Notes under the pieces: generated by a model
What the model saw: the letters and a program-made list of their open reading frames with translations, nothing else
Told to the model about the DNA's origin: nothing
Databases searched by the model: none
Position numbers and translations under genes: made by a program
Part shown: positions 1 to 64,000 of the stretch, one piece after another
Numbering within the stretch: the stretch's first letter is position 1
Layout: every line of letters starts with the position of its first letter
Source of the DNA: Gemmatimonadales bacterium
Lineage (GTDB): Bacteria > Gemmatimonadota > Gemmatimonadetes > Gemmatimonadales > GWC2-71-9
Length of the DNA: 64,000 bases
NCBI GenBank assembly: GCA_025937755.1
Contig: JAICQR010000001.1
Location: 1,542 to 65,541, forward strand
Reading direction: 5' to 3'

Positions 1-1195
1 AGCCCCGGGGCGGGAACGCGATGGTCCTGCCCTGTTCGGCGCTCTGATAGGCCGTCATCAGGATCTTCACTACCTCGAGCCCGTCATCGAAGGTCAGCAT
101 CGGAGCTTCCTTGCCCTGGAAGACCCGGACGAAGTGGCGATCCTCCGCCTCGTACCCGTACGCCATGCCTTCATTCGCGACCACCGGCATCAGGCCCATC
201 TCGGCGTTCTGCTTCTCGACCAGGTCCTCGCCCGCGCGCCCCTGCACTTCCCGGCTGAAGAAGAGGTTGAGCCCGCTGTCGAGCGAATTCCACTGCATCG
301 AGTACTCGGGCCCCAGCAGCTCGGCCGAGAGCCGGAGCCCGGCGCCGACGAAGCTCCAGGACGTGGATGCCTCGCCGATCACGGTCTCGCCATCGTTGGT
401 CTCGAATTCAATTGTTAGGCTGGCGAAGTCCTCCGACGGGCGCTTGAGATAGTCCACCGCCTTGCCCATCGTCCGTCGCAGTTGTTTTGCGTACTTGGGC
501 CGCGACCATTTGAGGCTGGCGATGTGTGCCGAGATCTGCTTCGGCATCACGGTAGAGAGCGGCTCGCCCGGCTTGGTGAGGAGGTGCCGCACTACCAGCG
601 CCGAGTGGCACATCATGTCGTTGAGGACGCCGCCACCCTGAAGGTTGCCCTGCCAGAACCATGGCATGTGGGGTCCGCTGTGCTCTTCGGAGGCGCGCGC
701 GAGGTAGGGGCGGCCGGTAAGACGCGCGCCCCGGGCCCATATCAGCTTGCGGCCCATCTCCACCTGGGGCGCGAAGAGCTGATTCTCGAGATACCCAGTG
801 GAGACGCCCACCCGCGTCGCGAGGTCGCGGACCTGCATCGCTTCGGCCACGTTGCGGCCCAGCGGCTTCTCGCAGGCGACGCCCTTGAGCTCGCCTCGGC
901 CGCGTTCGATGGTATCGACGATCTCCTCGAAGTTCTCCACCCGCGCCTGATTGGGCCCGCAAATCCAGAGCGCGTCGATCGCCGGGTCCGCCACCATGTC
1001 GGCGATGGAGCGATACGCCCTGGCGCGGCCGACGTCCATCTTCCGCGCCAGCGCCGCCGTCGCTGCGGCATTCTCGTAGTGCGGACTCCACACGCCGAGG
1101 ATGTCGGCATCACGCACGCCTACCCAGGCCCGGATATGAAACTGGGCATTGAACCCGCTGCCGACGAATCCGATTCCCAGACGCTTGTTTGGCAT
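1..1195 (-). CDS. Gfo/Idh/MocA family oxidoreductase (3' end beyond window)
   Basis: Absent from the ORF track because no stop lies in the window. Reverse-strand translation from ATG 1195..1193 reads MPNKRLGIGFVGSGFNAQFHIRAWVGVRDADILGVW... (Rossmann N-terminus of this family) and stays open to nt 1. It is the only minus frame here without listed ORFs. Confidence 0.8.
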   Translation of the reverse strand, partial: MPNKRLGIGFVGSGFNAQFHIRAWVGVRDADILGVWSPHYENAAATAALARKMDVGRARAYRSIADMVADPAIDALWICGPNQARVENFEEIVDTIERGRGELKGVACEKPLGRNVAEAMQVRDLATRVGVSTGYLENQLFAPQVEMGRKLIWARGARLTGRPYLARASEEHSGPHMPWFWQGNLQGGGVLNDMMCHSALVVRHLLTKPGEPLSTVMPKQISAHIASLKWSRPKYAKQLRRTMGKAVDYLKRPSEDFASLTIEFETNDGETVIGEASTSWSFVGAGLRLSAELLGPEYSMQWNSLDSGLNLFFSREVQGRAGEDLVEKQNAEMGLMPVVANEGMAYGYEAEDRHFVRVFQGKEAPMLTFDDGLEVVKILMTAYQSAEQGRTIAFPPRG

Positions 1196-1210
1196 ATCGA
1201 TGCTCCTCAG

Positions 1211-1419
1211 ATTCCCGGAGAACTGTCATTCACAACGAAGAGACGAAGGACACGAAGGCGATCGAGTTAACCACAGAGCCACGGAGAACACGGAGGTATC
1301 GAGTGGTTGTTTTGTGGGCGTGCTGGACAGCACGTTGCCTCAGGATGGCGCCCACAATAGCGGCAGTTCTCCGTGAAGCTCCGTGAGCTCCGTGTCTCCG
1401 TGGTGAGTTCCCGGAACTG
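1211..1419. repeat. Composite palindromic intergenic element (copy A)
   Basis: Left arm CACAGAG/CACGGAG x3 (1272-1295). Core hairpin TTGTGGGCG 1312-1320 / CGCCCACAA 1349-1357. Right arm CTCCGTG x4 (1369-1402). Outer direct TTCCCGGA(G)AACTG at 1211 and 1408. Same architecture and TTTGTGGG...CCCACAA core as 14738, 36561 and 37741. Confidence 0.7.
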
Positions 1420-1433
1420 CGCGAACGATGCAC

Positions 1434-2009
1434 TCAGCTGTACGAAACACCCAGCTTGCGCAGCTGGGGCTCGGGGCAGCCTTCCCACGACGCGTTGGCC
1501 ACGTTGCCGCGGTAGCCGAGGTCTTCCACCCCCATGCGGCTGGACCAGAAGCCCGACGCGCAGAGATTGCGGAAGCGGTTGAAGAACTCCACTCCGTCCT
1601 CCATCCCTGCCGGCGCCTTCCTGGGCCACGCGATGTCATTCACGATGGCCAGCTGCTGCTCGGCCGTCAGCGTCGCAAATGCCGAAGTGAACCGCTTCTG
1701 CGATTCGGTGTCGAGCCAGGTCAGCCCGGCGCGCAGCTGCTCGCCGCTCTCGGTCCGCTCGCCCATCATGAAGTCGATGAAGGCCGGCACCCCGGCATCG
1801 GTGGCGCTGCCGGAGCGATCATCCTTGGGAATCACGATGTCGGCCAGCACCCCGACTGTGCGCCACTCCTCCGGCGTGAAGAACGTCGGCACGTAGTCCT
1901 TGGCCGCCTCGGCCGCCTTCGCTGCGCGCTCCACATCATCCGCGGTACATCCCACCAGGCCCACGGTGGTGGCCAGACCGAGGATCCCCAGCGCCTGCCG
2001 CCGGTTCAT
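1434..2009 (-). CDS. Gluconate 2-dehydrogenase subunit 3-like small subunit with TAT signal
   Basis: ORF 1434..2066 trimmed to Met20 (MNRRQALGILGLATTVGLVGC, twin-arginine). FFTPEEW..ADIVIPKDD..GVPAFIDF motif. A 5-nt gap (2010-2014) separates its start from the GMC stop. Confidence 0.75.
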   Translation of the reverse strand: MNRRQALGILGLATTVGLVGCTADDVERAAKAAEAAKDYVPTFFTPEEWRTVGVLADIVIPKDDRSGSATDAGVPAFIDFMMGERTESGEQLRAGLTWLDTESQKRFTSAFATLTAEQQLAIVNDIAWPRKAPAGMEDGVEFFNRFRNLCASGFWSSRMGVEDLGYRGNVANASWEGCPEPQLRKLGVSYS

Positions 2010-2014
2010 GTCGC

Positions 2015-3703
2015 TCACAGGGCACCCGCCTTCCGCTGCTCGACGATGTAGTCGGCGGTACGCCACGCCAGCGCCATGATGGTCCAGGTGGGGTTCTTGT
2101 CCGCCTGCGACACGAAAGGGCCGCCATCGGCGACGAAGAGATTGTCCACGTCGTGCGCCTGCCCGTTGGGACTCACCACCGATCGCGATGGATCAGTGCC
2201 CATCCGGGTGGTGCCCATCTCGTGGATGATCCGCCCGCCGGTTGCGATGCCATACCCCGATTCCTTTGTCGGCATCGACGAGAACACAGTGCCACCCATC
2301 TGGTCGATAAGCGCCCGGAAAGTCTCCTGCATGTGCTTCACCTGCAGGCGCTCGTGATCGCTCCACTCCCAGTGGAAGCGCAGCACTGGAATACCCCACT
2401 TGTCCTTCGCCTCCGGATCGAGCTCACAGTAGGACTTGTCGTTGGGTACCATCTCGCCCCGGCCCGAGAATCCGATCGTCGTGCCGTAGAGCCGCCGGTA
2501 TGAGTCCTTGAGCGCCACGCCATGACCGCCGAAGTCGGGATACGATTCGATGCCACCCATGAATCCATACGACGGCACTCCGCGTCCGCCCCAGACCTCG
2601 ATGTGATATCCCCGTGGAAAGTCGAGCTTCCGGTTGTCGAGCCACCAGGGACAATAGAGGTGACCGCCGCCCACCCCGTCCTCATTGTGGGCAAAGCTGT
2701 CCATCAGCTTCGGAATGAAGCCCGCGACATCGGTGCCGGTGGTGTCGGTGAGATACTTGCCCACCACGCCGCTGGAGTTGGCCAGCCCCTGGGGGAACGC
2801 GGATGACTTCGAGTTGAGCAGCAGGCGGGCGGATTCGCAGGCGCTGGCGGCCAGCACCACCACCCGGGCCTGCACATGCTGATCGGCGCCGCTGGTCTTG
2901 TCGATGTACGACACGCCATTGGCTCGGCCATCGCTGCCCAGCGTCACTTCGCGCGCCATGGCGTTGGTGCGAAGCGTGAGCTTGCCGGTTTCGAGCGCCG
3001 GCCCGATCAGGACATTGGTGGACGAGAAATTGGAGTTGGTGCGGCAGCCGCGGTTGCACTGCCCGCAATAGTGGCACGCGGCCCGCCCGTTGTGAGGCTG
3101 GGTGATGATGCTGAGCCGGGCCGGGATACAGGTGACGTCCAGCGCATCGCATGCCTGCTTCACCAGCAGCTCGTAGCAGCGCGGCCTGGGCGCGGGCAGA
3201 AAGTGTCCGTCGGGCTCGTTGGGTAAATTCTCAACGCTGCCGAAGATTCCCACCAGGTCGTCCACCCGGTCGTAGTAGGGCCGCACGTCGTCGTAGGTGA
3301 TGGGCCAGTTGTCGCCCAGCCCATCGATGCTCTTTCGCCGGAAGTCATTGGGCCCGAACCGCAGCGAAATCCGCCCCCAGTGATTGGTGCGGCCGCCCAC
3401 CATCCGCGCCCGCCACCAGTCGAACGACGAACCCGGTGCCCGGGTGTATGGTTCGCCCTCGATATCCCAGCCGCCGATGCAGGCGTCAAACTCCCCGAAC
3501 GGCCGCTCCTTGGTCGACGCGCCTCGCCTGGGTGAATCGTAGGGCCAGGCCAGCATCGCCGAGTCGGTGCTCATGTTGTCCCACGGGCCGCCGGCCTCGA
3601 GCAGGACCACGTTGGCGCCGGCCTGCGTCAGCGCATAGGCGGCCATGCCACCTCCGGCGCCGGAGCCGACGATGCAGACGTCGTAGACGGTCTGTTGGGG
3701 CAA
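2015..3703 (-). CDS. GMC family FAD-dependent oxidoreductase (562 aa)
   Basis: YDVCIVGSGAGGGMAAYAL FAD fold. C-terminal HEMGTTRMG...NLFVADGGPF GMC signature. TTG start. No signal peptide of its own. Confidence 0.85.
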   Translation of the reverse strand: MPQQTVYDVCIVGSGAGGGMAAYALTQAGANVVLLEAGGPWDNMSTDSAMLAWPYDSPRRGASTKERPFGEFDACIGGWDIEGEPYTRAPGSSFDWWRARMVGGRTNHWGRISLRFGPNDFRRKSIDGLGDNWPITYDDVRPYYDRVDDLVGIFGSVENLPNEPDGHFLPAPRPRCYELLVKQACDALDVTCIPARLSIITQPHNGRAACHYCGQCNRGCRTNSNFSSTNVLIGPALETGKLTLRTNAMAREVTLGSDGRANGVSYIDKTSGADQHVQARVVVLAASACESARLLLNSKSSAFPQGLANSSGVVGKYLTDTTGTDVAGFIPKLMDSFAHNEDGVGGGHLYCPWWLDNRKLDFPRGYHIEVWGGRGVPSYGFMGGIESYPDFGGHGVALKDSYRRLYGTTIGFSGRGEMVPNDKSYCELDPEAKDKWGIPVLRFHWEWSDHERLQVKHMQETFRALIDQMGGTVFSSMPTKESGYGIATGGRIIHEMGTTRMGTDPSRSVVSPNGQAHDVDNLFVADGGPFVSQADKNPTWTIMALAWRTADYIVEQRKAGAL

Positions 3704-3706
3704 GGT

Positions 3707-3734
3707 GATTAGGGGTTAGGGATTAGGGGTTAGC
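3707..3734. repeat. Heptamer tandem array (GATTAGG/GGTTAGG x4)
   Basis: GATTAGG GGTTAGG GATTAGG GGTTAGC fills the 31-nt gap between two co-directional CDS. Confidence 0.9.
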
Positions 3735-4616
3735 TCAGGACGAACACACGGTGATTGCCTGCCGCAGTCCTGCCTGCCAGTCCCGCGTCGGTATGAACTC
3801 ATGAGCCAGGTAGCCGGTGAAGCCGGTCGCGGTGATGGCGCGGGCGATGGCGCCGTACTGAAGTTCCTGGTTGTCGTCCAGCTCGTGCCGGCCCGGGTTG
3901 CCGGCGGTGTGATAGTGCGCGATGTGCTGATGATGGTCCCGGATGGTGCGGATGACATCGCCTTCCATCACCTGCATGTGGTAGATGTCGTACAGCAGCT
4001 TGACCCTCGGTGACGCAACCGCTTCGGCGACAGCCACCCCGAACGCCGTCGTGTCACCCTGGTAGTCCTTGTGGTCCACCTTGCTGTTGAGCATCTCGAC
4101 ACAGAGCGTCACGCCGGCATCCTCTGCGCTGCGCTTCATCCGGTCGAAGCACTCCACCGCGTTGGCGATGCCCTCCTCCTCGCTCCGCCCATCCCTGTTG
4201 CCGAACAGGACGATGAGGTTGGGCACATCCGCCTTCACCGCGAGTGGCAACGCGGTCTCCACTTCCTGCACCATCACGTCGTGCACCGAGCGATCGCAGA
4301 GTCCCCGCGTCAGGTAGTCGGGCCGCCTGCTGGTGTTCCCCATCGAGCAGGTCAGCCCGTGATGCGCCACCACCGGCCACTGATCGGCATGGAGCAGATC
4401 CACCGCAACCAGCCCCATCTCCTTCGCCGCGACAGCGAACTCGTCCAGCGGCACATCGCTGAAGGGCCAGTAGCAGGCCGACTGCCTGAATCCGGTGGTG
4501 CGCGTGCCCGCTGCGTCCTCGCCATCCGGAGCCTGCGGGCAGGCGGCCGCGGGCAACGCGAGTCCCGCGGCCGCAGTTGCGCCCGCGAGTGCCGTCAACG
4601 CCCGGCGGCGATCCAT
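3735..4616 (-). CDS. Hydroxypyruvate isomerase-like sugar phosphate isomerase/epimerase (TIM barrel), TAT signal
   Basis: MDRRRALTALAGATAAAGLALPAAA twin-arginine leader. ...LLYDIYHMQVMEGD...IAHYHTAGNPGRHELD motif typical of Hyi-like TIM barrels. Confidence 0.8.
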   Translation of the reverse strand: MDRRRALTALAGATAAAGLALPAAACPQAPDGEDAAGTRTTGFRQSACYWPFSDVPLDEFAVAAKEMGLVAVDLLHADQWPVVAHHGLTCSMGNTSRRPDYLTRGLCDRSVHDVMVQEVETALPLAVKADVPNLIVLFGNRDGRSEEEGIANAVECFDRMKRSAEDAGVTLCVEMLNSKVDHKDYQGDTTAFGVAVAEAVASPRVKLLYDIYHMQVMEGDVIRTIRDHHQHIAHYHTAGNPGRHELDDNQELQYGAIARAITATGFTGYLAHEFIPTRDWQAGLRQAITVCSS

Positions 4617-4626
4617 ATCCTGGCCC

Positions 4627-5466
4627 TCAGTCCCTGAGCCCCTTCAGATATTCGTAACTCACCCGAATGCTCTCCAGCGGATCGGCCGGCTCGTCGTGCT
4701 CCACGAAGTAATGCCTGATGCCGGCCTGGTCTCGCGCAGCAAAAATCCGGATCCAGTCGATGGCGCCCTCGCCCACGGCCACCATCCTGCCGTCACTGGT
4801 CATGTCCTTCACGTGCACCAGCGGAAAGCGACCGGGCCAGCGCCGGAAATAGTCCAGTGGATCCTTGCCCCCCTTGGTGATCCAGTAAATGTCCATCTCG
4901 AACTGGACCGCCGGATCGCACGCCTCCAGCAGTACATCGTACGGCAGCCGGCCTTCCACAAGGGCAAACTCGAAGTCATGGTTGTGGTAGGCAAACGTGA
5001 CACCGCGCTGGCGCGCCTCGAGCGCCGCCTTGCTGAACAGCGCCGCAATACGCTCGAGGTCCGCAAGGCTGGCGCGATCAGCTTCGGCCAGCCACGCCAC
5101 CACCAGGTAACGATGCCCTGCCGTCTCGGCGTCATCGAGCGTGGCGGCCCAGTTGTCGCGCACCGCTTCGATGGGGATGTGCGCTGCCGGTGCGGTGAGC
5201 CCGTTGGCGTCGAGGATCCTGCGGATCTCGGTGGCGGGGCGGTCGTAGTACCCCGCGAACTCCACTTCCCTGTAGCCGATGGCCGCGATCCGGGCCAGCG
5301 TACCCTCGAAGTCGTCCTTCAGCAGCGAACGTACGGTGTAGAGCTGCACGCCGATGCGGTCGAGCAACGCCGCCTCGCTTCCACACCCGCGCATGCTCGC
5401 CGGCAACGCCAGTGTAGCGAGCCCGGCGCCGGTCAGCGCCACGAACTGGCGCCGGTCAAAGTTCAT
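4627..5466 (-). CDS. Sugar phosphate isomerase/epimerase (xylose isomerase-like TIM barrel), TAT signal
   Basis: MNFDRRQFVALTGAGLATLALPAS leader. IGVQLYTVR...IGYREVEFAGYY family N-terminus. Overlaps the upstream GMC stop by 11 nt. Confidence 0.8.
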   Translation of the reverse strand: MNFDRRQFVALTGAGLATLALPASMRGCGSEAALLDRIGVQLYTVRSLLKDDFEGTLARIAAIGYREVEFAGYYDRPATEIRRILDANGLTAPAAHIPIEAVRDNWAATLDDAETAGHRYLVVAWLAEADRASLADLERIAALFSKAALEARQRGVTFAYHNHDFEFALVEGRLPYDVLLEACDPAVQFEMDIYWITKGGKDPLDYFRRWPGRFPLVHVKDMTSDGRMVAVGEGAIDWIRIFAARDQAGIRHYFVEHDEPADPLESIRVSYEYLKGLRD

Positions 5467-7144
5467 TGCGCTTGATCAGTTCCACCGCGTGGTCCACCGC
5501 ACGCGCGGTGAGGGCCATGTAGGTGATCGAAGGGTTCTGGTTGCCGGATGACGCCATGCAGGCACCATCGGTCATGAAGAGATTCTCGACATCCCACGCC
5601 TGATTCCAGCCATTCAGCACGCTGGTCTTCGGGTCGCGGCCCATTCGCGCCGTGCCCATCTCGTGAATGGTCTTGCCCGGCGGGTTGTCGTCCACATACG
5701 CGTTGATGTCCTTCGCTCCTGCGGCCTCCAGCATCTCGGCCGCAGTGACCGACATATCCTGCAACTGGGCCTTTTCGTTCTCGCCCCAGGCGCAGCTGAT
5801 CCGGAGCGCGGGAATGCCCCACTTGTCCTTGAGTTCGGGGTCGATCGTGATCCGGTTGTCGGGATTGGGCAGGCACTCGCCAAATCCATAGAGTCCCATG
5901 CTCCAGCCGCCCGGCTCGAGCAGCGACTCCTTGAACTCGGCGCCGAAGCCCGCTTCCGCTCCGCGGCTCCACCAGCTGTCGCGGCCCGCACCGCCCTGGA
6001 AGCCGTAACCCCGGAGGAATCCCTTGTGCTGCTCCTTCACGTTGCGGAAGCGAGGGACGTAGACCCCGTTGGGACGCCGTCCGAAGGTGGTCTTGTCGAG
6101 GAACCCGTCGATCCGGCCCCGCGCGGCGCCACCCATCGTGTGGTCCATGAGATTGCGGCCCAGCTCGCCGCTCGAGTTGGCCAGCCCGTCGGGATAGTCA
6201 CTGCTGCTGGAGTTGAGCAGCAGCCTGGCACTCTCGAGTGCGGAGGCGCAGAGGAACACCAGCCTGCCCTCGACCTCGAACTCTTCCAGGGTGTTGCCGT
6301 CAATAACCCTCACCCCGCGCGCCCGTCGGGTGGCGGAGTCGTGCAGCACTTCCGCCACTACGCTGTCAGGGCGCACGGTGAGCCGGCCGGTCTTCTTCGC
6401 TGCCGGCAGCGTGCTGCCGATACTGTTGAAGTAGGAGTGGGTGATGCAGCCGCGCTCGCAGGGACCGCAGTAGTGACACGCTGCTCGGCCGTTGTGCACC
6501 TTCGTCAGGATCGCCGCGCGTCCGATGGTGAGCACCCGGTCCCGGCCCCAGGTCCGCTGCAGCGCGTCGCGCACATGCTGCTCGACGCAGTTGAGTTCCA
6601 TCGGCGGGAGGAACTGGCCGTCCGGCAGCTGCGGCAGTCCCTCGGGATTGCCGGTGATGCCGATGAACCGTTCGACATGGTCGTACCACGGCGCGATGTC
6701 GGCGTAGCGGATGGGCCAGTCGACGCCGTGGCCATCCTTGAGGTTGGCCTCGAAGTCGAGGTCGCTCAGGCGGTATACCTGACGGCCCCACATGATCGAG
6801 CGCCCACCCACCTGGCGGCCCCGCAGCCAGTCGAAGGGCTTCCCTTCGTCGGTGCTGTAGGGATTCTCGAGGTCGTTGACGAAGAACTTGGAGCCGTACT
6901 CGTCGCAGGCATAGCAGCGCCGCTGCACCGGCTGTTCCCGCTCCAACCGGGCGCGGTCGCCCCGTCCCCGGAACTTGACCTGCCATGGCTGCACGTGCTC
7001 GACATAGTCCTTGCTGGGAACGATGTCGCGCCCCGCCTCCAGCACGATGGTGCGAAGGCCCTTCTCGCACAGTTCCTTGGCAGCCCAGCCTCCGCTGATG
7101 CCGGAGCCGACGACGATGGCGTCGTACTTCTCCCGGCGGCGCAT
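5456..7144 (-). CDS. GMC family FAD-dependent oxidoreductase (562 aa)
   Basis: ORF 5456..7459 trimmed to Met106 (MRRREKYDAIVVGSGISGGWAAKEL). HEMGTARMG..NLFMTDGACM C-terminal signature. The start overlaps the upstream stop as TGATG. Confidence 0.85.
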   Translation of the reverse strand: MRRREKYDAIVVGSGISGGWAAKELCEKGLRTIVLEAGRDIVPSKDYVEHVQPWQVKFRGRGDRARLEREQPVQRRCYACDEYGSKFFVNDLENPYSTDEGKPFDWLRGRQVGGRSIMWGRQVYRLSDLDFEANLKDGHGVDWPIRYADIAPWYDHVERFIGITGNPEGLPQLPDGQFLPPMELNCVEQHVRDALQRTWGRDRVLTIGRAAILTKVHNGRAACHYCGPCERGCITHSYFNSIGSTLPAAKKTGRLTVRPDSVVAEVLHDSATRRARGVRVIDGNTLEEFEVEGRLVFLCASALESARLLLNSSSSDYPDGLANSSGELGRNLMDHTMGGAARGRIDGFLDKTTFGRRPNGVYVPRFRNVKEQHKGFLRGYGFQGGAGRDSWWSRGAEAGFGAEFKESLLEPGGWSMGLYGFGECLPNPDNRITIDPELKDKWGIPALRISCAWGENEKAQLQDMSVTAAEMLEAAGAKDINAYVDDNPPGKTIHEMGTARMGRDPKTSVLNGWNQAWDVENLFMTDGACMASSGNQNPSITYMALTARAVDHAVELIKRNEL

Positions 7145-7680
7145 CAGGCGGGCCTCGCGCTGGACCCGGGCCGGGTCATGTCCTCGCAGCCGCCGTAGCG
7201 GCCGGGCCAGATCTGGAACTTCAGCACGTCCTTCATGACCCGCTCGGACGTGAACCAGCCGAAGAGGGTCAGGTACTTGAACTCCCACCACGCGCCTGAT
7301 GCGGAGTCCTTGGCCCCTCTGGGCTGGGCTTCGAGTGCGCGTGCGGTGGCGGGGAGCGTTGCCGGTGTGGTGTCGATGGCGGCGAGACCGGTGAGCAGGA
7401 GATCGCGGTCGGCCGGCGTGAACCACTCGGCGAGAAGCAGATCGATCAGTTCGACGCACCCCACATCGAGCGCACCGGGCGTTTCAGTGCGGGGCATCAC
7501 CAGATCGGCGATGCGGGCGATGGCCTCGGCAGCCTCCCGGCTCAGCACCCGGAACGCTCCGCCCGACGTGCGGCGGTGCGCGTCGAGGCCCACGGCCCAG
7601 AGCCGTTCGCCTGGCAACGATGCCAGCGCCGACGTGGCACCGAGCGAGCCCAGCAGGCGAATTACGTCACGTCGCTGCAT
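7144..7680 (-). CDS. Gluconate 2-dehydrogenase subunit 3-like small subunit with TAT signal
   Basis: MQRRDVIRLLGSLGATSALASL twin-arginine leader. IADLVMPRTETPGALDVGCVELIDLLL family motif. Confidence 0.7.
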   Translation of the reverse strand: MQRRDVIRLLGSLGATSALASLPGERLWAVGLDAHRRTSGGAFRVLSREAAEAIARIADLVMPRTETPGALDVGCVELIDLLLAEWFTPADRDLLLTGLAAIDTTPATLPATARALEAQPRGAKDSASGAWWEFKYLTLFGWFTSERVMKDVLKFQIWPGRYGGCEDMTRPGSSARPA

Positions 7681-7775
7681 GTGACCTCGGTGAGAAATCC
7701 TGATGCAACTTGGCCGCAGGGCGCCGAGGCCGCTAGGGCCTCCCCACTTCCCACTTGTCCCCTTACAGTTCGCTC

Positions 7776-8513
7776 ATGCATATCACCCTCGAAGCCTGCG
7801 TTGACACCGTCCAGTCGGCCGAGACCGCCGAGGCCGGTGGTGCCGACCGGGTGGAGCTGTGCGACAGCCTGGTGGAAGGTGGAACCACGCCCAGCGCCGG
7901 TATGATGGCGGAGACCGTGGCTCGACTGCGGATACCGGTGTTCGCCATCATCCGTCCCCGCAGCGGCGACTTTCTCTACGGATCGCTGGAGATGGCGGTG
8001 ATGCTGCGCGATATCGAGGTGGCGCGCGCGTGCGGTGTGCTGGGCATCGTCACTGGCGCACTCACTCCCAATGCCGCTGTTGACCGCGACCGAACCCGTG
8101 CACTGGTGGAAGCAGCGGCACCGATGCCGGTGACGTTTCATCGGGCGTTCGATGCGTGCCGCCGGCTGGAGGAAGCGCTCGAGACCCTGGTGGAGCTGGG
8201 TATCGCCCGGATCCTGACATCGGGCCAGGGGGCTACCGCGCTCGAGGGCAGTGCCATGATCCGGCGGCTGGTTGAGCAGGCCGCTGGGCGGATCGGCATC
8301 ATCGCCGGCGGCGCCGTCCAGAGCGACCACGTCGCGAAACTGGTAGCCGATACCGGCGTTCGTGAAGTCCACGCCCGCGGCGCGGTGCCGGTGCCCAGCC
8401 CCATGATGTGGCGCCCCGATACGGTGTCGCTGGTCAAGCCGGTGCTCGACCGCGACGTCCGCCTGGTCACCGACGAAGGCGAAATGCGCCAACTGCGCGA
8501 TGCCCTTGGATAG
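7776..8513 (+). CDS. cutC: Copper homeostasis protein CutC
   Basis: ORF 7755..8513 trimmed to the first ATG (MHITLEACVDTVQSAETAEAGGADRVELCDSLVEGGTTPS...RILTSG), which reads as CutC family throughout. Confidence 0.85.
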   Translation: MHITLEACVDTVQSAETAEAGGADRVELCDSLVEGGTTPSAGMMAETVARLRIPVFAIIRPRSGDFLYGSLEMAVMLRDIEVARACGVLGIVTGALTPNAAVDRDRTRALVEAAAPMPVTFHRAFDACRRLEEALETLVELGIARILTSGQGATALEGSAMIRRLVEQAAGRIGIIAGGAVQSDHVAKLVADTGVREVHARGAVPVPSPMMWRPDTVSLVKPVLDRDVRLVTDEGEMRQLRDALG

Positions 8514-8519
8514 CGCGCA

Positions 8520-8551
8520 CTTACCGCCTTACCGCCCTACCTCCTTACCGA
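8520..8551. repeat. Octamer tandem array (CTTACCGC x4, degenerate)
   Basis: CTTACCGC CTTACCGC CCTACCTC CTTACCGA lies between convergent cutC and the M14 gene and overlaps the last M14 codons. Confidence 0.8.
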
Positions 8552-10276
8552 GTGCACTCCCCCCTTCCTTGAATCCACACTCACCGTAATCGCCCCGCTT
8601 CCCTGCACGATCCACCGGACCGTCTCGGTCGCCATGCCCGCAACATTGTCCACCTCGATCCGCTCCGGATTACGCCGCTGCTCCACCGCGACGTTCTGCA
8701 GCGGGTCGGTGACCCGGAATCCGGCCAGCACCTGGCGCCCCGTGAGCGTCACGTAGTCCGGACGGGTGATGTGGTGCTCCAGATCCTGCTGGGTGTGGGT
8801 GGGAATGATCCGACGATTGGCGATGATGGCAGTCACTTCCGACAGCCCGTTGCCCAGTGCACGCACCGTCACCGAGTCCACTTCCACCCGCGGCATCTGG
8901 TCCGCATGATAGAGCGTGAACGCCATGTTGCGGTGCGCCTCAGCCGGCAGCAGAAATGCGGGTATGGCACGGGTGTACTGCTTCTTGTAGCCGCCGACCT
9001 CGATGGGACCGTACTCGGGATGGTCCACCGCCTTCCACGGCACGAATGCCTCACCCAGCAGTAGCAATCGGTCGAAGCGCATTTCATCGGAGTCGTAGCG
9101 GTCGCGCCGGGTTTCCTTCTGGAAATAGCCGAAGTCGCTCCACAGCTCATTGCTGAACGTGACCACGCCTCGAGAGCCATAGAACCAGTCCAGCTCACCG
9201 CCCCACACCGTGTACAGATCCTTCCAGACCACCATGTAGCGATATCCGGGCAGGATCTGCTCTCCGATCTCGCCGATCCGGTCAAAGACCCGCACATCCT
9301 GGGGCCGGAACTCGTCCTGCCGCATTCCCGGGCCACGCAGGATCATGCCGCCGGAGTTGTGGTAGCTCTGGGCGCCGGCGATGTTCTCGTGCGACATCAC
9401 GAAGTCCACCACCGCCCGGGTTTCGGGCAATGAGAGCGCGTAGGCATCGGATCCGCCCTGCACGTACTGCGGCTGCCAGCGCCAGGGCCAGTTGCGGTTG
9501 GGATCGTAGAATCCCTCGCCGTCCTCGTTCACCCGGCCGTCGCCGTCGTTGTCGCGGCCCTCGGCGCCCAGCATCTCCCATTCTCCCGGCTGGTCCGGCA
9601 GTGCGCGCACCATGTAGCGCGGGTCTTCGGGTGACGTAATCCACCGCCCGTTGGGATCGCGCCGGCGCATGCTGGTGATGTGGCCATCGCCGTCGAGGTC
9701 GTCGTATCCGTCCTCGTTGAGTTCCCCGTCATTGTCGTTGTCGCGCTCGCCCAGGCCACTGCGGGGCGAGTTCGGGTTGTTGGGCTGCTTGAGGAAGTTG
9801 TCACGACCGTCGGGATTGATCGTCGGCACGATATAGAACGTCTTGTGCGCAAGCAGCGAGTCCACCGCGGGAACCTGCCCCGCCATCTCGCACAGCCACC
9901 ATGCGGTGTAGAGCGCGATTTCGCTCCCCTGCACCTCATTCGAGTGGATATTGCCGTCGATGTACATCGCCGGCTTGGCGTCGGCCGCGCCAGTGCGGAA
10001 GTCGGTGACGGTGATGAGCCAGAGGTCGCGTCCCTCGATGCTCTTGCCAATGCTGCTCACGCGGCAGCGATCGGGGTGGGCGGCCTCCAGCTTCCGCGCC
10101 AGCTCCCCCAGGGTAGCGTGGTCGTAGTACCGGTCCCAGGTGATCACCACCTTGGGATTGGTTGGCGCACCCAGGGCAGCGAGCGAGCCCTGCTGTGCGA
10201 TGAGCGCATCGGGAGCAACGCTGGCGGCGAAGTACGCGAGCGCGAAGGCCGCGGCGACTCGATATGAACGGCGCAT
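8537..10276 (-). CDS. M14 family zinc carboxypeptidase, secreted
   Basis: Trimmed to Met36 (MRRSYRVAAAFALAYFAASVAP signal). SIGKSIEGRDLWLITVTD and MYIDGNIHSNEVQGSE (HxxE zinc site). Asp-rich inserts DNDNDGELNEDGYDDLDGDG. Confidence 0.8.
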   Translation of the reverse strand: MRRSYRVAAAFALAYFAASVAPDALIAQQGSLAALGAPTNPKVVITWDRYYDHATLGELARKLEAAHPDRCRVSSIGKSIEGRDLWLITVTDFRTGAADAKPAMYIDGNIHSNEVQGSEIALYTAWWLCEMAGQVPAVDSLLAHKTFYIVPTINPDGRDNFLKQPNNPNSPRSGLGERDNDNDGELNEDGYDDLDGDGHITSMRRRDPNGRWITSPEDPRYMVRALPDQPGEWEMLGAEGRDNDGDGRVNEDGEGFYDPNRNWPWRWQPQYVQGGSDAYALSLPETRAVVDFVMSHENIAGAQSYHNSGGMILRGPGMRQDEFRPQDVRVFDRIGEIGEQILPGYRYMVVWKDLYTVWGGELDWFYGSRGVVTFSNELWSDFGYFQKETRRDRYDSDEMRFDRLLLLGEAFVPWKAVDHPEYGPIEVGGYKKQYTRAIPAFLLPAEAHRNMAFTLYHADQMPRVEVDSVTVRALGNGLSEVTAIIANRRIIPTHTQQDLEHHITRPDYVTLTGRQVLAGFRVTDPLQNVAVEQRRNPERIEVDNVAGMATETVRWIVQGSGAITVSVDSRKGGVHSVRR

Positions 10277-10287
10277 GGTCGGGGCCC

Positions 10288-12087
10288 TCAACGAAGCGTG
10301 ATGGTCTGGGTGGCGCTGCCCGTAACGGGGCTCTGGGCGGTGAGTGTCACCCGCGAACCGGCGGACCCGCGCACCAGCCACGTGTGCTCCACCCCTGCGC
10401 CGCTTCCCGGCAACGGCTCGAGCAGATCCTGCCGCCGGCCGCCGACAATCGTCGCACCGTCCGGCACCGCGAGCTGCACTCGCACCGGCCTTGGCATCCG
10501 CAGCCGGATTCCTACTTCGGTTGAGCTCGGCAGATACCCGTCATTGGCGATTTCGGCCCGGATGCGGAACAGTCCGCTGCCCAGCGCCTCCACCCGCACT
10601 TTGCGGATCGACACGGCGGGCAGCAGTGACACCAGCTCCTTCACGAACTCCGCCTGCCCCGCGGCGATGGTGTCAAGCATGGCCGCCGGCGGATTGGTCA
10701 GCGCATACGGACGGAAGCCTCCCAACTCGACCACCTGGCCCGGAAAGTCCGGATGGTCTATCGCATGCCAGGCAATCACTGACTCGGGCGCGTAGCGATC
10801 GAGCCACTTGATCGCCTTACGCTGCGCCTCGAGCGGATCCTTCTTCTTGTCGTCCCCACCGCCACCTCGCCCCGCTCTTCCACCCGCTCTCGCCGAGTCC
10901 GCCTTGGTCGAGTCAGCTTTCTCTACCGGCACACCATCAACTTCATCGTTCTTTTCATCGACTTCATCGGTGGACGTGGATGCGGACCACACGCTCGATC
11001 CGAACGCCCACCGTCCCACGTGGAAGTAAGCCCAGCTCAGCGGATCACCGCCCCAGGCCGGCACCTCGGCCCCGGCCTTGATGCCGGTGATGTCGCGGAA
11101 TCGCCGGGCGACCTCCGCCATCCACGGTTCGTCATCCTTGAGGATCGCGCGCAGCGGACCGCCGGCGGAGGTTCCCGGCCGGGTACCTTCAGTGGGGAGC
11201 GCCTTCCCCTCCCATGCCTTGATGAGATTGTCCTCGGGACCCAGCACGTAGATCGCCGCGATGCCGGGATGGTCCACCATCACTTGTCCAATCGCGCGCG
11301 TCTCGGCGGCTGACATGGTATGGGGGCCGGATGCCTCGCCAAAATCCGGATAATCGTAGGAGAAGTTGTCGCCGACGTTGACACCACCGGCGGGATCCTC
11401 GTTCCACTTCTCGTCGCCATCGTTGTCGCGACCTTCGGTGAACATCCGGAAGCGGCCCCGATCACCCTTGGACCGATCGCCCTTCCGCATCAGGCGCGCA
11501 TCGGCCGAATCGGCGAGCCAGTCGCCGGCGGGATCCTCCACCCGCATCATTGCGATCACCCCATCGCCGTCGAGGTCTTCGGGCCCATCCTCCTCGAACG
11601 CGCCGTCATGGTCGTCGTCCACCCGCTCCTGGTTGCGGATAGACTCCATCAGCGGCCGGGTGAACATCGCCTCTGCCGCGTCGGGATTGGCCCTCGGCAA
11701 GAGGTAGATGGCCGAGCGCTCCAGCGCCGAGCGCACCGTGGTGTCGCTGGCGTAGGCAGCGGCGAGGCGCTCGGTCACCCGCAGTGCCACCTCACTGCCC
11801 ACCACGTGGGGGCCGTGGGCATTGGCGATGATCAGCAGCGCGGGACGCTCCTCATCACTGGCGCTGCCCAGTCGCACCAGGGTGAGTGGCCGCCCACCCG
11901 CCGAAGTGCCGACGGTACTCACAGATACCAGGCGCGGATGCTGCCGCGCGAGATTGTCGAAGGCGGCCCGGAGCGCCCGGCCATCGTGGTAGCCGGGGGC
12001 GGGAGACTGGGCATGGAGGACGGGAGCGAGGCACGCGGCTGACAGCGCCGCCACGCCGATGCGGGCGAACAGGGTCGGAAGAGTCAT
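10288..12087 (-). CDS. M14 family zinc carboxypeptidase paralog, secreted
   Basis: Trimmed to Met51 (MTLPTLFARIGVAALSAACLAPVLHA). LLIIANAHGPHVVGSE. DDDHDGAFEEDGPEDLDGDG insert. Confidence 0.75.
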   Translation of the reverse strand: MTLPTLFARIGVAALSAACLAPVLHAQSPAPGYHDGRALRAAFDNLARQHPRLVSVSTVGTSAGGRPLTLVRLGSASDEERPALLIIANAHGPHVVGSEVALRVTERLAAAYASDTTVRSALERSAIYLLPRANPDAAEAMFTRPLMESIRNQERVDDDHDGAFEEDGPEDLDGDGVIAMMRVEDPAGDWLADSADARLMRKGDRSKGDRGRFRMFTEGRDNDGDEKWNEDPAGGVNVGDNFSYDYPDFGEASGPHTMSAAETRAIGQVMVDHPGIAAIYVLGPEDNLIKAWEGKALPTEGTRPGTSAGGPLRAILKDDEPWMAEVARRFRDITGIKAGAEVPAWGGDPLSWAYFHVGRWAFGSSVWSASTSTDEVDEKNDEVDGVPVEKADSTKADSARAGGRAGRGGGGDDKKKDPLEAQRKAIKWLDRYAPESVIAWHAIDHPDFPGQVVELGGFRPYALTNPPAAMLDTIAAGQAEFVKELVSLLPAVSIRKVRVEALGSGLFRIRAEIANDGYLPSSTEVGIRLRMPRPVRVQLAVPDGATIVGGRRQDLLEPLPGSGAGVEHTWLVRGSAGSRVTLTAQSPVTGSATQTITLR

Positions 12088-12154
12088 CCGTTGCGTGTCG
12101 AGGTGGGACCGAATGGCCGGGGGAGGCCGGTCGGGGAAAGTGGGGCGACGAGTC

Positions 12155-12292
12155 GCGAGGCGCAAGGCGCAAGGCGCGAGGCGCGAGGCGCAACGCGCGA
12201 GGGGGCGAAGCAAAGTGGCGGAGCGCCCATTCGGCACCCCGCCACCTTCGCTTCAAACTCGAGACTCGAGGCTCGAGACTTGCGCCTCGCGA
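12155..12292. repeat. Inverted heptamer arrays (GCGAGGC/GCAAGGC x7 ... CTCGAGA/CTTGCGC x5)
   Basis: Array 12155-12203 and partly complementary array 12258-12292, separated by about 55 nt. It fills an intergenic gap. Confidence 0.85.
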
Positions 12293-12293
12293 A

Positions 12294-13178
12294 TTAGTCT
12301 TGCACCACGATCAAGTACCGCGACCCGGCCCAGAAGTTCTCCGGCTCGGCGATGTGGATCTGGCCCTCGACCTTGTTTCCATCCTCGACCGCATTGGCGA
12401 GGAACTGGGAGTTCTGGCGAGAGATGATCTTGTACTCCTTCTCCGGATCCGGGAGCGTCAGCACCGTGTCGTTCATCCGGTGCAGCACCTGGAAGCCGGT
12501 GCCGTTCAACTCACGCGCCGGGAGCAGGCGGGTGCCGCCGAAGACCAGGAACTTCGATCCCTCCTTGATGGCGACGCCCTTCTCGATCAGCTCCTTCTCG
12601 GTGCCGACCGCGTAGTACACCGTGTTCATGGTGTCCACCAGCGCCTGCTTCTCGGTCTCGACCATCGTCTTCTGCGCCGTCACGGTGTCCAGATTGGTCT
12701 GGAGCGCGACGATCTGCACCTTCTGGCTGTCGATCTGCGCAATGTATTCGGCCTGCTGCTTCTCGATGGTGGCCTGCATCTCGTTGATGGTGCCCTGGTA
12801 GCGCTCGATCTGCGCAACCAGCCGCGAATCCTTCCGCTCGATCGTGGCGAGCCGCTCCTTGGCCGCTTCGAGCGCATCCTCGCTGGCCTGCAGCCGGGTG
12901 ATGGCGTCGCGAATCTTGCCCAGCACGACCGTCCGCTGGTCGTTGGCGCTGGCGCCAGCCTCACCGGCAGCGACCGGGTTGGCACCCAGGTCCTTGACCT
13001 TGGCCAGCTCGGCGTTGATCGAGCTCACCATCTCCGCGTTGTACAGCACCTCATTCAAGAGGCTGTCCTTCTCCGCTGCCACGCGGGTGTTCTCGGCAAG
13101 CGCCGCGTCGAGCTTCTTCTTGTCAGCGCAGCCCACTGCCACCAGGGCCACCATGGCCAGAACCAAATACTTGCGCAT
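12294..13178 (-). CDS. Coiled-coil lipoprotein, function unknown
   Basis: Lipobox MRKYLVLAMVALVAVGCADKK. Long heptad-like Q/E/A-rich stretch. High GC3. Confidence 0.7.
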   Translation of the reverse strand: MRKYLVLAMVALVAVGCADKKKLDAALAENTRVAAEKDSLLNEVLYNAEMVSSINAELAKVKDLGANPVAAGEAGASANDQRTVVLGKIRDAITRLQASEDALEAAKERLATIERKDSRLVAQIERYQGTINEMQATIEKQQAEYIAQIDSQKVQIVALQTNLDTVTAQKTMVETEKQALVDTMNTVYYAVGTEKELIEKGVAIKEGSKFLVFGGTRLLPARELNGTGFQVLHRMNDTVLTLPDPEKEYKIISRQNSQFLANAVEDGNKVEGQIHIAEPENFWAGSRYLIVVQD

Positions 13179-13302
13179 ATACGGGATCCCCCTCGGGTCA
13201 ACGCGCCCGACCGGCCGACTCCCCAGCCGGCTGCCGAACGCGCTTCTACTACTGGCCCTAATCTAGGAAGCGTCAACGTTTCGTGTCGTGACGGCCATCA
13301 CA

Positions 13303-13397
13303 GGGATCAGGGGTCAGGGATCAGGGGTCAGGGATCAGGGGCCAGGGATCGGAGCCGAGGGCTGTGGCCCTGATCCCTGATCCCCGGCCCCTAACCC
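13303..13397. repeat. G-rich heptamer array (GGGATCA/GGGGTCA x7) with complementary arm
   Basis: 13303-13351 holds seven G3-4 runs with 3-4 nt loops on the plus strand. 13366-13397 (GGCCCTGATCCCTGATCCCC...) is the inverted arm. Confidence 0.9.
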
Positions 13398-13970
13398 CTA
13401 GCCGTTATACAGCACCCCTTCCCCTTCCTTATAAAGCGCCAGCACTGCCCGGGCCTCGGCCCGGAGCGGCCCTGCCTCGAACACCACCCCACGGGCCGCC
13501 AGGTAGCGGTGATCCTCGGGCGAGACCGGGCCCTCCTCGAAGCCCAGTTCGCGGGCATCCACCCCATGGGCGGCGAAGCTCACTCGCCGCACCCCGCTCC
13601 AGAGCGCCGCACCCATGCACATGGCGCAGGGCTCGCAGGACGTGAACAACTCGTGCTCGGGCAGCCCGGGCCCATGGAGTGTAAACGATTCCAGCCGGCG
13701 TCCCGCCAGCGAGAATGCCACCATCTCGGCGTGGAGGGTGCAGTCGTGCGCCGGGACCACGAGGTTAACGCCCACCGACACCAGCCTGCCGCTCTCCCGC
13801 TCGAAGATCGCCGCGCCGAATGGCCCGCCGGTCCGGTGCTCGACGTTCTGCCGCGACAACTCGACAGCGAGCGCCATCCGCTCGGCGTCGGAGGCGTACG
13901 TGGCGCCCCAGTCCACCTTGGAGCCGACCCAGGACGGCAACTCATAGCGCGCCGAGAGCACTGGCTTCAT
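13398..13970 (-). CDS. CMP/dCMP-type nucleoside (guanine/cytosine/tRNA-adenosine family) deaminase
   Basis: Zinc motifs CTLHAEMVAF and TSCEPCAMCMGAALWSG. Confidence 0.8.
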   Translation of the reverse strand: MKPVLSARYELPSWVGSKVDWGATYASDAERMALAVELSRQNVEHRTGGPFGAAIFERESGRLVSVGVNLVVPAHDCTLHAEMVAFSLAGRRLESFTLHGPGLPEHELFTSCEPCAMCMGAALWSGVRRVSFAAHGVDARELGFEEGPVSPEDHRYLAARGVVFEAGPLRAEARAVLALYKEGEGVLYNG

Positions 13971-14061
13971 TGAAGTCCGCAGGGTGGTAGTGTTATTGTG
14001 GCCGGAGAGACAGAGGCCTCCGAAGCTGGAGCCATCAGCTTCATCGCTTTACCCATCAGCT

Positions 14062-14712
14062 TCATCTGTGGACCGGCATGTCCATCGATTGATAGTCCGC
14101 CGGTACCACGAACTTCGCATCGTCCACCGGACCCGGCGTGATCTCGGTGACCTCCATGAGCACGTTGCCGCTCTTCGGGTCCCGGATCCGCAGTGTGAAG
14201 AAGTCCTGCAGCTCCTCGGCCCACGCAGGAATCCCCTTCTGCGACGCGCTACCAGCGAACGTTCCCATTCCGCGGGCGCCGCACAGCTCGGCGGCATTGC
14301 CCGTGCCATCGTCCACCAGGACGATATCGCATTTTCTCCCCGCCACCTCGGCCGTCTCCCCGGTGCGCGAGACCTTCGGCTCCGGCGCCCCGGCGCTCAG
14401 CTCCTCCATGTCCAGCGACTGGCGCATCACCATCTTCTGCTCCGGCATCACCATGAGCATCTGCTTGGCGTCGTTGTCGAGGATGGTGTACATGGACATA
14501 CCGTTCATGTTCATGTCGGTCCGGACCCGGTTGCCCTTGACGAACATCTGGGCTGAGTGGGCCTGGCCGCCAATGGGCATCGACATCGTGATCTGGCCCT
14601 CAAAGGCCTTCTGGGCCGCGAGCGGGGCAGGCAGGGCGAGTATGGCCAGGGCAGCGACAGCGGCGATTCGGCGCACGGGATCCTCGGGACAGTGGTAGGT
14701 GTTTCCAGGCAC
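14062..14712 (-). CDS. DUF4412-like periplasmic protein
   Basis: Signal VRRIAAVAALAILALPAPLAAQ. Met-rich beta-rich body with KGNRVRTDMNMNG and a C-terminal FVVPADYQ motif. The start within the ORF is uncertain. Confidence 0.55.
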   Translation of the reverse strand: MPGNTYHCPEDPVRRIAAVAALAILALPAPLAAQKAFEGQITMSMPIGGQAHSAQMFVKGNRVRTDMNMNGMSMYTILDNDAKQMLMVMPEQKMVMRQSLDMEELSAGAPEPKVSRTGETAEVAGRKCDIVLVDDGTGNAAELCGARGMGTFAGSASQKGIPAWAEELQDFFTLRIRDPKSGNVLMEVTEITPGPVDDAKFVVPADYQSMDMPVHR

Positions 14713-14737
14713 ACGTCACCCAAGAATAGCCGGACGT

Positions 14738-15008
14738 GGGGATTATAGGGATTCTGGGACGCAGATTACGCAGATTGGGATATTGCGATGTCGCCGATGG
14801 TACGTCGAACGGCTGCCTTCCTCTCCCGCGCGGATTCGATCTTGTAGTTTTTGGGGCTGCAACAACTCATCGCGTGATCCCACAAGAACAAGCGCGCCGA
14901 CGATGGCGCGGCGCGACTCACCCTCCCGGTGCTGGAGCCTCCAGCGAAATCGCTGTGTCCAAATCAGCGTAATCTGCGTCTCAGCATCTGCGAAATCTGC
15001 GGTTGCAG
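14738..15008. repeat. Composite palindromic intergenic element (copy B)
   Basis: Left arm GCAGATT ACGCAGATT. Core TTTTTGGGG...CCCACAAGAACAAGCGCGCC. Right arm AATCTGCGT..ATCTGCGAAATCTGCG. Shares the GCGATGTCGCC block with copies C and D. Confidence 0.7.
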
Positions 15009-15015
15009 TTGCTGT

Positions 15016-18000
15016 TCATGGCTTTCCCCCTCCACCACCCACCATTGCAGGAACCACGAACATCGCTCCCAACGTTCCCGCGACAGTACCGCCCACCGTC
15101 GCCAGCGCGATGGACCCGAAGAGGCTCGCCGAGTCAGTCCCGATCGCCAGTGGCAGCAGGCTGGCCAGCGTGGTGAATGTCACCAGCACGATCATCCCCG
15201 ACCGTTCACCCGCGGCATCCACCACATCCTGCACACTGAGCCGCCGAGCCCCCGGGCCGCGAAGGCGCCGCTTCTCCAGCGCGGCATCGACCAGGAGAAT
15301 CGCCTGGTTCACCGCGAGCCCCACCACCAGGATCACGCCCACGGCGGCCTCCCGCGCGAATGCTTCCTCCGCGATCCAGAACGCGGCCACCACTCCGCCC
15401 AATGATACCGGCAGACTCAGGAACACGATCGCAGCAGCCCACACCGAGTCGAATACCATCGCCACCGCCAACACCACCAGCAGCACGCCGATGCCGAACA
15501 CCAGCCACAGCCCCTTGTTGCTGTCGTCGCGCTCCCACTCGAACGTCTGGTCGCCCACCCAGTAGCCTGGCGGCACGCTGATGGCTTCCATGAAGGCATC
15601 GTGGGTACGCTGAGCCAGCTTGGGCGGGCCCCGGAACTCGTAGCCCACGATCCGGACGTATTGCTGGTCCTCTCTGCTGATCGATGAAAGCCCTTCCACC
15701 TCTGACACCGTCGACACGTCGCCCAGCCGCACCGGCGATCCCAGCGGGCTCGGCAGCATTGCCTCCGAGAGCTGCGCCAGCGTGCGATCACGTGCGCCAC
15801 TCCGCTTGAGCATCACATCGGTTTCCTCGCCACCCACCTCGATCCGCTGTGCCCCGACGGCACCCCGGACCTCGCGCGCCACCGCCTGGCCAAAGTCCTG
15901 GGCGGTAAGCCCGTAGCGGGCCAGTGCGACGCGATCCGGCTCCAGCACCACCGACACAGCGCGTTCGCGCGAGTAGAAACTGCCCATGTTGATATCGACG
16001 TCGCGCACCCTGGGGATCCGCTCCAGCCGGCGTTTCAGGTCCATCGCCAGCTGCTCCACTCCATCGTATGAGTAGCCCAGCAGTTTGATCCGATAGTTCG
16101 AGACGCCGCCTCCACCACCGCCGCCATAGAAACCGGGCCCTCGGCCCTGCACCGATACCCGTGCCCCACCGATCAGGAGTGCCCGCTGGGTCAGCGCCTC
16201 CTGCAATTCGTAGGGAAGCGGGCCCATGCCGGCTTCGTTCTCGAACACCACCTGCATGTACGCGCCATCCGGTGACCCGCGGGTTTCGACGTGCTCCACT
16301 CCCGGTACACCTACCGCCAACGCCTCGAACTCCCGCATGCCCCGATCGACGCTCTCGGGATCCGAGCCGCGCGGGAAGTAGAGGCTGGCTGAAAGCACCG
16401 TTCGCTGGCCGTAAAAGAACGCGCCAAAGCTGGACTTGGGCACCTTCTTCACGAAGGCCCATGCCATGAGGCCCACGAAGCCGGCGGCAATCATTAGCGT
16501 CGCCCAGCGCCAGCGTGTCAGCCCGCGAACGATTCGCTCATAGAACCGCCGGCTGCGAGGCCATCCGGACTGATGCATGCCGTGACCCTCGCCCAGCGCC
16601 GGGATCATGATGACCGACGCCGCCACGGACCAGCCGAGTGCCAGCGCGAATGCGGCGGCGAACGGAATGAACGTGGCGCGGGCGTTGCCCTGGAGATACA
16701 GGAACGGAAAAAGCACCACGGCGGTGGTAAGTGTGGCGCCTACCACCGCGGGAAGGATGCGCCGGCTGGCGGCCGCCCGGCCGCTGACGGTGTCGGGCGC
16801 GTCCCGCATCTGCTGCACCACCACCAGGCCGTTCTGCACCAGAATCCCGATGCCCATGCCGAGGCCCGCGAGCGTCAGCAGGTTCGCCGGAATGTTCAGC
16901 AGGAAGAGGCCGAGCGCCGTGCCGGCGATCGCCACCGCGGCGCTCCCCATCACCAGTGCCACTGACCGCGCATTGCGGAGGGTCAGGGCCAGCACCAGCA
17001 GCACTGCCACGAAAGCGATGGATCCCCGCAGCACCAGTTCCTTCAACTGTTTGGCCAGGTCCACGCTTTCGTCGCTCTGCAGCCGCACCTGCACCCCGGC
17101 CGGGAGCTCCGGTTCGGTGGCACGCACCGCCTCGCGCACCGCCGCAGCGGTCTTGATCGCGTCGGCGCCAGGAAGGCGGGAGACCATCAGCCCCACCGCC
17201 GTACGGCCATTCATGCGATAGAAGTAGCCTCGGTCATCTTCCTCCGGGCGAATCGTGGCGAGGTCGCCCAGCCGGTGCACCAGTCCGCCCGGCCCCACCA
17301 CCGGCTGCTCATCCAGTTCGGCCAGCACCGCGGGCTGGTCCTCGATGCGCACCGCTAGCTGAAAGGCACCTTCGCTGTGCTCGCCCACAGCCCTGACGAA
17401 TCGGGAGTCGGTGAGCGCCACTCGCAACGCCTCCGGCGCGATGCCCAGTGCCCGCAACCGATCGCCATCGTACGCCACCGAAATGCCGATGCTCGCACCG
17501 CCCTGCGGTCTCACCCCGGCGACGCCTTTCGTTGCCGAAATGCGGGGCACCAGCTGCTCGTCGGTGATGTCCTTGAGAGCCCCCGGCGTGTACGGTCCTG
17601 ACACGATGAACCGCAGCAGCGGCTCTTCCTCGAGGCCATCGGGCACGTAGTTGGAGACACTGGGACCACTGGAGCCGGCAGGCAACTCCGGGCGGAGCAC
17701 TTCGAGCCGCTCGAGGATATTGAGGCGGGCGAGCTGGACATCGGTGCCCGCGTCCAGCTCGACCTGGATCTGGGCGCTGCCCTCGGAGGATGTGCTTTCG
17801 GACGACTTGACGCCGCGCACCGGCTGGATCGCCGCCTCGATGGGCGACGTGAGATACATCTCCACCAGCTCGGCAGCGGCACCAGGCCACTGGGCGTCCA
17901 CGCTGAGTGTCGGCAGCTCAACCTGGCCCCGCGTGGCCAAGGGCAGGCGGGTGAAGGCCACGCCTCCCGCGAGAAGCAGCGCAATGCTGCTGGCCCAGAC

Positions 18001-18033
18001 GACGGCCGGACGCTCAGTCGCCCATCGGATCAT
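15016..18033 (-). CDS. RND efflux permease (AcrB/HAE family), second of a tandem pair
   Basis: 1005 aa with an AcrB-type N-terminus MIRWATERPAVVWASSIALLLAGG and 12-TM/large-loop organisation. ATGA overlap with the upstream RND gene. Confidence 0.85.
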   Translation of the reverse strand: MIRWATERPAVVWASSIALLLAGGVAFTRLPLATRGQVELPTLSVDAQWPGAAAELVEMYLTSPIEAAIQPVRGVKSSESTSSEGSAQIQVELDAGTDVQLARLNILERLEVLRPELPAGSSGPSVSNYVPDGLEEEPLLRFIVSGPYTPGALKDITDEQLVPRISATKGVAGVRPQGGASIGISVAYDGDRLRALGIAPEALRVALTDSRFVRAVGEHSEGAFQLAVRIEDQPAVLAELDEQPVVGPGGLVHRLGDLATIRPEEDDRGYFYRMNGRTAVGLMVSRLPGADAIKTAAAVREAVRATEPELPAGVQVRLQSDESVDLAKQLKELVLRGSIAFVAVLLVLALTLRNARSVALVMGSAAVAIAGTALGLFLLNIPANLLTLAGLGMGIGILVQNGLVVVQQMRDAPDTVSGRAAASRRILPAVVGATLTTAVVLFPFLYLQGNARATFIPFAAAFALALGWSVAASVIMIPALGEGHGMHQSGWPRSRRFYERIVRGLTRWRWATLMIAAGFVGLMAWAFVKKVPKSSFGAFFYGQRTVLSASLYFPRGSDPESVDRGMREFEALAVGVPGVEHVETRGSPDGAYMQVVFENEAGMGPLPYELQEALTQRALLIGGARVSVQGRGPGFYGGGGGGGVSNYRIKLLGYSYDGVEQLAMDLKRRLERIPRVRDVDINMGSFYSRERAVSVVLEPDRVALARYGLTAQDFGQAVAREVRGAVGAQRIEVGGEETDVMLKRSGARDRTLAQLSEAMLPSPLGSPVRLGDVSTVSEVEGLSSISREDQQYVRIVGYEFRGPPKLAQRTHDAFMEAISVPPGYWVGDQTFEWERDDSNKGLWLVFGIGVLLVVLAVAMVFDSVWAAAIVFLSLPVSLGGVVAAFWIAEEAFAREAAVGVILVVGLAVNQAILLVDAALEKRRLRGPGARRLSVQDVVDAAGERSGMIVLVTFTTLASLLPLAIGTDSASLFGSIALATVGGTVAGTLGAMFVVPAMVGGGGGKP

Positions 18034-21000
18034 CCGTCTATCCGTCCTGCCGTCTTGCCGTCTTGCCGTCTTGCCGCCCTCCGCTCCACCGCCGCGTACG
18101 CGGTCGGCAGCAGGAAGAACGTCACCAGCGTGGCGCTGACCGAGCCGCCGATCACGCCGGCGGCAAGCGGCTGGTAGAGTTCGCCGCCACTGCCGAAGCC
18201 GAACACCAGCGGCAGCACGCCGGTCACAGTGGTGAGTGAGGTCATCGCGATGGCGCGGAGCCGCTGGTGGCCGCCCAGGAGCACCGACTCGTCGATCCCG
18301 TGGCCTGCGGCCCGGAACCGGCGGATGGCGTCGAGCTTGACGACCGCGTCGTTGTCGGCGATGCCGATCATCACGATGATGCCGATGAGCGAGACCGCGT
18401 TGAGGCTCTGCCCGGTGAGCCAGAGCAGCAGGATGCCTCCGGCACCAGCCAGTGGCACGGTCAGCATTACTACCAGCGGAGTGCTGAAGCTGCTGAACTC
18501 ACCGGCAAGCACCAGGAACACGAGCGCCACCGACAGCACCGCCACCAGCAGCAGTTCGCGAGTGGTACGCTGCTGTTCTTCGTCGGCGCCCGTCACTTCC
18601 CATCGCATGCCTGCCGGCACCTCAACGCGCTCGAGTGCCTCACGCACGTCGCGTGACGCCCGGGCGGTACCACCTGCTTCGACCACTGCTTCCACCACCG
18701 CCACCGGACGCTGCCCGACCCGTACCACTTCCACTGGTGCGCGAGTCTCCTCAACCGACACCAGCTGGCCTACGGGAATCCCTTGCACCGGCGTCCTGAG
18801 CGCGGCAGCCAGGTTCTCGTTGGCGCTGCCGGCCAGCCGCACCCTGATGGGAGTGCGCCGGTCGGTCTCGCGTAGTTCGCTGGCCTCGACGCCACCCAAG
18901 CCGCCGGCCAGTGCGTCGGCCACGGCATCGACCGAGATGCCCCGCTCGGCGATGCGCTGCCGTTCCAGCGCGATCTCCACCTGCGGCTGGGTGCCGGCGT
19001 AGCCGTCACGCACGTCGGCCAGCCTCGGCAGGGAGTCGAGCGCTGCCCTCACGGTCGCGGCGAAACTCTCGGCTTCGTCCGCCCGTGCAGCCGAGATCTC
19101 CACCCGCACCAGCCGCCCCTCGCGACCGATCAGGCTGCCGAACTCCGACTGTCCCGCGAGGTCGAGCGCCAGCGCACCGCTCGCCAGGTCGGGCACCGCG
19201 GCGCGGAGTCCTTCGGCAAATCGCTCGGCAGACGTGCCGTCGGGCACCGGAATCAGGATCTGCGCCGTGGCCGAAGTGCCGGGGTCGGCGCCGGCCAGTA
19301 CCTCTTCGTCGGTGGCCAGGCCCACACGGGCATACACATCGGTGGCACCGAGCTCCCGCGCCGCGTCTTCGATACGCGCTGTCTGCTCGGTAGTGGTCTC
19401 GATGGCGCTGCCTTCAGGGAGCCGCAGTTCCGCCACCACCGTGCCTTCGTCCACCTGCGGCAGAATCTCCCGCGGCAGCCGCAGCGCCACCAGTGCCGTA
19501 ATCACCACCACGGCGAACGCCATGCCGAAGACCTCGCGCGGATGCGCCAGCGACCAGCGCATACCGCGGTCGTACCAGGCGGCGAGGCGGTCCCCGAGTA
19601 CCGAAAGGCGGTCGAGGCGGTCAGCGCGGTCGACATCTTCGCTGGTCACCGACCGCCTTGTCCCCCCTGACCGCCTTGACCGCCCTATGATCATCACCGG
19701 CATCAGCGTCAGCGCCAGCAGCAGCGACGCCGCCAGCGAGGTCACCACGCTCAACGAGAGATCCCGGAACAGCGCCGCTGCCAGCCCCCGTACGAACACG
19801 ATCGGCCCGAACACCAGCAGGGTCGTCAGCGTGCCTGCGATCAGCGGGCCGGAGACCTCGGAACACGCCTGCCGCGCAGCGTCGGCTATCGGCATTCCCT
19901 GTTCACGGAGCCGGCTGGTGGCTTCCGCCACGACGATGGCGTTGTCCACCAGCAGGCCGACGCCTAGCGCCAGTCCGCCGAGCGAGAGGATGTTGATGCT
20001 CACGTCGAGCATCTGCAGCACCACCAGCGCCATCAGTACCGACAGCGGGACAATCAGGCCGATGGCAAGGGAACTGCGCCAGTCGCGCAGGAACAGCAGG
20101 ATTACCAGCAGCGACAGAATCCCGCCCAGGAAGATTTCCTGGATCAGGTTGCCCAGTGCAGCGGTGACGAAGTCGGCCTGGGCCGCTACCAGCGTCATGC
20201 TGAACTGGGGAAACTCCTCTTCCAGCGCACCGATGGACTCCATGATGCCTTCGGTGACCTGCACCGTGTTGCTGCCGGCGTCCTTGTAGACCACGAGGCC
20301 GACCGCCGATGCACCATCGAGCCGGGTGAGCGTCCGCGGATCGGCGGCGGCCACGCGTACAGTCGCCACGTCGGCCAGCTGGACCCCACTGCCGGCCGGG
20401 CCGATCGGCGTCATGCCGACCTGTTCCGGGCTGGTGAACTCGGTGAGCGCCCGCACCGAAAAGCGGAACTGTCCTCGGCGGATGGTGCCGCCAGGCGCGC
20501 TCTGGTTGGCGGAGCGGATGGCGGTGGCAATTTCCTCGGGCGAGAGTCCCAGCGCGCGCATCCGCTCGGGATCCACGTCCACCCGGATCTCATCTTCCGG
20601 TGCGCCCACCACCGCTACGCTGGCGACGCCGTCGAGCTGCTCCAGCCTTCGGCTATGGACATCGAGCGCCGTGCGAGCCAGCGAGCGGAGATCGCCTTCG
20701 CCGGTGAGTGCCAGCACCGCGATGGGCCGTTCGCCCGGGTCGCTTGTCAGGAGTGTTGGTCGTTCGGCGCCGTCAGGGAGAGCTTCGCGGGCATTATCGA
20801 GCTGCTCGCGCACCCGGAGCACCGTGCTGGCCATGTCGGTGCCCCACGCGAACTGCGCGGTCGTGGTCGCCTCGCCATTGCGGCTAACGGAGCGAAGCTC
20901 CAGCAGACCCGGTGTCGCCGAGAGCGCCTGCTCCAGCGGCTCGGCCACGAAGCGCGACACTTCGGTGGCGGCGGCACCGGGGTACGCCGTGCGGACCGTG

Positions 21001-21134
21001 AGCACCGGCAGGGTGACGTCGGGCAGCAATGAGACCGGCAGCCGGGTGAGCGACACCGATCCCAGCAGCACCACCGCGATGGTCGCGGCGACGGTGGTGA
21101 CGGGACGTGAGATCGAGTAGGCGGAGAGCGACAT
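18030..21134 (-). CDS. RND efflux permease (AcrB/HAE family), first of a tandem pair
   Basis: 1034 aa. MSLSAYSISRPVTTVAATIAVVLLGSVSL..AYPGAAATEVS family N-terminus. Confidence 0.85.
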   Translation of the reverse strand: MSLSAYSISRPVTTVAATIAVVLLGSVSLTRLPVSLLPDVTLPVLTVRTAYPGAAATEVSRFVAEPLEQALSATPGLLELRSVSRNGEATTTAQFAWGTDMASTVLRVREQLDNAREALPDGAERPTLLTSDPGERPIAVLALTGEGDLRSLARTALDVHSRRLEQLDGVASVAVVGAPEDEIRVDVDPERMRALGLSPEEIATAIRSANQSAPGGTIRRGQFRFSVRALTEFTSPEQVGMTPIGPAGSGVQLADVATVRVAAADPRTLTRLDGASAVGLVVYKDAGSNTVQVTEGIMESIGALEEEFPQFSMTLVAAQADFVTAALGNLIQEIFLGGILSLLVILLFLRDWRSSLAIGLIVPLSVLMALVVLQMLDVSINILSLGGLALGVGLLVDNAIVVAEATSRLREQGMPIADAARQACSEVSGPLIAGTLTTLLVFGPIVFVRGLAAALFRDLSLSVVTSLAASLLLALTLMPVMIIGRSRRSGGTRRSVTSEDVDRADRLDRLSVLGDRLAAWYDRGMRWSLAHPREVFGMAFAVVVITALVALRLPREILPQVDEGTVVAELRLPEGSAIETTTEQTARIEDAARELGATDVYARVGLATDEEVLAGADPGTSATAQILIPVPDGTSAERFAEGLRAAVPDLASGALALDLAGQSEFGSLIGREGRLVRVEISAARADEAESFAATVRAALDSLPRLADVRDGYAGTQPQVEIALERQRIAERGISVDAVADALAGGLGGVEASELRETDRRTPIRVRLAGSANENLAAALRTPVQGIPVGQLVSVEETRAPVEVVRVGQRPVAVVEAVVEAGGTARASRDVREALERVEVPAGMRWEVTGADEEQQRTTRELLLVAVLSVALVFLVLAGEFSSFSTPLVVMLTVPLAGAGGILLLWLTGQSLNAVSLIGIIVMIGIADNDAVVKLDAIRRFRAAGHGIDESVLLGGHQRLRAIAMTSLTTVTGVLPLVFGFGSGGELYQPLAAGVIGGSVSATLVTFFLLPTAYAAVERRAARRQDGKTAGRIDG
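18034..18081. repeat. Octamer tandem array (CCGTCTTG x6, degenerate) at the RND-RND junction
   Basis: CCGTCTAT CCGTCCTG CCGTCTTG x3 CCGCCCTC lies inside the last 16 codons of the upstream RND gene. The unit is not a multiple of 3. Confidence 0.85.
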
Positions 21135-21140
21135 GTAGTC

Positions 21141-21205
21141 GAGAGTTGAGAGTAGAGAGTTGAGAGTTGGCTCTTAGCTCTCGACTCTCGACTCTTGACT
21201 CATGA
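21141..21205. repeat. Inverted heptamer arrays (GAGAGTT x4 / CTCTCGA x4)
   Basis: The 21141-21168 arm is intergenic. The 21178-21205 arm lies inside the MFP C-terminal codons (..SQESRVES). Confidence 0.85.
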
Positions 21206-22289
21206 CTACCTTCACCGGCGCGTCATGCGTCAGCGTCAGGTGCCCCTCAACCAGCACCGTGTCGCCCACCGCCACCGGGATCTGGCTGCTGGCGGAGTCG
21301 GGAAGCACTTCAGTCTCCCGGCCGTTGCTGCGCCCGGGATTGATGTACACCCACTGGGCCCGGCCGCCCTTCACCACGAACACCAGCGGGCGACCGCTGC
21401 GCTCCACCACCGCGCTGGCCGGCACCAGGATTCGATCGTCGAGTCGAGTGGATTCCAGCCGCACCTCGGCGGACATGCCCGGACGGAGGACGCCATTGCT
21501 GCGAAAGCGCACCAGCGCCCGGCCAGCACGGGTGACGGTGTCCACCAGTGGAAGCACCGCCGCAACCCGGCCGGTGATCTCCCGGCCAGGGGCTGCGGCC
21601 GAGGTGATCAGTGCCGTGCCACCTGAGCGGATGAGCGGAAGATCGTGCTCCAGCACCGAGGCCTCGATTTCGAGATCGTTCACATCGACAACGGTAGCGA
21701 TGGCATCGCCAGCGGCGACCCGGGTGCCGGGAGCCACATCGACGCGATCCACCACGCCGGTGAAGGGCGCGCGGATTACGGCCCGCTCGCGCTCGAGCTT
21801 TGCCCGGTCGAGACTGATCCGGGCGGTCTCGAGGCCCGAACTGGACGCCACGGCAGCACGTCGCTCCGGGCTGGGCGCCTGTCCTGATACCACCGAGTCG
21901 GGAATGATTACGCCGGCGTAGCGAGCCTCGGCCTCGCGGACGGCGGCCTCGGCGGCGGCGACTTCGAGATCGAACGGCTGGGGATCAAGAGCCACGAGCA
22001 GCTGGCCCCTGGTAACCCGCTGCCCCGGCTGTACCGGCACCCGCTGCACCGTGCCGGTGGCCTCGGCGCGGAGGCGTGCGACGGCGTCAGAGCGGACCTG
22101 GCCCCGGGTCGCAACCGTGAGGACCAGGTCGGCCCGCTGGACGGTGTCGCCGACGACAGGGAGGGAGAGCGTCGAGCTGCTGGATGCGGCGGTCGAGTCG
22201 GCGGAGGTTTCGTCCCCTTCGCCGTCCTTGCAAGCGGCGAGGGAGAGAGCCAGCAGCAAGGTGGCGACCAGCGGGCGTCCGGCGTCCAT
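21174..22289 (-). CDS. Efflux RND periplasmic adaptor (MFP) lipoprotein
   Basis: Lipobox LLLALSLAAC. Hairpin coiled-coil LVALDPQPFDLEVAAAEAAVREAEARY. Sits upstream of two RND genes (MdtABC-like order). Confidence 0.8.
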   Translation of the reverse strand: MDAGRPLVATLLLALSLAACKDGEGDETSADSTAASSSSTLSLPVVGDTVQRADLVLTVATRGQVRSDAVARLRAEATGTVQRVPVQPGQRVTRGQLLVALDPQPFDLEVAAAEAAVREAEARYAGVIIPDSVVSGQAPSPERRAAVASSSGLETARISLDRAKLERERAVIRAPFTGVVDRVDVAPGTRVAAGDAIATVVDVNDLEIEASVLEHDLPLIRSGGTALITSAAAPGREITGRVAAVLPLVDTVTRAGRALVRFRSNGVLRPGMSAEVRLESTRLDDRILVPASAVVERSGRPLVFVVKGGRAQWVYINPGRSNGRETEVLPDSASSQIPVAVGDTVLVEGHLTLTHDAPVKVVMSQESRVES

Positions 22290-22424
22290 CGGCGCTCCCG
22301 TAACGGGGGTGACGGATATCTGGGGTTACAGGGTCAGGATGCGCCGAGGGTCGGGAGGGACGCAGCGGCGCGAGGCCCCGAGACAATATGTGGGGAAATG
22401 GTCAATTGTGCGTCAATGCATTGC

Positions 22425-23597
22425 TCACCGCTCAACTCGCCACACCGTGATATACGGATACCCCTCGTCCCCTGTCCCGGTGGTCACCACCCTATCGTCT
22501 CCGACCCACTCCGGGTACTCGTCGAGCTTCCATGGGGTGACGAGCGTGCCCCGCCAGATCCCCTCGGGAGAAAACACGTCGTAGTGCCGAGTCTCAGCAC
22601 CGGGCACGAAAATCGGCACCCACACATTGCCGGCGCCATCAGCGGTGAGCCCGGGCATCGGCTCGGCTTCCGCCGGTATGTCGGAGAAGTTCATCACCTG
22701 GTTGACCGTGGCCTCGCCCACCTGCTCCCGCACATTCTCGGTCACTTCGTCGTAGCGCGCGCGACGGGCCTCCTCCGGCCGCTCGACCGGCGTCCAGCTC
22801 CGGCGGACCACCCGGATCGAATCGCCCTCGAAGGTGCGTTCCAGGTATTCGTATCGTCCGGTCCAGCCTCGAAGCACGGTGCCGGCCGGCGTGATCGCGG
22901 TGACGTCGTACGGCTGGTACGGAATGCTGTAACTCATGCTGCCGCCCTCGATCACGAACCTCCAGAGTTTCTGGGGCGGCCCGATCCGGGGGAGCATGAC
23001 CGTATCAGTCTCGCCCGAGCGCACGTCAATCCGCACAAAGGCACCCGATGCGGTGGAATCGGTGTCGTGGGAAGTGCGCACATACACCCGCCCGCTGTCA
23101 TCACTGAATACGGCGGCATAGTGGCAGCATGGTGCGGGGTAGGTATTGAGCAGCGTTCCAGCAGAGTCGAATACGGTGAGCCGGGCCAGCCGGGGGTCGT
23201 CCACCACGATGTAGCCGCCAAAGGCGATTGGGTTGACACTCTGATACTCGCCCGGCCCCTCGCCCTGACGCCCGACCTGCCGGACCAGGGTGCCGTCCAG
23301 CTCCAGCAGTCGGAGCGACGCCGGACTGCTTTCTTCCACCAGCAACCGCCCCGCCCCGTCGAGCGTGACGTTGGAGGGCGACACGATCGCGCCGGCGGTG
23401 TCGTCGCTTCCTTCCAGCTTCGCGATCTCGACGATCCGCCACTGTCCGCTTGAGTCGCTCCAGTCGGTGGGTGTGGTATTGCTGACCGTGACCACACCGG
23501 TCGCCGACGTGTCAACCGTATAGCCGACGCTCGCCTGGGAATCAGCGCAGGCAGCGAGCAACACAACCGTACCAGCCAACCATCCCCGTATCCGCAT
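22425..23597 (-). CDS. 6-bladed beta-propeller (NHL/TolB-like) lipoprotein, paralog 5
   Basis: Lipobox MRIRGWLAGTVVLLAAC. Blade motif VGRQGEGPGEYQSVNPIAF. Paralogous to 23654, 24843, 26476 and 28489. Confidence 0.75.
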   Translation of the reverse strand: MRIRGWLAGTVVLLAACADSQASVGYTVDTSATGVVTVSNTTPTDWSDSSGQWRIVEIAKLEGSDDTAGAIVSPSNVTLDGAGRLLVEESSPASLRLLELDGTLVRQVGRQGEGPGEYQSVNPIAFGGYIVVDDPRLARLTVFDSAGTLLNTYPAPCCHYAAVFSDDSGRVYVRTSHDTDSTASGAFVRIDVRSGETDTVMLPRIGPPQKLWRFVIEGGSMSYSIPYQPYDVTAITPAGTVLRGWTGRYEYLERTFEGDSIRVVRRSWTPVERPEEARRARYDEVTENVREQVGEATVNQVMNFSDIPAEAEPMPGLTADGAGNVWVPIFVPGAETRHYDVFSPEGIWRGTLVTPWKLDEYPEWVGDDRVVTTGTGDEGYPYITVWRVER

Positions 23598-23653
23598 TTC
23601 CTGTCCCTTTCACGCAGTTGCGGTTCCCCTCACGTAGTTGCAGTCCCGCTGTC

Positions 23654-24853
23654 TCATTCCCGCACAATCGTGTACCTCACCACCCTCGGCAGCCCCTCGG
23701 AATCCTCCTCGCGGACGTAGACCGCGTCCCGTCCCCAGGCTGCCTGCCAGGCCGGAATCAGTCCCGGCGCATTCACCCGTCCCAAGTACACGCCCGTCGA
23801 ATCGAACACGTCGAACCGGGTCAGCGACGAGTCGGCGTCGAGTGTGACCCAGATGGCACCGGTGGCGTCCTGGGCGATCGCTGCAAATGCCGACAGGTGG
23901 GAGGGAATGTCGTCCCTGGACATCTGCCTCCGAACCTGGACTTCGTCCGTGCCACCTTCGATGATCGGCGCGATTCGCGCCTCGTACGCCCGATCGCGCC
24001 GGTCGTCTTCCAGGGGCTCGGCGGTCCACGCCCTCCCGAACACCGCCATGGTATCGCGTCCGGTCTCACTCATCACCAGGCGATACTCGCCCGACCAGCC
24101 GTGGATCACGCCGCCTGATTGGCGATAACCAAAGTAGGTGCCAGGCGAGAAGAGCACGGGCATCGTCATTCGACGCCGCTCGCCTTCCATGAGGGTCCAC
24201 AGCGGCACCTCGACTTCCGGCTCCGGCAACAGCAGCGTATCGAGCATGGTACCCAGCGTGTCGTAGCGATACAGCACCCACGAGACGTGCATGTCGGGTG
24301 TGTTCATCGCCAGCACCAGGACACGGCCCTCGTCATCCATCGCCGGAGTTGCGAAGTAGCAGCAGGCGGTGCTCCAGCTGCGGACGAAGGTGCCCGATGT
24401 GTCGAATAGCGAGGCACGCGCGACCTGCGGATCCTGCACCAGCAGGCGGCTGCCCCGCACCGCGAGGAATGCCACCTTGAACTCGCCCGGGCCCTCGCCG
24501 TCGCGACCAATGGTGCGGACGAACGCGCCGGTCGAGTCGTAGACCTTGATCACCGCCGGATCGGTATCGGCGACATACACCGTGCCGTCCTCCCCAACCG
24601 CAACATCACCCGGATTGATCAACTCGCCGGGCGCGCCGATGCCACCCTCAAGTTCTCCGTCGGGAACCAGCTTCCAGCCGAGTGTGTCGGCCCATGCCGT
24701 GGGCCCTGGGGACATCACCTCGATGATCCCGCCAGGCAGGGTGTCCACCGTCGCCTCGGCGAGCGGCAGGGCGTCGGTGCCGGCACAGCCGGCCACCAGC
24801 ATCGTCAGCACGCAGGAGCTGCCGATGTGTGATACCACGAAATCAGTTGCCAT
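23654..24853 (-). CDS. 6-bladed beta-propeller lipoprotein, paralog 4
   Basis: Trimmed to Met26 (..SSCVLTMLVAGCAG lipobox). VYVADTDPAVIKVYDSTGAFVRTIGRDGEGPGEF. Start ambiguous (24853 ATG or 24835 GTG). Confidence 0.7.
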   Translation of the reverse strand: MATDFVVSHIGSSCVLTMLVAGCAGTDALPLAEATVDTLPGGIIEVMSPGPTAWADTLGWKLVPDGELEGGIGAPGELINPGDVAVGEDGTVYVADTDPAVIKVYDSTGAFVRTIGRDGEGPGEFKVAFLAVRGSRLLVQDPQVARASLFDTSGTFVRSWSTACCYFATPAMDDEGRVLVLAMNTPDMHVSWVLYRYDTLGTMLDTLLLPEPEVEVPLWTLMEGERRRMTMPVLFSPGTYFGYRQSGGVIHGWSGEYRLVMSETGRDTMAVFGRAWTAEPLEDDRRDRAYEARIAPIIEGGTDEVQVRRQMSRDDIPSHLSAFAAIAQDATGAIWVTLDADSSLTRFDVFDSTGVYLGRVNAPGLIPAWQAAWGRDAVYVREEDSEGLPRVVRYTIVRE

Positions 24854-25937
24854 TCCTGGCTGACACCTGAGAAGGCGAAAGCGTTGCACGCACGATGGCC
24901 ACATGCCAGAATCCGCTCGAGTCCTCACGCGCGGTGAACAGCGTGTCGCCCGATACCGGAGACACCAGTTCCGGCAACTCGAGGCTGGCCACTTGCCGCC
25001 CCGACTCGAGGTCGATCAGGTCGATCACTCCATCCAGCAGCTGATCCGGGCTCACGAACACCAGGCCGCTCCCGGTGCCGTCCGCGCCACCACTGGTTTC
25101 GACCGAGGCCAGGGCTTCCTTCCATCCTTCCGCCGCTAAGGTGCCAAGCACCCAGAGCTTCCCATCACCAGCCCGTGACAGACCCTGAACCCGTGGCAGC
25201 GGAGGCGACTCGGGGCCCATGCGAGCTGCCGGGTCGAATTCAACCTGCGGGTGCCAGCTGGCGGCGATTCGTCGGCCCGAGTCGAGGTGACCGTCGTGAC
25301 TCCAATGATCGATGCGATAGGTCCCATCCATGGGCACCGTCCACCATCCGGTGCCTCCGTCGCTCACCGCGACGAAGTCGACATTGATCAGCCCCGAGTC
25401 GACCGCCGAGAGCGAGCGCAGGTACACGCCACTTGGGTCGTGGAGGTGCAGGCGCGCTCCGCGACTGTCGGGGGTTTCTCGCCAGCCGAGCGCGAGCAGG
25501 TTGCCTGACGTGTCGCTCCAGATCCGCTGCGGCTGCAAGGGGAGGGCGGCGTCCCTCACCTGAGTGAGCCCCGGGTCAAGCATGCGAAGACTGCGCCGAG
25601 ATGCCACAACAACGCTGTCTCCGCGCGTCTGCGTCGCCGCAAGCACCTCGCGAAACTCGCCGGGCCCGTCACCGGTGCGGCCAAGGTAATCCAAAAAGGC
25701 GCCGTCGGCGCCGAAGACCAGCGGCTTGCCCCCGAACGGCCCCCCCTCGACCACGAGATACCGTCCGTCAGCAAGGTGCACCACGCTGGTGGGAGGTCCC
25801 GACACTTCACCCGGGCCCGAACTGGTCTGCAACTGCACAACCGTGTCGAGCGCGATGCCGGGGCTGTCAGCCCGATCCGTGCCGCAGGCAGCCAGCAAGA
25901 CGACGGCGGCCAGGGCGATGTGAGAGGCAGGTTTCAT
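24843..25937 (-). CDS. 6-bladed beta-propeller lipoprotein, paralog 3
   Basis: Trimmed to Met48 (MKPASHIALAAVVLLAACG lipobox). LGRTGDGPGEFREV. Confidence 0.7.
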   Translation of the reverse strand: MKPASHIALAAVVLLAACGTDRADSPGIALDTVVQLQTSSGPGEVSGPPTSVVHLADGRYLVVEGGPFGGKPLVFGADGAFLDYLGRTGDGPGEFREVLAATQTRGDSVVVASRRSLRMLDPGLTQVRDAALPLQPQRIWSDTSGNLLALGWRETPDSRGARLHLHDPSGVYLRSLSAVDSGLINVDFVAVSDGGTGWWTVPMDGTYRIDHWSHDGHLDSGRRIAASWHPQVEFDPAARMGPESPPLPRVQGLSRAGDGKLWVLGTLAAEGWKEALASVETSGGADGTGSGLVFVSPDQLLDGVIDLIDLESGRQVASLELPELVSPVSGDTLFTAREDSSGFWHVAIVRATLSPSQVSARNGN

Positions 25938-26081
25938 CCAACCCAACTTACCACCAGATCCAGCACGAGCGACCCCGGAGCGAACCCGGCCTGTCGGTGC
26001 CGGTCTCTCCGGGGTCCTCGCATGCATGGCGCCTGGCCTGTTCCGCTTCGCTGACTGCTGGTGGCGCCAGCTTCTCACTTC

Positions 26082-26474
26082 TCACTTGGTTGCTATAACC
26101 ACCATCCCGTTCTTTGCATCAGGATCATGATTCTGTGGGTCGTACGGCAGCAGCACCCGCATCTCGGTCACCTGGTCCAGCACCCGGTCTTCTCGCGCCG
26201 GGCAGTCCCGCGCGATCGCGTGCACCCGGCCCAGTGGAATCCCGTTCACCACCAGCAGCACGGGATCCCGGTTCCGGTAGCCATGGTTTCCCGGCTCGGA
26301 CTCGAGGCGCGTCAGCATCCGGTTCGCCAGGCAACCGTACTCCCGCTGCGAGGCGCTGTCGGGGGACCCTGCGACCGTCATCGGTGCGACCCCGCTGTTG
26401 ACACCCTCCGGTGCGCATGCGCCGCCCAATGCCAGCGCCACGCCGACGATCGCTGCCGCCGCACGGTTCGTCAT
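26082..26474 (-). CDS. Small lipoprotein with TonB-dependent-receptor plug-like C-terminal motif
   Basis: Trimmed to Met14 (MTNRAAAAIVGVALALGGAC). C-terminus PVLLVVNGIPLG...NGMVVIATK resembles the start of a plug domain. The start is 1 nt after the upstream propeller stop. Confidence 0.55.
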   Translation of the reverse strand: MTNRAAAAIVGVALALGGACAPEGVNSGVAPMTVAGSPDSASQREYGCLANRMLTRLESEPGNHGYRNRDPVLLVVNGIPLGRVHAIARDCPAREDRVLDQVTEMRVLLPYDPQNHDPDAKNGMVVIATK

Positions 26475-26475
26475 G

Positions 26476-27570
26476 TCAGCTCTCCCGGACCGGTTGCCAG
26501 GCGCAGTCGTCATCCTCCACCAGCAGCTTGCGAATCACCGTGACCACCGGCTCCGCCTGCGTCAGCTGCTCCAGCACCAGCAGCGTATCTCCGCGGAATG
26601 CGATCACCGGCTGGGTCTCGCCCACCAGCGTGACTCGTGCATCGACACACGCCCGGGTCCGATCCGCCGACAGCAGGCTGGCGAACACCTCGGATTCGAT
26701 GGCATTGCCATCGAGAACCTGGTCGAAGTGCACCGTGACGATGCTCCCGTCCGAACGGCGGTGCAGGCCAAACAGCGCGCTGATCGCAGAGAACATTTCC
26801 GGGAAGGGCGTTGCCGGATCGGCCATCTTCTGCAGCGCTTCACGGGTCACTCCCTTGCGCCGGACAGCAGGAACCGTCACCTCGTCGACCGGTACACCGT
26901 CCGGGCCGGCCACCATGATTTCGCTGGTTCCGCTGAAGGCGACCAGCAGGCTGTCGCCCCACGCATCCACCCGTACCGCGTGGTGAATGCCGGCCAGAGG
27001 AGGTATCGCACGATAGGTGTCGGGAATGGGCAGGACTGGGCGCAGGATCGTGTCCGCCGTCCACTTGGTGAGTCCAGTCGCTTCATCCTGATTGGTGCCG
27101 GCCAGCCAGACGTCGAGACCAATCACCGCCGCATCGCGGACGATTGCCGCCGTCGAGATGCCGAAGAGCAACTCGTGCGATGGATCGAAAACGCTTATCC
27201 GATCCAGTTCGGCGTCCGAGACAGCGATCGTACCGTCCGGGCGTTCGATGACAGCGAACGGGCTGGCGAACTCTCCCGGGCCCTTCCCCTTGCCGCCGAA
27301 CATCCCCACCAGCCGGCCGTGGGCGTCGAAGTGGAGCACCCGCGCCTGCATGCCATCGGTGACCAGGTAGCCGCCGTCCGCCAGTGGCGACAGGTAATCC
27401 GGCTCGCCGAGGTAGATCGAGTCGTTCTCCTCCAGCACGACGCTGTCGCTGAACACCACGGTTGGTGGCGTCCCCTTCCCGACCGCGTCGCCGCCCGGCG
27501 CTCCGTCCCCGCTGCATGCGGCCGCCAGCACAACCAGCGCCGGCGGCCACAACCAGGATCGCCGCGTCAC
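26476..27570 (-). CDS. 6-bladed beta-propeller lipoprotein, paralog 2
   Basis: Start moved to GTG 27570 (VTRRSWLWPPALVVLAAACSG lipobox), which overlaps the mini-protein A stop as GTGA. FGGKGKGPGEFASPFAV. Confidence 0.7.
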   Translation of the reverse strand: MTRRSWLWPPALVVLAAACSGDGAPGGDAVGKGTPPTVVFSDSVVLEENDSIYLGEPDYLSPLADGGYLVTDGMQARVLHFDAHGRLVGMFGGKGKGPGEFASPFAVIERPDGTIAVSDAELDRISVFDPSHELLFGISTAAIVRDAAVIGLDVWLAGTNQDEATGLTKWTADTILRPVLPIPDTYRAIPPLAGIHHAVRVDAWGDSLLVAFSGTSEIMVAGPDGVPVDEVTVPAVRRKGVTREALQKMADPATPFPEMFSAISALFGLHRRSDGSIVTVHFDQVLDGNAIESEVFASLLSADRTRACVDARVTLVGETQPVIAFRGDTLLVLEQLTQAEPVVTVIRKLLVEDDDCAWQPVRES

Positions 27571-27755
27571 GGATTCATGTCCTCGTACGTGTACCTGAAG
27601 CAGGGGCACTGGAAGAAGTCTTTCCAGCAGTCGGCGGGGCAGCCGCCGCATGCGTCCCGCCAGAACCATTCACGCGGGGCGGGCACCGCCAGCGCCGGAC
27701 GAGCCAGCATCGTCAGCATGACGCCAAGCAGCAGGGCAGAGATGATTCGGGACAT
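27567..27755 (-). CDS. Secreted Cys/Trp-rich mini-protein A (62 aa)
   Basis: Sec signal MSRIISALLLGVMLTMLARPALA. AGGAGG SD 7 nt upstream of the ATG. Mature part VPAPREWFWRDACGGCPADCWKDFFQCPCFRYTYEDMNP (5 Cys). Paralogous to the neighbouring mini-protein B. Confidence 0.75.
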   Translation of the reverse strand: MSRIISALLLGVMLTMLARPALAVPAPREWFWRDACGGCPADCWKDFFQCPCFRYTYEDMNP

Positions 27756-27785
27756 TGGTGCCTCCTGTCGATGGCGACGGCCGGA

Positions 27786-35290: not shown

Positions 35291-35376
35291 GGTTGACTCC
35301 CTGAATCGTAAGGACGGGCGATCATAGCGTCCGGGCATCAACGCCCGGTCAACGCCGGAGCGATCAGAAATAACGG

Positions 35377-35481
35377 CGGCTGAAGCCGCCGCTCGGCATT
35401 GTCGCTGAAGCGACGTCGTCCGCTGTGTCGGCATACGCGCGCCGCTTCAGCGGCAGAGCCGAGAAGCGGCTTTAGCCGCTG
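35377..35481. repeat. 105-nt multi-hairpin repeat (copy E2)
   Basis: Direct-orientation copy of 32995-33100. Confidence 0.85.
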
Positions 35482-35511
35482 GAAGAACGCGCGCGGCCGG
35501 CGGACAACCTC

Positions 35512-35517
35512 TATAAT
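35512..35517 (+). promoter_or_regulatory. Perfect TATAAT -10 box 5 nt upstream of the ATG (possible leaderless transcript)
   Basis: cTATAATcaggcATG with the ATG at 35523. I found no SD and no convincing -35. Confidence 0.35.
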
Positions 35518-35522
35518 CAGGC

Positions 35523-36560
35523 ATGCGCACACTCACCCTGAGCGGCCTGCTCCTGCTGGTTGTTGCCTGCGAACCGCCGGACGAAGCCGAACCCCAGTGG
35601 CTGGCACCGGTCGGTGCCCCCCTGCACGCCGACTTACTTGAGGCGACCGAAGGCGCCTGGCTGGGCGGCGACCGGTTCGCCCTGCTCTCTCCCGGCGACA
35701 ACCGCATCGCCATTCTCGACTTCTCCTCCGGCCGTGTGACCCGGCTCGACCCCGACGCCCGCGAGATCCAGAATCCCGGGCACCTGTTCAGCCTGGCCGA
35801 CACCCTGTTCGTGAGCGACTGGGGGCGGCGCCGGGTGACGGCATGGACCAGTGGCACTACCCAGGTGCGTGAGATCCCGCTCTCACCCCTCGCGGGCGGC
35901 GCGCTCCCCCAGGCGGTCGATGCCCGGGGCGCGCTCTACTTCGAAGTCAGTCCCAACCCCGGTCCCGATGGCAGCGGCAATCGCGACAGCGCGGCGGTTG
36001 TGAGGGTGACGCCGGGCGCGGTGAAGGCCGACACGCTGGCACGACTGACCCCACTCGAGTTGGCTGCGGTCGAGACCAATCAGGGCCGGCGGTTCGAGCG
36101 GCGGGTCTTCAGTGGGGACGATGAGTGGGGGGTACTGCCGGACGGGACCCTGTGGGTGGCCCGGTATTATCACAACCGGGTGGACTGGCGCGACATCACC
36201 GGCACCTGGCATACCGGCGCCGGCCTGCCGGACCGCGTACTGGAGGTGACCCGGGTCGATCGCGAGCGATTTGCCGAGCGGTTCCCGCCCGAGCTGCGCG
36301 ACCGTGCGCAGCAACTGCAGTACAACCCGGTCAAGCCCGCGTTTGTGAAGGCGTTCACCGGTGCGGGCGGACACGTCTGGCTGGAGAAGAGCCGGCATAT
36401 CGCGGATACTATGCAGACCTACCACGAGGTGGGGCGCGACGGTCAGCTGCTGCGCGAGCTCCGCGTCGCCGGCTGGGGCCGAGTCCTCGCGACATCCGAC
36501 TCGGCGGCCCTGGTGGTGCGGACCGACACAGTCGGATTCACTGTTACCATGACGCGGTAG
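35523..36560 (+). CDS. Beta-propeller-like lipoprotein, unknown function
   Basis: Lipobox MRTLTLSGLLLLVVAC. Repeated strand-turn segments (NRIAILDFSSGRVTRLD, LFVSDWGRRRVTAW). It lacks the GPGEF motif of the other paralogs. Confidence 0.6.
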   Translation: MRTLTLSGLLLLVVACEPPDEAEPQWLAPVGAPLHADLLEATEGAWLGGDRFALLSPGDNRIAILDFSSGRVTRLDPDAREIQNPGHLFSLADTLFVSDWGRRRVTAWTSGTTQVREIPLSPLAGGALPQAVDARGALYFEVSPNPGPDGSGNRDSAAVVRVTPGAVKADTLARLTPLELAAVETNQGRRFERRVFSGDDEWGVLPDGTLWVARYYHNRVDWRDITGTWHTGAGLPDRVLEVTRVDRERFAERFPPELRDRAQQLQYNPVKPAFVKAFTGAGGHVWLEKSRHIADTMQTYHEVGRDGQLLRELRVAGWGRVLATSDSAALVVRTDTVGFTVTMTR

Positions 36561-36728
36561 ATTTGACTGCGGATTATGCAGCTTTTGTTTTTGTGGGAGC
36601 TCCCACAAACACACAGGCCGAACTCAGCAACGGGCAGCTACGCCTGGCAGGGCGACGTGCCTCTGCGCCATCGTAGTTCAACATCTGCGCAATCTGCGCC
36701 CCAACATCTGTGTAATCTGAAGCTGCGG
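36561..36728. repeat. Composite palindromic intergenic element (copy C)
   Basis: Core GCTTTTGTTTTTGTGGGAGCTCCCACAAACACA (36581-36616). GACGTGCCTCTGCGCCATCG block. Arm AACATCTGCGCAATCTGCGCCCCAACATCTG. Inverted relative to the left half of copy D. Confidence 0.8.
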
Positions 36729-36730
36729 TG

Positions 36731-37477
36731 TCAGGCGCCCGAAAGGTACCCCGCCTGGAACCGCTCATCAGCCCGCGCCACATCCGCTGACTCGTACTCG
36801 TACGTCGTCCCGTTCCCGCACCACGTCACCCGGTCGCACGCGCCAAGGATGGTCTCCACCTCGTGGCCCGAGATGACCACCGCGCAGCCTTCCGTTGCCA
36901 GTTGCCGCAGCACCACCGACAGCATTTCGGCATCTACCGGCGCGACGCCCCGAAACGGTTCATCCGCCAGCAGGCAGCTCGGCGCCCGCACCATCGCCAG
37001 CGCGAACTCCGCCCGTCGCAGCTCCCCGCCCGAGAAACGGCTCGGCGCCGTATTCAGGAGTGGGGCGGCGTTGAGGATCTCGATGGCAGAGTCGAGCCGC
37101 GCCTGCGTTCCGAAGCGTCGCGCGACTGCATTGAGCTGCCGGTAGAGCGGCATGCCGGGCGAGAGGATGTCACGGGATGGGAGATAGAAAAGTCCCCGGC
37201 TTGCAAGCACTGCAAGGCGGGGACGGAGATACGCTTCGCCCTCGAACTTCACGATTCCGGTATCGAAGGAACGGCATCCTGCCGCGATCTCCAGCAGCGT
37301 GGTCTTGCCGGCGCCGTTCCGGCCCAGCAGACCGGTGACGAGGCCGGCCCGCGCGCGGAGCGAGGCCACCCGGAGCACCTGGGTCCGGCCGTAGGCCTTG
37401 CCTATCGAATCCGCCTCAAGCCGGGCCAGGCTGCCCCCAGACAATGGCCAGCTCGCCAAGTATCGCCGGCGCGGCAC
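36731..37477 (-). CDS. ABC transporter ATP-binding protein
   Basis: Walker A GLLGRNGAGKTT, signature FSGGELRR, Walker B LLADEPFRGVAP. The start within the ORF is uncertain. Confidence 0.8.
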   Translation of the reverse strand: MPRRRYLASWPLSGGSLARLEADSIGKAYGRTQVLRVASLRARAGLVTGLLGRNGAGKTTLLEIAAGCRSFDTGIVKFEGEAYLRPRLAVLASRGLFYLPSRDILSPGMPLYRQLNAVARRFGTQARLDSAIEILNAAPLLNTAPSRFSGGELRRAEFALAMVRAPSCLLADEPFRGVAPVDAEMLSVVLRQLATEGCAVVISGHEVETILGACDRVTWCGNGTTYEYESADVARADERFQAGYLSGA

Positions 37478-37727
37478 AGCACAACGCCAGCACCCAGCGG
37501 CGCACGCCGAGGTTGGCCAGCAGCAGCAGCTGGTGGCGGCGGCGCAGTTCGATCATGCCCAGCGCGGCGACGATCAGCACCAGCCAGAGCGCTGCCGGGC
37601 CCGGCACCACGACCGGCTGCGGCGCGCCTTCGATGAGCATGGCGATGTACGCGAACCCGGCGCGAAGCACCAGCCACAGAAAAGCCCCCCGCACCAGCAG
37701 GGGTATCAGGAAGGTTCTATCAGGCAC
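37416..37727 (-). CDS. Small 3-TM membrane protein
   Basis: ORF 37416..37811 trimmed to GTG 37727 because the first 28 codons are translated repeat element. Hydrophobic segments FLIPLLVRGAFLWLVL, AALWLVLIVAALGMI and WVLALCCAAPAILGELAIV. Confidence 0.4.
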   Translation of the reverse strand: MPDRTFLIPLLVRGAFLWLVLRAGFAYIAMLIEGAPQPVVVPGPAALWLVLIVAALGMIELRRRHQLLLLANLGVRRWVLALCCAAPAILGELAIVWGQPGPA

Positions 37728-37740
37728 GCTTGAGAATAAG

Positions 37741-37999
37741 CGACAGATTGCGCAGATGCTGGGGCGCAGATGGCGCAGATCTTGGAAAGCGATGTCGCAG
37801 AGGCACGTCACAATATCTGGCGTCGGTGTACCTGATTGAGTTCGGTTGTGTTGTTTGTGGGAGCACCCACAAAAACAAAAGCGCCCAAGTACGTGGGCGC
37901 AGGAAACTCATCGTGTCTCGAACGCTCGGCGAAATCGCAGTTCAACATCTGCGCAATCTGCGCCCCAGAATCCGCGTACTCTGCGCCCCAGCATCCGCT
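37741..37999. repeat. Composite palindromic intergenic element (copy D, full length)
   Basis: Left arm ACAGATTGCGCAGATG..GCGCAGATGGCGCAGAT. CGATGTCGCAGAGGCACGTC block. Core TTGTTTGTGGGAGCACCCACAAAAACAAAAGCGCCC (37851-37886). Right arm AACATCTGCGCAATCTGCGCCCCAGAATCCGCG. Confidence 0.8.
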
Positions 38000-38002
38000 A
38001 AA

Positions 38003-38230
38003 TCAGCAGTTACAATCCGCCGAGTCTGCCGCTGCAGCTTTCCCCCCGGCCTGCTTGGGCGGGCATGGTGTATCGGCATACGAGCAGAACACGCAGCAAT
38101 CCCCCGGCTTGGGACGCAGGCGCGTGCCACACGACACGCAGTCGTGGATGTACACGCAGGCGTTGACGGGCATGACTTCGTCCGTCTCTGCCAGGCACAC
38201 CGGGCAGCGAAGTCGCGCGCTTTGCTTCAT
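38003..38230 (-). CDS. GDCCVxC domain-containing small Cys-rich protein
   Basis: RCPVCLAETDEVMPVNACVYIHDCVSCGTRLRPKPGDCCVFCSYADTPCPP matches the named GDCCVxC family pattern. C-terminal CNC. Confidence 0.75.
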   Translation of the reverse strand: MKQSARLRCPVCLAETDEVMPVNACVYIHDCVSCGTRLRPKPGDCCVFCSYADTPCPPKQAGGKAAAADSADCNC

Positions 38231-38332
38231 ACGTGCGCTTTCAGTGCTGCAGGAGATTCAGGGGGCACTGCCGCCGCGTCACGCACCCCCGCTCAGGGGG
38301 CTGCCCGGGAGTGGTGACGGGCGTGCCCGCGG

Positions 38333-38689
38333 TCAGGCCGCGGGCGATACTGCTGCGAGCATCCGGCGATCCCGCCGGAGCGCCCGCATGACCTGGTCGC
38401 ACACATCGGCAACGGAACGTGCGAAGTAGAACGGAACCGATGGCAGTGGCACCCCGAAGAATTCCTCGAGCACCTCGCGATACTCGTCCACTGCGTCCTG
38501 GTTCCAGCCCACGTCCCGGTAGAGGTGAACATCGAGGTTCAGGGCGCTGTAGTGCCAGGTGCCGGTGATCGTGACGATGATGCTGCGGGCGTACAGACGA
38601 ACCTCGCCCGGGGTCAGATCAGCCCGCACATTGGTGCGCTCCCTCCGTCTCAGCGCCTCGATGTCCTGCCGAATCTCCGGTGCCACCAT
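38333..38689 (-). CDS. Hypothetical protein (118 aa)
   Basis: GAGG SD 10 nt upstream of the ATG. TATAGT box upstream. No recognised family. Confidence 0.5.
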   Translation of the reverse strand: MVAPEIRQDIEALRRRERTNVRADLTPGEVRLYARSIIVTITGTWHYSALNLDVHLYRDVGWNQDAVDEYREVLEEFFGVPLPSVPFYFARSVADVCDQVMRALRRDRRMLAAVSPAA

Positions 38690-38742
38690 GGTTTCACAGC
38701 CTCAGGGGAGCGACACTATAACGCTTCCCCCAAAATCGCGAT

Positions 38743-38760
38743 ACTAGTACTTCTACTAGT
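38743..38760. promoter_or_regulatory. Palindrome ACTAGTA-CTTC-TACTAGT in an AT-rich island (candidate operator)
   Basis: 7-bp arms with a 4-nt spacer, located between the NarL-type regulator stop and the 118-aa gene. It contains TACTTCT, which fits the NarL heptamer TACYYMT. Confidence 0.35.
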
Positions 38761-38839
38761 CAAGAATTTGACAGTTTATGAAGATGACCGATTCCAGCGG
38801 TGGGAGCTCTCTAACTAGTTGATGCAGAAAAGCTTACGG

Positions 38840-39490
38840 CTAGACTAACCCTTCGGTGACCGCGTAGCGAACCAGGGCTGCGGTGCTGTTAAGCCCCAGA
38901 ATGTGCTTGATCCTTGCCCGATGGAACTCAACTGACCGGGCGCTCAACCCCAGCTCTTCGGCGATTTCCTCGGCGGTCCGGCCCCGGGCAATCATCACCA
39001 GCACCTCCCGCTGGCGCGGCGTCAGGGCCGTCAGCCCCCCCGTGGCGGGGTGGCCCCTCGGGTCGAGCCGGGCCTGCAGCGCCTCGGCCTCCTCGAGCGC
39101 GGGGGTCAGGTACTTCCGGCCCGCCATCGCCTCGGCGATGGCAAGGCGCAGCTCCTCGGCCCTGGCGCTCTTGAGCACGTAGCCCAGCGCACCCACCTTG
39201 ATCGCCTCGTCGGCGTAGATCCGGTCGGCATGCATGGTCACGATCACGACCGCGACCTCGGGATGCTGCTTCCGGATGTCGGCGCAAATTTCGAGACCGC
39301 TCCGTCCCGGAAGCGAAAGGTCCAGCAGCACCACGTCCGGCTTGAGCCGTGTCACCGCACCCAGCGCGCTCCTCCCGTCACCCTCCACACCGACGATGTC
39401 GTGATCCGCGTTCAGCATCGCGCTGATGCCCTCCACCATGAGCGCGTGGTCATCCACCAGCAGCAGGCGGGGTCGCGCCTTCATGTCGGC
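38840..39490 (-). CDS. NarL/FixJ-type response regulator (REC + LuxR HTH)
   Basis: Trimmed to Met33 (MKARPRLLLVDDHALMVEG..DVVLLDLSLPGRSG). LTPRQREVLVMIARGRTAEEIAEELGLSARSVEFHRARI. The upstream (GA)n extension is translated microsatellite. Confidence 0.9.
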   Translation of the reverse strand, partial: ADMKARPRLLLVDDHALMVEGISAMLNADHDIVGVEGDGRSALGAVTRLKPDVVLLDLSLPGRSGLEICADIRKQHPEVAVVIVTMHADRIYADEAIKVGALGYVLKSARAEELRLAIAEAMAGRKYLTPALEEAEALQARLDPRGHPATGGLTALTPRQREVLVMIARGRTAEEIAEELGLSARSVEFHRARIKHILGLNSTAALVRYAVTEGLV

Positions 39491-40344
39491 TCCATATCCG
39501 GCCCGGGCTCGAGCTCCGGCTCCGGCTCCGGCTCCGGCTCCAGCTCCAGCTCCAGCTCCGGCTCCAGATCCTTCGACGGTGCCCACGCGGTCACTCGGGT
39601 GCCGCCGCCCGGCGTGGAACGGATCATCACCCTTCCCTGCACCAGCTCCAGCCGCTCACGCAGACTGGTAAGGCCGAGGCCGGCCTTGGACGCGGCCGCC
39701 GAGGGATCGAACCCGACGCCGCCATCTTCCACTTCCAGCGTGATCCCGTCGGCGTCGGCCCTGAGCCGCAGATCCGCCGAGCCGGTGCCGGCGTGGCGCT
39801 GCACATTGCGCAACGATTCCTGGGCCACCCGGTACAGGGCAGTCGCCATCGGTTCGCGGACGGTCCGGGCGCCGGTGGCGACCGACACTCTAACGTCGAG
39901 CCCCTGAGCCTGGAACTCCGACCCCAGCTGCACCAACGCCGCCGGCAGCCCCAGGTGGTCCAGTGCCGCCGGATGCACCCGATGGGCCAGCCCCCGGATG
40001 CCGCCGGCCAGTTCGTCCAGCTCACCCCGGATTGCCGCCAGACGTCCGAGTGCCGGTGCCGGTGCCGGCTCGGCGGCGTCGTCCTTTTCGAGAACTTCCA
40101 GCTCGTGGCCCAGCATCGCCACTCGCTGGATGATGTCGTCGTGCAGCTCCCGGGCGAGCCACGCCCGCTCCTCTTCCTGGGCCGCGAGCAGCCGTCCGCC
40201 GAACCCCTTGGTGGCCGCCAGGAATCGCCGCTGCTGGATCACCACCGACGCGACGAAGGCCAGGCTCAGGATCAGGCCAACGACGACTGCGGCAACGAAG
40301 ACCCACCAGATCTGGTTCGTTCCTGTTGGCACCGGATCGCCCAC
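39481..40344 (-). CDS. HisKA_3-type sensor histidine kinase
   Basis: One N-terminal TM (IWWVFVAAVVVGLILSLAFV). H-box ARELHDDIIQRVAML. HATPase region GLGLTSLRERLELVQG. GTG start. (EP/EL)n C-terminal tail. Confidence 0.85.
   Translation of the reverse strand: MGDPVPTGTNQIWWVFVAAVVVGLILSLAFVASVVIQQRRFLAATKGFGGRLLAAQEEERAWLARELHDDIIQRVAMLGHELEVLEKDDAAEPAPAPALGRLAAIRGELDELAGGIRGLAHRVHPAALDHLGLPAALVQLGSEFQAQGLDVRVSVATGARTVREPMATALYRVAQESLRNVQRHAGTGSADLRLRADADGITLEVEDGGVGFDPSAAASKAGLGLTSLRERLELVQGRVMIRSTPGGGTRVTAWAPSKDLEPELELELEPEPEPEPELEPGPDMEPT
39513..39566. repeat. Hexamer microsatellite (GCTCCG/GCTCCA x9)
   Basis: Lies inside the 3' end of the kinase gene and encodes ..LEPELELELEPEPEPEPELEPG. 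It ends 23 nt upstream of the regulator start. Confidence 0.9.
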
Positions 40345-40961
40345 GCGAAGAAGAGGTTATGCACGATGATCAGCACGGCATTGACGCCGAACACCCAGAG
40401 CATCAGCCCCAATTCGCGCCGCTGGAGCAGCATGTTCGCGACCGGATTGAGGATGGCGAGGAACGAGAAGTAGATCAATACGCCCGACGTCACCCAGAAC
40501 CAGGACTGATTCATGATGGGGACAATGAGGTTGCGAGACCGAGTCACCAATGTGTATGCGGCCACTGCTACCAGCAGTATGGCCTCGACCGTCTTGGCGT
40601 ACTGCGGGAACTCCGCCAGCGACTCTGTCGTCACCGTCAGGACGGCCCAAAGCACCAGGAACGCCGGAATGCATAGAACCACCGTAAGCCGGGCCAGTTC
40701 CCGCAACTGCCAGCGCGACATCGCCAGCAGCAGCACCGTCGCCTCGAAGGGCGTGAACAGGTGCACCAACCAGAGATTACGCTGATTCTGAGAGGATAAG
40801 TAACCCAGCACGACTCCCTCGACCAATGCCACAGCGGAGTAGAGCACGACGAGGCGCAGCGACAGGCTCAATGGTCGCGCGCGCATGGCCGCCGCGACAG
40901 GAAGGGCGGCAGATAGCACCGCGAGCGCGGGCAGGACCAGTCTGCCTGACATCTGCACCAT
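40272..40961 (-). CDS. 6-TM membrane protein, probable detached sensor module of the adjacent kinase
   Basis: Six hydrophobic segments. The 3' end overlaps the kinase ORF by 73 nt in another frame. Confidence 0.6.
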   Translation of the reverse strand: MVQMSGRLVLPALAVLSAALPVAAAMRARPLSLSLRLVVLYSAVALVEGVVLGYLSSQNQRNLWLVHLFTPFEATVLLLAMSRWQLRELARLTVVLCIPAFLVLWAVLTVTTESLAEFPQYAKTVEAILLVAVAAYTLVTRSRNLIVPIMNQSWFWVTSGVLIYFSFLAILNPVANMLLQRRELGLMLWVFGVNAVLIIVHNLFFAWAIRCQQERTRSGGSSLPQSSLA

Positions 40962-40964
40962 TCG

Positions 40965-41276
40965 CTAGCGCGCGTCCGGGTCGCAATAGGGCGGACAGGG
41001 CCATGCTTCTTCGGCCACCGACCCCTTCCACATGTCCCGTCCATCGGTATCGGCTGCAACCAGCACCAGCGTCTCATGCCCCTTGTCGCGCCGGGCATGG
41101 TACATCCGGATCCCGACGCATCCTTCCTGCGCCAGCAGCTTCTCGATTGCCTCGCGCCCGAAGAAGTGACCGTGCGCCTTGCCGTTCGATGCCTTGTCGG
41201 CGCGCCACGCCTTGATGAGCCCCTTCGCCTGCTCGGGATCGATATCGTGCGGCTCCTTGCCGCTGAACATGGACAT
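40965..41276 (-). CDS. Hypothetical small protein (103 aa) with C-terminal CPPYC
   Basis: GAGGAGG SD. GCVGIRMYHARRDKGHETLVLVAADTDGRDM..WPCPPYC. No family that I can name. Confidence 0.6.
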   Translation of the reverse strand: MSMFSGKEPHDIDPEQAKGLIKAWRADKASNGKAHGHFFGREAIEKLLAQEGCVGIRMYHARRDKGHETLVLVAADTDGRDMWKGSVAEEAWPCPPYCDPDAR

Positions 41277-41285
41277 GGTGCCTCC

Positions 41286-43721
41286 TCAGGAGGGTTCTCG
41301 GGAAAGCAGCGCCAACGCGTCACGGATCTTCTGCTGGTGTTCGGCCGCATCCTCCCGCCCCGACATCTCCCACTGGCGGAGCGCGCTCCGATAGAGCGAA
41401 TCGGCCCGGGAGAGTCGCCTGGTCTTGCCGTACAGCTCGGCCAGGGCCTGCTGAGCCTCGGCGATGTAATAGCTCGTGGGCTCGAGCGCCCTCTCCCGGA
41501 TGCGCAGCGCGGTGGTCAGGTGAGCTTCGGCACGCGCCAACCTGCCCAGCTCGAGCTGGGCCACACCGATCGAATGATGGGTGGTGGCAATGAACGGATG
41601 ATCAGGTGACAGTGACTTCTCCCGGATGACCAGTGCCTGCTCCAGCAGCGGAATCGCCTCGGCGCTCCTCCCCATCCGCGTCAGGGTGTTGGCCCTCGCC
41701 GTGAGGACGGCTCCAACGTGCGGATGCTCCGCGCCCAGGGCTTTCTCAAAGATCACCTGGGCCCGTTCGTACTCCTTCAGGGATTCCCCGAAGCGGCCTA
41801 CCTCCGAAGCAACGTTGCCGAGATTGTAGTGGTCAACGCCCGCCTGCATGTGATCCGGGCCGTAGGCCTTGATCTTGACGGCGAGCGCCTGATGGTAGAG
41901 CGAATCCGCTGCGGTGAACTTGCCCTGCTCGAACAGCGAGCTCGCCAGCCCGCTCATCGCAGCCGCCACCCCGGTCGAGTTGGCGCCATCCGCCCGAAGT
42001 CTGCTGGCCAGCACCTGCCGGAACAGTGATTCCGCAGCTTCCGGTTTACCCTGCTCCGCCTGCGATGCCGCCAATGTCCAAGTCTGCTCGGTCACGTCCT
42101 CGTGGTCGGCACCCAATTGCTCCCGCAGCATCCCGAGCCGGAGGCGCGCGACCGAGTCAGACTCCTGAAAGCGACCCTCGCCCCGGTACGTCTCACTCAG
42201 CACCTCCAGCGTCCATGCCAGGTCCACCTGCTCAGCATCGGCCTGGCCTGCAAGTCTGATTGCGCGCACCAGGGCTGATTCTGCCCGGGGGTAAAGCCCC
42301 TGTTCCTTGTAGAGCGAACCCAGCGACGTCAGGCTGGAAGAAAGGCCGGCGCTGTTGTCGCCCGGCAGGCTCTCCCGTATCGCCAGCGAACGATCCAGCA
42401 GCCGCTCGGCCTCGGCATATGCTCCCAGCTGGGTGTACACGCCGCCGATGGTCCGCATCAGCCGCGCCTGCACCTCCGGCTGCCCTGACAGCTCCCGGTC
42501 CAGTCGCACCGCACCGGAATCCAGAATCTCGCGCGCGGTGATGGCATCGCCCCGGGCACGGTCAGGTCTCGAGATGTTGAACAGTCTCACCAGGAAGTTG
42601 GACACTTCGTCTGCGGTCGCTGCTTCACGTACAGCCCGCTCGTTGGCGCGGGTCGCACGGACGAAACCCGTAACCGCCGCGCCCGCTCCCACCAGGAGCG
42701 CCGCCACCACCGCCGCACCCGCCAGCACCAAGATCCGGTGCCGACGGACAAACTTTTGCAGCCGGTACGTCGCTGTGGGCGGGCGAGCATGCACCGGCTC
42801 GTGCGCCAGATAGCGTCGCAGGTCATTGCCAAGCCCGGACGCCGACTGGTACCGGCGGTTCCGGTCCTTGTCCATCGCCGTCATCACGATCCAGTCGAGA
42901 TCACCCTTCAGCTCCCGGCGGAGGTGATCGGCACTGGTGCTGCGCAATGTGGCGATCGGGCCCTGGTCACCTGCCAGCGTCGTGACCTTGTGACTCGGCA
43001 GCGGTGGGTCGGTGGCGCGCTGCGCCAGCCGGGCCAGGAAGGCCTGAAGGCCGCGCTCCGCCGGATCCTCCGGCAGTCGGCCCACCAACAGCTCGTACAG
43101 CATCACGCCGAGGCTGTAGATGTCGGTCCGGGTATCGACGTCGAGCCCCGAGCGCTCGGCCTGCTCCGGGCTCATGTAGGCCGGCGTGCCGATGGTCTGC
43201 CCCACCATGGTAACCATGGTGCGCTCGGTGAACTGTGCACCGGTGGCCTTGGCGATCCCGAAGTCGATGATCTTGGGCACCGGCCTGCCGTCGGACTCGG
43301 TGACCATCACGTTGGAAGGCTTGAGATCGCGGTGGATCACGCCCTTCTGGTGGGCATGCTGCACCGCGTCGCATACCGGCCGGAAAAGTTCCACCCGCTC
43401 ACGAGTGGAGAGCTTCCGGCTGTCGCAGTACTCGGTGATGGGGATGCCCTTCACCAGTTCCATCACGAAATAGGGACGGCCGTCGTCGCTGGCGCCGGCG
43501 TCGAGCACCTTGGCGATCGACTCGTGGTTCATCACCGCCAGCGCCTGCCGCTCCGACTCGAACCGCGCCAGGATGTCGCGCGACTCCACTCCCCCGCGCA
43601 CCACCTTGAGTGCCACCCGCCGCTGCACCGGAGCGGTCTGCTCTGCCTCGTAGACCGTCCCCATCCCGCCTTCTCCCAGGATCTGGAGAATGCGGTAGGG
43701 TCCGATGCGTTCGAACGTCAC
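41286..43721 (-). CDS. Ser/Thr protein kinase with TM segment and C-terminal TPR repeats
   Basis: GEGGMGTVYEA..VALKVV, HRDLKPSNVM, DFGIAK, SPEQ. TM ILVLAGAAVVAALLVGAGAAV. Many TPR-like units. Confidence 0.9.
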   Translation of the reverse strand: MTFERIGPYRILQILGEGGMGTVYEAEQTAPVQRRVALKVVRGGVESRDILARFESERQALAVMNHESIAKVLDAGASDDGRPYFVMELVKGIPITEYCDSRKLSTRERVELFRPVCDAVQHAHQKGVIHRDLKPSNVMVTESDGRPVPKIIDFGIAKATGAQFTERTMVTMVGQTIGTPAYMSPEQAERSGLDVDTRTDIYSLGVMLYELLVGRLPEDPAERGLQAFLARLAQRATDPPLPSHKVTTLAGDQGPIATLRSTSADHLRRELKGDLDWIVMTAMDKDRNRRYQSASGLGNDLRRYLAHEPVHARPPTATYRLQKFVRRHRILVLAGAAVVAALLVGAGAAVTGFVRATRANERAVREAATADEVSNFLVRLFNISRPDRARGDAITAREILDSGAVRLDRELSGQPEVQARLMRTIGGVYTQLGAYAEAERLLDRSLAIRESLPGDNSAGLSSSLTSLGSLYKEQGLYPRAESALVRAIRLAGQADAEQVDLAWTLEVLSETYRGEGRFQESDSVARLRLGMLREQLGADHEDVTEQTWTLAASQAEQGKPEAAESLFRQVLASRLRADGANSTGVAAAMSGLASSLFEQGKFTAADSLYHQALAVKIKAYGPDHMQAGVDHYNLGNVASEVGRFGESLKEYERAQVIFEKALGAEHPHVGAVLTARANTLTRMGRSAEAIPLLEQALVIREKSLSPDHPFIATTHHSIGVAQLELGRLARAEAHLTTALRIRERALEPTSYYIAEAQQALAELYGKTRRLSRADSLYRSALRQWEMSGREDAAEHQQKIRDALALLSREPS

Positions 43722-44221
43722 TACTCCCCCAGCACCGGCTCGACTGGTTCCGGCTCGGGCGCCGTCAGCTGGTGACGGTCGATCAGGCGGACACAGGTGT
43801 TCCAGCGCAGCAGCGCCTCGTCATTGCCAGGCGCGCGAAGCTGCTCGGCCTCGGCAAACAGCGCCATCGCACGGTGCAGCCATTCCCACGCCATGTCACC
43901 TCGCCCCGCCACCTTGGATTCCAGTTTGGCGCGAGCTCGGCGCTCGCACAGGATCCCGCCGTAGTAGGCCTTCTTGTAGGCGTCGGTGACCCGGTCCAGC
44001 GGCTCGCGTGCCCGTTCGTAGTCGGTCGACACTTCGTCGCCGAACTGATCGCTCCGCGCCAGCGCCAGCTGAATCAACGCCGATTCGTTCGCGGGGTCGG
44101 TCGCCAGCACGTCAAGGCAGATGCTCTCGGCGGCCCAGCCCTCGTCCAGCAGCCGGTACCGTTCCGCCTTGGCCAGCGCGGCGTCGATGCCGGCCGGACT
44201 GATGCGTTTCAGTTGACTCAT
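43721..44221 (-). CDS. Hypothetical helical protein (166 aa)
   Basis: AGGAG SD. 1-nt overlap with the kinase start. No recognised family. Confidence 0.55.
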   Translation of the reverse strand: MSQLKRISPAGIDAALAKAERYRLLDEGWAAESICLDVLATDPANESALIQLALARSDQFGDEVSTDYERAREPLDRVTDAYKKAYYGGILCERRARAKLESKVAGRGDMAWEWLHRAMALFAEAEQLRAPGNDEALLRWNTCVRLIDRHQLTAPEPEPVEPVLGE

Positions 44222-44240
44222 GACTCGCTCCTGCGCGGCG

Positions 44241-44999
44241 TCAGGTATGCCGCCGAGAGAAGATCTTCACCAGCTTGCCCACCGGATCGAACGCGTCATC
44301 GACCACTCGCTCCTTGAGCGGGATGATGGCGTTGTCGGTGATGGTGATGTGCTCCGGACACACAGCGGTGCAGCACTTGGTGATGTTGCAATACCCGATG
44401 CCGTGCGCCTGCCGCAGCTCGGGGATGCGGTCCTCGGTGTCGAGCGGGTGCATCTCCAGCGCCGCGGCATATACCAGGTAGCGCGGGCCGATGAATTCGT
44501 CGTGCTTCTGGTGGTCGCGCAGCACGTGACACACGTCCTGGCACAGATAGCACTCGATGCACTTCCGGAACTCCTGCACCCGGTCCACGTCCGACTGCGC
44601 GATGCGCCAGGTGCCGTCCGGCGCGTCGGGCTCCCGCGGCTTGAACGGCTTGATCCCCTGCTTCACCCGGTAGTTCCAGCTGACATCGGTGACCAGGTCG
44701 CGCACCAGCGGGAACGCCTTCATCGGCTCGACCGTAACCGGCTGGCTCATGTCCAGTTCGTTCAACCGTGTCATGCACATCAGTCGCGGCTTGCCGTTGA
44801 TTTCGGCCGAGCACGAGCCGCACTTCCCCGCCTTGCAGTTCCATCGCACCGCGAGGTCGTTGGCCTGCTCGGCCTGGATCTGGTGCACCGCATCCAGCAC
44901 CACCATCCCTTCCGACACCGTCGTGGGATAGTCCGCGAATCCGCCGCCCGACGCATCGCCCCGCCAGATCCGGAAGGTCGCCTGGGTTTCCTGTTGCAT
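44241..44999 (-). CDS. sdhB: Succinate dehydrogenase/fumarate reductase iron-sulfur subunit
   Basis: Cluster motifs CKAGKCGSCSAEINGKPRLMC, CIECYLCQDVC and CNITKCCTAVCP. Confidence 0.9.
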   Translation of the reverse strand: MQQETQATFRIWRGDASGGGFADYPTTVSEGMVVLDAVHQIQAEQANDLAVRWNCKAGKCGSCSAEINGKPRLMCMTRLNELDMSQPVTVEPMKAFPLVRDLVTDVSWNYRVKQGIKPFKPREPDAPDGTWRIAQSDVDRVQEFRKCIECYLCQDVCHVLRDHQKHDEFIGPRYLVYAAALEMHPLDTEDRIPELRQAHGIGYCNITKCCTAVCPEHITITDNAIIPLKERVVDDAFDPVGKLVKIFSRRHT

Positions 45000-45000
45000 C

Positions 45001-46908
45001 TCAGCGCACCTCCAGAACGAGGGTCCTGGTCCAGGGAACCTCGGAATACGGCCCGGACAATATCAGCCGCAGCGAGTCGCCCTGGCGCGGCACAATCTCG
45101 AAGTCCGCGGTTTCTCCCGGCCCGGTGAGCAGCGTCGCCCGACGAGACACCGCCCGCGCCGGCGGCAAATCAGCGCCATCCTTGGCCAGGGGCCGCCAGC
45201 TCGTCACCGTCGTATCTCGCACCAGCTCGAACAGCACCCGCTGATCGGCGTTGATATTGATCAGTCGCAAACGATTGGGCCGGCCGGCCGCCACTCTGAG
45301 CGGCCTCGGCGATTCGTGCCCGTTCACCAGCCCGGCCGCCGAGTCCCGGAAGGTGGGTCCGTCGAGCCCGACGATCACGAGATGGTCGGTGTCCGGGTCC
45401 GGTGTCGTGCCCGGTTCCACCACCAGCAGCGCTCCGTACAGACCCATTGCCAGCTGGGTCATCTCGTTGGCGTGCGCGTGGTAGATGAACGTCCCCGAGC
45501 GGGGTGGCGTGAACTCGGCGACGAACGAATCCCCCGGCGCTATCGGTGCCATCACCTTCGGCAGGATGCCGCTCCAGCCGGGGACGCCGTCGGGGTAGCT
45601 CTCGAGCTCGATGCCGTGCCAGTGGACGCCGCTGGGCTCGGCCAGGTTGTTGACTACTGTAATCCGGACTGGCTTGCCCCGTTCCAGCACCAGCCTTGGC
45701 CCCGGAATCTCGATCGAGTCCCGGCGAAGATCCGCGTCCTGCGGAATGACGAAGCCATAGCCGGCGGAGTCGCCGAAGCGACGGGGCGACGACTGCAGCA
45801 GCAGCCGGATCCTGCGGGCGGAATCGGTCTTCGCGGCGGCCTGCCACCCGTCGGGCACCGGAACCCGGATGCCCATGACCAGCCCGTTCATCGCGCGCTC
45901 CGCTGTGTGCTGGTGCGGCAGGCCCGAGGAGTCACCCCTTGCCGCGGCTTCCAGCGCGAGGTTGCCGGTGAGCGATGCCAGCGGCGACACGTGAAACGCG
46001 AAGTGGCAATGGAGGATCCAGTTGCCCGGCTGGCTCGGGGCCCAGCGCATCGCCATTGTGTTCCACGGCAGCATCAGTTCGGTGACCATCTGCGGCCGCG
46101 CTCCCGCCGCAAACAGCGTGTCCTGCAGCCAGTCACCCCGGCTCGCGAGCTCAAAGTAGAATCCGTGCAGGTGCATCGGATGCGAGCTGTTGGTGGGGTT
46201 GACCCAGCGCCAGGTCACGCTGTCGCCCAGCGCCACGTCCAGCCGCTCGGTGTTGGGCCACGACTTGCCATTGATCACCATGATGTCGCGCGGCGGCAGG
46301 TCTGGTGTGACCGAGTCTGGCGCCTGCGACCACATGCCCATCACGAACACCCGGTCGTCGGTGTTCGCTCCAACCGAATCCACCACCAGCGCGCCGCCCA
46401 GCTGGCTATCGCTCCCGGTCCTGTCGCCCGCGTCGTTGCCCAGGAGGTTCGCGGCGTAGAAGTAGGTGCCCGGCGTGCCCGCGAGAAATTCCACTGTCCG
46501 CTGCTGGCCCGCCGGCACCACTACCGAATCCGCAGCATTGCCCGGGCGCGACATCAGGCCGTGCACCACGATGGTGGAATCGGCCAGCGTATTCCTGACA
46601 CGGATGCGGATGGTGGTGCCTTCCGGGACCCGGATCAGCGGCGAGGGGATCTGCAGTGCACCGCCTGCTTCCCGGAATGCCAGCAGGTCAATCGCCGGGC
46701 CATCGTCCGCGTCCGGCTGCCAGGAGCCGCGGTCCACTTCGAGGTTCAGCGTGAGAACGCCAGCAGCGAGGCTGCCGGCCGCAACGCGGTTGGCGTGGGT
46801 CTCGATGGACGGCAGCCCGGTGCTCGAGCGCAGCGCGCCGCAACCAGCGGCCACCAGGCAGGCACTGCCGAGGCCCAGCCACGCACTGATAGCCCGAAAG
46901 CCTATCAT
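45001..46908 (-). CDS. Four-cupredoxin-domain multicopper oxidase lipoprotein (permuted ligand order)
   Basis: Lipobox LGSACLVAAGC. HPMHLHGFYFE and NWILHCHFAFH in the second quarter. VHWHGIEL and IYHAHANEMTQLAMGLYG in the third quarter. The first and last quarters are cupredoxin-like without His pairs. Confidence 0.75.
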   Translation of the reverse strand: MIGFRAISAWLGLGSACLVAAGCGALRSSTGLPSIETHANRVAAGSLAAGVLTLNLEVDRGSWQPDADDGPAIDLLAFREAGGALQIPSPLIRVPEGTTIRIRVRNTLADSTIVVHGLMSRPGNAADSVVVPAGQQRTVEFLAGTPGTYFYAANLLGNDAGDRTGSDSQLGGALVVDSVGANTDDRVFVMGMWSQAPDSVTPDLPPRDIMVINGKSWPNTERLDVALGDSVTWRWVNPTNSSHPMHLHGFYFELASRGDWLQDTLFAAGARPQMVTELMLPWNTMAMRWAPSQPGNWILHCHFAFHVSPLASLTGNLALEAAARGDSSGLPHQHTAERAMNGLVMGIRVPVPDGWQAAAKTDSARRIRLLLQSSPRRFGDSAGYGFVIPQDADLRRDSIEIPGPRLVLERGKPVRITVVNNLAEPSGVHWHGIELESYPDGVPGWSGILPKVMAPIAPGDSFVAEFTPPRSGTFIYHAHANEMTQLAMGLYGALLVVEPGTTPDPDTDHLVIVGLDGPTFRDSAAGLVNGHESPRPLRVAAGRPNRLRLININADQRVLFELVRDTTVTSWRPLAKDGADLPPARAVSRRATLLTGPGETADFEIVPRQGDSLRLILSGPYSEVPWTRTLVLEVR

Positions 46909-46912
46909 ACGT

Positions 46913-48727
46913 TTACCGATTCTCCTCGATGATGGTGGCCAGCTCCGCCGTCATCTGCGGAATGGGACGGCGCTCGAGTTGCATTGCACCATCCGCACCC
47001 TTGCGCACCAGGATATTGAACGAAGCGAAGGCATCGTCCTTTGACGGATAGTCATCCCGGAAGTGACCACCCCGGCTTTCTTTCCGTTCCAGCGCCGATC
47101 GGGTGATTGCCTCGCTTACGGTGAGCAGGTTGTCGAGGTCGAGTGCGGTGTGCCAGCCCGGGTTGTACTCCCGGTTGCCGCCGGTGCCGGTGCGGCCTGC
47201 ACGCACCCGCAGCTGCGCGATCCGTTCCAGCGCGGTCTGCATGTCGCTTTCGGTTCGGACGATGCCCACCAGGTCCTGCATCGAGTCCTGCAGGTCGTGT
47301 TGCACCTGGTACGGCGCCTCGGCCGACGCGCCCCGCTCGAACGGCTCCAGCGTCCGCGTGGCCCATTGGTCCACTTCCGCGCGGTCCACCGTGCCCGCGG
47401 AATGCGACGCCGCCCACACGGCGGCGTGATGCCCGGCGCGCTGCCCGAACACCAGCAGATCGGACAGCGAGTTGCCGCCCAGCCGGTTGGCGCCGTGGAG
47501 CCCGGCCGCCACTTCTCCGGCCGCGAAAAGCCCGGGCACGCTCGACATCTGAGTGTCGCCATCCACATTCACCCCGCCCATCGCGTAGTGAGTGGTCGGC
47601 CCCACTTCCATGGGCGTGGTGGTGATGTCGATGTCCGCCAGCTGCTTGAACTGGTGGTACATGCTGGGAAGCTTCTTGCGAATTACCTCGGCGGCGTTGG
47701 GCAGCTTCTCCTTGATCCATGCAATGTCGAGGAAGACCCCGCCGTGCGGGCTGCCCCGGCCCTCGCGCACTTCGCGCATGATGCAGCGGGCCACGTGATC
47801 GCGGGTCAGCAGCTCGGGTGGCCGGCGGGCATCCTTGTCGCCCTGGACGTAGCGCCATCCCTCCTCCGGCGTGTCCGCGGTCTGCGAGCGGTAGTTCTCG
47901 GGGATGTCGTCGAACATGAACCGCTTGCCTTCGCTGTTCACGAGAATGCCACCCTCACCTCGCACGCCCTCGGTCACCAGGATCCCGCGCACGCTCGGCG
48001 GCCACACCATGCCGGTGGGATGGAACTGCACGAACTCCATGTCCTTGAGTTCGGCGCCGGCGTGATACGCCAGCGACTGCCCGTCACCAGTGTATTCCCA
48101 GCTGTTGCTGGTGATGCGGAATGCGCGGCCGATTCCCCCGGTGGCGAGCACGATCGCCTTGGCGCGGAACAGCCGGAAGCGGCCCCGCTCGCGATCGTAG
48201 CCGAATGCGCCTGCGACCCGGTCGCCGTCCTTGAGCAGGGTGACGACGGTGACTTCCATGTGGACGTCGATCCCCTGATGCACGCCGTGGTCCTGCAGGG
48301 TGCGGATCATCTCCAGCCCGGTGCGGTCGCCCACGTGGGCCAGGCGGGGATACTTGTGGCCGCCGAAGTTGCGCTGGAGGATGCGGCCATCCGCGGTCCG
48401 GTCGAACAGCGCGCCCCATGCCTCGAGTTCGCGCACCCGGTCCGGTGCCTCTTTCGCGTGCAGCTCGGCCATCCGCCAGTTGTTCATGTACTGGCCGCCC
48501 CGCATGGTGTCGGCGAAGTGCACCTTCCAGTTGTCGCGATCGTCCACGTTGGCGAGCGATGCGGCTACGCCGCCTTCCGCCATCACCGTATGGGCCTTGC
48601 CTAGAAGGGACTTGCACACCAGCCCGACCGAGGCGCCACCGGCCGCTGCTTCGATGGCCGCGCGCAGGCCCGCGCCCCCGGCGCCGATCACCAGCACGTC
48701 GTGTTCGTGGGTCTGGTAGTCGGCCAT
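46913..48727 (-). CDS. sdhA: Succinate dehydrogenase/fumarate reductase flavoprotein subunit
   Basis: ORF 46913..49465 trimmed to MADYQTHEHDVLVIGAGGAGLRAAIEAA (the start overlaps the sdhC stop as TGATG). HPTG and HYAMGG motifs. Confidence 0.9.
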   Translation of the reverse strand: MADYQTHEHDVLVIGAGGAGLRAAIEAAAGGASVGLVCKSLLGKAHTVMAEGGVAASLANVDDRDNWKVHFADTMRGGQYMNNWRMAELHAKEAPDRVRELEAWGALFDRTADGRILQRNFGGHKYPRLAHVGDRTGLEMIRTLQDHGVHQGIDVHMEVTVVTLLKDGDRVAGAFGYDRERGRFRLFRAKAIVLATGGIGRAFRITSNSWEYTGDGQSLAYHAGAELKDMEFVQFHPTGMVWPPSVRGILVTEGVRGEGGILVNSEGKRFMFDDIPENYRSQTADTPEEGWRYVQGDKDARRPPELLTRDHVARCIMREVREGRGSPHGGVFLDIAWIKEKLPNAAEVIRKKLPSMYHQFKQLADIDITTTPMEVGPTTHYAMGGVNVDGDTQMSSVPGLFAAGEVAAGLHGANRLGGNSLSDLLVFGQRAGHHAAVWAASHSAGTVDRAEVDQWATRTLEPFERGASAEAPYQVQHDLQDSMQDLVGIVRTESDMQTALERIAQLRVRAGRTGTGGNREYNPGWHTALDLDNLLTVSEAITRSALERKESRGGHFRDDYPSKDDAFASFNILVRKGADGAMQLERRPIPQMTAELATIIEENR

Positions 48728-49530
48728 CAGAAGATCCTCACGTCGTGCCAGATGCCCATCGAACAGAGCCGCACATAGATGTCGGCGAATGCCACGCTGA
48801 ACAGGCTGAACCAGGCCCACTTCGGGTGCCAGCGATTGAGGCAGCTGGTGCAGTCGTAGGCCGCCTTCCGCACCGGGCGGCCCGCAAGACGGTCGAGATA
48901 GCCGCCCACAATGTGTCGCAGTGAGTGGCACCCCAGCGTGTAGAGGGCCAGCAGGACGGTGTTGGTGGCGAGGATCAGCGTCCCCACGCCCATGCCGAAC
49001 TCCTTGACGCCGGTCGCCGGATCCACAAACCACAGCGCCTTCCACACATCGCTCGCGAGGATCACCAGGAAGACAAGAGCGATGTAGAGCAGGTACCGGT
49101 GCACGTTCTGCAGCACCAGCGGGAGGGTGCGTTCGCCCAGATAGGTCTTGCGTGGCTCGCCCACGGTGCAGGCGGGCGGATCGGCCCAGAACGCCTTGTA
49201 GTAAGCGCCGCGATAGTAGTAGCAGGTGACCCGGAACAGCCCCGGGAAGGGCAGGATGATCAGCGCCGGCGAAAACGGGAGGAAGCCCGGCCACCAGCCC
49301 GGTTTGGGGCCGAACCAGCTGTGCGCCGAGTCGCCGAAGAGGACCGGAGAATAGAAGGGAGAGAGGTAGGGCCCGAACTCGTAGTGCGCGTTCTGGAAGG
49401 CGGCCCAGGTGGCATATACAATGAAGGCCGTCAGGATGATGAAGACCACCACCGGCTGGACCCACCAGGCGTCCCGCCGCATCGTCTCGCCAAAGCGGCG
49501 CCGGGTGAGCTGAACGAGCGCGTCAGCCAT
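48727..49530 (-). CDS. sdhC: Succinate dehydrogenase membrane (cytochrome b-like) subunit
   Basis: A 5-6 TM protein directly coupled to sdhA. The assignment rests on position and topology, not on a motif I can name. Confidence 0.6.
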   Translation of the reverse strand: MADALVQLTRRRFGETMRRDAWWVQPVVVFIILTAFIVYATWAAFQNAHYEFGPYLSPFYSPVLFGDSAHSWFGPKPGWWPGFLPFSPALIILPFPGLFRVTCYYYRGAYYKAFWADPPACTVGEPRKTYLGERTLPLVLQNVHRYLLYIALVFLVILASDVWKALWFVDPATGVKEFGMGVGTLILATNTVLLALYTLGCHSLRHIVGGYLDRLAGRPVRKAAYDCTSCLNRWHPKWAWFSLFSVAFADIYVRLCSMGIWHDVRIF

Positions 49531-49671
49531 GCGGAGAGGAACCTCTCGGGACAGGTGGAAGCATTCGGCGCGCGGGGGATTGTGCTATCGGGAAAGATAC
49601 GCGGTCCCGGCGATCAGGCTACTTTCCTCGGGGCCGGTCGGCCCCTCACCTCACATCGCCCGGAGCCCCAC

Positions 49672-50220
49672 ATGCTCATGTGGCTCGTCATAGCCGTCGC
49701 CGTCGTGGGCGGCTACCTGATCCTGACCTGGAACGGCCTCACCCGGCTTCGCCAGCTCGCCCGCAATGCCTGGGCCGATATCGACGTCCAGCTCCGCCGG
49801 CGACACGACCTCATTCCCACATTGGTGGCGACGGTTCAGGGACATGCCGGATACGAGCGCGGCACCCTCGAAGCCGTGGTCGATGCCCGCCAGCGGGCCC
49901 AAGCCGCACCCGGCCCCGCCGCGGCCGGCGCCGCCGAGCAGAGCCTGACCACCCAGGTCCGCCAGTTGTTCGCGATCGCGGAAGCTTATCCCGATCTCAA
50001 GGCTGGCGGCAGTTTTCTCGAGCTGCAGCGATCACTGGTAGAAATCGAGGACCATATCCAGAACGCCCGCCGGTACTACAACGCCGTGGTCCGCGATCTC
50101 AACACCGGCATCCAGAAGTTTCCCGCCAGCCTGGTGGCCGGGCCGCTGGGCTTCCACGAGGAGGAATTCTTCGGATTGGACGACGACTCCCAGGCGGCCG
50201 TGCCGCAGGTGTCACTGTGA
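49672..50220 (+). CDS. lemA: LemA family protein
   Basis: MLMWLVIAVAVVGGYLILTWNGLTRLRQLARNAWADIDVQLRRRHDLIP, typical LemA. The long upstream ORF extension was rejected. Confidence 0.85.
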   Translation: MLMWLVIAVAVVGGYLILTWNGLTRLRQLARNAWADIDVQLRRRHDLIPTLVATVQGHAGYERGTLEAVVDARQRAQAAPGPAAAGAAEQSLTTQVRQLFAIAEAYPDLKAGGSFLELQRSLVEIEDHIQNARRYYNAVVRDLNTGIQKFPASLVAGPLGFHEEEFFGLDDDSQAAVPQVSL

Positions 50221-51938
50221 TCGCCCGCGCCTGTGCGTGGCTTCTGCCGGCGCTGCTGTTGCTGCCGGCCCCGGCCCTCGCGCAGCGGACCATCGAAATT
50301 CCCCGCTTCCACTCGCGTATCGTGGTGGAACAGGACGGGACCATCGACGTCACAGAGACGTTCACCGCCCGCTTCAATGGCTCGTGGAACGGCATCTATC
50401 GCACGGTGCCGGTGAAGTACCGCACCCCACAGGGCTTGAATTGGACTATCCGGATCGATCTCGTGTCGGTCACCGACGACCAGGGCAACGAGCTTCGCAC
50501 CGAGACGTCCCATCCGCGGCACTATGTCAAGTACAAGATCTGGGTGCCCGGCGCGCAGGACACCGAGCGCACCATCGTGCTCCACTACAGGGCAAAGAAT
50601 GCGCTTCGCTTCTTCGAGGACCACGACGAACTCTACTGGAACGCCACCGGCGACGAATGGGAAATGCCTCTCGGCATGGTTTCCGCCGAGGTCGTGCTCC
50701 CCGGCGACGCCAGCGGGATCCGGACGACGTCGTACAACGGGGTCGTGGGCTCCACTGCCGGCGATGCCGAGATCGCCCAGGCGGGGTCAAGCATTCGGTT
50801 TACGATGCCGAGGCCGCTGGAATATCTCGAGGGCCTGACTGTCGTGGTGGGCTGGGACAAGGGACTGATCCCGGAGCCGACGTTCCTGGACAAATCGATG
50901 GGGGTACTCGCCGCCAACTGGCCGCTGGGCGTTCCCTTCGCTGTGCTGGCGCTGATGCTCTGGATCTGGTCCCGGATTGGCCGGGATCCCCGGAAGCGTC
51001 CCATTGCAGTGCAGTATGAGCCCCCGGCGAACATGACGCCGGCCGAGGCGGGCACGCTCACCGACGAGCGGGTGGACATGCGCGACATCACCGCCACCAT
51101 CGTGGACCTCGCGGTGCGCGGGTTCCTCCGAATCGAGGAGACCGAGGAGCCGGTGCTCTTGGGGCTCTCGACCAAGCAGGAATTCACATTCCACGAGCTC
51201 CGGAAAGTCGACGGCCAGGTCGAGCTCGCGCCCCACGAGAGCAAGGTGCTGCGGGGCATCTTCAAGCACGGCAGCAGCGTCCCGCTCTCAGAGCTCAAGG
51301 ATGAGTTCTACACCGAGCTGAGCGGCATCAAGAACGGGGTGATGAACCAGCTCACCCTCAAGCAGCATTACCTGAGGCGGCCGGATCATGTGCGCGCCTG
51401 GGCGATTGCGGGCGGGCTGGTCTGCCTGCTGATCGTGATCTTCGGCGGCGGGATACTCTCCACCGTCTTGCAGCTCCAGCTCACGCCGGTGCCCTTTGTG
51501 ATTGCCGGCATCCTGAGCGCCATAATCATTGTGGTCATCGGCTGGAACATGCCGGCCCGGACCGAGAGCGGGACCCGCGCGCTGGAGCAGGTGCTCGGCT
51601 TCAGCGAGTTCCTCGAACGGGTGGACAAGGAGAAGTACGAGCACATCAAGCGCACACCGGAGATGTTCGAGCGCTTCCTTCCCTATGCCATGGCGTTCGG
51701 GGTCGAACAGCAGTGGTCAAAGGCATTCAAGGATATGTACATGGAGCCGCCGACCTGGTACGTCGGCAGCAACATGCACCTCTTCAATGCCACCAGCTTC
51801 TCACACAGCCTGTCGAGCATGTCCACTTCGGCGGCGTCGGCAATGAGCTCGGCGCCGAGAAGCTCGAGTGGCTCGGGATTCGGCGGCGGAGGCTTCTCGG
51901 GAGGAGGCGGCGGCGGGGGTGGGGGCGGAGGCTTCTAA
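50217..51938 (+). CDS. DUF2207 domain membrane protein
   Basis: GTG start overlapping the lemA stop (GTGA). Signal VIARACAWLLPALLLLPAPALA. IEIPRFHSRIVVEQDGTIDVTETF. Gly-rich tail GGGGFSGGGGGGGGGGGF. LemA-DUF2207 is a known pair. Confidence 0.8.
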   Translation: MIARACAWLLPALLLLPAPALAQRTIEIPRFHSRIVVEQDGTIDVTETFTARFNGSWNGIYRTVPVKYRTPQGLNWTIRIDLVSVTDDQGNELRTETSHPRHYVKYKIWVPGAQDTERTIVLHYRAKNALRFFEDHDELYWNATGDEWEMPLGMVSAEVVLPGDASGIRTTSYNGVVGSTAGDAEIAQAGSSIRFTMPRPLEYLEGLTVVVGWDKGLIPEPTFLDKSMGVLAANWPLGVPFAVLALMLWIWSRIGRDPRKRPIAVQYEPPANMTPAEAGTLTDERVDMRDITATIVDLAVRGFLRIEETEEPVLLGLSTKQEFTFHELRKVDGQVELAPHESKVLRGIFKHGSSVPLSELKDEFYTELSGIKNGVMNQLTLKQHYLRRPDHVRAWAIAGGLVCLLIVIFGGGILSTVLQLQLTPVPFVIAGILSAIIIVVIGWNMPARTESGTRALEQVLGFSEFLERVDKEKYEHIKRTPEMFERFLPYAMAFGVEQQWSKAFKDMYMEPPTWYVGSNMHLFNATSFSHSLSSMSTSAASAMSSAPRSSSGSGFGGGGFSGGGGGGGGGGGF

Positions 51939-52012
51939 CTAGTGGGAAGTGGGAAGTGGGAAGTGGGGTCACTTCTCACTTCCCACTTCTCACTTCTCAC
52001 TTCTCACTTCCT
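51938..52012. repeat. ACTAGT-(GGGAAGT)4 array plus inverted (ACTTCTC)6 arm
   Basis: ACTAGTGGGAAGTGGGAAGTGGGAAGTGGGG-tc-ACTTCTCACTTCCCACTTCTC... lies between convergent stops (51938 and 52011). Confidence 0.9.
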
Positions 52013-52649
52013 ACTGCTCGTTGGCTGTCGGATACGGGGCCGCCGGATACTTCCCGATCTTCTCTTCGGTGTACTCGCTGGCCCAGAAGTCGGGCGGGCC
52101 GTCGCTGTCCTGCACTTTGTTCACCACCGGCTTCACCCCCCGTTTCAGGTAAGCGGCGATGGCCCAGAGCTCGTCATCCGACATGTGCCGCCACGACGGC
52201 CACGGCATCGGTATGGCCAGGTACTTCGGGATCTCGGGAAAGTTGCCGACGCCCGGCGTGTTTCCGGTGATCTCGACGTCCGGCGTCTCGCCCGGGCGCA
52301 GCCCGAAGCGCAGCGCATTGAAGATCTGCCGCTCACTGAACCGGCCAATGCCGGTGGTGTTGTCCGGGGTGATGTTGCGGGGTCGGGTGATGAACGGCCC
52401 GACGCGGAAGTCCTGAAGCGTGTCCATCCTGCCCGCCAGCCACCCCTTGGCCTCGGGGTTGTTCTGCCCGCCATGGCAATCCCCGCACGCGTGACTGATC
52501 ACCAGCTGCCGGCCCCACAGCACCTGCGAATCCACTGCGGCCTCACGCTCGGTTACCGGCCTCCCCTCCAGCGGCCTGGACACGAGTGCGACGACCGCTC
52601 CCAGCAGACACACACCAGCTACAGCGCCAAGCCAAGTAGTCTTACCCAT
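52011..52649 (-). CDS. Membrane-anchored mono-haem c-type cytochrome
   Basis: Trimmed to Met23 (MGKTTWLGAVAGVCLLGAVVAL anchor). Haem site HACGDCHGG. Confidence 0.75.
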   Translation of the reverse strand: MGKTTWLGAVAGVCLLGAVVALVSRPLEGRPVTEREAAVDSQVLWGRQLVISHACGDCHGGQNNPEAKGWLAGRMDTLQDFRVGPFITRPRNITPDNTTGIGRFSERQIFNALRFGLRPGETPDVEITGNTPGVGNFPEIPKYLAIPMPWPSWRHMSDDELWAIAAYLKRGVKPVVNKVQDSDGPPDFWASEYTEEKIGKYPAAPYPTANEQ

Positions 52650-52680
52650 ACGCTTCGCTCCGGTTGCTTGTTGGCGAACC

Positions 52681-52725
52681 TTCCCACTTCCCACTTCCCA
52701 CTTCCCACTAGTCACTTCTCACTTC
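52681..52725. repeat. ACTAGT-(GGGAAGT)4 array (minus-strand G-rich) at the MCO / cytochrome c junction
   Basis: TTCCCAC x4 then TAGTCACTTCTCACTTC. ACTAGT contains the MCO TAG stop. Confidence 0.9.
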
Positions 52726-54105
52726 AAGTATCCCCATCATCCCATGGTCCTCATGGTCCAGGATGTGGCAATGGAACATCCATTTGCCGGGGAAATCATC
52801 GTACGTCACGATGAACCGCGCCGTCTCGTGCTTCGGCACGTTCACCGCATCCTTCCAGCTGGCAAACGGCTCTGGTACGCCATTCCTGTCGATCACCTGG
52901 AACCGGAACCCGTGAAGGTGGAAAGGATGGTCCATCCCCACGAGGTTCTCGACCTGCCAGATCTCGGTGGCGCCGACCGTGGAGCTGACGTCCACCCGAG
53001 ACATGTCCATCTGCTTGCCGTTGATGAGACCCTGGGACAGCACAACCACGCGAGTTGCCGTTGCCAGCGCGGTGTCGATCCGCTCGACCTTCCGCAGCGT
53101 TGGCGGCAGCATCGGCGGCGTCATTGGCGTGTCGGCGCTGTAGGTGAGCGTCGCGAGTCCGCGGGTCTGGTTCCAGTTGTCCGGCCGGGTCTGCGGGACG
53201 TAGCGATCATAGGGCAGCGCCTGCAGCACGGTGCTGCTTCCGGGCGCGCCGGTGCCTCGCACCAGGAACTCGACCCGTTCCGACGGCGAGACCAGCAGTT
53301 CCGCGACTTCCACCGGCCGCTCGAACAGCCCGCCATCGCTGCCAACGTGCAGCAGTGTCTGCCCCGCCAGCGCCAGCCGGTAGCTGCGGCCGGCCGAGGC
53401 GTTGATCACCCGCCAGCGCTGGACCTCGCCGCTCCGGATGGTGAGCGTTGGCATGACTTGGCCATTCACCAGCAGCAGTTCACCTTCGCGCCCGTTCTCC
53501 CGGTCGCGTCGGCCGTGCATCGAGTGCGGATCGGGGAGATCGATCTCGCCTGCCTCTGTCAGCCGATTGTCCGACAGGATCAGCACCTGCTCCGGCAAGG
53601 CAGCCAATGGATCGTCGGCCGCCCGGACGACGATGGCGCCGTAGAGGCCCCGCGCCACCTGCGGGCCGGTGCGGTGATTGGGATGCGGATGGTACCAGTA
53701 GGTGCCGGCGGTGCCGCGCGGAACAGTGAAGCGGTACTCGTAGGTCTCGCCTGGCGCGACTGGATGGAAGGGGCTTCCATCCGCATCGAACGGAACGTGA
53801 AAGCCGTGCCAGTGCACCGTGGTTTCGACCGGCAGGTCATTGCGGAAGGTGATGACGACCTCGTCGCCCTCGAAAAACTCGAGCGCGGGGCCGGGCACAG
53901 TGCCATTGTAACTGAAGACTGGAGTTGAGGTTCCGGCCCTGAGAGCAAGGCTGGACCTGGCAGCAGTGAGGGAGACTTCAACCTTGCGCGGTTCGACTGG
54001 GGCAACGTCAGGCGACAGCTGCGCCCGCGCTGCCCCCGCGACCGCGGTGCACGCCAGTACTGCCATCCATGGCGCGACCGACAGGGGGGTCACGATGCGC
54101 CTCAT
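52708..54105 (-). CDS. Canonical three-domain multicopper oxidase (CueO/laccase-like)
   Basis: Motifs in canonical order: TVHWHGFHV, YWYHPHPNHRTGPQVARGLYG, DHPFHLHGFRF, MFHCHILDHEDHGMMG. N-terminal signal. Confidence 0.85.
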   Translation of the reverse strand: MRRIVTPLSVAPWMAVLACTAVAGAARAQLSPDVAPVEPRKVEVSLTAARSSLALRAGTSTPVFSYNGTVPGPALEFFEGDEVVITFRNDLPVETTVHWHGFHVPFDADGSPFHPVAPGETYEYRFTVPRGTAGTYWYHPHPNHRTGPQVARGLYGAIVVRAADDPLAALPEQVLILSDNRLTEAGEIDLPDPHSMHGRRDRENGREGELLLVNGQVMPTLTIRSGEVQRWRVINASAGRSYRLALAGQTLLHVGSDGGLFERPVEVAELLVSPSERVEFLVRGTGAPGSSTVLQALPYDRYVPQTRPDNWNQTRGLATLTYSADTPMTPPMLPPTLRKVERIDTALATATRVVVLSQGLINGKQMDMSRVDVSSTVGATEIWQVENLVGMDHPFHLHGFRFQVIDRNGVPEPFASWKDAVNVPKHETARFIVTYDDFPGKWMFHCHILDHEDHGMMGILEVRSD

Positions 54106-54182
54106 GTGAGAGACCTTCGGCTGTTATGCGACGGCCATAAACTGTGGTGCGGTACCGCTTCGCGCCAGCCCCCGGCCCAGTG

Positions 54183-54740
54183 CTACTTCTCACTCCCCAC
54201 TTCCCACTTCCCACTTCCCACTGTTTTCACGCCCAGCCATATCGAGGCTGCGACGATCACCCACGCCACGAACCTCACGTCCCGGGCCAGGGTCAGGTCC
54301 TGGTCCAGCTTCCCCCAGGTCGCCAGCAGGAAGGTCCAGTCATGCTCGCCGCCGCCCACCAGCGGGAGCTCCTGGGCCCGGGCGTCCGCCACATAGCGGG
54401 CGATGTTCCAGAAGTTCTGCCCCACCCACCAGAGCGCCACGCTCGCGGCATGCCGGTCCTGATTTCGCCAGAACGACACCACGAACGCCAGCGGCAGAAT
54501 CAGCTGAAACAATGTGCCACCGAGCGCGGTAAGGACGTCCCCGCCCCACCCGAATACCAGGTGCCCCGTCTCGTGGATCGCCAGGTTCAGGGCATCGGGC
54601 AGGTGGAAGCGTGATGGCGTCAGTCCGCACCATACGCCGTACACCGCCAGCAGGCCGGTGAGCGCCAGACGCCACCGCCGTTCCGTGATACCGAGGTTGC
54701 TATTTTCGGTGATGCCGACTTCCGAAATCCCACTGCGCAT
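54183..54740 (-). CDS. Membrane protein with HExxH motif (M50B-like putative metalloprotease)
   Basis: AIHETGHLVFGWGG and 4-5 TM segments. The start is uncertain (54755 TTG or 54740 ATG). The last codons are translated GGGAAGT repeat (VGSGKWEVGSEK). Confidence 0.5.
   Translation of the reverse strand: MRSGISEVGITENSNLGITERRWRLALTGLLAVYGVWCGLTPSRFHLPDALNLAIHETGHLVFGWGGDVLTALGGTLFQLILPLAFVVSFWRNQDRHAASVALWWVGQNFWNIARYVADARAQELPLVGGGEHDWTFLLATWGKLDQDLTLARDVRFVAWVIVAASIWLGVKTVGSGKWEVGSEK
54185..54226. repeat. (GGGAAGT)n family array (minus-strand G-rich)
   Basis: ACTTCTC ACTCCCC ACTTCCC x3 ACTGTTT. Confidence 0.9.
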
Positions 54741-55659
54741 ACGCGATCTCCGCAAGCGCTACGATGACGTCATCGCCGTGGATGGCCTCGACCTCGAGGT
54801 CCTTCCCGGAGAATGCTTTGGACTGCTGGGACCCAACGGCGCCGGCAAGACCACCACCATCGAGATCTGCGAAGGGCTGACTGCCCCGGACAGCGGCAAC
54901 GTTGAGGTGCTCGGCCGCCACTGGGGCAGCAACGCCCAGCACCTGCGCGAGCGGCTCGGCATCCAGCTGCAGGAAACCCAGCTGGCGGAGAAGCTCTCGG
55001 TGCTCGAAACGTTGCGGCTGTTCCGCAGCTTCTATGCCCGTGGCCGCGACATCGAGGACGTGATCGCCCTGGTCCAGCTGGAAGAAAAGCGCCAGGCACG
55101 CGTGGGCGCCCTCTCTGGCGGCCAGAAGCAGCGGCTGGCCCTGGGCTGCGCCTTGGTGGGCGATCCCGAACTGGTCTTTCTGGATGAGCCCACTACCGGC
55201 CTCGATCCCCAGGCCCGGCGCCAGGTCTGGGAACTGGTGGAGCAGCTCAAGTCCACCGGCCGGACCATCCTGCTGACCACCCACTACATGGAAGAGGCCG
55301 AGCGGCTCTGTGACCGGGTGGCCATCGTCGACCATGGAAAGGTGATCGCCCTGGGCACGCCCCGGCAGTTGATCGCCGGCCTCGGCGCCGAGCAAATCGT
55401 CTTCTTCGCCATCGAGGACGAAGCTGGTGGTCGCTTCGGCGACGACGTTCGCCAGACCATCACCGAGGCGGTCGGCCGCCCGCCCCGCGCCACCGACGGC
55501 GGGTGGGAGCTGGGGGTGGACGCGCCCCATGTGGCGATTCCCGCGCTCCTCGCCGCGCTCAAGACCCACGACATGCCGCTGTCGGAACTGCGCACCCACT
55601 CGCCCACGCTGGAAGACGTCTTCGTGTCCCTCACCGGAAGGGCGCTGCGCGATGCCTGA
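54712..55659 (+). CDS. ABC transporter ATP-binding protein (ABC-2 type exporter)
   Basis: Trimmed to MPTSEIPLRIRDLRKRYDD. GLLGPNGAGKTTT, LSGGQKQRLALGCAL, VFLDEPTTGLDP. Confidence 0.9.
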   Translation: MPTSEIPLRIRDLRKRYDDVIAVDGLDLEVLPGECFGLLGPNGAGKTTTIEICEGLTAPDSGNVEVLGRHWGSNAQHLRERLGIQLQETQLAEKLSVLETLRLFRSFYARGRDIEDVIALVQLEEKRQARVGALSGGQKQRLALGCALVGDPELVFLDEPTTGLDPQARRQVWELVEQLKSTGRTILLTTHYMEEAERLCDRVAIVDHGKVIALGTPRQLIAGLGAEQIVFFAIEDEAGGRFGDDVRQTITEAVGRPPRATDGGWELGVDAPHVAIPALLAALKTHDMPLSELRTHSPTLEDVFVSLTGRALRDA

Positions 55660-56713
55660 GCCGGGGCGTAACACCACTCCTGTGCGGCCCGCGCTGGTCG
55701 AGCTGACGCTGGTGCGGGTGCGGGAGTTCATCCGCGAGCCCGAGGCCCTGTTCTGGGTCTTCGTGTTTCCGCTGCTGCTGGCCGTCGGCTTGGGGATCGC
55801 GTTCCGGAACCGGCCGCCCGAGTCGGTCCGTATCGGCGTGGTGGAGTCGGCGCCGGCCGGCATGGTGGCGGCGCTCGACTCCGCCGAGGGCCTGTCCGTG
55901 GTGAGGATGGCTGACGACAGCGCCGCAGCACAAGCGCTTCGCACGGCCGATGTCGCGCTGGTCGTGTCGCCCACCCCCGGCGGCGTGATCTATCGCTTTG
56001 ATCCATCGCGCCCCGACGCGCGCAATGCCCGGCTGCTGGCCGACCGCGCCATCCAGGTCGGCGCAGGTCGAAGTGACCCCGTGCGAGTCGAGGAGGCCAG
56101 GGTCAGCGAGCGGGGCGCGCGCTACATCGACTTCTTCATCCCGGGCCTGCTGGGTCTCAACCTCATGGGCAGTGGCGTCTGGTCCATTGCCTTTGCGATA
56201 GTTACCGCCCGCAAGCAGAAGCTGCTGAAGCGCCTGGTGGCCACGCCCATGTCGCGGGCGCAGTACCTGGGATCATTCCTGCTGTCGAGACTGGTGTTCC
56301 TGGTGCTGGAAGTGGGGGTGCTGGTGGCGTTCGGCGCGCTGGCGTTCGACGTCCCCATGCGGGGCTCGTGGGTGGCACTCGCGGTAGTCTGCCTGGTGGC
56401 AGCCCTCGCGTTCAGCGCGCTGGGCCTGCTGGTGTCGTCGCGGGCGCGGACGGTGGAGGCGGTGTCGGGGCTGGCCAACCTGGTGATGCTGCCGATGTGG
56501 ATCTTCTCGGGCGTCTTCTTCTCCGCCGCCAACTTCCCCAAGGCATTGCAGCCCTTTGTTCAGGCGCTGCCGCTCACCGCCACGGTGGACGCACTGCGCG
56601 GCATCATGCTTCGGGGAACGCCACTCACCGCGCTGGGCGGGGAACTGGCACTTCTGGCGCTGTGGCTGGTGCTGCCGTTCGTCACGGCGCTGTGGATTTT
56701 CAGGTGGCGGTGA
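55652..56713 (+). CDS. ABC-2 family transporter permease
   Basis: Trimmed to MPEPGRNTTPVRPALVELTLVRVREFIREPEALFWVFVFPLLL. Six TM segments. 8-nt overlap with the ATPase gene. Confidence 0.8.
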   Translation: MPEPGRNTTPVRPALVELTLVRVREFIREPEALFWVFVFPLLLAVGLGIAFRNRPPESVRIGVVESAPAGMVAALDSAEGLSVVRMADDSAAAQALRTADVALVVSPTPGGVIYRFDPSRPDARNARLLADRAIQVGAGRSDPVRVEEARVSERGARYIDFFIPGLLGLNLMGSGVWSIAFAIVTARKQKLLKRLVATPMSRAQYLGSFLLSRLVFLVLEVGVLVAFGALAFDVPMRGSWVALAVVCLVAALAFSALGLLVSSRARTVEAVSGLANLVMLPMWIFSGVFFSAANFPKALQPFVQALPLTATVDALRGIMLRGTPLTALGGELALLALWLVLPFVTALWIFRWR

Positions 56714-56719
56714 AGCTGT

Positions 56720-57604
56720 TCAACTCTTTGGCAGCGGCGCACGCGCCGAAATAATGGTGATGTTGTCGTTGCCGCCCCGGTCGAGCGCCAACTCGAGGAG
56801 CCGGCGGCAGAGCTGCTCCGACGAGTCCATCTCCTCGATCTCCCTGGAGAGTTCCGCTGCCTCGACGTACTTGGTCAGCCCGTCGGTGCAGAGCAGGATC
56901 ACACACCCGCGAGGAATCTCGATCCGGTTGACCACCGGCGTAGCCTCGCCACCACCCACCGCACTCGAGAGCACGTGACTGAAGGGTGAATTCGCCGCGC
57001 GCTCGGCCGGCAGGATGCCCTGGTCGACGAGCCCCTGGGCCACCGTCTGGTCCCGGGTCATCTGCACCAGGTCACCGTCCCAGTAGCGATAGCACCTGCT
57101 GTCTCCCACCTGCGTTACGTACATCCAGGGAAACACCGCCACCGCGAGGGTGAGCGTGGTGGCCATCTTGGCTTCGGGCTGGCTGGCTGACTCGGCCAGG
57201 ACCTTGGCGTGGGCTTCCATGGCGGCGGCGGTCATCGCGTCATAGAACTCCTGATCCGATGCCGAACCCGCCGAGTGGTACGACCGAAGCGAGGTAGTGA
57301 CGTACTGCATGACCGCGCCCAGCGCGAGCCGGCTCGCCTCACCTCCGCCTGACCCGCTCCCAACGCCGTCCGCCACCAGCATGTACGTCGCCAGCCGCGA
57401 GCCACGCAGCGGAAGCTGATCGACATCGGGCAGGCTGGTGCCATGCACCACCACCTGGGGATGCACGGTACACAGCATGAAGTGATCCTGGTTCTCCTTG
57501 CGCACCCGGCCGGGATGGGTGAGCCCGAAGAGATCGAGCTCGGTATCGCCCGGCCGCTGCCAGAGCAGGTCGATAGGGATCGCCGCGGAGGGGGTGGACG
57601 GCAT
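56720..57604 (-). CDS. PP2C-family Ser/Thr protein phosphatase
   Basis: GLTHPGRVRKENQDHF, LVADGVGSG, LLCTDGLT, GGNDNITIISA. Confidence 0.85.
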   Translation of the reverse strand: MPSTPSAAIPIDLLWQRPGDTELDLFGLTHPGRVRKENQDHFMLCTVHPQVVVHGTSLPDVDQLPLRGSRLATYMLVADGVGSGSGGGEASRLALGAVMQYVTTSLRSYHSAGSASDQEFYDAMTAAAMEAHAKVLAESASQPEAKMATTLTLAVAVFPWMYVTQVGDSRCYRYWDGDLVQMTRDQTVAQGLVDQGILPAERAANSPFSHVLSSAVGGGEATPVVNRIEIPRGCVILLCTDGLTKYVEAAELSREIEEMDSSEQLCRRLLELALDRGGNDNITIISARAPLPKS

Positions 57605-57701
57605 GCGGAAGCGCTCGCGTGGGAGAGGAAGACCGGGAGTGTCGCTTCGGAGAGTTTACCGGCCGGGGAGCCGGGCCGCTAGCGGGAGAGCGCGCAACCT
57701 G

Positions 57702-58100
57702 TCAGGGAAGGATCTCCAGCCGCACGCGGGTGCGACCCGCGCGAAGGAAGCCGAGCGAGTCCGCGGCCGCCTCCGAGAGGTCGATGATGACGCCATCGGC
57801 CCGGGGGCCCGCGGCGGGACCGCGGTCGACGACCTCGACATCCACGGTTTCGCCGGTCGAGAGCCGATGCACCCGAACCATGGTTCCGAACGGCAGCGCA
57901 GGATGGGCAGCCACAAGAGTATGACGATCGAAAGGAATCCCGCTTGCCGTAAGCCGGCCCTGGAACTTCACGCCATACCAGCTGGCGAGCCCTTCCTCGT
58001 CACGCGTTTCCCGGGAAGGAAACGCGTCGGTATCCGCACCTGCCGCGGCGGCGCAGCCCGACAGGAGCAATGCGGCAAGAACCAGGCGGCGCGGCATCAT
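57702..58100 (-). CDS. rlpA: RlpA-like septal ring lytic transglycosylase lipoprotein (DPBB domain)
   Basis: Lipobox LAALLLSGC. ASWYGVKFQGRLTASGIPFD..LVAAHPALPFGTMVRVHRLSTGETVDVEVVDRGP. Confidence 0.85.
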   Translation of the reverse strand: MMPRRLVLAALLLSGCAAAAGADTDAFPSRETRDEEGLASWYGVKFQGRLTASGIPFDRHTLVAAHPALPFGTMVRVHRLSTGETVDVEVVDRGPAAGPRADGVIIDLSEAAADSLGFLRAGRTRVRLEILP

Positions 58101-58109
58101 CCTGGTCCC

Positions 58110-58414
58110 TCAGCGACCTTCGGGCATCTCGAGCCTGTTCCACATGTCCAGCTGCATTCGCCATGCTCCGTCACTGCCCTTCTTCCAGACCACGACGTAC
58201 TTCCCGAAGGATGGTCCGGAAAGATCACGGCGTCCTCGGTGTACGCGGCCGCCATGGCAGCAGCATCGCCTCTCACGTAGGCCGCCGAGAACGCGCGGGC
58301 GACCTCGGCGATGGCGATGGTGTCGGCCGCGGCTACGTGCGGAGTCTGTGCTATCAACGATTGCGATGCGCACACCGACAGCGCCAGCGAAGCAAGGAGA
58401 TCGCGCGGATTCAT
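58110..58414 (-). pseudogene. DUF4440/SnoaL-like protein disrupted by internal deletion plus frameshift
   Basis: The N-terminal frame reads MNPRDLLASLALSV...FSAAYVRGDAAAMAAAYTEDAVIFPD. The family-like C-terminus GKYVVVWKKGSDGAWRMQLDMWN continues in another frame immediately after, with about 50 expected residues missing. Confidence 0.5.
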
Positions 58415-58422
58415 GATGATCC

Positions 58423-58821
58423 TCAGCTCGTAGGCGTCATGGTGGCCAGCTTCCCCACCCGCTGCCGCACGGCGTTCAGGTCCTGGAGCGGCCGGATCTC
58501 GATGCAGCCGATGCTGGCCCACGGCAGTTCACCGGCAATACGGACCGCGTCGTCCATGTCATCGGCCTCAATCAGATTGAACCCGCCCAGCACTTCCTTG
58601 GTTTCCGAGAATGGACCGTCCATGGCATGGCTGCGACCTTTGCGGGTCCGGAGCGATCTGGCCTGGGAAGCATCCATCAGCATGTGGGACTGGAGCACTT
58701 TGCCGCGGCGGGCGAGGCCGTCCACATGGTCGAAGCATTCGCGCAGCATGCCGTCGAGTTCACCCTCCGGCAACGCATTGGCAAGGTCGTCATCGATATA
58801 GATCAGCAGCATGTACTGCAT
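58423..58821 (-). CDS. YciI family protein
   Basis: Trimmed to Met79: MQYMLLIYIDD... and MDGPFSETKEVLGGFNLIEADDMDDAVRIAGELP. Confidence 0.8.
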   Translation of the reverse strand: MQYMLLIYIDDDLANALPEGELDGMLRECFDHVDGLARRGKVLQSHMLMDASQARSLRTRKGRSHAMDGPFSETKEVLGGFNLIEADDMDDAVRIAGELPWASIGCIEIRPLQDLNAVRQRVGKLATMTPTS

Positions 58822-58897
58822 ATCGGTTGCGCTCCCCAGGTTCTCGAGTTCGGATGCTCCAAGGTTCCGCCAGTTCAGGGGGACGTCAAGGCTCGGG

Positions 58898-64000: not shown

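Follow-up and report, generated by a model that had tools for sequence, protein, structure and literature searches.

Among the closest described counterparts of the locus analyzed here is the Sdh1 operon of mycobacteria (M. smegmatis MSMEG_0420-0416, M. tuberculosis Rv0249c-Rv0247c), which encodes a type-F complex II (PDB 7D6V). The M. smegmatis membrane anchor SdhC ligates a cluster through His155 and His240 (PMC8054011), and in its operon one extra gene precedes sdhC and another follows sdhB, RT-PCR showing both to be co-transcribed (PMC4145680). We examined a 64,000-nucleotide window of a Gemmatimonadales metagenome assembly in which ten minus-strand genes span 49530 to 38840, every gap being at most 19 nt or replaced by an overlap (Table 1). 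Like the mycobacterial operon, the window encodes a single SdhC anchor with full-length homology and conserved Rieske-type histidine ligands, has SdhA and SdhB belonging to the same NCBIfam equivalogs, keeps the gene order C-A-B and includes extra unknown genes. It differs in its Gemmatimonadota host, in a multicopper oxidase (MCO) gene lying between sdhA and sdhB, and in an array that continues into signalling genes; after sdhB it has a TPR-like 166-aa protein (p166), a possible counterpart of MSMEG_0416.

Table 1. Genes and flanking elements of the array, in window coordinates.
Feature	Coordinates	Strand	Description
sdhC	48727-49530	-	homologue of M. smegmatis Sdh1 SdhC
sdhA	46913-48727	-	flavoprotein subunit; NF005866
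MCO	45001-46908	-	multicopper oxidase; Cu-oxidase_2 + Cu-oxidase_3
sdhB	44241-44999	-	iron-sulfur subunit; NF009052
p166 (166-aa protein)	43721-44221	-	TPR-like, fourth gene of sdh operon type
Ser/Thr kinase (STK, Pkinase + TPR)	41286-43721	-	Hanks-type, strain-variable insertion
p103 (103-aa protein)	40965-41276	-	small, soluble; first gene of signalling cassette
6TM protein	40272-40961	-	polytopic (~6 TM), from hydropathy
HK (HisKA_3 + HATPase_c)	39481-40344	-	Pfam; start 40344 or 40332
RR (REC + GerE), NarL/LuxR-type	38840-39484	-	Pfam; ATGA overlap with HK stop
p118 (118-aa protein)	38333-38689	-	150 nt past RR stop; travels with cassette
sdhC / lemA-DUF2207 divergent intergenic region	49531-49671	.	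141 nt
first two terminator-like hairpins 3′ of array	37900-37881 and 37703-37686	-	consensus scan

The gene order and identities given in the initial annotation hold: all ORFs are present on the minus strand at the positions it listed, and domain and homology searches agree with them. Its junctions were also reproduced on recomputation, apart from two small corrections to the RR start and to the HK start and overlap length. The sdhA start overlaps the sdhC stop (TGATG), 4 nt separate sdhA from MCO, 1 nt separates MCO from sdhB, and 19 nt containing AGGAG separate sdhB from p166. Downstream, p166 and STK overlap by 1 nt (TAGTG), STK is followed after 9 nt (with GAGGAGG) by p103 and p103 after 3 nt by the 6TM gene, which overlaps the HK gene out of frame by 61–73 nt depending on which GTG is used. 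For the RR, the most likely start is ATG 39484 (MKARPRLLLVDDH), in agreement with the gene calls in locus L168 and producing the overlap with the HK stop. An alternative start at GTG 39586 is unlikely because the extension would run out of frame through a (TCCGGC)n repeat; a repeat occupies 39487–39571 in the 3′ part of the HK gene.

In a consensus scan, the array contained no terminator-like hairpin on the minus strand. No sigma-70-like promoter was found on either strand, in a scan that says little at 66% GC. The divergent intergenic region upstream of sdhC is probably the only obvious place for an operon promoter, and the 300-nt comparison windows covering it (49761-49462) show 100% identity with L168. 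Co-transcription of the array is plausible from these sequence features, and since terminators are lacking and gaps are short, transcripts initiated at the sdh promoter may read through into the signalling genes.

At the core of the array, sdhC-sdhA-sdhB and p166 form a complex II operon of type F, resembling Mycobacterium Sdh1. SdhC, which matches no Pfam or NCBIfam model, aligns with 7D6V_C over residues 15–266 (phmmer, E = 3.7e-52); its H144 and H235 align with the mycobacterial cluster ligands, and C103, C121 and C201 are invariant. It is the single membrane anchor of this complex, with a membrane-embedded Rieske-type 2Fe-2S site. SdhA scores 983.8 bits against NF005866 (cut-off 819) and contains FAD_binding_2 and Succ_DH_flav_C domains; SdhB scores 412.3 bits against NF009052 (cut-off 256) and contains Fer2_3 and Fer4_8 domains. 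Among 32 related type-F loci from metagenomes (SdhC 65–78% identical), sdhA abuts or overlaps sdhB, mostly through TAATG/ATGA overlaps, except for three in which a small 23S_rRNA_IVP ORF intervenes. None of the 32 has an MCO at this junction or kinase or two-component genes downstream of sdh, which bears out the earlier proposal that the locus departs from the usual sdhCAB arrangement. p166 follows sdhB in 23 of the 27 related non-MCO loci with room for it, and is a member of the sdh operon rather than of the signalling section; this four-gene form is the common one and occurs widely in metagenomes of Gemmatimonadota and Acidobacteriota. Its more than 8000 homologues are ∼165 aa long and all unnamed. 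The AF2 model of p166 (pLDDT 93) has seven helices, with the TPR chaperones PcrH/SycD and Hop TPR2A as nearest, weak fold matches (E ∼3e-3), and the protein is a putative assembly or chaperone factor.

The MCO insertion into this operon is real and old. A metagenome assembly invites the suspicion, also voiced in the initial annotation, of a chimera at the MCO borders, and an in-frame TGA at codon 542 of the copy in L082 might suggest a decaying pseudogene insertion. The chimera is excluded because seven independent assemblies, obtained from different samples and studies (the window, L081, L082, L165, L166, L168 and L169), share the order sdhA-MCO-sdhB with near-identical junctions, which measure −1 to 36 nt. 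Against decay, all 11 copper ligands (H243/H246/H248, H300-C301-H302, H306, H429/H431 and H477/H479) are identical in the seven sdh-embedded copies and invariant in 25 homologues, and MCO dN/dS is 0.14–0.19 at dS 0.58–1.0, similar to the 0.09–0.24 of sdhA in the same pairs. MCO composition is native (GC3 0.84, like neighboring genes), and no flanking repeats were found around the gene. An artefactual origin of either kind is therefore effectively refuted, and we consider it extremely improbable.

At the sdhA/sdhB junction, MCO is limited to one narrow group of uncultured soil Gemmatimonadales, where it is retained under selection. More distant homologues (≤60% identity) have no sdh nearby in any of 84 loci; these include 80 genome loci (41–56% identity) and L083, L084 and L167 (58–60%), at which no conserved neighbor was found either. 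In a tree of the sdhA C-terminal region, which left out the MCO-bearing L168 and L169, the five included MCO-bearing loci formed an exclusive clade in only 1 of 200 bootstraps, and L088, which has no MCO, was sister to the L082 + L165 subgroup in 176 of 200. The history of the MCO-bearing loci therefore requires either MCO loss or lateral spread.

The MCO comprises four cupredoxin domains in 635 aa, with a permuted motif order in which Cu-oxidase_2 (residues 207–308) precedes Cu-oxidase_3 (400–498). For its AF2 model (pLDDT 81, pTM 0.83), the best whole-chain structural matches are six-domain MCOs (ceruloplasmin, the A domains of coagulation factors V/VIII and Bacillus MnxG), with query-normalized Foldseek TM scores of 0.54–0.61, vs. 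∼0.33 for three-domain laccases. As in the six-domain enzymes, the trinuclear-site ligands come from two different cupredoxin domains; in contrast to them, the protein has only four domains, sequence identity is 12–16%, and domain 2 holds the C-terminal-type HxxHxH and HCHxxxH motifs, domain 3 the N-terminal-type HxH motifs. Partner genes like MnxE/F of the Bacillus MnxG system are also missing. With the three-domain enzymes CueO, CopA and CotA it shares all four copper-binding motifs, predicted export and the two Pfam domains, but differs in motif order, in its fourth domain and in lacking both a Met-rich segment and a Tat signal; scores against TIGR01480 copper_res_A (120 bits, cut-off 479) and CueO (72 bits, cut-off 525) are low. 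At the N-terminus lies a signal peptide that has a lipobox-like AAGC but lacks a twin arginine. Signal-peptide-like N-termini occur in all seven sdh-embedded copies, and a lipobox-like Cys in those of the window, L081 and L166. The MCO is thus probably exported; as such it is ruled out as a subunit of SdhAB, which is cytoplasmic.

It might nonetheless be a functional partner of the type-F Sdh. As a periplasmic O2-reducing outlet it could reoxidize Sdh quinol or be fed via the membrane Rieske cluster; alternatively, as a ferroxidase or cuprous oxidase, it could supply or protect the enzyme's many Fe-S clusters. The gene lies inside the operon, not beside it, with tight junctions in every copy, and purifying selection has been upheld over dS ∼1. 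In addition, V63 and A69 in the first predicted periplasmic loop of SdhC set MCO-bearing loci apart from nearly all others, and M. smegmatis Sdh1 has both a periplasmic SdhC C-terminus and an unusual membrane redox centre (PMC8054011). However, the ubiquinone-1 used to locate its quinone site is bound in a pocket of cytoplasmic N termini (PMC8054011), SdhC shows no indels, and its clade-specific substitutions number only three, from two independent lineages. The MCO has no Met-rich Cu(I) segment (2.4% Met), its distant relatives reside away from sdh, the 32 related operons function without it, and the close relative L088 lacks it. Retention at the exact site over such divergence and the compressed junctions could reflect a functional tie to Sdh as well as mere co-expression, although on the combined evidence we regard a partnership as unlikely.

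Conservation of the respiratory operon does not extend to the genes beyond p166. The STK (Pkinase 136.9 bits, TPR_12 197 bits) has one TM helix at residues 327–357 and a C-terminal TPR array. It is absent in the close relatives L081 and L175-L177, in which 37–61 nt in its place link the p166 stop to the ribosome-binding site of p103. The four following genes form an autonomous cassette, which adjoins p166 both in lineages with the STK (window, L168, L169) and in those without it (L081, L175-L177).

LiaFSR and VraTSR systems combine an accessory membrane protein, an intramembrane-sensing HisKA_3 kinase and a NarL-type regulator, and we take the cassette to resemble them in layout only. It shares with them a kinase with a minimal membrane anchor, no sensor domain and HisKA_3 + HATPase_c domains, a membrane-protein gene immediately upstream that overlaps the kinase gene, and a REC + GerE regulator (Response_reg 92 bits, GerE 56 bits). 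It differs in the extra conserved small genes p103 and p118 and in the 6TM protein, which belongs to an orphan family with no detectable similarity to LiaF. This family has only 17 homologues among 5.8 billion proteins, none fused to a kinase; its gene is always followed by an overlapping HK gene, and the protein is presumed to be the input component for the HK. The HK has one TM helix and a (PE)n tail, and its matches to the NCBIfam MctS, UhpB, NarX and LiaS models (E = 3.8e-12 for LiaS) all fall far under the cut-offs. Neither p103 nor p118 matches Pfam; the p103 family, with both single-domain and tandem members, comprises 1102 cluster representatives, and p118 follows RR in L081, L168, L170 and L175-L177 at 83–96% identity.

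In an alternative reading, the STK and the cassette would serve specifically to regulate the sdh-MCO operon, and all 11–12 kb would be one autoregulated unit. The short gaps, the absence of a terminator-like hairpin and the cassette's place beside p166 with or without the STK would fit such a unit, and two-component systems often adjoin their targets. However, the cassette is missing after p166 in the MCO-bearing L082, and in L174 it occurs without sdh beside unrelated genes, opened by a p103 homologue (38% identity) and with all four proteins homologous at 31–43%. Nucleotide identity between the window and L168 is 98–100%, falling to 65–89% only across 41060-38670; the cassette has been swapped for a different allele between otherwise near-identical strains, its exchange being independent of the sdh genes. 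Close relatives do without the STK, whose paralogues lie within 10 kb at 21 of 80 unrelated Gemmatimonadota loci, frequent enough for chance alone to account for one here. A candidate binding site for the RR was not found either. The earlier picture of one respiratory complex contiguous with three signalling proteins is thus unsupported in that form, and dedicated regulation seems unlikely.

Four units, each with its own history, are strung together in the array: sdh operon, MCO, STK and signalling cassette. Our preferred reading, to which we assign a probability of roughly 0.6, is that of an sdh operon with a retained MCO insertion and separate, variable signalling add-ons, probably without mechanistic coupling. 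A paralogue of a phylum-wide, stand-alone family of exported four-cupredoxin-domain MCOs would have inserted in one Gemmatimonadales lineage exactly at the normally overlapping sdhA/sdhB junction, and would have been kept as a bona fide operon member, as its junctions, copper sites and selection suggest. It would share transcription, and probably translational coupling, with the Sdh subunits, would leave the cytoplasm through Sec (its form in the window's subclade being a lipoprotein), and would presumably act as an O2-reducing oxidase in the periplasm. The STK and the p103-6TM-HK-RR-p118 cassette would have accreted beside p166 in this lineage. Were the MCO instead an outlet for Sdh electrons, the locus would encode a short succinate-to-oxygen chain; were the kinases and regulator dedicated to the operon, respiration or copper oxidase expression would be tuned to a membrane signal. 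Under the preferred reading of a retained insertion, its position in the operon would give the MCO an Sdh-like, aerobic-respiratory expression.

The minus strand of the window from 49530 to 38840 carries ten head-to-tail open reading frames (ORFs), identified through Pfam, NCBIfam and PDB sequence searches. These encode SdhC, SdhA, a multicopper oxidase (MCO), SdhB, a 166-aa protein (p166), a Ser/Thr kinase (STK), a 103-aa protein (p103), a polytopic membrane protein (6TM), a histidine kinase (HK) and a response regulator (RR); p103 through RR, grouped with a 118-aa gene, are referred to here as the cassette. The window has 66% GC, the homologues of its proteins bear the names Gemmatimonadales or Gemmatimonadota, and a 2.9-Mb ENA contig (ERZ28493349) is 98–100% identical to it across most of the region. 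Our main reading, to which we give a probability of roughly 60%, is that of a type-F (Mycobacterium Sdh1-like) succinate dehydrogenase operon that gained an exported MCO, kept by selection, and onto which signalling modules accreted; the functional steps of this reading are those we infer.

Features of the array and its surroundings in the window, with residue ranges for the MCO domains and corresponding overlaps in comparison loci (L-numbers)
Feature	Position	Strand	Basis or description
sdhC	48727-49530	-	PDB 7D6V_C match
sdhA	46913-48727	-	NF005866
MCO	45001-46908	-	Cu-oxidase_2, Cu-oxidase_3
sdhB	44241-44999	-	NF009052
p166	43721-44221	-	166-aa
STK, Pkinase+TM+TPR	41286-43721	-	PF00069
p103	40965-41276	-	103-aa
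6TM, polytopic membrane protein	40272-40961	-	
HK, HisKA_3/HATPase_c	39481 to about 40340	-	
RR, REC+GerE	38840-39484	-	
118-aa gene	38333-38689	-	grouped with cassette
First two terminator-like hairpins past array	37900-37881, 37703-37686	-	
6TM/HK overlap, window	40272-40344		
6TM/HK overlap, L168	10627-10687		
6TM/HK overlap, L081	5283-5343		
6TM/HK overlap, L174	6642-6738		
MCO beta-sandwich domains	residues about 34-195, 207-301, 344-497, 508-635		AF2 model

The initial annotation had listed junctions through which sdhC-sdhA-MCO-sdhB runs unbroken into the signalling genes; our recomputed junctions agree with that list, with two start codons (RR and HK) needing change. RR most likely starts at the ATG at 39484, so that its start and the HK stop overlap as ATGA, and HK at a GTG at 40344 or 40332, which places 61–73 nt of it out of frame over the 6TM gene. 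A consensus scan of the minus strand found no terminator-like hairpins within 49530–38840, no Rfam families were matched in 37000–50500, and a promoter scan of both strands, uninformative in this genome, returned zero hits. The junction spacing is compatible with a single transcript, and the ten genes may be co-transcribed. Beyond the divergent lemA-DUF2207 genes, 2.5 kb upstream of sdhC (52011–54105, minus strand), lie a second MCO gene and, following it, a gene whose 234-aa product weakly matches cytochrome c. This second MCO is a canonical three-domain protein of 465 aa with Cu-oxidase_3, Cu-oxidase and Cu-oxidase_2 in normal order. No such MCO/cytochrome c pair was found near the sdh loci of other lineages; LemA and DUF2207 were likewise absent there, and a general MCO–sdh association was rejected.

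SdhC, which matched no Pfam or NCBIfam model, aligned to chain C of the M. smegmatis structure (7D6V_C; E 3.7e-52; 43% identity; query residues 15–266 to chain residues 24–271). The membrane-embedded Rieske-type 2Fe-2S cluster of the M. smegmatis enzyme is ligated by His155, His240 and two cysteines (PMC8054011). Both histidines align to invariant residues of SdhC (H144 and H235), and two candidate cluster-ligand cysteines are to be found among the invariant C103, C121 and C201. For SdhA and SdhB the best-scoring equivalog models were NF005866 (983.8 bits vs. a cut-off of 819) and NF009052 (412.3 bits vs. 256), respectively. We assign the three genes to type-F, Sdh1-like complex II, with succinate:quinone reductase activity and a three-subunit complex predicted. 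In 32 related loci sdhC-sdhA-sdhB are contiguous; in the window the 1908-nt MCO gene splits sdhA from sdhB. Such contiguity is a feature of the operon and no property of the enzyme. In M. smegmatis, sdh1 forms a co-transcribed five-gene operon with two further genes of unknown function, of which one lies after sdhB (PMC4145680).

Few gene arrangements in bacteria are as conserved as those of complex II operons, in which sdhA and sdhB normally overlap and are translationally coupled. Searching metagenomes with an SdhC alignment yielded 80 loci whose SdhC was 65–78% identical to that of the window; the sdhA-sdhB junction was covered in 32, none of which held an MCO, most being TAATG/ATGA overlaps or a few nucleotides long. 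The earlier suggestion that the window departs from the standard sdhCAB order is thus borne out quantitatively. Three of the related loci carried, at this same junction, a 510–555 nt insert flanked by inverted repeats (L130:13282-13836, L141:3033-3544, L153:2668-3201) and coding for a 23S_rRNA_IVP (PF05635) protein; insertions are thus tolerated at this junction and recur there. Past sdhB, p166 followed in 23 of the 27 non-MCO loci with sequence there (L089–L151), and the genes beyond it varied from locus to locus; STK, p103, 6TM, HK and RR were not found downstream of the related non-MCO sdh loci at E<1e-6. Taken together, the junction, p166 and downstream patterns indicate that the ancestral unit was sdhC-sdhA-sdhB-p166.

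The p166 family comprises more than 8000 unnamed proteins of ∼165 aa, with Gemmatimonadales and Blastocatellia among their sources. Its structure, predicted with confidence, has seven helices (pLDDT 93) and resembles the TPR chaperones PcrH/SycD and Hop TPR2A weakly (E ∼3e-3; a PDB-sequence profile search was also run). From this modeled fold, p166 may be an Sdh assembly factor or chaperone. MSMEG_0416, of unknown function, holds a similar position after sdhB in M. smegmatis sdh1, a comparison made by position alone.

The order sdhA-MCO-sdhB was found in seven assemblies from different samples. Besides the window, these were two loci with an MCO 83% identical to it (L081, ERZ27298496; L166, GCA_046128415.1), two with an MCO 75% identical (L082, ERZ28613070; L165, ERZ1761213), and two strains nearly identical to the window (L168 and L169). 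Given the same order in seven independent assemblies, the initial annotation's concern that the MCO borders might mark an assembly chimera is refuted, and we regard the probability of an artefact as negligible. Judged from sequence, what occurs here is a type-F complex II operon in which an MCO is embedded, a form restricted to one narrow, uncultured lineage. In the five loci tabulated for spacing, the MCO gene was separated from sdhA by −1 to 6 nt and from sdhB by 1 to 36 nt. Nei-Gojobori dN/dS for the MCO was 0.14–0.19 at dS 0.58–1.0; for sdhA in the same locus pairs it was 0.09–0.24 at similar dS. Because both measures resemble those of sdhA, the MCO has long been co-inherited with the sdh genes under purifying selection. 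A recent foreign origin is ruled out by the native composition of the MCO gene (GC3 0.84) and by the absence of flanking direct or inverted repeats around it. One copy, in L082, has an in-frame TGA (L082:7045-7047) at codon 542, which is GGA in the window, so that the gene caller gives products of 541 and 78 aa; sequencing error, nonsense polymorphism, and early or local decay are all possible causes.

A neighbor-joining tree of the 273 C-terminal residues of SdhA, which included five MCO-bearing loci, placed these in two fully supported subgroups (the window with L081 and L166, and L082 with L165). The five formed an exclusive clade in 1 of 200 bootstraps, and L088, a locus without the MCO, was sister to L082 and L165 in 176 of 200. 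Since the MCOs of the two subgroups are most closely related to each other and share one location, the gene most likely was inserted once; afterwards it was either lost in the L088 lineage or spread laterally as the conserved flanks recombined.

The MCO belongs to a family that is large in Gemmatimonadota, with at least 578 relatives in a genome scan. It has a complete multicopper oxidase ligand set for the T1 and trinuclear-cluster sites (two HxH, HxxHxH and HCHxxxH): all 11 residues (H429/H431, H477/H479, H243/H246/H248, H300-C301-H302 and H306) are identical across the seven sdh-embedded copies and invariant in 25 homologues. The order of the motifs is permuted, with the C-terminal-type HPMHLHG and HCHFAFH (243–306) preceding the N-terminal-type HWHG and YHAH (429–479), and the Pfam matches are ordered likewise (Cu-oxidase_2 at 207–308, Cu-oxidase_3 at 400–498). 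An AlphaFold model (AF2; pLDDT 81, pTM 0.83) contains four beta-sandwich domains, with a disordered linker at 304–340. The best Foldseek matches were to six-domain MCOs, namely ceruloplasmin, factors V and VIII, and Bacillus MnxG (query-normalized TM 0.54–0.61), whereas three-domain laccases, CueO-like proteins and Fet3p reached only about 0.33. The MCO differs from the ceruloplasmin/MnxG type, a pseudo-threefold ring of six cupredoxin domains, in having four within 635 aa, and its model aligned to part only of these full-length chains of 1000–1500 aa (ceruloplasmin, factors V/VIII and MnxG; TMt 0.27–0.39). It differs from the three-domain CueO/CopA/CotA proteins in its four domains and its reversed HxH/HCH order; scores against the curated copper_res_A and CueO models fell below their cut-offs (120.3 bits vs. 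479 and 72.4 vs. 525), and the protein has no Met-rich segment. The literature searched, with incomplete coverage, described two-, three- and six-domain MCOs only, and held no account of a four-domain class or of an MCO within an sdh operon.

All seven sdh-embedded MCOs have N-termini resembling Sec signal peptides, none with a twin arginine, and those of the window, L081 and L166 include a lipobox-like Cys. With such N-termini the MCO is predicted to be exported and, being extracytoplasmic, would be no subunit of the cytoplasmic SdhA/SdhB; any physical contact with Sdh must then be at the periplasmic face of SdhC. Compared with 78 others, the SdhCs of MCO-bearing loci had no indels and just three distinct positions (V63 and A69 in the first loop, and T191), too little, coming as they do from two independent lineages, to claim co-adaptation with the MCO. 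At 80 genome loci encoding distant MCO homologues (41–56% identity), no sdh genes lay within 10 kb and no neighbor was conserved. A conserved partner gene was also sought by clustering ORFs within 3.5 kb of these homologues; no operon partner emerged, and the clusters were just common paralogue families (S9 peptidases and the antisense of STKs). The nearest outgroup MCOs (L083, L084 and L167; 58–60% identity) occur in unrelated context, after a 113-aa TM/coiled-coil ORF that is absent in the window. A true functional partnership of the MCO with Sdh, favored by its long co-inheritance at the sdhA/sdhB junction and disfavored by this sdh-free setting of its relatives, seems to us unlikely. Its strongest form is a succinate-to-O2 shortcut: the MCO, as a periplasmic lipid-anchored oxidase, would drain electrons to O2 from Sdh-made quinol or via the SdhC Rieske cluster and so form a cytochrome-independent succinate oxidase, with expression set by the adjacent strain-variable sensor cassette. 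We consider that form highly improbable.

The STK contains a Hanks-type catalytic domain (PF00069, residues 9–218, 136.9 bits vs. 31.7). It is absent in L081 and L175–L177, loci in which p103 keeps the same GAGGAGG ribosome-binding site, 37–61 nt from the p166 stop. Kinases of the Pkinase-TM-TPR type are much expanded in Gemmatimonadota: of 80 unrelated MCO loci (L001–L080), 21 have paralogues within 10 kb. Because such kinases are so common, finding an STK beside any operon says little about a functional link. The cassette adjoins p166 or STK in the window, L168, L169, L081 and L175–L177, and lies on short contigs in L170–L173, where the upstream context is partial or, in L170, chimeric. In that contig an ORF with a DUF3667 N-terminus (L170:668-1402), whose last 62 residues match the STK C-terminus with one substitution relative to the window, stands directly upstream of a p104-6TM-HK-RR cassette, an arrangement that may be genuine or may result from chimeric metagenome assembly. 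The MCO-bearing L082 has a convergent gene after p166 and no cassette. L174, conversely, has the cassette without sdh, beside SprT-like and acyl-CoA dehydrogenase genes, its four proteins being homologous at 38, 31, 41 and 43% identity and in the same overlapping layout.

The window and L168 are 98–100% identical in nucleotide sequence on both sides of the cassette. Between sharp boundaries (41060–38670; 9900–12230 in L168), identity falls to 65–72% over 41060–40170 (6TM and the HK N-terminus) and 78–91% over the remainder of HK and RR; L169 shows the same break. This tract looks like allelic replacement or diversification, and the cassette has thus changed, by exchange or diversification, separately from the sdh genes. 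The comparative evidence therefore gives no support to the earlier picture of a respiratory operon and three signalling proteins forming an integrated whole, STK and the cassette being separate modules. That the signalling genes are dedicated regulators of the operon is a doubtful proposal, favored by the unbroken run of genes and disfavored by the exchange of the cassette; it could coexist with our main reading.

By their domains (HisKA_3, 34 bits; HATPase_c, 50; Response_reg, 92; GerE, 56), HK and RR are assigned to the NarL class of two-component systems; scores against the best-named NCBIfam equivalogs were below cut-off (MctS, 139 bits vs. 700; MctR, 158 vs. 300). HK, with its single TM helix, lacks a sensor domain, and 6TM is therefore likely its input component. 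6TM had no Pfam or NCBIfam hit and no LiaF homology; its family has 17 members among 5.8 billion proteins, all orphans and none fused to a kinase. The 6TM-HK-RR cassette resembles LiaFSR-type three-component systems in layout only. p103 belongs to a broader unnamed family (1102 representatives). In every lineage, even one with just 31% protein identity, 6TM and HK overlap out of frame by 61–97 nt; one frame of this overlap encodes the only TM helix of HK, and the other encodes the 6TM tail. The possibility that 6TM and HK are one frameshifted gene was rejected, there being no canonical slippery heptamer in the overlap, no fused homologues, and conservation of the overlap across 31–65% divergence. 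Elsewhere in HK, a (TCCGGC)n hexamer repeat (39487–39571) encodes a (PE)n tail; in another frame, it spuriously extends the RR ORF at its N-terminus with (GA)n. The 300-nt segment 39565–39266 has 36 gap columns against L168, suggesting variation in repeat length.

Under the main reading, a promoter in the 141-nt sdhC-lemA spacer (49531–49671) would drive sdhC-sdhA-MCO-sdhB-p166; 300-nt comparison windows spanning this spacer (49761–49462) were 100% identical between strains. The MCO would be translated in step with the Sdh subunits and then exported to act as a periplasmic O2-reducing oxidase, and its place in the operon would tie its expression to aerobic respiration. STK and the cassette may be transcribed by read-through, which would be a lineage-specific result of adjacency with no conserved regulatory design.

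A small sensor cassette thus swaps between near-identical strains. Type-F Sdh operons outside Actinobacteria usually include a fourth, conserved gene for a TPR-like protein that is a candidate assembly factor, and Gemmatimonadota hold a large uncharacterized family of four-domain, motif-permuted MCOs. That purifying selection has kept a foreign, exported oxidase gene at the sdhA/sdhB junction makes this a rare natural example of a new member joining a core respiratory operon, and raises the question of whether the MCO benefits only from co-expression with aerobic respiration or is tied to the little-studied type-F enzyme through electron transfer or metal homeostasis.

Follow-up and report, generated by a model that had tools for sequence, protein, structure and literature searches.

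The long-standing model for the evolution of multicopper oxidases (MCOs) leads from a single cupredoxin to a two-domain trimer and from there to a six-domain chain, with the three-domain enzymes being derived along the way. To our knowledge, this model lacks a natural intermediate.

A 2026 paper classes the MCOs as two-, three- and six-domain forms only and describes the trinuclear cluster of the two-domain enzymes as being formed between neighbouring protomers, one contributing domain 1 and the other domain 2 (PMC13151041). The chains of these two-domain enzymes, about 300-350 aa in length, assemble as homotrimers with three inter-chain clusters, and each chain has both halves of the ligand set. 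The three-domain enzymes (laccase, CueO, CotA) have the order N-M-C, with the cluster lying between the first and last domains. In ceruloplasmin, which is built of alternating N- and C-type domains, domains 1 and 6 together form the cluster, and T1 sites are found in domains 2, 4 and 6. A distinct layout is seen in all the bacterial six-domain MCOs analysed, which are MnxG-like, and in the algal Fox1, where domain 2 contains the sole T1 site and shares the trinuclear histidines with domain 3 (Vasin 2013, PMC3600357).

An oxidase gene embedded in a succinate dehydrogenase operon

The window analysed here, a stretch of 64,000 nucleotides from a Gemmatimonadales bacterium, contains an MCO gene whose open reading frame is intact and without interruption, as delimited by the ORF list and Pfam. 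The identical protein (P0001) is encoded on a public 2.9-Mb contig. The gene is part of an operon with the order sdhC-sdhA-MCO-sdhB, in which sdhC comes first:

48727..49530, minus strand: sdhC, mycobacterial Sdh1-type membrane anchor (PDB 7d6v_C, E 3.7e-52)
46913..48727, minus strand: sdhA, flavoprotein, directly upstream of the MCO gene (NCBIfam NF005866, 984 bits, above cutoff)
45001..46908, minus strand: four-domain MCO gene, complete, 635 aa, stop codon at 45001-45003
44241..44999, minus strand: sdhB, iron-sulfur subunit, directly downstream of the MCO gene (NF009052, 412 bits, above cutoff; Pfam Fer2_3)

The placement between sdhA and sdhB, proposed in an earlier note made from the sequence, is borne out by these NF005866 and NF009052 matches and by the spacing of the genes, with only 4 nt separating sdhA from the MCO start and 1 nt separating the MCO stop from sdhB. 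The MCO ATG is preceded by GAGGAG at a 9-nt spacer, and GGAGG is present upstream of sdhB. The insertion is tightly coupled but limited to relatives with 75% identity or more. The sdhA-MCO-sdhB context is also present in two independent metagenome contigs, with MCOs of 83% and 76% identity, and among the 86 fetched loci it was seen at two only (L004 and L085), both from relatives at or above 75% identity. Neither sdhA nor sdhB was found near the MCO at 80 reference-genome loci (L005-L084), and homologues that are 58% or about 50% identical lie in gene contexts unrelated to sdh. The sdh context was thus ruled out as a family-wide trait, being confined to relatives that are at least 75% identical. 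In one of the relatives with an sdh-embedded gene, the MCO is called as a 541-aa protein plus a separate 78-aa ORF, a split that may reflect a frameshift or decay.

Domain order and copper ligands

The following features were delineated in the protein, all of them encoded on the minus strand:

46840..46908, minus strand: signal peptide, Sec-type, with candidate lipobox (residues 1-23, VAAG|C23; second candidate C17), from regular-expression search and alignment
46363..46809, minus strand: domain 1 (D1), N-type cupredoxin, residues 34-182, trinuclear ligands lost, with the vestiges VVH116GL and TYFYA152AN154
45880..46362, minus strand: domain 2 (D2), C-type, residues 183-343 including the linker to D3; Pfam Cu-oxidase_2
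46162-46182, minus strand: HPMHLHG motif (D2)
45991-46011, minus strand: HCHFAFH motif (D2)
45394..45879, minus strand: domain 3 (D3), N-type, residues 344-505; Pfam Cu-oxidase_3, E 2.3e-33
45613-45624, minus strand: HWHG motif (D3)
45472-45480, minus strand: HAH motif (D3)
45004..45393, minus strand: domain 4 (D4), ligand-less C/M-type cupredoxin, residues 506-635

The Pfam models recover an order other than the normal 1-2-3 one: Cu-oxidase_2 (residues 207-308, E 5e-25, 88 bits) precedes Cu-oxidase_3 (residues 400-498, 115 bits), with both matches well over the gathering cutoff, and a weak Cupredoxin_1 match covers residues 92-154. The NCBIfam MCO models all score far under their cutoffs (e.g., copper_res_A with 120 bits, where the cutoff is 479). 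At the level of individual residues, the motif order that had been read from the sequence, with HPMHLHG and HCHFAFH coming before HWHG and HAH, is confirmed as H243-P-M-H246-L-H248-G and H300-C301-H302-x3-H306, followed by H429-W-H431-G and H477-A-H479. The 465-aa protein at 52708-54105, which had served as the canonical reference, does display the standard order (HWH 98, HPH 139, HLH 396, HCH 445). Between them, the four motifs (HxH, HxH, HxxHxH and HCHxxxH) supply the full MCO ligand set of ten histidines and one cysteine. D2 carries the T1 ligands H243, C301 and H306 along with four trinuclear histidines (H246, H248, H300 and H302), and D3 carries the other four (H429, H431, H477 and H479) together with the invariant D440.

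The partition into four cupredoxin-like quarters put forward in the earlier note holds, with T1 and trinuclear ligands complete in quarters 2 and 3 and none in the outer quarters. The degenerate counterparts it had pointed out in quarter 1 are real, as a profile alignment of one half against the other pairs H116 with H429, A152 with H477 and N154 with H479; quarter 4 is indeed free of ligands. Given this distribution of ligands, the suggested position of the trinuclear site between domains 2 and 3 is the most plausible one.

The individual domains have distinct affinities. D1 is matched weakly by Cu-oxidase_3 as well, and its best PDB sequence matches are domain 1 of the Cu nitrite reductases and two-domain laccases. 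For D2, ceruloplasmin domain 6 gives the best PDB sequence match, and domain 2 of two-domain MCOs comes next. D3 aligns with domain 1 of two- and three-domain MCOs, and D4 aligns right after it, contiguously, with domain 2 of three-domain MCOs; taken alone, D4 has no significant PDB sequence match. The protein has no Met-rich segment of the kind found in cuprous oxidases.

Lipidation, too, had been proposed in the earlier note. For this protein the proposal is plausible, as VAAG-C23 fits a PROSITE-style lipobox pattern, [LVI][ASTVI][GAS]C at the signal-peptide end; the close relative P0004 has a classical lipobox (LLAS-C). It does not extend to a family trait, since a lipobox is present in only 17 of 60 members (a Tat-like signal in 2 of 60). 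Judging from the signal peptides found throughout, export appears general to the family and lipidation does not. The oxidase is probably lipid-anchored in this lineage, and lipoprotein status and sdh placement are both lineage-specific rather than family traits.

A widespread family with invariant ligands

We studied conservation in 60 close sequences and in 138 diverse representatives reaching down to 36% identity. Neither set shows any variation in the 11 copper ligands, in D440 or in W430, and the permuted motif order is kept in 136 of the 138 representatives. This invariance places the motif layout far beyond chance. The T1 axial position, on the other hand, is variable among the 138 (Leu in 27, Gln in 22, Ala in 15 and Met in 5), and the Glu/Asp that precedes the last T1 histidine in CueO and ceruloplasmin is replaced by Phe or a variable residue. 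Hence, protons may be delivered, and substrates oxidised, in ways other than those of the textbook cases.

The family comprises about 637 representatives at 50% identity, is found in at least 578 species genomes, mostly of Gemmatimonadota, and has a stable length of about 600-670 aa. Hundreds of its members are full-length homologues encoded as a single stretch in independent assemblies. In the JGI annotation, they bear the generic label ‘FtsP/CotA-like’ or, for some members, ‘manganese oxidase’. In none of 150 representatives were domains corresponding to D5-D6 found. Certain longer members were considered as five- or six-domain intermediates and rejected, as what they carry in addition is S9 peptidase, amidohydrolase, alpha/beta-hydrolase, pectin acetylesterase, AhpC or PD40 modules, or tails that are not cupredoxin-like; likewise, P0220 (1672 aa) proved to be a fusion with a hydrolase and was ruled out as a MofA/MnxG-like protein.

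All-against-all clustering of the ORFs within about 5 kb at 84 loci revealed no conserved operon partner such as a two-domain cupredoxin, a chaperone or a cytochrome; the best non-MCO cluster is present at 8 of the 84 loci, and small upstream ORFs, at 3 loci each, are not conserved. No MnxE/F-like neighbours were found around the MCO loci. Overlapping ORFs that seemed to be conserved proved to be alternate-frame artefacts inside the MCO gene. Ser/Thr kinase and PP2C genes recur as neighbours, at about one per 33 kb against one per 64 kb in the window, and are not clearly enriched.

Internal duplication and predicted structure

The N- and C-terminal halves of the protein align colinearly, with residues 85-237 matching 399-551 (probability 97%, E 1.1e-10). 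The best domain pair is D1-D3 (hhalign probability 95.6%, E 1.3e-8), and the start of D4 is colinear with the start of D2. The two halves are thus homologous, and on this evidence (N-C)x2, a two-domain unit duplicated in tandem, describes the protein better than does a ‘permutation’ of a three-domain enzyme.

The AlphaFold2 model, a confident one (pLDDT 86.9, pTM 0.87), has four domains, of which D4 is all-beta with pLDDT above 90. In Foldseek searches against the PDB, its top matches are six-domain cupredoxin proteins: ceruloplasmin (4enz, TMq 0.62, rmsd 6.0 A, whole query covered), MnxG (9bxa_A, TMq 0.61) and, over the full length, the factor VIII A1-A2 heavy chain (4bdv_A, TMq 0.57, TMt 0.58), where TM scores of about 0.6 are moderate and the output leaves unspecified which four target domains are aligned. 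Three-domain MCOs match with TMq of about 0.33 and rmsd of about 16 A, with only about two domains aligned.

Comparison with the described classes

The earlier note did not recognise this layout as a described class. That holds for the chain and not for its copper sites: the copper layout is already known from MnxG-type MCOs and Fox1 (PMC3600357), whereas the four-domain form appears to be undescribed. As in MnxG and Fox1, HxxHxH and HCH precede HWH and HxH in the sequence, and the overall fold arrangement is similar to that of MnxG, as gauged by the 9bxa_A superposition. However, those proteins have six domains and more than 1200 aa, against four domains and about 630 aa here, and 9bxa_A does not figure among the first 60 PDB sequence matches, either of the single sequence (phmmer) or of the family profile. 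The best global structural matches are the A domains of ceruloplasmin, hephaestin and factors V/VIII, over four consecutive domains with rmsd of 6-7 A and TMq of about 0.6. The alternation of N- and C-type domains and the proximity of D2 to ceruloplasmin domain 6 are further likenesses, but in place of three T1 sites and a cluster joining the terminal domains, the protein has a single T1 site, a putative internal D2/D3 cluster and two-thirds of the ring.

Each half of the protein is the equivalent of one N-C unit of the two-domain MCOs (type B SLAC/mgLAC, type C NeBCO) and Cu nitrite reductases: D1 resembles domain 1 of the nitrite reductases and small laccases, and D2 their domain 2, with the T1 site in the C-type domain as in the type B enzymes. 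The two-domain cluster lies between the N domain of one unit and the C domain of its neighbour, as we propose for D2/D3. Unlike those short chains, the 635-aa protein has an N-terminal half without the N-domain ligands, a C-terminal half without the C-domain ligands, and no third unit. Its four ligand motifs, and the conserved Asp that follows HWHG, are also those of the three-domain enzymes, whose domains 1-2 have their homologue in D3-D4 and whose domain 3 has its homologue in D2; yet the motif order is reversed here and there is an extra N-terminal domain. In our searches of the literature, we came across no relevant account of an MCO or laccase with four domains, four cupredoxins or a circular permutation, and no experimental data on members of the family. 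On balance, we favour the view that the form of roughly 630 aa with four domains is an undescribed fourth MCO architecture.

A probable single cluster within one chain

We consider it likely that the four-domain MCO is an exported, catalytically competent (N-C)x2 oxidase with one trinuclear cluster at the D2/D3 junction within the chain. Two units resembling two-domain MCOs would have been fused in one chain, with the first retaining the copper ligands of its C-type D2 only (T1 H243/C301/H306 and four trinuclear histidines) and the second those of its N-type D3 only (the other four trinuclear histidines). Since the ligands kept by D2 and D3 are complementary, a single trinuclear cluster would form inside one chain, and the junction would be the equivalent both of the subunit interface in the trimeric two-domain MCOs and of the D2/D3 site of the MnxG/Fox1 type. 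The cluster geometry proposed for the interface is based on the pTM of the model, the global superposition and analogy with these enzymes. D1 and D4 would serve as copper-free scaffolds, and the four domains would occupy four of the six positions in a ceruloplasmin-like ring. We picture the copper-loaded protein as a monomer with an open ring, although a domain-swapped or partner-completed assembly is conceivable.

Electrons would pass singly from the substrate to the T1 site and then travel about 13 A via the H300-C301-H302 bridge to the trinuclear cluster, which would reduce O2 to water with the aid of the invariant D440. As a tentative guess that falls slightly short of an even bet, the substrates might be small organic reductants, phenols or quinols, oxidised in a laccase-like manner; a more doubtful guess is a metal ion, Mn(II) or Fe(II) for example.

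Other ways of accounting for the protein have to be weighed against this. It could be a circularly permuted three-domain MCO, with the order 3-1-2 and an extra degenerate N-terminal cupredoxin domain: residues 401-603, in D3-D4, are 31% identical to the MCO at 52708-54105 (E 5e-18), D3-D4 aligns contiguously with 6vow_A (391-601) and 2xu9 (391-606), D2 aligns with domain 3 of three-domain MCOs, and by sequence the family is nearer the laccases than MnxG. We nevertheless regard such a permutation as unlikely, because the N-type D1 aligns with D3 in a manner that runs colinearly into D2/D4, as (N-C)x2 predicts, and because four domains, not just three, superpose on ceruloplasmin and factor VIII. 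In 2020, Graeff and colleagues reportedly regarded the middle domain of three-domain MCOs as C-type, so that the permutation and (N-C)x2 descriptions overlap structurally. The full-length match to the factor VIII A1-A2 heavy chain, along with the two interfaces left exposed by a two-thirds ring, suggests instead a truncated six-domain oxidase whose ring is closed by a separate ligand-less two-domain cupredoxin, in the way that A1-A2 is joined by A3. This would call for a partner, but no neighbour is conserved around the 84 loci, where the largest non-MCO cluster spans 8 and each small upstream ORF 3, and the C-terminal extensions of the longer members are not cupredoxin-like; we therefore hold it to be highly unlikely, although the partner could conceivably be encoded elsewhere in the genome.

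The operon raises the question of whether, rather than being a passenger, the oxidase works together with the Sdh1-type succinate dehydrogenase, for instance as a membrane-anchored menaquinol:O2 oxidoreductase. It is inserted in sdhC-sdhA-MCO-sdhB with gaps of a few nucleotides and its own Shine-Dalgarno sequences, the arrangement recurs in the two metagenome contigs, and a lipobox would bring the enzyme to the surface of the membrane. The oxidation of hydroquinones by laccases in general also counts in favour of such a role. Against it stand the restriction of the context to 2 of 86 loci, with homologues at or below 58% identity being found elsewhere, the possible decay of one sdh-embedded relative with its divided reading frame, and the lack of any sequence sign of quinol binding. 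Thus, we attach very little probability to this partnership, and equally little to the more specific idea that the MCO was recruited to the Sdh1 operon as a lipid-anchored periplasmic-face oxidase of menaquinol or of the distal redox centre of the anchor. Finally, two copper-free domains out of four and the ‘FtsP/CotA-like’ label might evoke a non-catalytic cupredoxin scaffold like FtsP/SufI, or else an artefactual fusion of two genes. These readings are effectively refuted by the conservation of the ligands, with the T1 and trinuclear residues invariant in the 138 diverse sequences; moreover, the ORF is uninterrupted and the full-length homologues, numbering in the hundreds, come from independent assemblies.

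Implications

If the coupling to succinate dehydrogenase were true, the oxidase would constitute a short copper-dependent respiratory branch from succinate to oxygen. Beyond this lineage, Gemmatimonadota are a major soil phylum, and the family draws attention to many uncharacterised soil oxidases with an unusual T1 site, in which the axial Met is not conserved, that have been annotated generically or, by transfer, as ‘manganese oxidase’. The family may be a living duplication stage between the trimeric two-domain enzymes and the six-domain oxidases of the ceruloplasmin/MnxG type, with an open two-thirds ring. A widespread four-domain family would be the missing architecture, with one intact trinuclear site within the chain exactly where the subunit interface would be. 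It would make testable whether closure of the ring is needed for catalysis, how redundant copper sites are lost after fusion, and whether the six-domain enzymes arose via four-domain stages or the reverse.

Permuted copper-ligand motifs in an intact oxidase gene

Multicopper oxidases (MCOs) usually open with a Cu-oxidase_3 domain and close with Cu-oxidase_2. This order is reversed in the following gene of the window:

45001-46908, - strand: four-domain MCO, intact ORF, 635 aa

Pfam places Cu-oxidase_2 at residues 207-308 (E 5e-25) and Cu-oxidase_3 behind it at 400-498 (E 2.3e-33), with a weak cupredoxin match at 92-154, and a motif scan finds H243-P-M-H246-L-H248-G and H300-C301-H302-F-A-F-H306 early in the protein, and H429-W-H431-G and H477-A-H479 late. 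These results uphold the earlier note, which had claimed HPMHLHG and HCHFAFH ahead of HWHG here and canonical order in the MCO at 52708-54105; the latter shows the textbook arrangement of motifs and contains each of the three Pfam MCO domains. None of the eleven ligand residues of the four-domain MCO varies across an alignment of 60 sequences. In 138 full-length representatives, with identities as low as 36%, the eleven likewise remain unchanged, as do W430 and D440; the permuted order is kept in 136 of the 138. This conservation points to strong purifying selection, rather than chance, on what the sequences indicate to be a complete T1 and trinuclear site. D440 lies in an HWHG-x7-DG context, and we take it to correspond to the catalytic Asp112 of CueO.

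Four cupredoxin domains, probably arranged as two fused units

The AlphaFold2 model, for which the 60 aligned sequences served as input, has high confidence (mean pLDDT 86.9, pTM 0.87), is nearly all beta-strand, and comprises four beta-sandwich domains.

Domains of the four-domain MCO in the AlphaFold2 model
D1: residues ~34-182
D2: residues ~183-307, then a helix-and-loop linker to ~343
D3: residues ~344-505
D4: residues ~506-635

Profile-profile comparison reveals homology between the two halves, which align colinearly (85-237 versus 399-551, probability 97%, E 1.1e-10); the best-scoring domain pair is D1-D3 (E 1.3e-8), and beyond it the alignment extends to the opening strands of D2 and D4. 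H116 of D1 falls opposite H429 of D3, and H477 and H479 of D3 are matched by A152 and N154, so that the degenerate counterparts proposed for the first quarter indeed sit at the expected positions; H116 is retained in just 63 of the 138 representatives. D4, likewise proposed to be without ligands, has ligand-less sequence at the HPMHLHG position. Together, the colinear homologous halves and the ligand-less D1 and D4 argue for an (N-C)x2 architecture, that is, two fused two-domain units, of which unit 1 appears to have lost its N-domain ligands and unit 2 its C-domain ligands.

The individual domains have different closest relatives: D1 alone is most similar to the first domain of copper nitrite reductases and of two-domain laccases, and D2 to ceruloplasmin domain 6 and, next, to the second domain of two two-domain MCOs, 3g5w and 2zwn. 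D3 and D4 together form one unbroken alignment with domains 1-2 of three-domain MCOs, and D4 alone gives no significant match.

With the model as a Foldseek query against the PDB, six-domain cupredoxin proteins top the ranking. Factor V/VIII and ceruloplasmin are among the top matches (4enz: TMq 0.62, rmsd 6.0 A), MnxG (9bxa_A) scores TMq 0.61, the four-domain factor VIII A1-A2 heavy chain (4bdv_A) TMq 0.57 and TMt 0.58, and three-domain laccases just TMq ~0.33 at rmsd ~16 A. Since the rmsd is 6-7 A across the whole query, D1-D4 are predicted to take the positions of four successive domains in the ceruloplasmin ring, i.e., two-thirds of it. The eight trinuclear His would be expected to converge at the D2/D3 junction, which in this arrangement is related by pseudo-symmetry to the D6/D1 junction, the site of the ceruloplasmin cluster, and corresponds to the interface between subunits where trimeric two-domain MCOs hold theirs (PMC13151041).

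Family distribution and genomic context

A word-indexed search listed 120 matches, all of ~600-690 aa or fragments or fusions, and all with PF07731 ahead of PF07732. Curated NCBIfam models all score far below their cutoffs on the four-domain MCO, and its relatives therefore carry generic public names ('multicopper oxidase domain-containing protein', 'FtsP/CotA-like', 'manganese oxidase'). At E <= 1e-30, an exhaustive search gave 637 representatives, each standing for a 50%-identity cluster, and the best 150 are single end-to-end matches without exception. At least 578 loci in GTDB species genomes encode a relative; the best 80 of these are nearly all from Gemmatimonadota, with a few from Acidobacteriota. 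The extra parts of longer members are hydrolases, a redoxin, beta-propellers or non-cupredoxin-like tails; no fifth or sixth cupredoxin domain occurs in those examined. Seven such homologues (P0050, P0159, P0171, P0188, P0220, P0223, P0244) carry beta-lactamase-like, PD40 propeller, S9 peptidase, AhpC/TSA, alpha/beta-hydrolase plus pectin acetylesterase, or amidohydrolase fusions. Tandem four-domain paralogues occur at two fetched loci (L002, 5125-8948; L053, 1021-6749), and at a third (L048, 5001-9158) the four-domain gene is directly followed by one for a 733-aa MCO whose motifs stand in canonical order.

In the window, the MCO gene occupies third place in the operon sdhC-sdhA-MCO-sdhB, between sdhA and sdhB as the earlier note had it, with gaps of 4 nt (GAGGAG preceding the MCO ATG) and 1 nt (GGAGG preceding sdhB). 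The membrane anchor is:

48727-49530, - strand: sdhC (SDH membrane anchor), mycobacterial Sdh1-type; PDB 7d6v_C, E 3.7e-52

It has no Pfam or NCBIfam match. The PDB entry is the Mycobacterium smegmatis Sdh1 anchor, a structure that presumably holds a membrane-embedded Rieske-type cluster, and the match places an Sdh1-type enzyme in the Gemmatimonadota-like source genome. The insertion recurs in the contigs of 83%- and 76%-identical homologues, and is absent at the examined homologues of <=58% identity and from all 80 reference-genome loci (the best 80 of at least 578); it is thus genuine but lineage-restricted. In the 76%-identical case (L085, 5001-6908, between sdhA and sdhB), gene prediction gives a 541-aa MCO and then a separate 78-aa ORF, which may reflect a frameshift, an assembly error or starting decay of the inserted gene.

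Across 84 loci, no neighbour besides the MCO gene is conserved. At 22 of 86 loci, family members have Ser/Thr protein kinases nearby, often within 5 kb (in the window, 41286-43721, - strand); these kinases have TPR or beta-propeller tails and are sometimes accompanied by a PP2C phosphatase. At ~1 per 33 kb, their density does not clearly exceed the background of these genomes. Family members generally carry signal peptides, with a Tat-like motif in 2 of 60 and a lipobox in just 17 of 60; the proposed lipoprotein nature is probable for the window protein and is not a trait of the family as a whole.

Elsewhere in the window, the canonical three-domain CueO-like MCO (52708-54105, - strand) overlaps by 8 nt the downstream gene at 52011-52715 (- strand), whose 234-aa product has a CxxCH motif and weak Pfam cytochrome c matches. 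Tandem heptamer arrays (AGTGGGA/ACTTCCC, 4-7 copies) bracket this pair at 51941-52019, 52680-52725 and 54185-54222, and translate into recurring 'GSGKWEVGS' and 'TSHFPLPTSHF' strings. A histidine-kinase-like ORF (39481-40344, - strand) has at its end a low-complexity tail of Glu-Leu/Pro repeats, EPELELELEPEPEPEPELEPGPDMEP.

Mechanism, substrate and place among known oxidases

We consider it likely that the protein is a Sec-exported four-copper oxidase, here probably lipid-anchored, with one T1 in D2, an intra-chain trinuclear cluster at D2/D3 and the standard electron route. The substrate would reduce T1 in D2, and electrons would pass through the Cys-His link to the cluster at the D2/D3 junction and on to O2. 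As to the substrate, the four-domain MCO lacks a Met-rich segment; among the family representatives, the residue ahead of the last T1 His is Phe or variable and non-acidic, and the axial Met of T1 is not conserved. Occasional hydrolase fusions add to these features in leading us to favour, weakly, organic reductants over Cu(I) or Fe(II); the hydrolase and redox fusions could point to an organic substrate, or they may be fusions made by gene calling. The name 'manganese oxidase' reflects nothing more than annotation transfer.

The earlier note saw in the copper layout no described class. The permuted order is, however, already known: Vasin et al. (2013; PMC3600357) reported trinuclear His in domains 2 and 3 of the Chlamydomonas and Dunaliella ferroxidases and of all bacterial six-domain (MnxG-like) MCOs analysed, the latter with their sole T1 in domain 2, exactly as in the four-domain MCO. 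Their screen required >800 aa, and the four-domain family would therefore have dropped out of it. By analogy, the four-domain MCO is expected to work like the D1-D4 part of the MnxG class, although the family does not appear closely related to MnxG by sequence, with no MnxG among its top 60 PDB sequence matches, and its four domains place it outside a class defined by six. According to a 2026 paper (PMC13151041), the number of cupredoxin domains in an MCO is still two, three or six. Our literature searches, incomplete in coverage, returned nothing relevant on a four-domain, four-cupredoxin or permuted MCO or laccase, and the four-domain form is probably undescribed so far. The family is a four-domain (N-C)x2 MCO with a predicted internal copper site of the MnxG/Fox1 type, widespread in Gemmatimonadota and apparently missing from the accepted classification.

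Follow-up and report, generated by a model that had tools for sequence, protein, structure and literature searches.

We investigated heptanucleotide repeats in a window of 64 kb, meaning the whole stretch of Gemmatimonadales DNA analyzed here, in which units of the GGGAAGT/GAGAAGT type occupy six to seven loci. With up to two mismatches allowed, GGGAAGTGGGAAGT matched 18 times in the window against 0.26 expected, and none of 100 shuffles reached 18. This bears out an earlier note, made from the sequence alone, that had described a dispersed repeat family, and all of the four main and two short copies it listed were found. TRF reported period 7 with 3.7–6.6 copies and 87–100% matches at 28461, 51941, 52680, and 54185. 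The copies and related elements are as follows.

51938–51968, plus strand: ACTAGT cap and (GGGAAGT)3GGGG, with CTAGTGG as the first unit in phase
51969–52015, minus strand: second arm of a hairpin, read on the minus strand as TAG followed by (GAAGTGA/GAAGTGG)6
52680–52725, minus strand: array between the MCO and cytochrome c genes, GAAGTGA GAAGTGA CTAGTGG (GAAGTGG)3 GAAGG
54185–54222, minus strand: tail array of a membrane-protein ORF, (GGGAAGT)3 GGGGAGT GAGAAGT
28461–28489, minus strand: gap array, TGA CTAGTGG GAAGTGG GAAGTGG GGAGTGG
26071–26087, minus strand: short (GAGAAGT)2.4 copy with no G3 tract
7739–7759, minus strand: short copy of about two units, GGGAAGTGGGGAGG on the minus strand, with CTAG at 7733
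38743–38819, strand not given: cluster of three ACTAGT in an AT-rich spacer, including ACTAGT-ACTTCT-ACTAGT

The window coordinates confirmed the claimed siting at stop codons and intercistronic gaps, and ACTAGT does overlap or adjoin a stop codon in the three copies for which this had been proposed (51936, 52708, and 28489). The first base of the 51938–51968 array is the final A of the DUF2207 stop TAA (51936–51938, plus strand), ACTAGT being 51938–51943; the array forms the G-rich arm of the sole hairpin copy and contains a canonical four-tract PQS at 51944–51968. The other arm, 51969–52015, is headed on the minus strand by the cytochrome c stop TAG (52011–52013). The MCO gene ends at the TAG inside ACTAGT (52708–52710, minus strand); its last two residues (SD), which extend past the family's usual ...LEV[RK]* end, are encoded by the array, and even its EVR codons match GAAGTGA units. 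The MCO–cytochrome c spacer (57 nt) holds a four-tract PQS at 52683–52706, about 17 nt upstream of the GGAG that precedes the cytochrome c ATG (52649). Likewise, the 54185–54222 array, with a PQS at 54195–54219, supplies the C-terminal 13 residues (TVGSGKWEVGSEK) of the membrane-protein ORF 54183–54755, which stops at TAG (54183–54185) and whose orthologs carry different array-coded tails. Translations of the repeat had been regarded as spurious ORFs, but some are real C-terminal tails, namely the last 13 codons of this gene and the last two MCO residues.

The 28461–28489 array lies between ORF 28489–29655, whose TGA stop (28489–28491, minus strand) abuts ACTAGT (28484–28489), and ORF 27994–28446. 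The stop TGA (26082–26084) of the minus-strand ORF 26082–26534 falls inside the first unit of the 26071–26087 copy, and some 20 nt separate the 7739–7759 copy from a downstream ATG at ~7776, the putative start of a plus-strand ORF, on whose sense strand the copy is C-rich. Every GGGAAGT-family copy in the window fits one geometry, G-rich on the sense strand behind stops or C-rich on the sense strand ahead of starts. The MCO gene was found at 100% identity in three independent Logan assemblies, all of which break inside both arrays flanking it, indicating that the arrays are real multi-copy sequence.

ACTAGT occurs six times in the window (1.9 expected), always adjoining GAAGT-type units, and CTAG is depleted about five-fold (16 vs. 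88). Of about 19 Gemmatimonadales arrays, roughly 8 bear the cap; beyond this lineage, it is found on 5 of 111 arrays and shows no enrichment. In the window copies, ACTAGT stands on one side only, and CTAGT occurs on both sides only in the array of L010. The ACTAGT-ACTTCT-ACTAGT at 38743–38819 resembles the capped module reduced to a single degenerate unit. Judging from these sequences, the frequency of the cap despite the five-fold CTAG depletion suggests that a module is copied or that some specific constraint acts.

Arrays of period 7 are not restricted to this unit. The window contains 11 period-7 arrays, built from at least six different, unrelated units, compared with 0–3 arrays at the other periods from 4 to 12 (two at period 6, one at period 8) and 0.05 period-7 arrays in the shuffled window. 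Other arrays in the window include the following.

3707–3733, plus strand: (TTAGGGG)3.6, a different heptamer family, with the C-rich strand as sense
13301–13399, strand not given: (CAGGGAT/CAGGGGT)n with an inverted CCCTGAT/CCCCTAA arm, hairpin of about −70 kcal/mol on either strand
21135–21209, strand not given: another family, free of G-tracts, in which (AGTTGAG)n pairs with (CTCTCGA)n
12144–12292, strand not given: (GGCGCGA)8 and (ACTCGAG)3 with a distal complementary segment, a large composite structure
18034–18076, minus strand: octamer array (CCGTCTTG)5, encoding the C-terminal tail of the 1034-aa ORF 18030–21134

The 3707–3733 array fills the 31-nt gap between a xylose-isomerase-like stop (3735) and a GMC oxidoreductase start (3703). 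The G-rich arm of 13301–13399, which holds two of the eight PQS of the window, is headed on the sense strand by a deaminase stop TAG (13398), and 21135–21209 lies between an HlyD-type MFP gene and the next large gene, its second arm encoding the MFP tail SQESRVES. No shared function was found among the genes neighboring the window arrays, which include MCO, cytochrome c, DUF2207, GMC oxidoreductase, deaminase, the HlyD-type MFP efflux gene, and the 1034-aa ORF. A search of the whole window on both strands against Rfam 15 at the gathering threshold gave no matches.

The density of period-7 arrays is lineage-specific: the window has 11 in 64 kb and three syntenic sister genomes (L118, L119, and L120) have 7 in 31 kb, compared with 1 per 306 kb in about 80 distant Gemmatimonadota relatives with the same cytochrome c gene, an enrichment of about 50-fold. 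In these distant relatives, the MCO–cytochrome c spacer is, where readable, compact and free of arrays. The earlier note had seen a distinct ACTAGT-(GGGAAGT)n family; instead, GGGAAGT is one family within a genome-wide heptamer-repeat phenomenon, its cap being confined to the Gemmatimonadales lineage. Heptamer arrays also occupy the corresponding three intergenic sites of the sisters, frequently built from other units, except in L119, which has none between MCO and cytochrome c.

Upstream of MCO: window, GGGAAGT; L118, GGGGCGT and CTCTCAA; L119, GAGAGTC hairpin; L120, degenerate
MCO to cytochrome c: window, GGGAAGT ×4; L118, GGGGCCA ×6; L119, none; L120, GAGAAGT ×3
Convergent site: window and L119, GGGAAGT-type hairpin; L118 and L120, GCTTCGA-type hairpin

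Array-coded C-terminal tails also vary between orthologs. The sister MAG SMAG_U2325 carries GGGAAGT, GGGGTTA, and GGGRTCA as well, with GGGAAGT-family repeats on at least 10 contigs, dispersal being counted over the window and the retrieved loci.

The claim that the G-rich strand is the mRNA sense strand held up in the strand-bias census that had been proposed for it. Gemmatimonadales loci were G-sense in 18 cases and C-sense in six. Among about 90 GGGAAGT arrays from many phyla, those behind stops were mostly G-sense (38 vs. 11 C-sense, p = 1.4e-4), and those ahead of starts were mostly C-sense (18 vs. 6 G-sense); regardless of the direction of the ORF, its boundary anchored the 5′ end of the G-strand (56 vs. 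17). GGGAAGT arrays were also found in Microcystis, Spirulina, and Aliinostoc in a patchy distribution across phyla, and rarely in viral contigs (12 matches). As far as sequence can tell, the period of 7 and the stop-codon and sense-strand placement match the published G-rich heptamers of Xanthomonas and Nostoc.

At the site between the convergent DUF2207 and cytochrome c genes, a purine-rich array stands behind each gene, on that gene's sense strand, and base-pairing between the two gives a stem of 27–28 bp (51938–52015; −49.7 kcal/mol on the plus strand, −38.4 kcal/mol on the minus strand). This is the only one of the main GGGAAGT copies to form a hairpin. The inverted (ACTTCTC)n arm said to follow copies often is present at 51938–52015 only, and the ACTTCTC units at 52713–52725 and 54185–54197 are same-orientation variants of their own arrays. 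Single arrays folded no better than shuffles (z ~0, equal energy) and three of the four main copies lack an inverted arm, which argues against REP/BIME elements. A hairpin of −40 to −60 kcal/mol occupies the convergent site in all four heptamer-rich genomes, whereas distant relatives have ordinary terminator hairpins there, some with U-tracts. From its position, the heptamer hairpin may act as a terminator. It does not qualify as an intrinsic (Rho-independent) one: a stem exists only at 51941–52008 and is followed by no T-run on either strand, and a consensus terminator scan was negative at every array.

We consider it probable, at roughly 60%, that the GGGAAGT/GAGAAGT copies are heptanucleotide SSR arrays, one of many unit families, probably driven by slippage and kept where they are harmless. 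Slipped-strand mispairing with a strong preference for period 7 would seed and resize the arrays, and unit types within them would turn over and homogenize. A selective filter would let arrays persist only in the first few dozen bases past a stop or in the last few codons. The GGGAAGT unit has no stop codon in any frame and can thus be translated into short C-terminal tails. Either selection or a polar origin would make the G-rich strand sense behind stops and the C-rich strand sense just ahead of starts; between convergent genes, the arrays of each would meet, and a hairpin of 25–30 bp would replace the ordinary terminator stem. Plain slippage leaves unaccounted for the recurrence of one unit at six to seven loci of the 64-kb window, and at a far larger number in the sisters, as well as the preference for period 7. 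The strong orientation bias could also reflect function rather than a filter.

One such function would be a G-quadruplex (G4): sense (GGGAAGU)≥4 RNA, or G4 DNA on the non-template strand, past stop codons could protect 3′ ends, pause polymerase or ribosomes, or tune the next cistron. The four-tract G3+N1–7 motif attributed to the main copies is present at 51944, 52683, and 54195, with G4Hunter scores (a scoring the earlier note had called for) of 1.56–1.84, but not at 28461, which has three G3+ tracts and one GG; the short copies at 26071 and 7739 have two G3 tracts or none. The related (GGGAATC)3GGG forms a K+-dependent G4 in vitro (T1/2 50.4 °C in 100 mM KCl), and Xanthomonas prefers four units (PMC4692102), so by analogy the four-tract arrays probably fold in vitro. 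In favor of a role in the cell, four is the modal G-tract number of the arrays, PQS are depleted in the window (8 vs. 20.8 ± 4.2) yet five of the eight lie inside heptamer arrays, two genomes have different G3-containing units between MCO and cytochrome c, and the G-rich strand is predominantly sense behind stops.

On the other side, we took 117 arrays from many phyla, measured the conservation of unit positions on their in-phase flanking units, and found that G1 and G2 were the most variable (254 of 446 mismatches) and the GAAG core the most conserved. The ortholog of the MCO–cytochrome c array is (GAGAAGT)3 in L120, without a G3 tract, and L119 has nothing there. A G3/C3 run was present in only 24 of 99 other heptamer arrays of GGGAAGT-bearing genomes, and G3 units in the non-GGGAAGT arrays of the lineage were only weakly enriched (12 of 23, p = 0.16 against an assumed expectation of 40%; simulation gave 33% at 66% GC). 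The PQS at 51944 is locked within the hairpin of about −50 kcal/mol, and the authors of the Xanthomonas study found no regulatory role (PMC4692102). Given this variability of G1 and G2, the turnover at orthologous sites, the scarcity of G3 runs, and the lack of single-array folding, the proposal that G4s or hairpins are regulators, or the reason for the arrays, was not supported. A functional G4 is unlikely, and the G4 potential looks like an incidental by-product of unit composition rather than a selected function.

Another rival is active installation particular to the lineage, as opposed to passive slippage; either a mobile module with the ACTAGT cap would be involved, or an enzyme writing 7-nt repeats where ORFs begin or end. 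Such a process fits the ~50-fold jump in density between related lineages, the repeated use of one unit, the anchoring of the G-strand 5′ end, and the patchy phyletic distribution. It also fits the existence of a CTAGTGG cap where CTAG is scarce, together with the CTAGT that flanks the L010 array at either end. However, the arrays lack terminal inverted repeats and show neither a consistent target-site duplication nor an associated transposase, most arrays are uncapped (nearly all outside the lineage), and viral contigs rarely carry the array; convergent-site families shared by the window and L119, and by L118 and L120, fit vertical inheritance. The absence of terminal inverted repeats and the one-sided ACTAGT of the window copies also argue against a MITE or IS-derived element. 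We regard installation as improbable, and give an equally slim chance to its more specific form, in which a factor gained or lost by lineage, also in other heptamer-rich bacteria, writes or copies arrays from ORF boundaries with fixed polarity. If so, CTAGTGG-capped (GGGAAGT)n would be the copied unit, its G-strand 5′ end anchored at a stop or an opposite-strand start, and the same intergenic site could be rewritten with a different unit in sister genomes.

The conserved GAAG(T) core could also be read by a sequence-specific protein, RNA-binding (e.g., S1, Csp, or CsrA) or DNA-binding, for which the arrays would be multivalent sites independent of the G-tract. An identical unit at many loci in many phyla and its orientation-specific placement relative to ORFs are compatible with this idea, which has been raised for TAACTGA arrays (PMC4679880). 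It is very unlikely here: orthologous sites carry unrelated units and so preserve no one recognition sequence, a single genome holds many unrelated units, the neighboring genes have no common function, and no candidate protein was identified.

Phase variation is highly improbable, as PMC4692102 also concluded, although 7 is not a multiple of 3, so that a change in copy number shifts the frame (or promoter spacing) and might switch genes on or off, and the 3′ ends of coding regions are overlapped by several arrays. The arrays lie at 3′ ends of metabolic and housekeeping genes rather than in the 5′ coding regions or promoters of variable or surface genes, and at the array edges only one of the three frames is not closed by a stop (TRACTAGT; GGGGAGTGAGAAGTAG), so that shifting the frame would change just a few residues of the tail.

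Cyanobacterial STRR (short tandemly repeated repetitive sequences) are heptamers such as CCCCAGT. As here, several heptamer units per genome form intergenic tandem arrays; the phylum, GC content (66% here), and unit set differ. Heptanucleotides of Calothrix PCC 7601 are cited in PMC4692102. Contingency-locus SSRs share with our arrays short tandem repeats prone to slippage, whereas their units are of 1–5 nt, not 7, and they lie in 5′ coding regions or promoters of surface genes, not at 3′ ends of ordinary metabolic genes. Like REP/BIME elements and intrinsic terminators, 51938–52015 is a long stem-loop between convergent genes, in the position of the relatives' terminators, but it is built of tandem heptamers rather than a unique palindrome and lacks a U-tract. 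The TAACTGA direct repeats of Beggiatoaceae, Cyanobacteria, and Bacteroidetes (MacGregor 2015, PMC4679880) are likewise heptamers with a specific orientation relative to ORFs, occurring at well over 100 intergenic sites and patchily across phyla with no known means of transfer; they lie directly upstream of start codons and contain stops, whereas GGGAAGT lies mainly behind stops and is open in all frames.

The closest likeness is to the G-rich heptameric SSRs GGGAATC of Xanthomonas and GGGGA(C/T)T of Nostoc PCC 7120 (Rehm et al. 2015, PMC4692102). Both sets have a 7-nt unit with a G3–4 tract and a loop of 3–4 nt, repeated head-to-tail at many dispersed, mostly intergenic loci, with heptamers over-represented relative to other unit sizes. 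In both, the C-rich strand is sense just upstream of starts, inverted pairs occur between convergent genes, four units are common, neighboring genes have no common function, and position is kept between relatives while length and sequence vary. Our arrays differ in their unit, GGGAAGT with abundant GAGAAGT variants lacking a G-tract, in their host, a Gemmatimonadales lineage in which they are known from sequence alone, in the in-phase CTAGTGG (ACTAGT) first unit that carries or abuts the stop codon, and in the unrelated heptamers at orthologous sites of sister genomes. The class is thus a known one, comprising the cyanobacterial STRR and the G-rich GGGAATC/GGGGAYT repeats of Xanthomonas and Nostoc, and GGGAAGT is an added member.

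We interpret the GGGAAGT copies in the window as heptanucleotide SSR arrays, belonging to a genome-wide repeat population that is specific to this lineage. A two-unit probe (≤2 mismatches) gave 18 matches in the window versus 0.26 expected, and the main and short copies reported in an earlier note, which had worked from the sequence alone, are present as described. Overall, the observation made there was confirmed, whereas its interpretation, in which G-quadruplexes (G4s) or hairpins formed by arrays at stop codons are plausible regulators, was supported only in part.

GGGAAGT copies in the window (position, strand, composition)
51938-52015, plus strand: hairpin copy, ACTAGT(GGGAAGT)3GGGG, then TC, then six ACTTCTC/ACTTCCC units
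52680-52725, minus strand: array 5' of the cytochrome c gene, GAAGTGA GAAGTGA CTAGTGG (GAAGTGG)3 GAAGG
54185-54222, minus strand: array, (GGGAAGT)3 GGGGAGT GAGAAGT AG
28461-28489, minus strand: array, CTAGTGG GAAGTGG GAAGTGG GGAGTGG
7739-7759 and 26071-26087: short copies, about two units each

The multicopper oxidase gene (MCO) was recovered at 100% identity in three independent Logan assemblies, the contigs of which stop within both flanking arrays. Unitig assemblers are expected to break off in this way at a multi-copy repeat, which means that the arrays did not arise as an error of a single assembly. Aligned to window positions 52683-54220, the ends of these unitigs (L001-L003, from three short-read runs) fall exactly within heptamer arrays. 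Heptamer repeats systematically fragment short-read assemblies of this lineage, and their practical effect on annotation is false ORFs and altered C-termini.

The proposed association with stop codons held at the DUF2207 gene, where TAA (51936-51938) is followed by ACTAGT, at the MCO stop, a TAG within ACTAGT (52708-52710), and at 28489-28491, where TGA abuts ACTAGT. Three further cases had been missed: the cytochrome c stop, TAG at 52011-52013, is followed directly 3' by GAAGTGA units on the gene's own sense strand; the short copy at 26071-26087 contains, in its first unit, the TGA of ORF 26082-26534; and ORF 54183-54755 reads through an entire array to terminate at its distal TAG. ACTAGT keeps the phase of the array: CTAGTGG replaces GAAGTGG as the first unit, after a TAA or TGA. 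CTAG is about five-fold depleted in the window (16 vs 88 expected), and the remaining CTAGs are mostly TAG stop codons or array caps; all six ACTAGT occurrences adjoin a GAAGT-type unit. Three ACTAGT sites, including ACTAGT-ACTTCT-ACTAGT, lie in an AT-rich spacer (38700-38840, about 140 nt), which may represent the decayed remains of a capped array or a scar left by an insertion. The CTAGTGG/ACTAGT cap is carried by roughly 8 of about 19 arrays of the window's lineage, and across phyla CTAG was found at only 5 of 111 5' junctions among the matches listed, so ACTAGT is a lineage-specific rather than a universal component.

The copies had been described as a dispersed repeat family, but they are not a special one: many further period-7 arrays, built from unrelated units, were detected with Tandem Repeats Finder and by scanning for periodicity. 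Counting arrays of three or more copies, the window contains 11 of period 7, compared with two of period 6, one of period 8, and 0.05 in shuffles.

Other short-period arrays in the window
3704-3734 (array listed at 3707): (TTAGGGG)3.6, telomere-like, filling the 31-nt gap from a xylose-isomerase-like stop to a GMC oxidoreductase TTG start
8520-8550: octamer array (CTTACCGC)3.9, at a gene boundary
12144-12292: GGCGCGA and ACTCGAG arrays
13301-13399: CAGGGAT/CCCTGAT arrays
18034-18076: octamer array (CCGTCTTG)5.4, at a gene boundary, encoding the C-terminal tail of a 1034-aa ORF and abutting the start of the next, 1005-aa gene
21135-21209: AGTTGAG/CTCTCGA arrays
39487-39571: (TCCGGC)11.5, period 6/12/18, in a region where high-GC3 ORFs overlap on both strands; probably low-complexity coding sequence

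In the TTAGGGG array the sense strand is the C-rich strand, and no Shine-Dalgarno sequence was visible in the gap before the TTG start. Besides that of the 1034-aa ORF, array-encoded C-terminal residues of real genes include the tail SQESRVES of an HlyD-type membrane-fusion protein, the membrane-protein tail TVGSGKWEVGSEK, and SD in MCO. No common functional theme was found among the array-neighbouring genes in the window.

MCO homologs assign the window to the Gemmatimonadales. The best named MCO homolog (82% identity) belongs to MAG SMAG_U2325 (GCA_035759745.1), which also has the GGGGTTA and GGGRTCA unit families of the window. Comparing the window with three syntenic loci, L118 (GCA_002838105.1), L119 (SMAG_U2325), and L120 (a JGI soil contig), we found a heptamer array in almost every genome at three orthologous intergenic sites, often with a different unit.

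Arrays at orthologous intergenic sites
Upstream of MCO: window, GGGAAGT; L118, GGGGCGT + CTCTCAA; L119, GAGAGTC hairpin; L120, degenerate
MCO to cytochrome c: window, (GGGAAGT)4; L118, (GGGGCCA/GGGACCA)6; L119, none; L120, (GAGAAGT)3
Cytochrome c and DUF2207, convergent: window, GGGAAGT-type hairpin with conserved CCCACTAGTTAGAA at the DUF2207 stop; L119, GGGAAGT-type hairpin with the same conserved end; L118 and L120, GCTTCGA-type hairpins

In the window, the DUF2207 protein has a long run of glycines at its end (51860-51935; ...GSGFGGGGFSGGGGGGGGGGGF), and its L119 ortholog has a similar G-rich tail directly before a conserved TAACTAGT. Separately, the leader of about 70 nt before MCO carries a palindrome, GCGGTACCGC (core CGGTACCG; window 54149-54158), about 45-55 nt 5' of the start, with counterparts at about 9878-9890 in L118, 2662-2672 in L119, and 948-958 in L120; L118 retains part of the core (GTACCGC), and the window, L119, and L120 retain all of it. 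The palindrome may serve the copper-oxidase gene as an operator or promoter element, which would imply that MCO has a promoter of its own, located downstream of the 54185 array.

The convergent site accounts for the one copy with an inverted arm. Such arms had been described as frequent, but a true one occurs only at 51938-52015; elsewhere, the ACTTCTC units run in the same direction as the rest of the array, of which they are variants. This copy folds at −49.7 kcal/mol on the plus strand and −38.4 on the minus strand, and hairpins at the convergent site have stems of 25-30 bp (−40 to −60 kcal/mol) in all four genomes. Purine/G-rich arrays lying behind stops on the sense strand produce inverted pairs between convergent genes, and this is why there is a single hairpin copy, at the expected terminator position. 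More distant relatives have ordinary terminator hairpins there, some with U-tracts. Single arrays showed no more secondary structure than shuffled controls, a scan of 49-56 kb for terminator and promoter consensus sequences gave none at the arrays, and Rfam returned zero family matches across the whole window. The 11 kcal/mol plus-strand advantage of the GGGAAGT hairpin could be read as G·U asymmetry selected at the RNA level, but the AGTTGAG hairpin is 16 kcal/mol stabler on its operon's antisense strand, indicating that strand asymmetry is simply a consequence of A/G unit variants.

A metagenome scan with the cytochrome c protein yielded 80 loci (59-86% identity), in which the MCO to cytochrome c spacer, where readable, was compact (stop, AGGAG, ATG) and free of an array. 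Period-7 density was 1 in 306 kb in these loci, versus 11 in 64 kb in the window and 7 in 31 kb in L118-L120; this difference of about 50-fold makes heptamer richness a sub-lineage trait. At the same terminator position, heptamer-poor relatives (L124, about 4035-4100; L146 and L142/L151/L156, downstream of cytochrome c) carry other short-period arrays, such as the octamer (GACGGCAG)n of L124, or CTGCAA-type hexamer motifs and hairpins. More broadly, at least 114 stretches of species-representative genomes contain (GGGAAGT)3; among the matches listed, no locus showed homology to the window outside the repeats, and the hosts listed include Gemmatimonadota, Microcystis, Spirulina, Aliinostoc, Bacteroidota, Planctomycetota, Verrucomicrobiota, Acidobacteriota, Elusimicrobiota, Gallionella, and others. 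The 8-kb neighbourhoods of the matches listed held 99 additional arrays of period 7 (123 per Mb). Their units are unrelated, and only 24 of these arrays contain a G3/C3 run.

The expected strand bias was confirmed. Among the matches listed, when a long ORF had to end between −40 and +15 nt relative to the array, the G-rich strand was the sense strand behind stops in 38 cases and the C-rich strand in 11 (p = 1.4e-4), while for ORFs starting ≤80 nt after the array the C-rich strand prevailed, 18 to 6. Taken together, these counts indicate that the 5' end of the G-strand is anchored at an ORF boundary (56 vs 17). The bias also held within Gemmatimonadales loci (18 vs 6), where genes came from a crude GC3-based caller and the 'deep-in-gene' and 'no-stop-near' classes include miscalls (the DUF2207 gene was missed).

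Scoring likewise identified three canonical G4 motifs in GGGAAGT arrays (G4Hunter 1.56-1.84), and it is plausible that these three arrays form G4 in vitro; the array at 28461 has three G3+ tracts rather than four. Canonical G3+N1-7 four-tract motifs are depleted in the window (8 vs 20.8 ± 4.2 in composition-matched shuffles), and five of the eight lie inside heptamer arrays. Among the matches listed, mismatches in 413 in-phase flanking units of 117 arrays were concentrated at G1 (164) and G2 (90) and were much rarer at G3 (33), G6 (28), and A5 (15), a bias with p = 8e-36, and the frequent variants AGGAAGT, TGGAAGT, GAGAAGT, and CGGAAGT each break the G-tract. Together with the orthologous (GAGAAGT)3, the empty site, and the mostly G-tract-free neighbours, this drift argues that what persists is the period together with the GAAG core, rather than G4 capacity. 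The comparative data on G-tract variability, orthologous sites, and co-resident arrays do not support G4 as a selected property. An enrichment of G3 units among the lineage's non-GGGAAGT arrays was dropped as weak (12/23, p = 0.16 vs an assumed 40%; simulated expectation 33% at 66% GC).

A phage origin was disfavoured by the rarity of (GGGAAGT)3 in viral sequence (12 viral contigs only), and a MITE or transposon by the failure to find terminal inverted repeats and target-site duplications. SSR arrays of this kind would arise and change length by slippage, with unit turnover, and would survive only at harmless positions, with an orientation filter. The main value of the window lies in its natural contrast: the same genes occur in sister lineages with array densities about 50-fold apart, and units are swapped at syntenic sites, which suits phylogenetic profiling for the factor behind heptamer richness. 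In addition, the natural (GGGAAGT)4 and (GAGAAGT)3 alleles at one site make G4 effects separable from plain repeat effects.

Heptamer repeats were noted in bacteria as early as 1990, and their over-representation among bacterial SSRs has been documented since 2007 (Mrazek 2007, PNAS, as cited in PMC4692102), and TAACTGA arrays are found in Beggiatoaceae, Cyanobacteria, and Bacteroidetes (PMC4679880). The G-rich heptamers described in Xanthomonas and Nostoc in 2015 are mainly intergenic, with four units preferred, lie ≤50 bp after stops on the coding strand, include 70-75 convergent inverted pairs, and form G4 in vitro, with no known function (PMC4692102). Our literature search found no account of heptamer repeats of this kind in Gemmatimonadota, and the phenomenon now extends to a high-GC lineage that is neither cyanobacterial nor proteobacterial. 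The placement and strand geometry of GGGAAGT are those reported for GGGAATC and GGGGAYT (Rehm et al., PMC4692102); the GGGAAGT arrays belong to a known bacterial repeat class, to which they add a new unit, a new host lineage, and a new cap.
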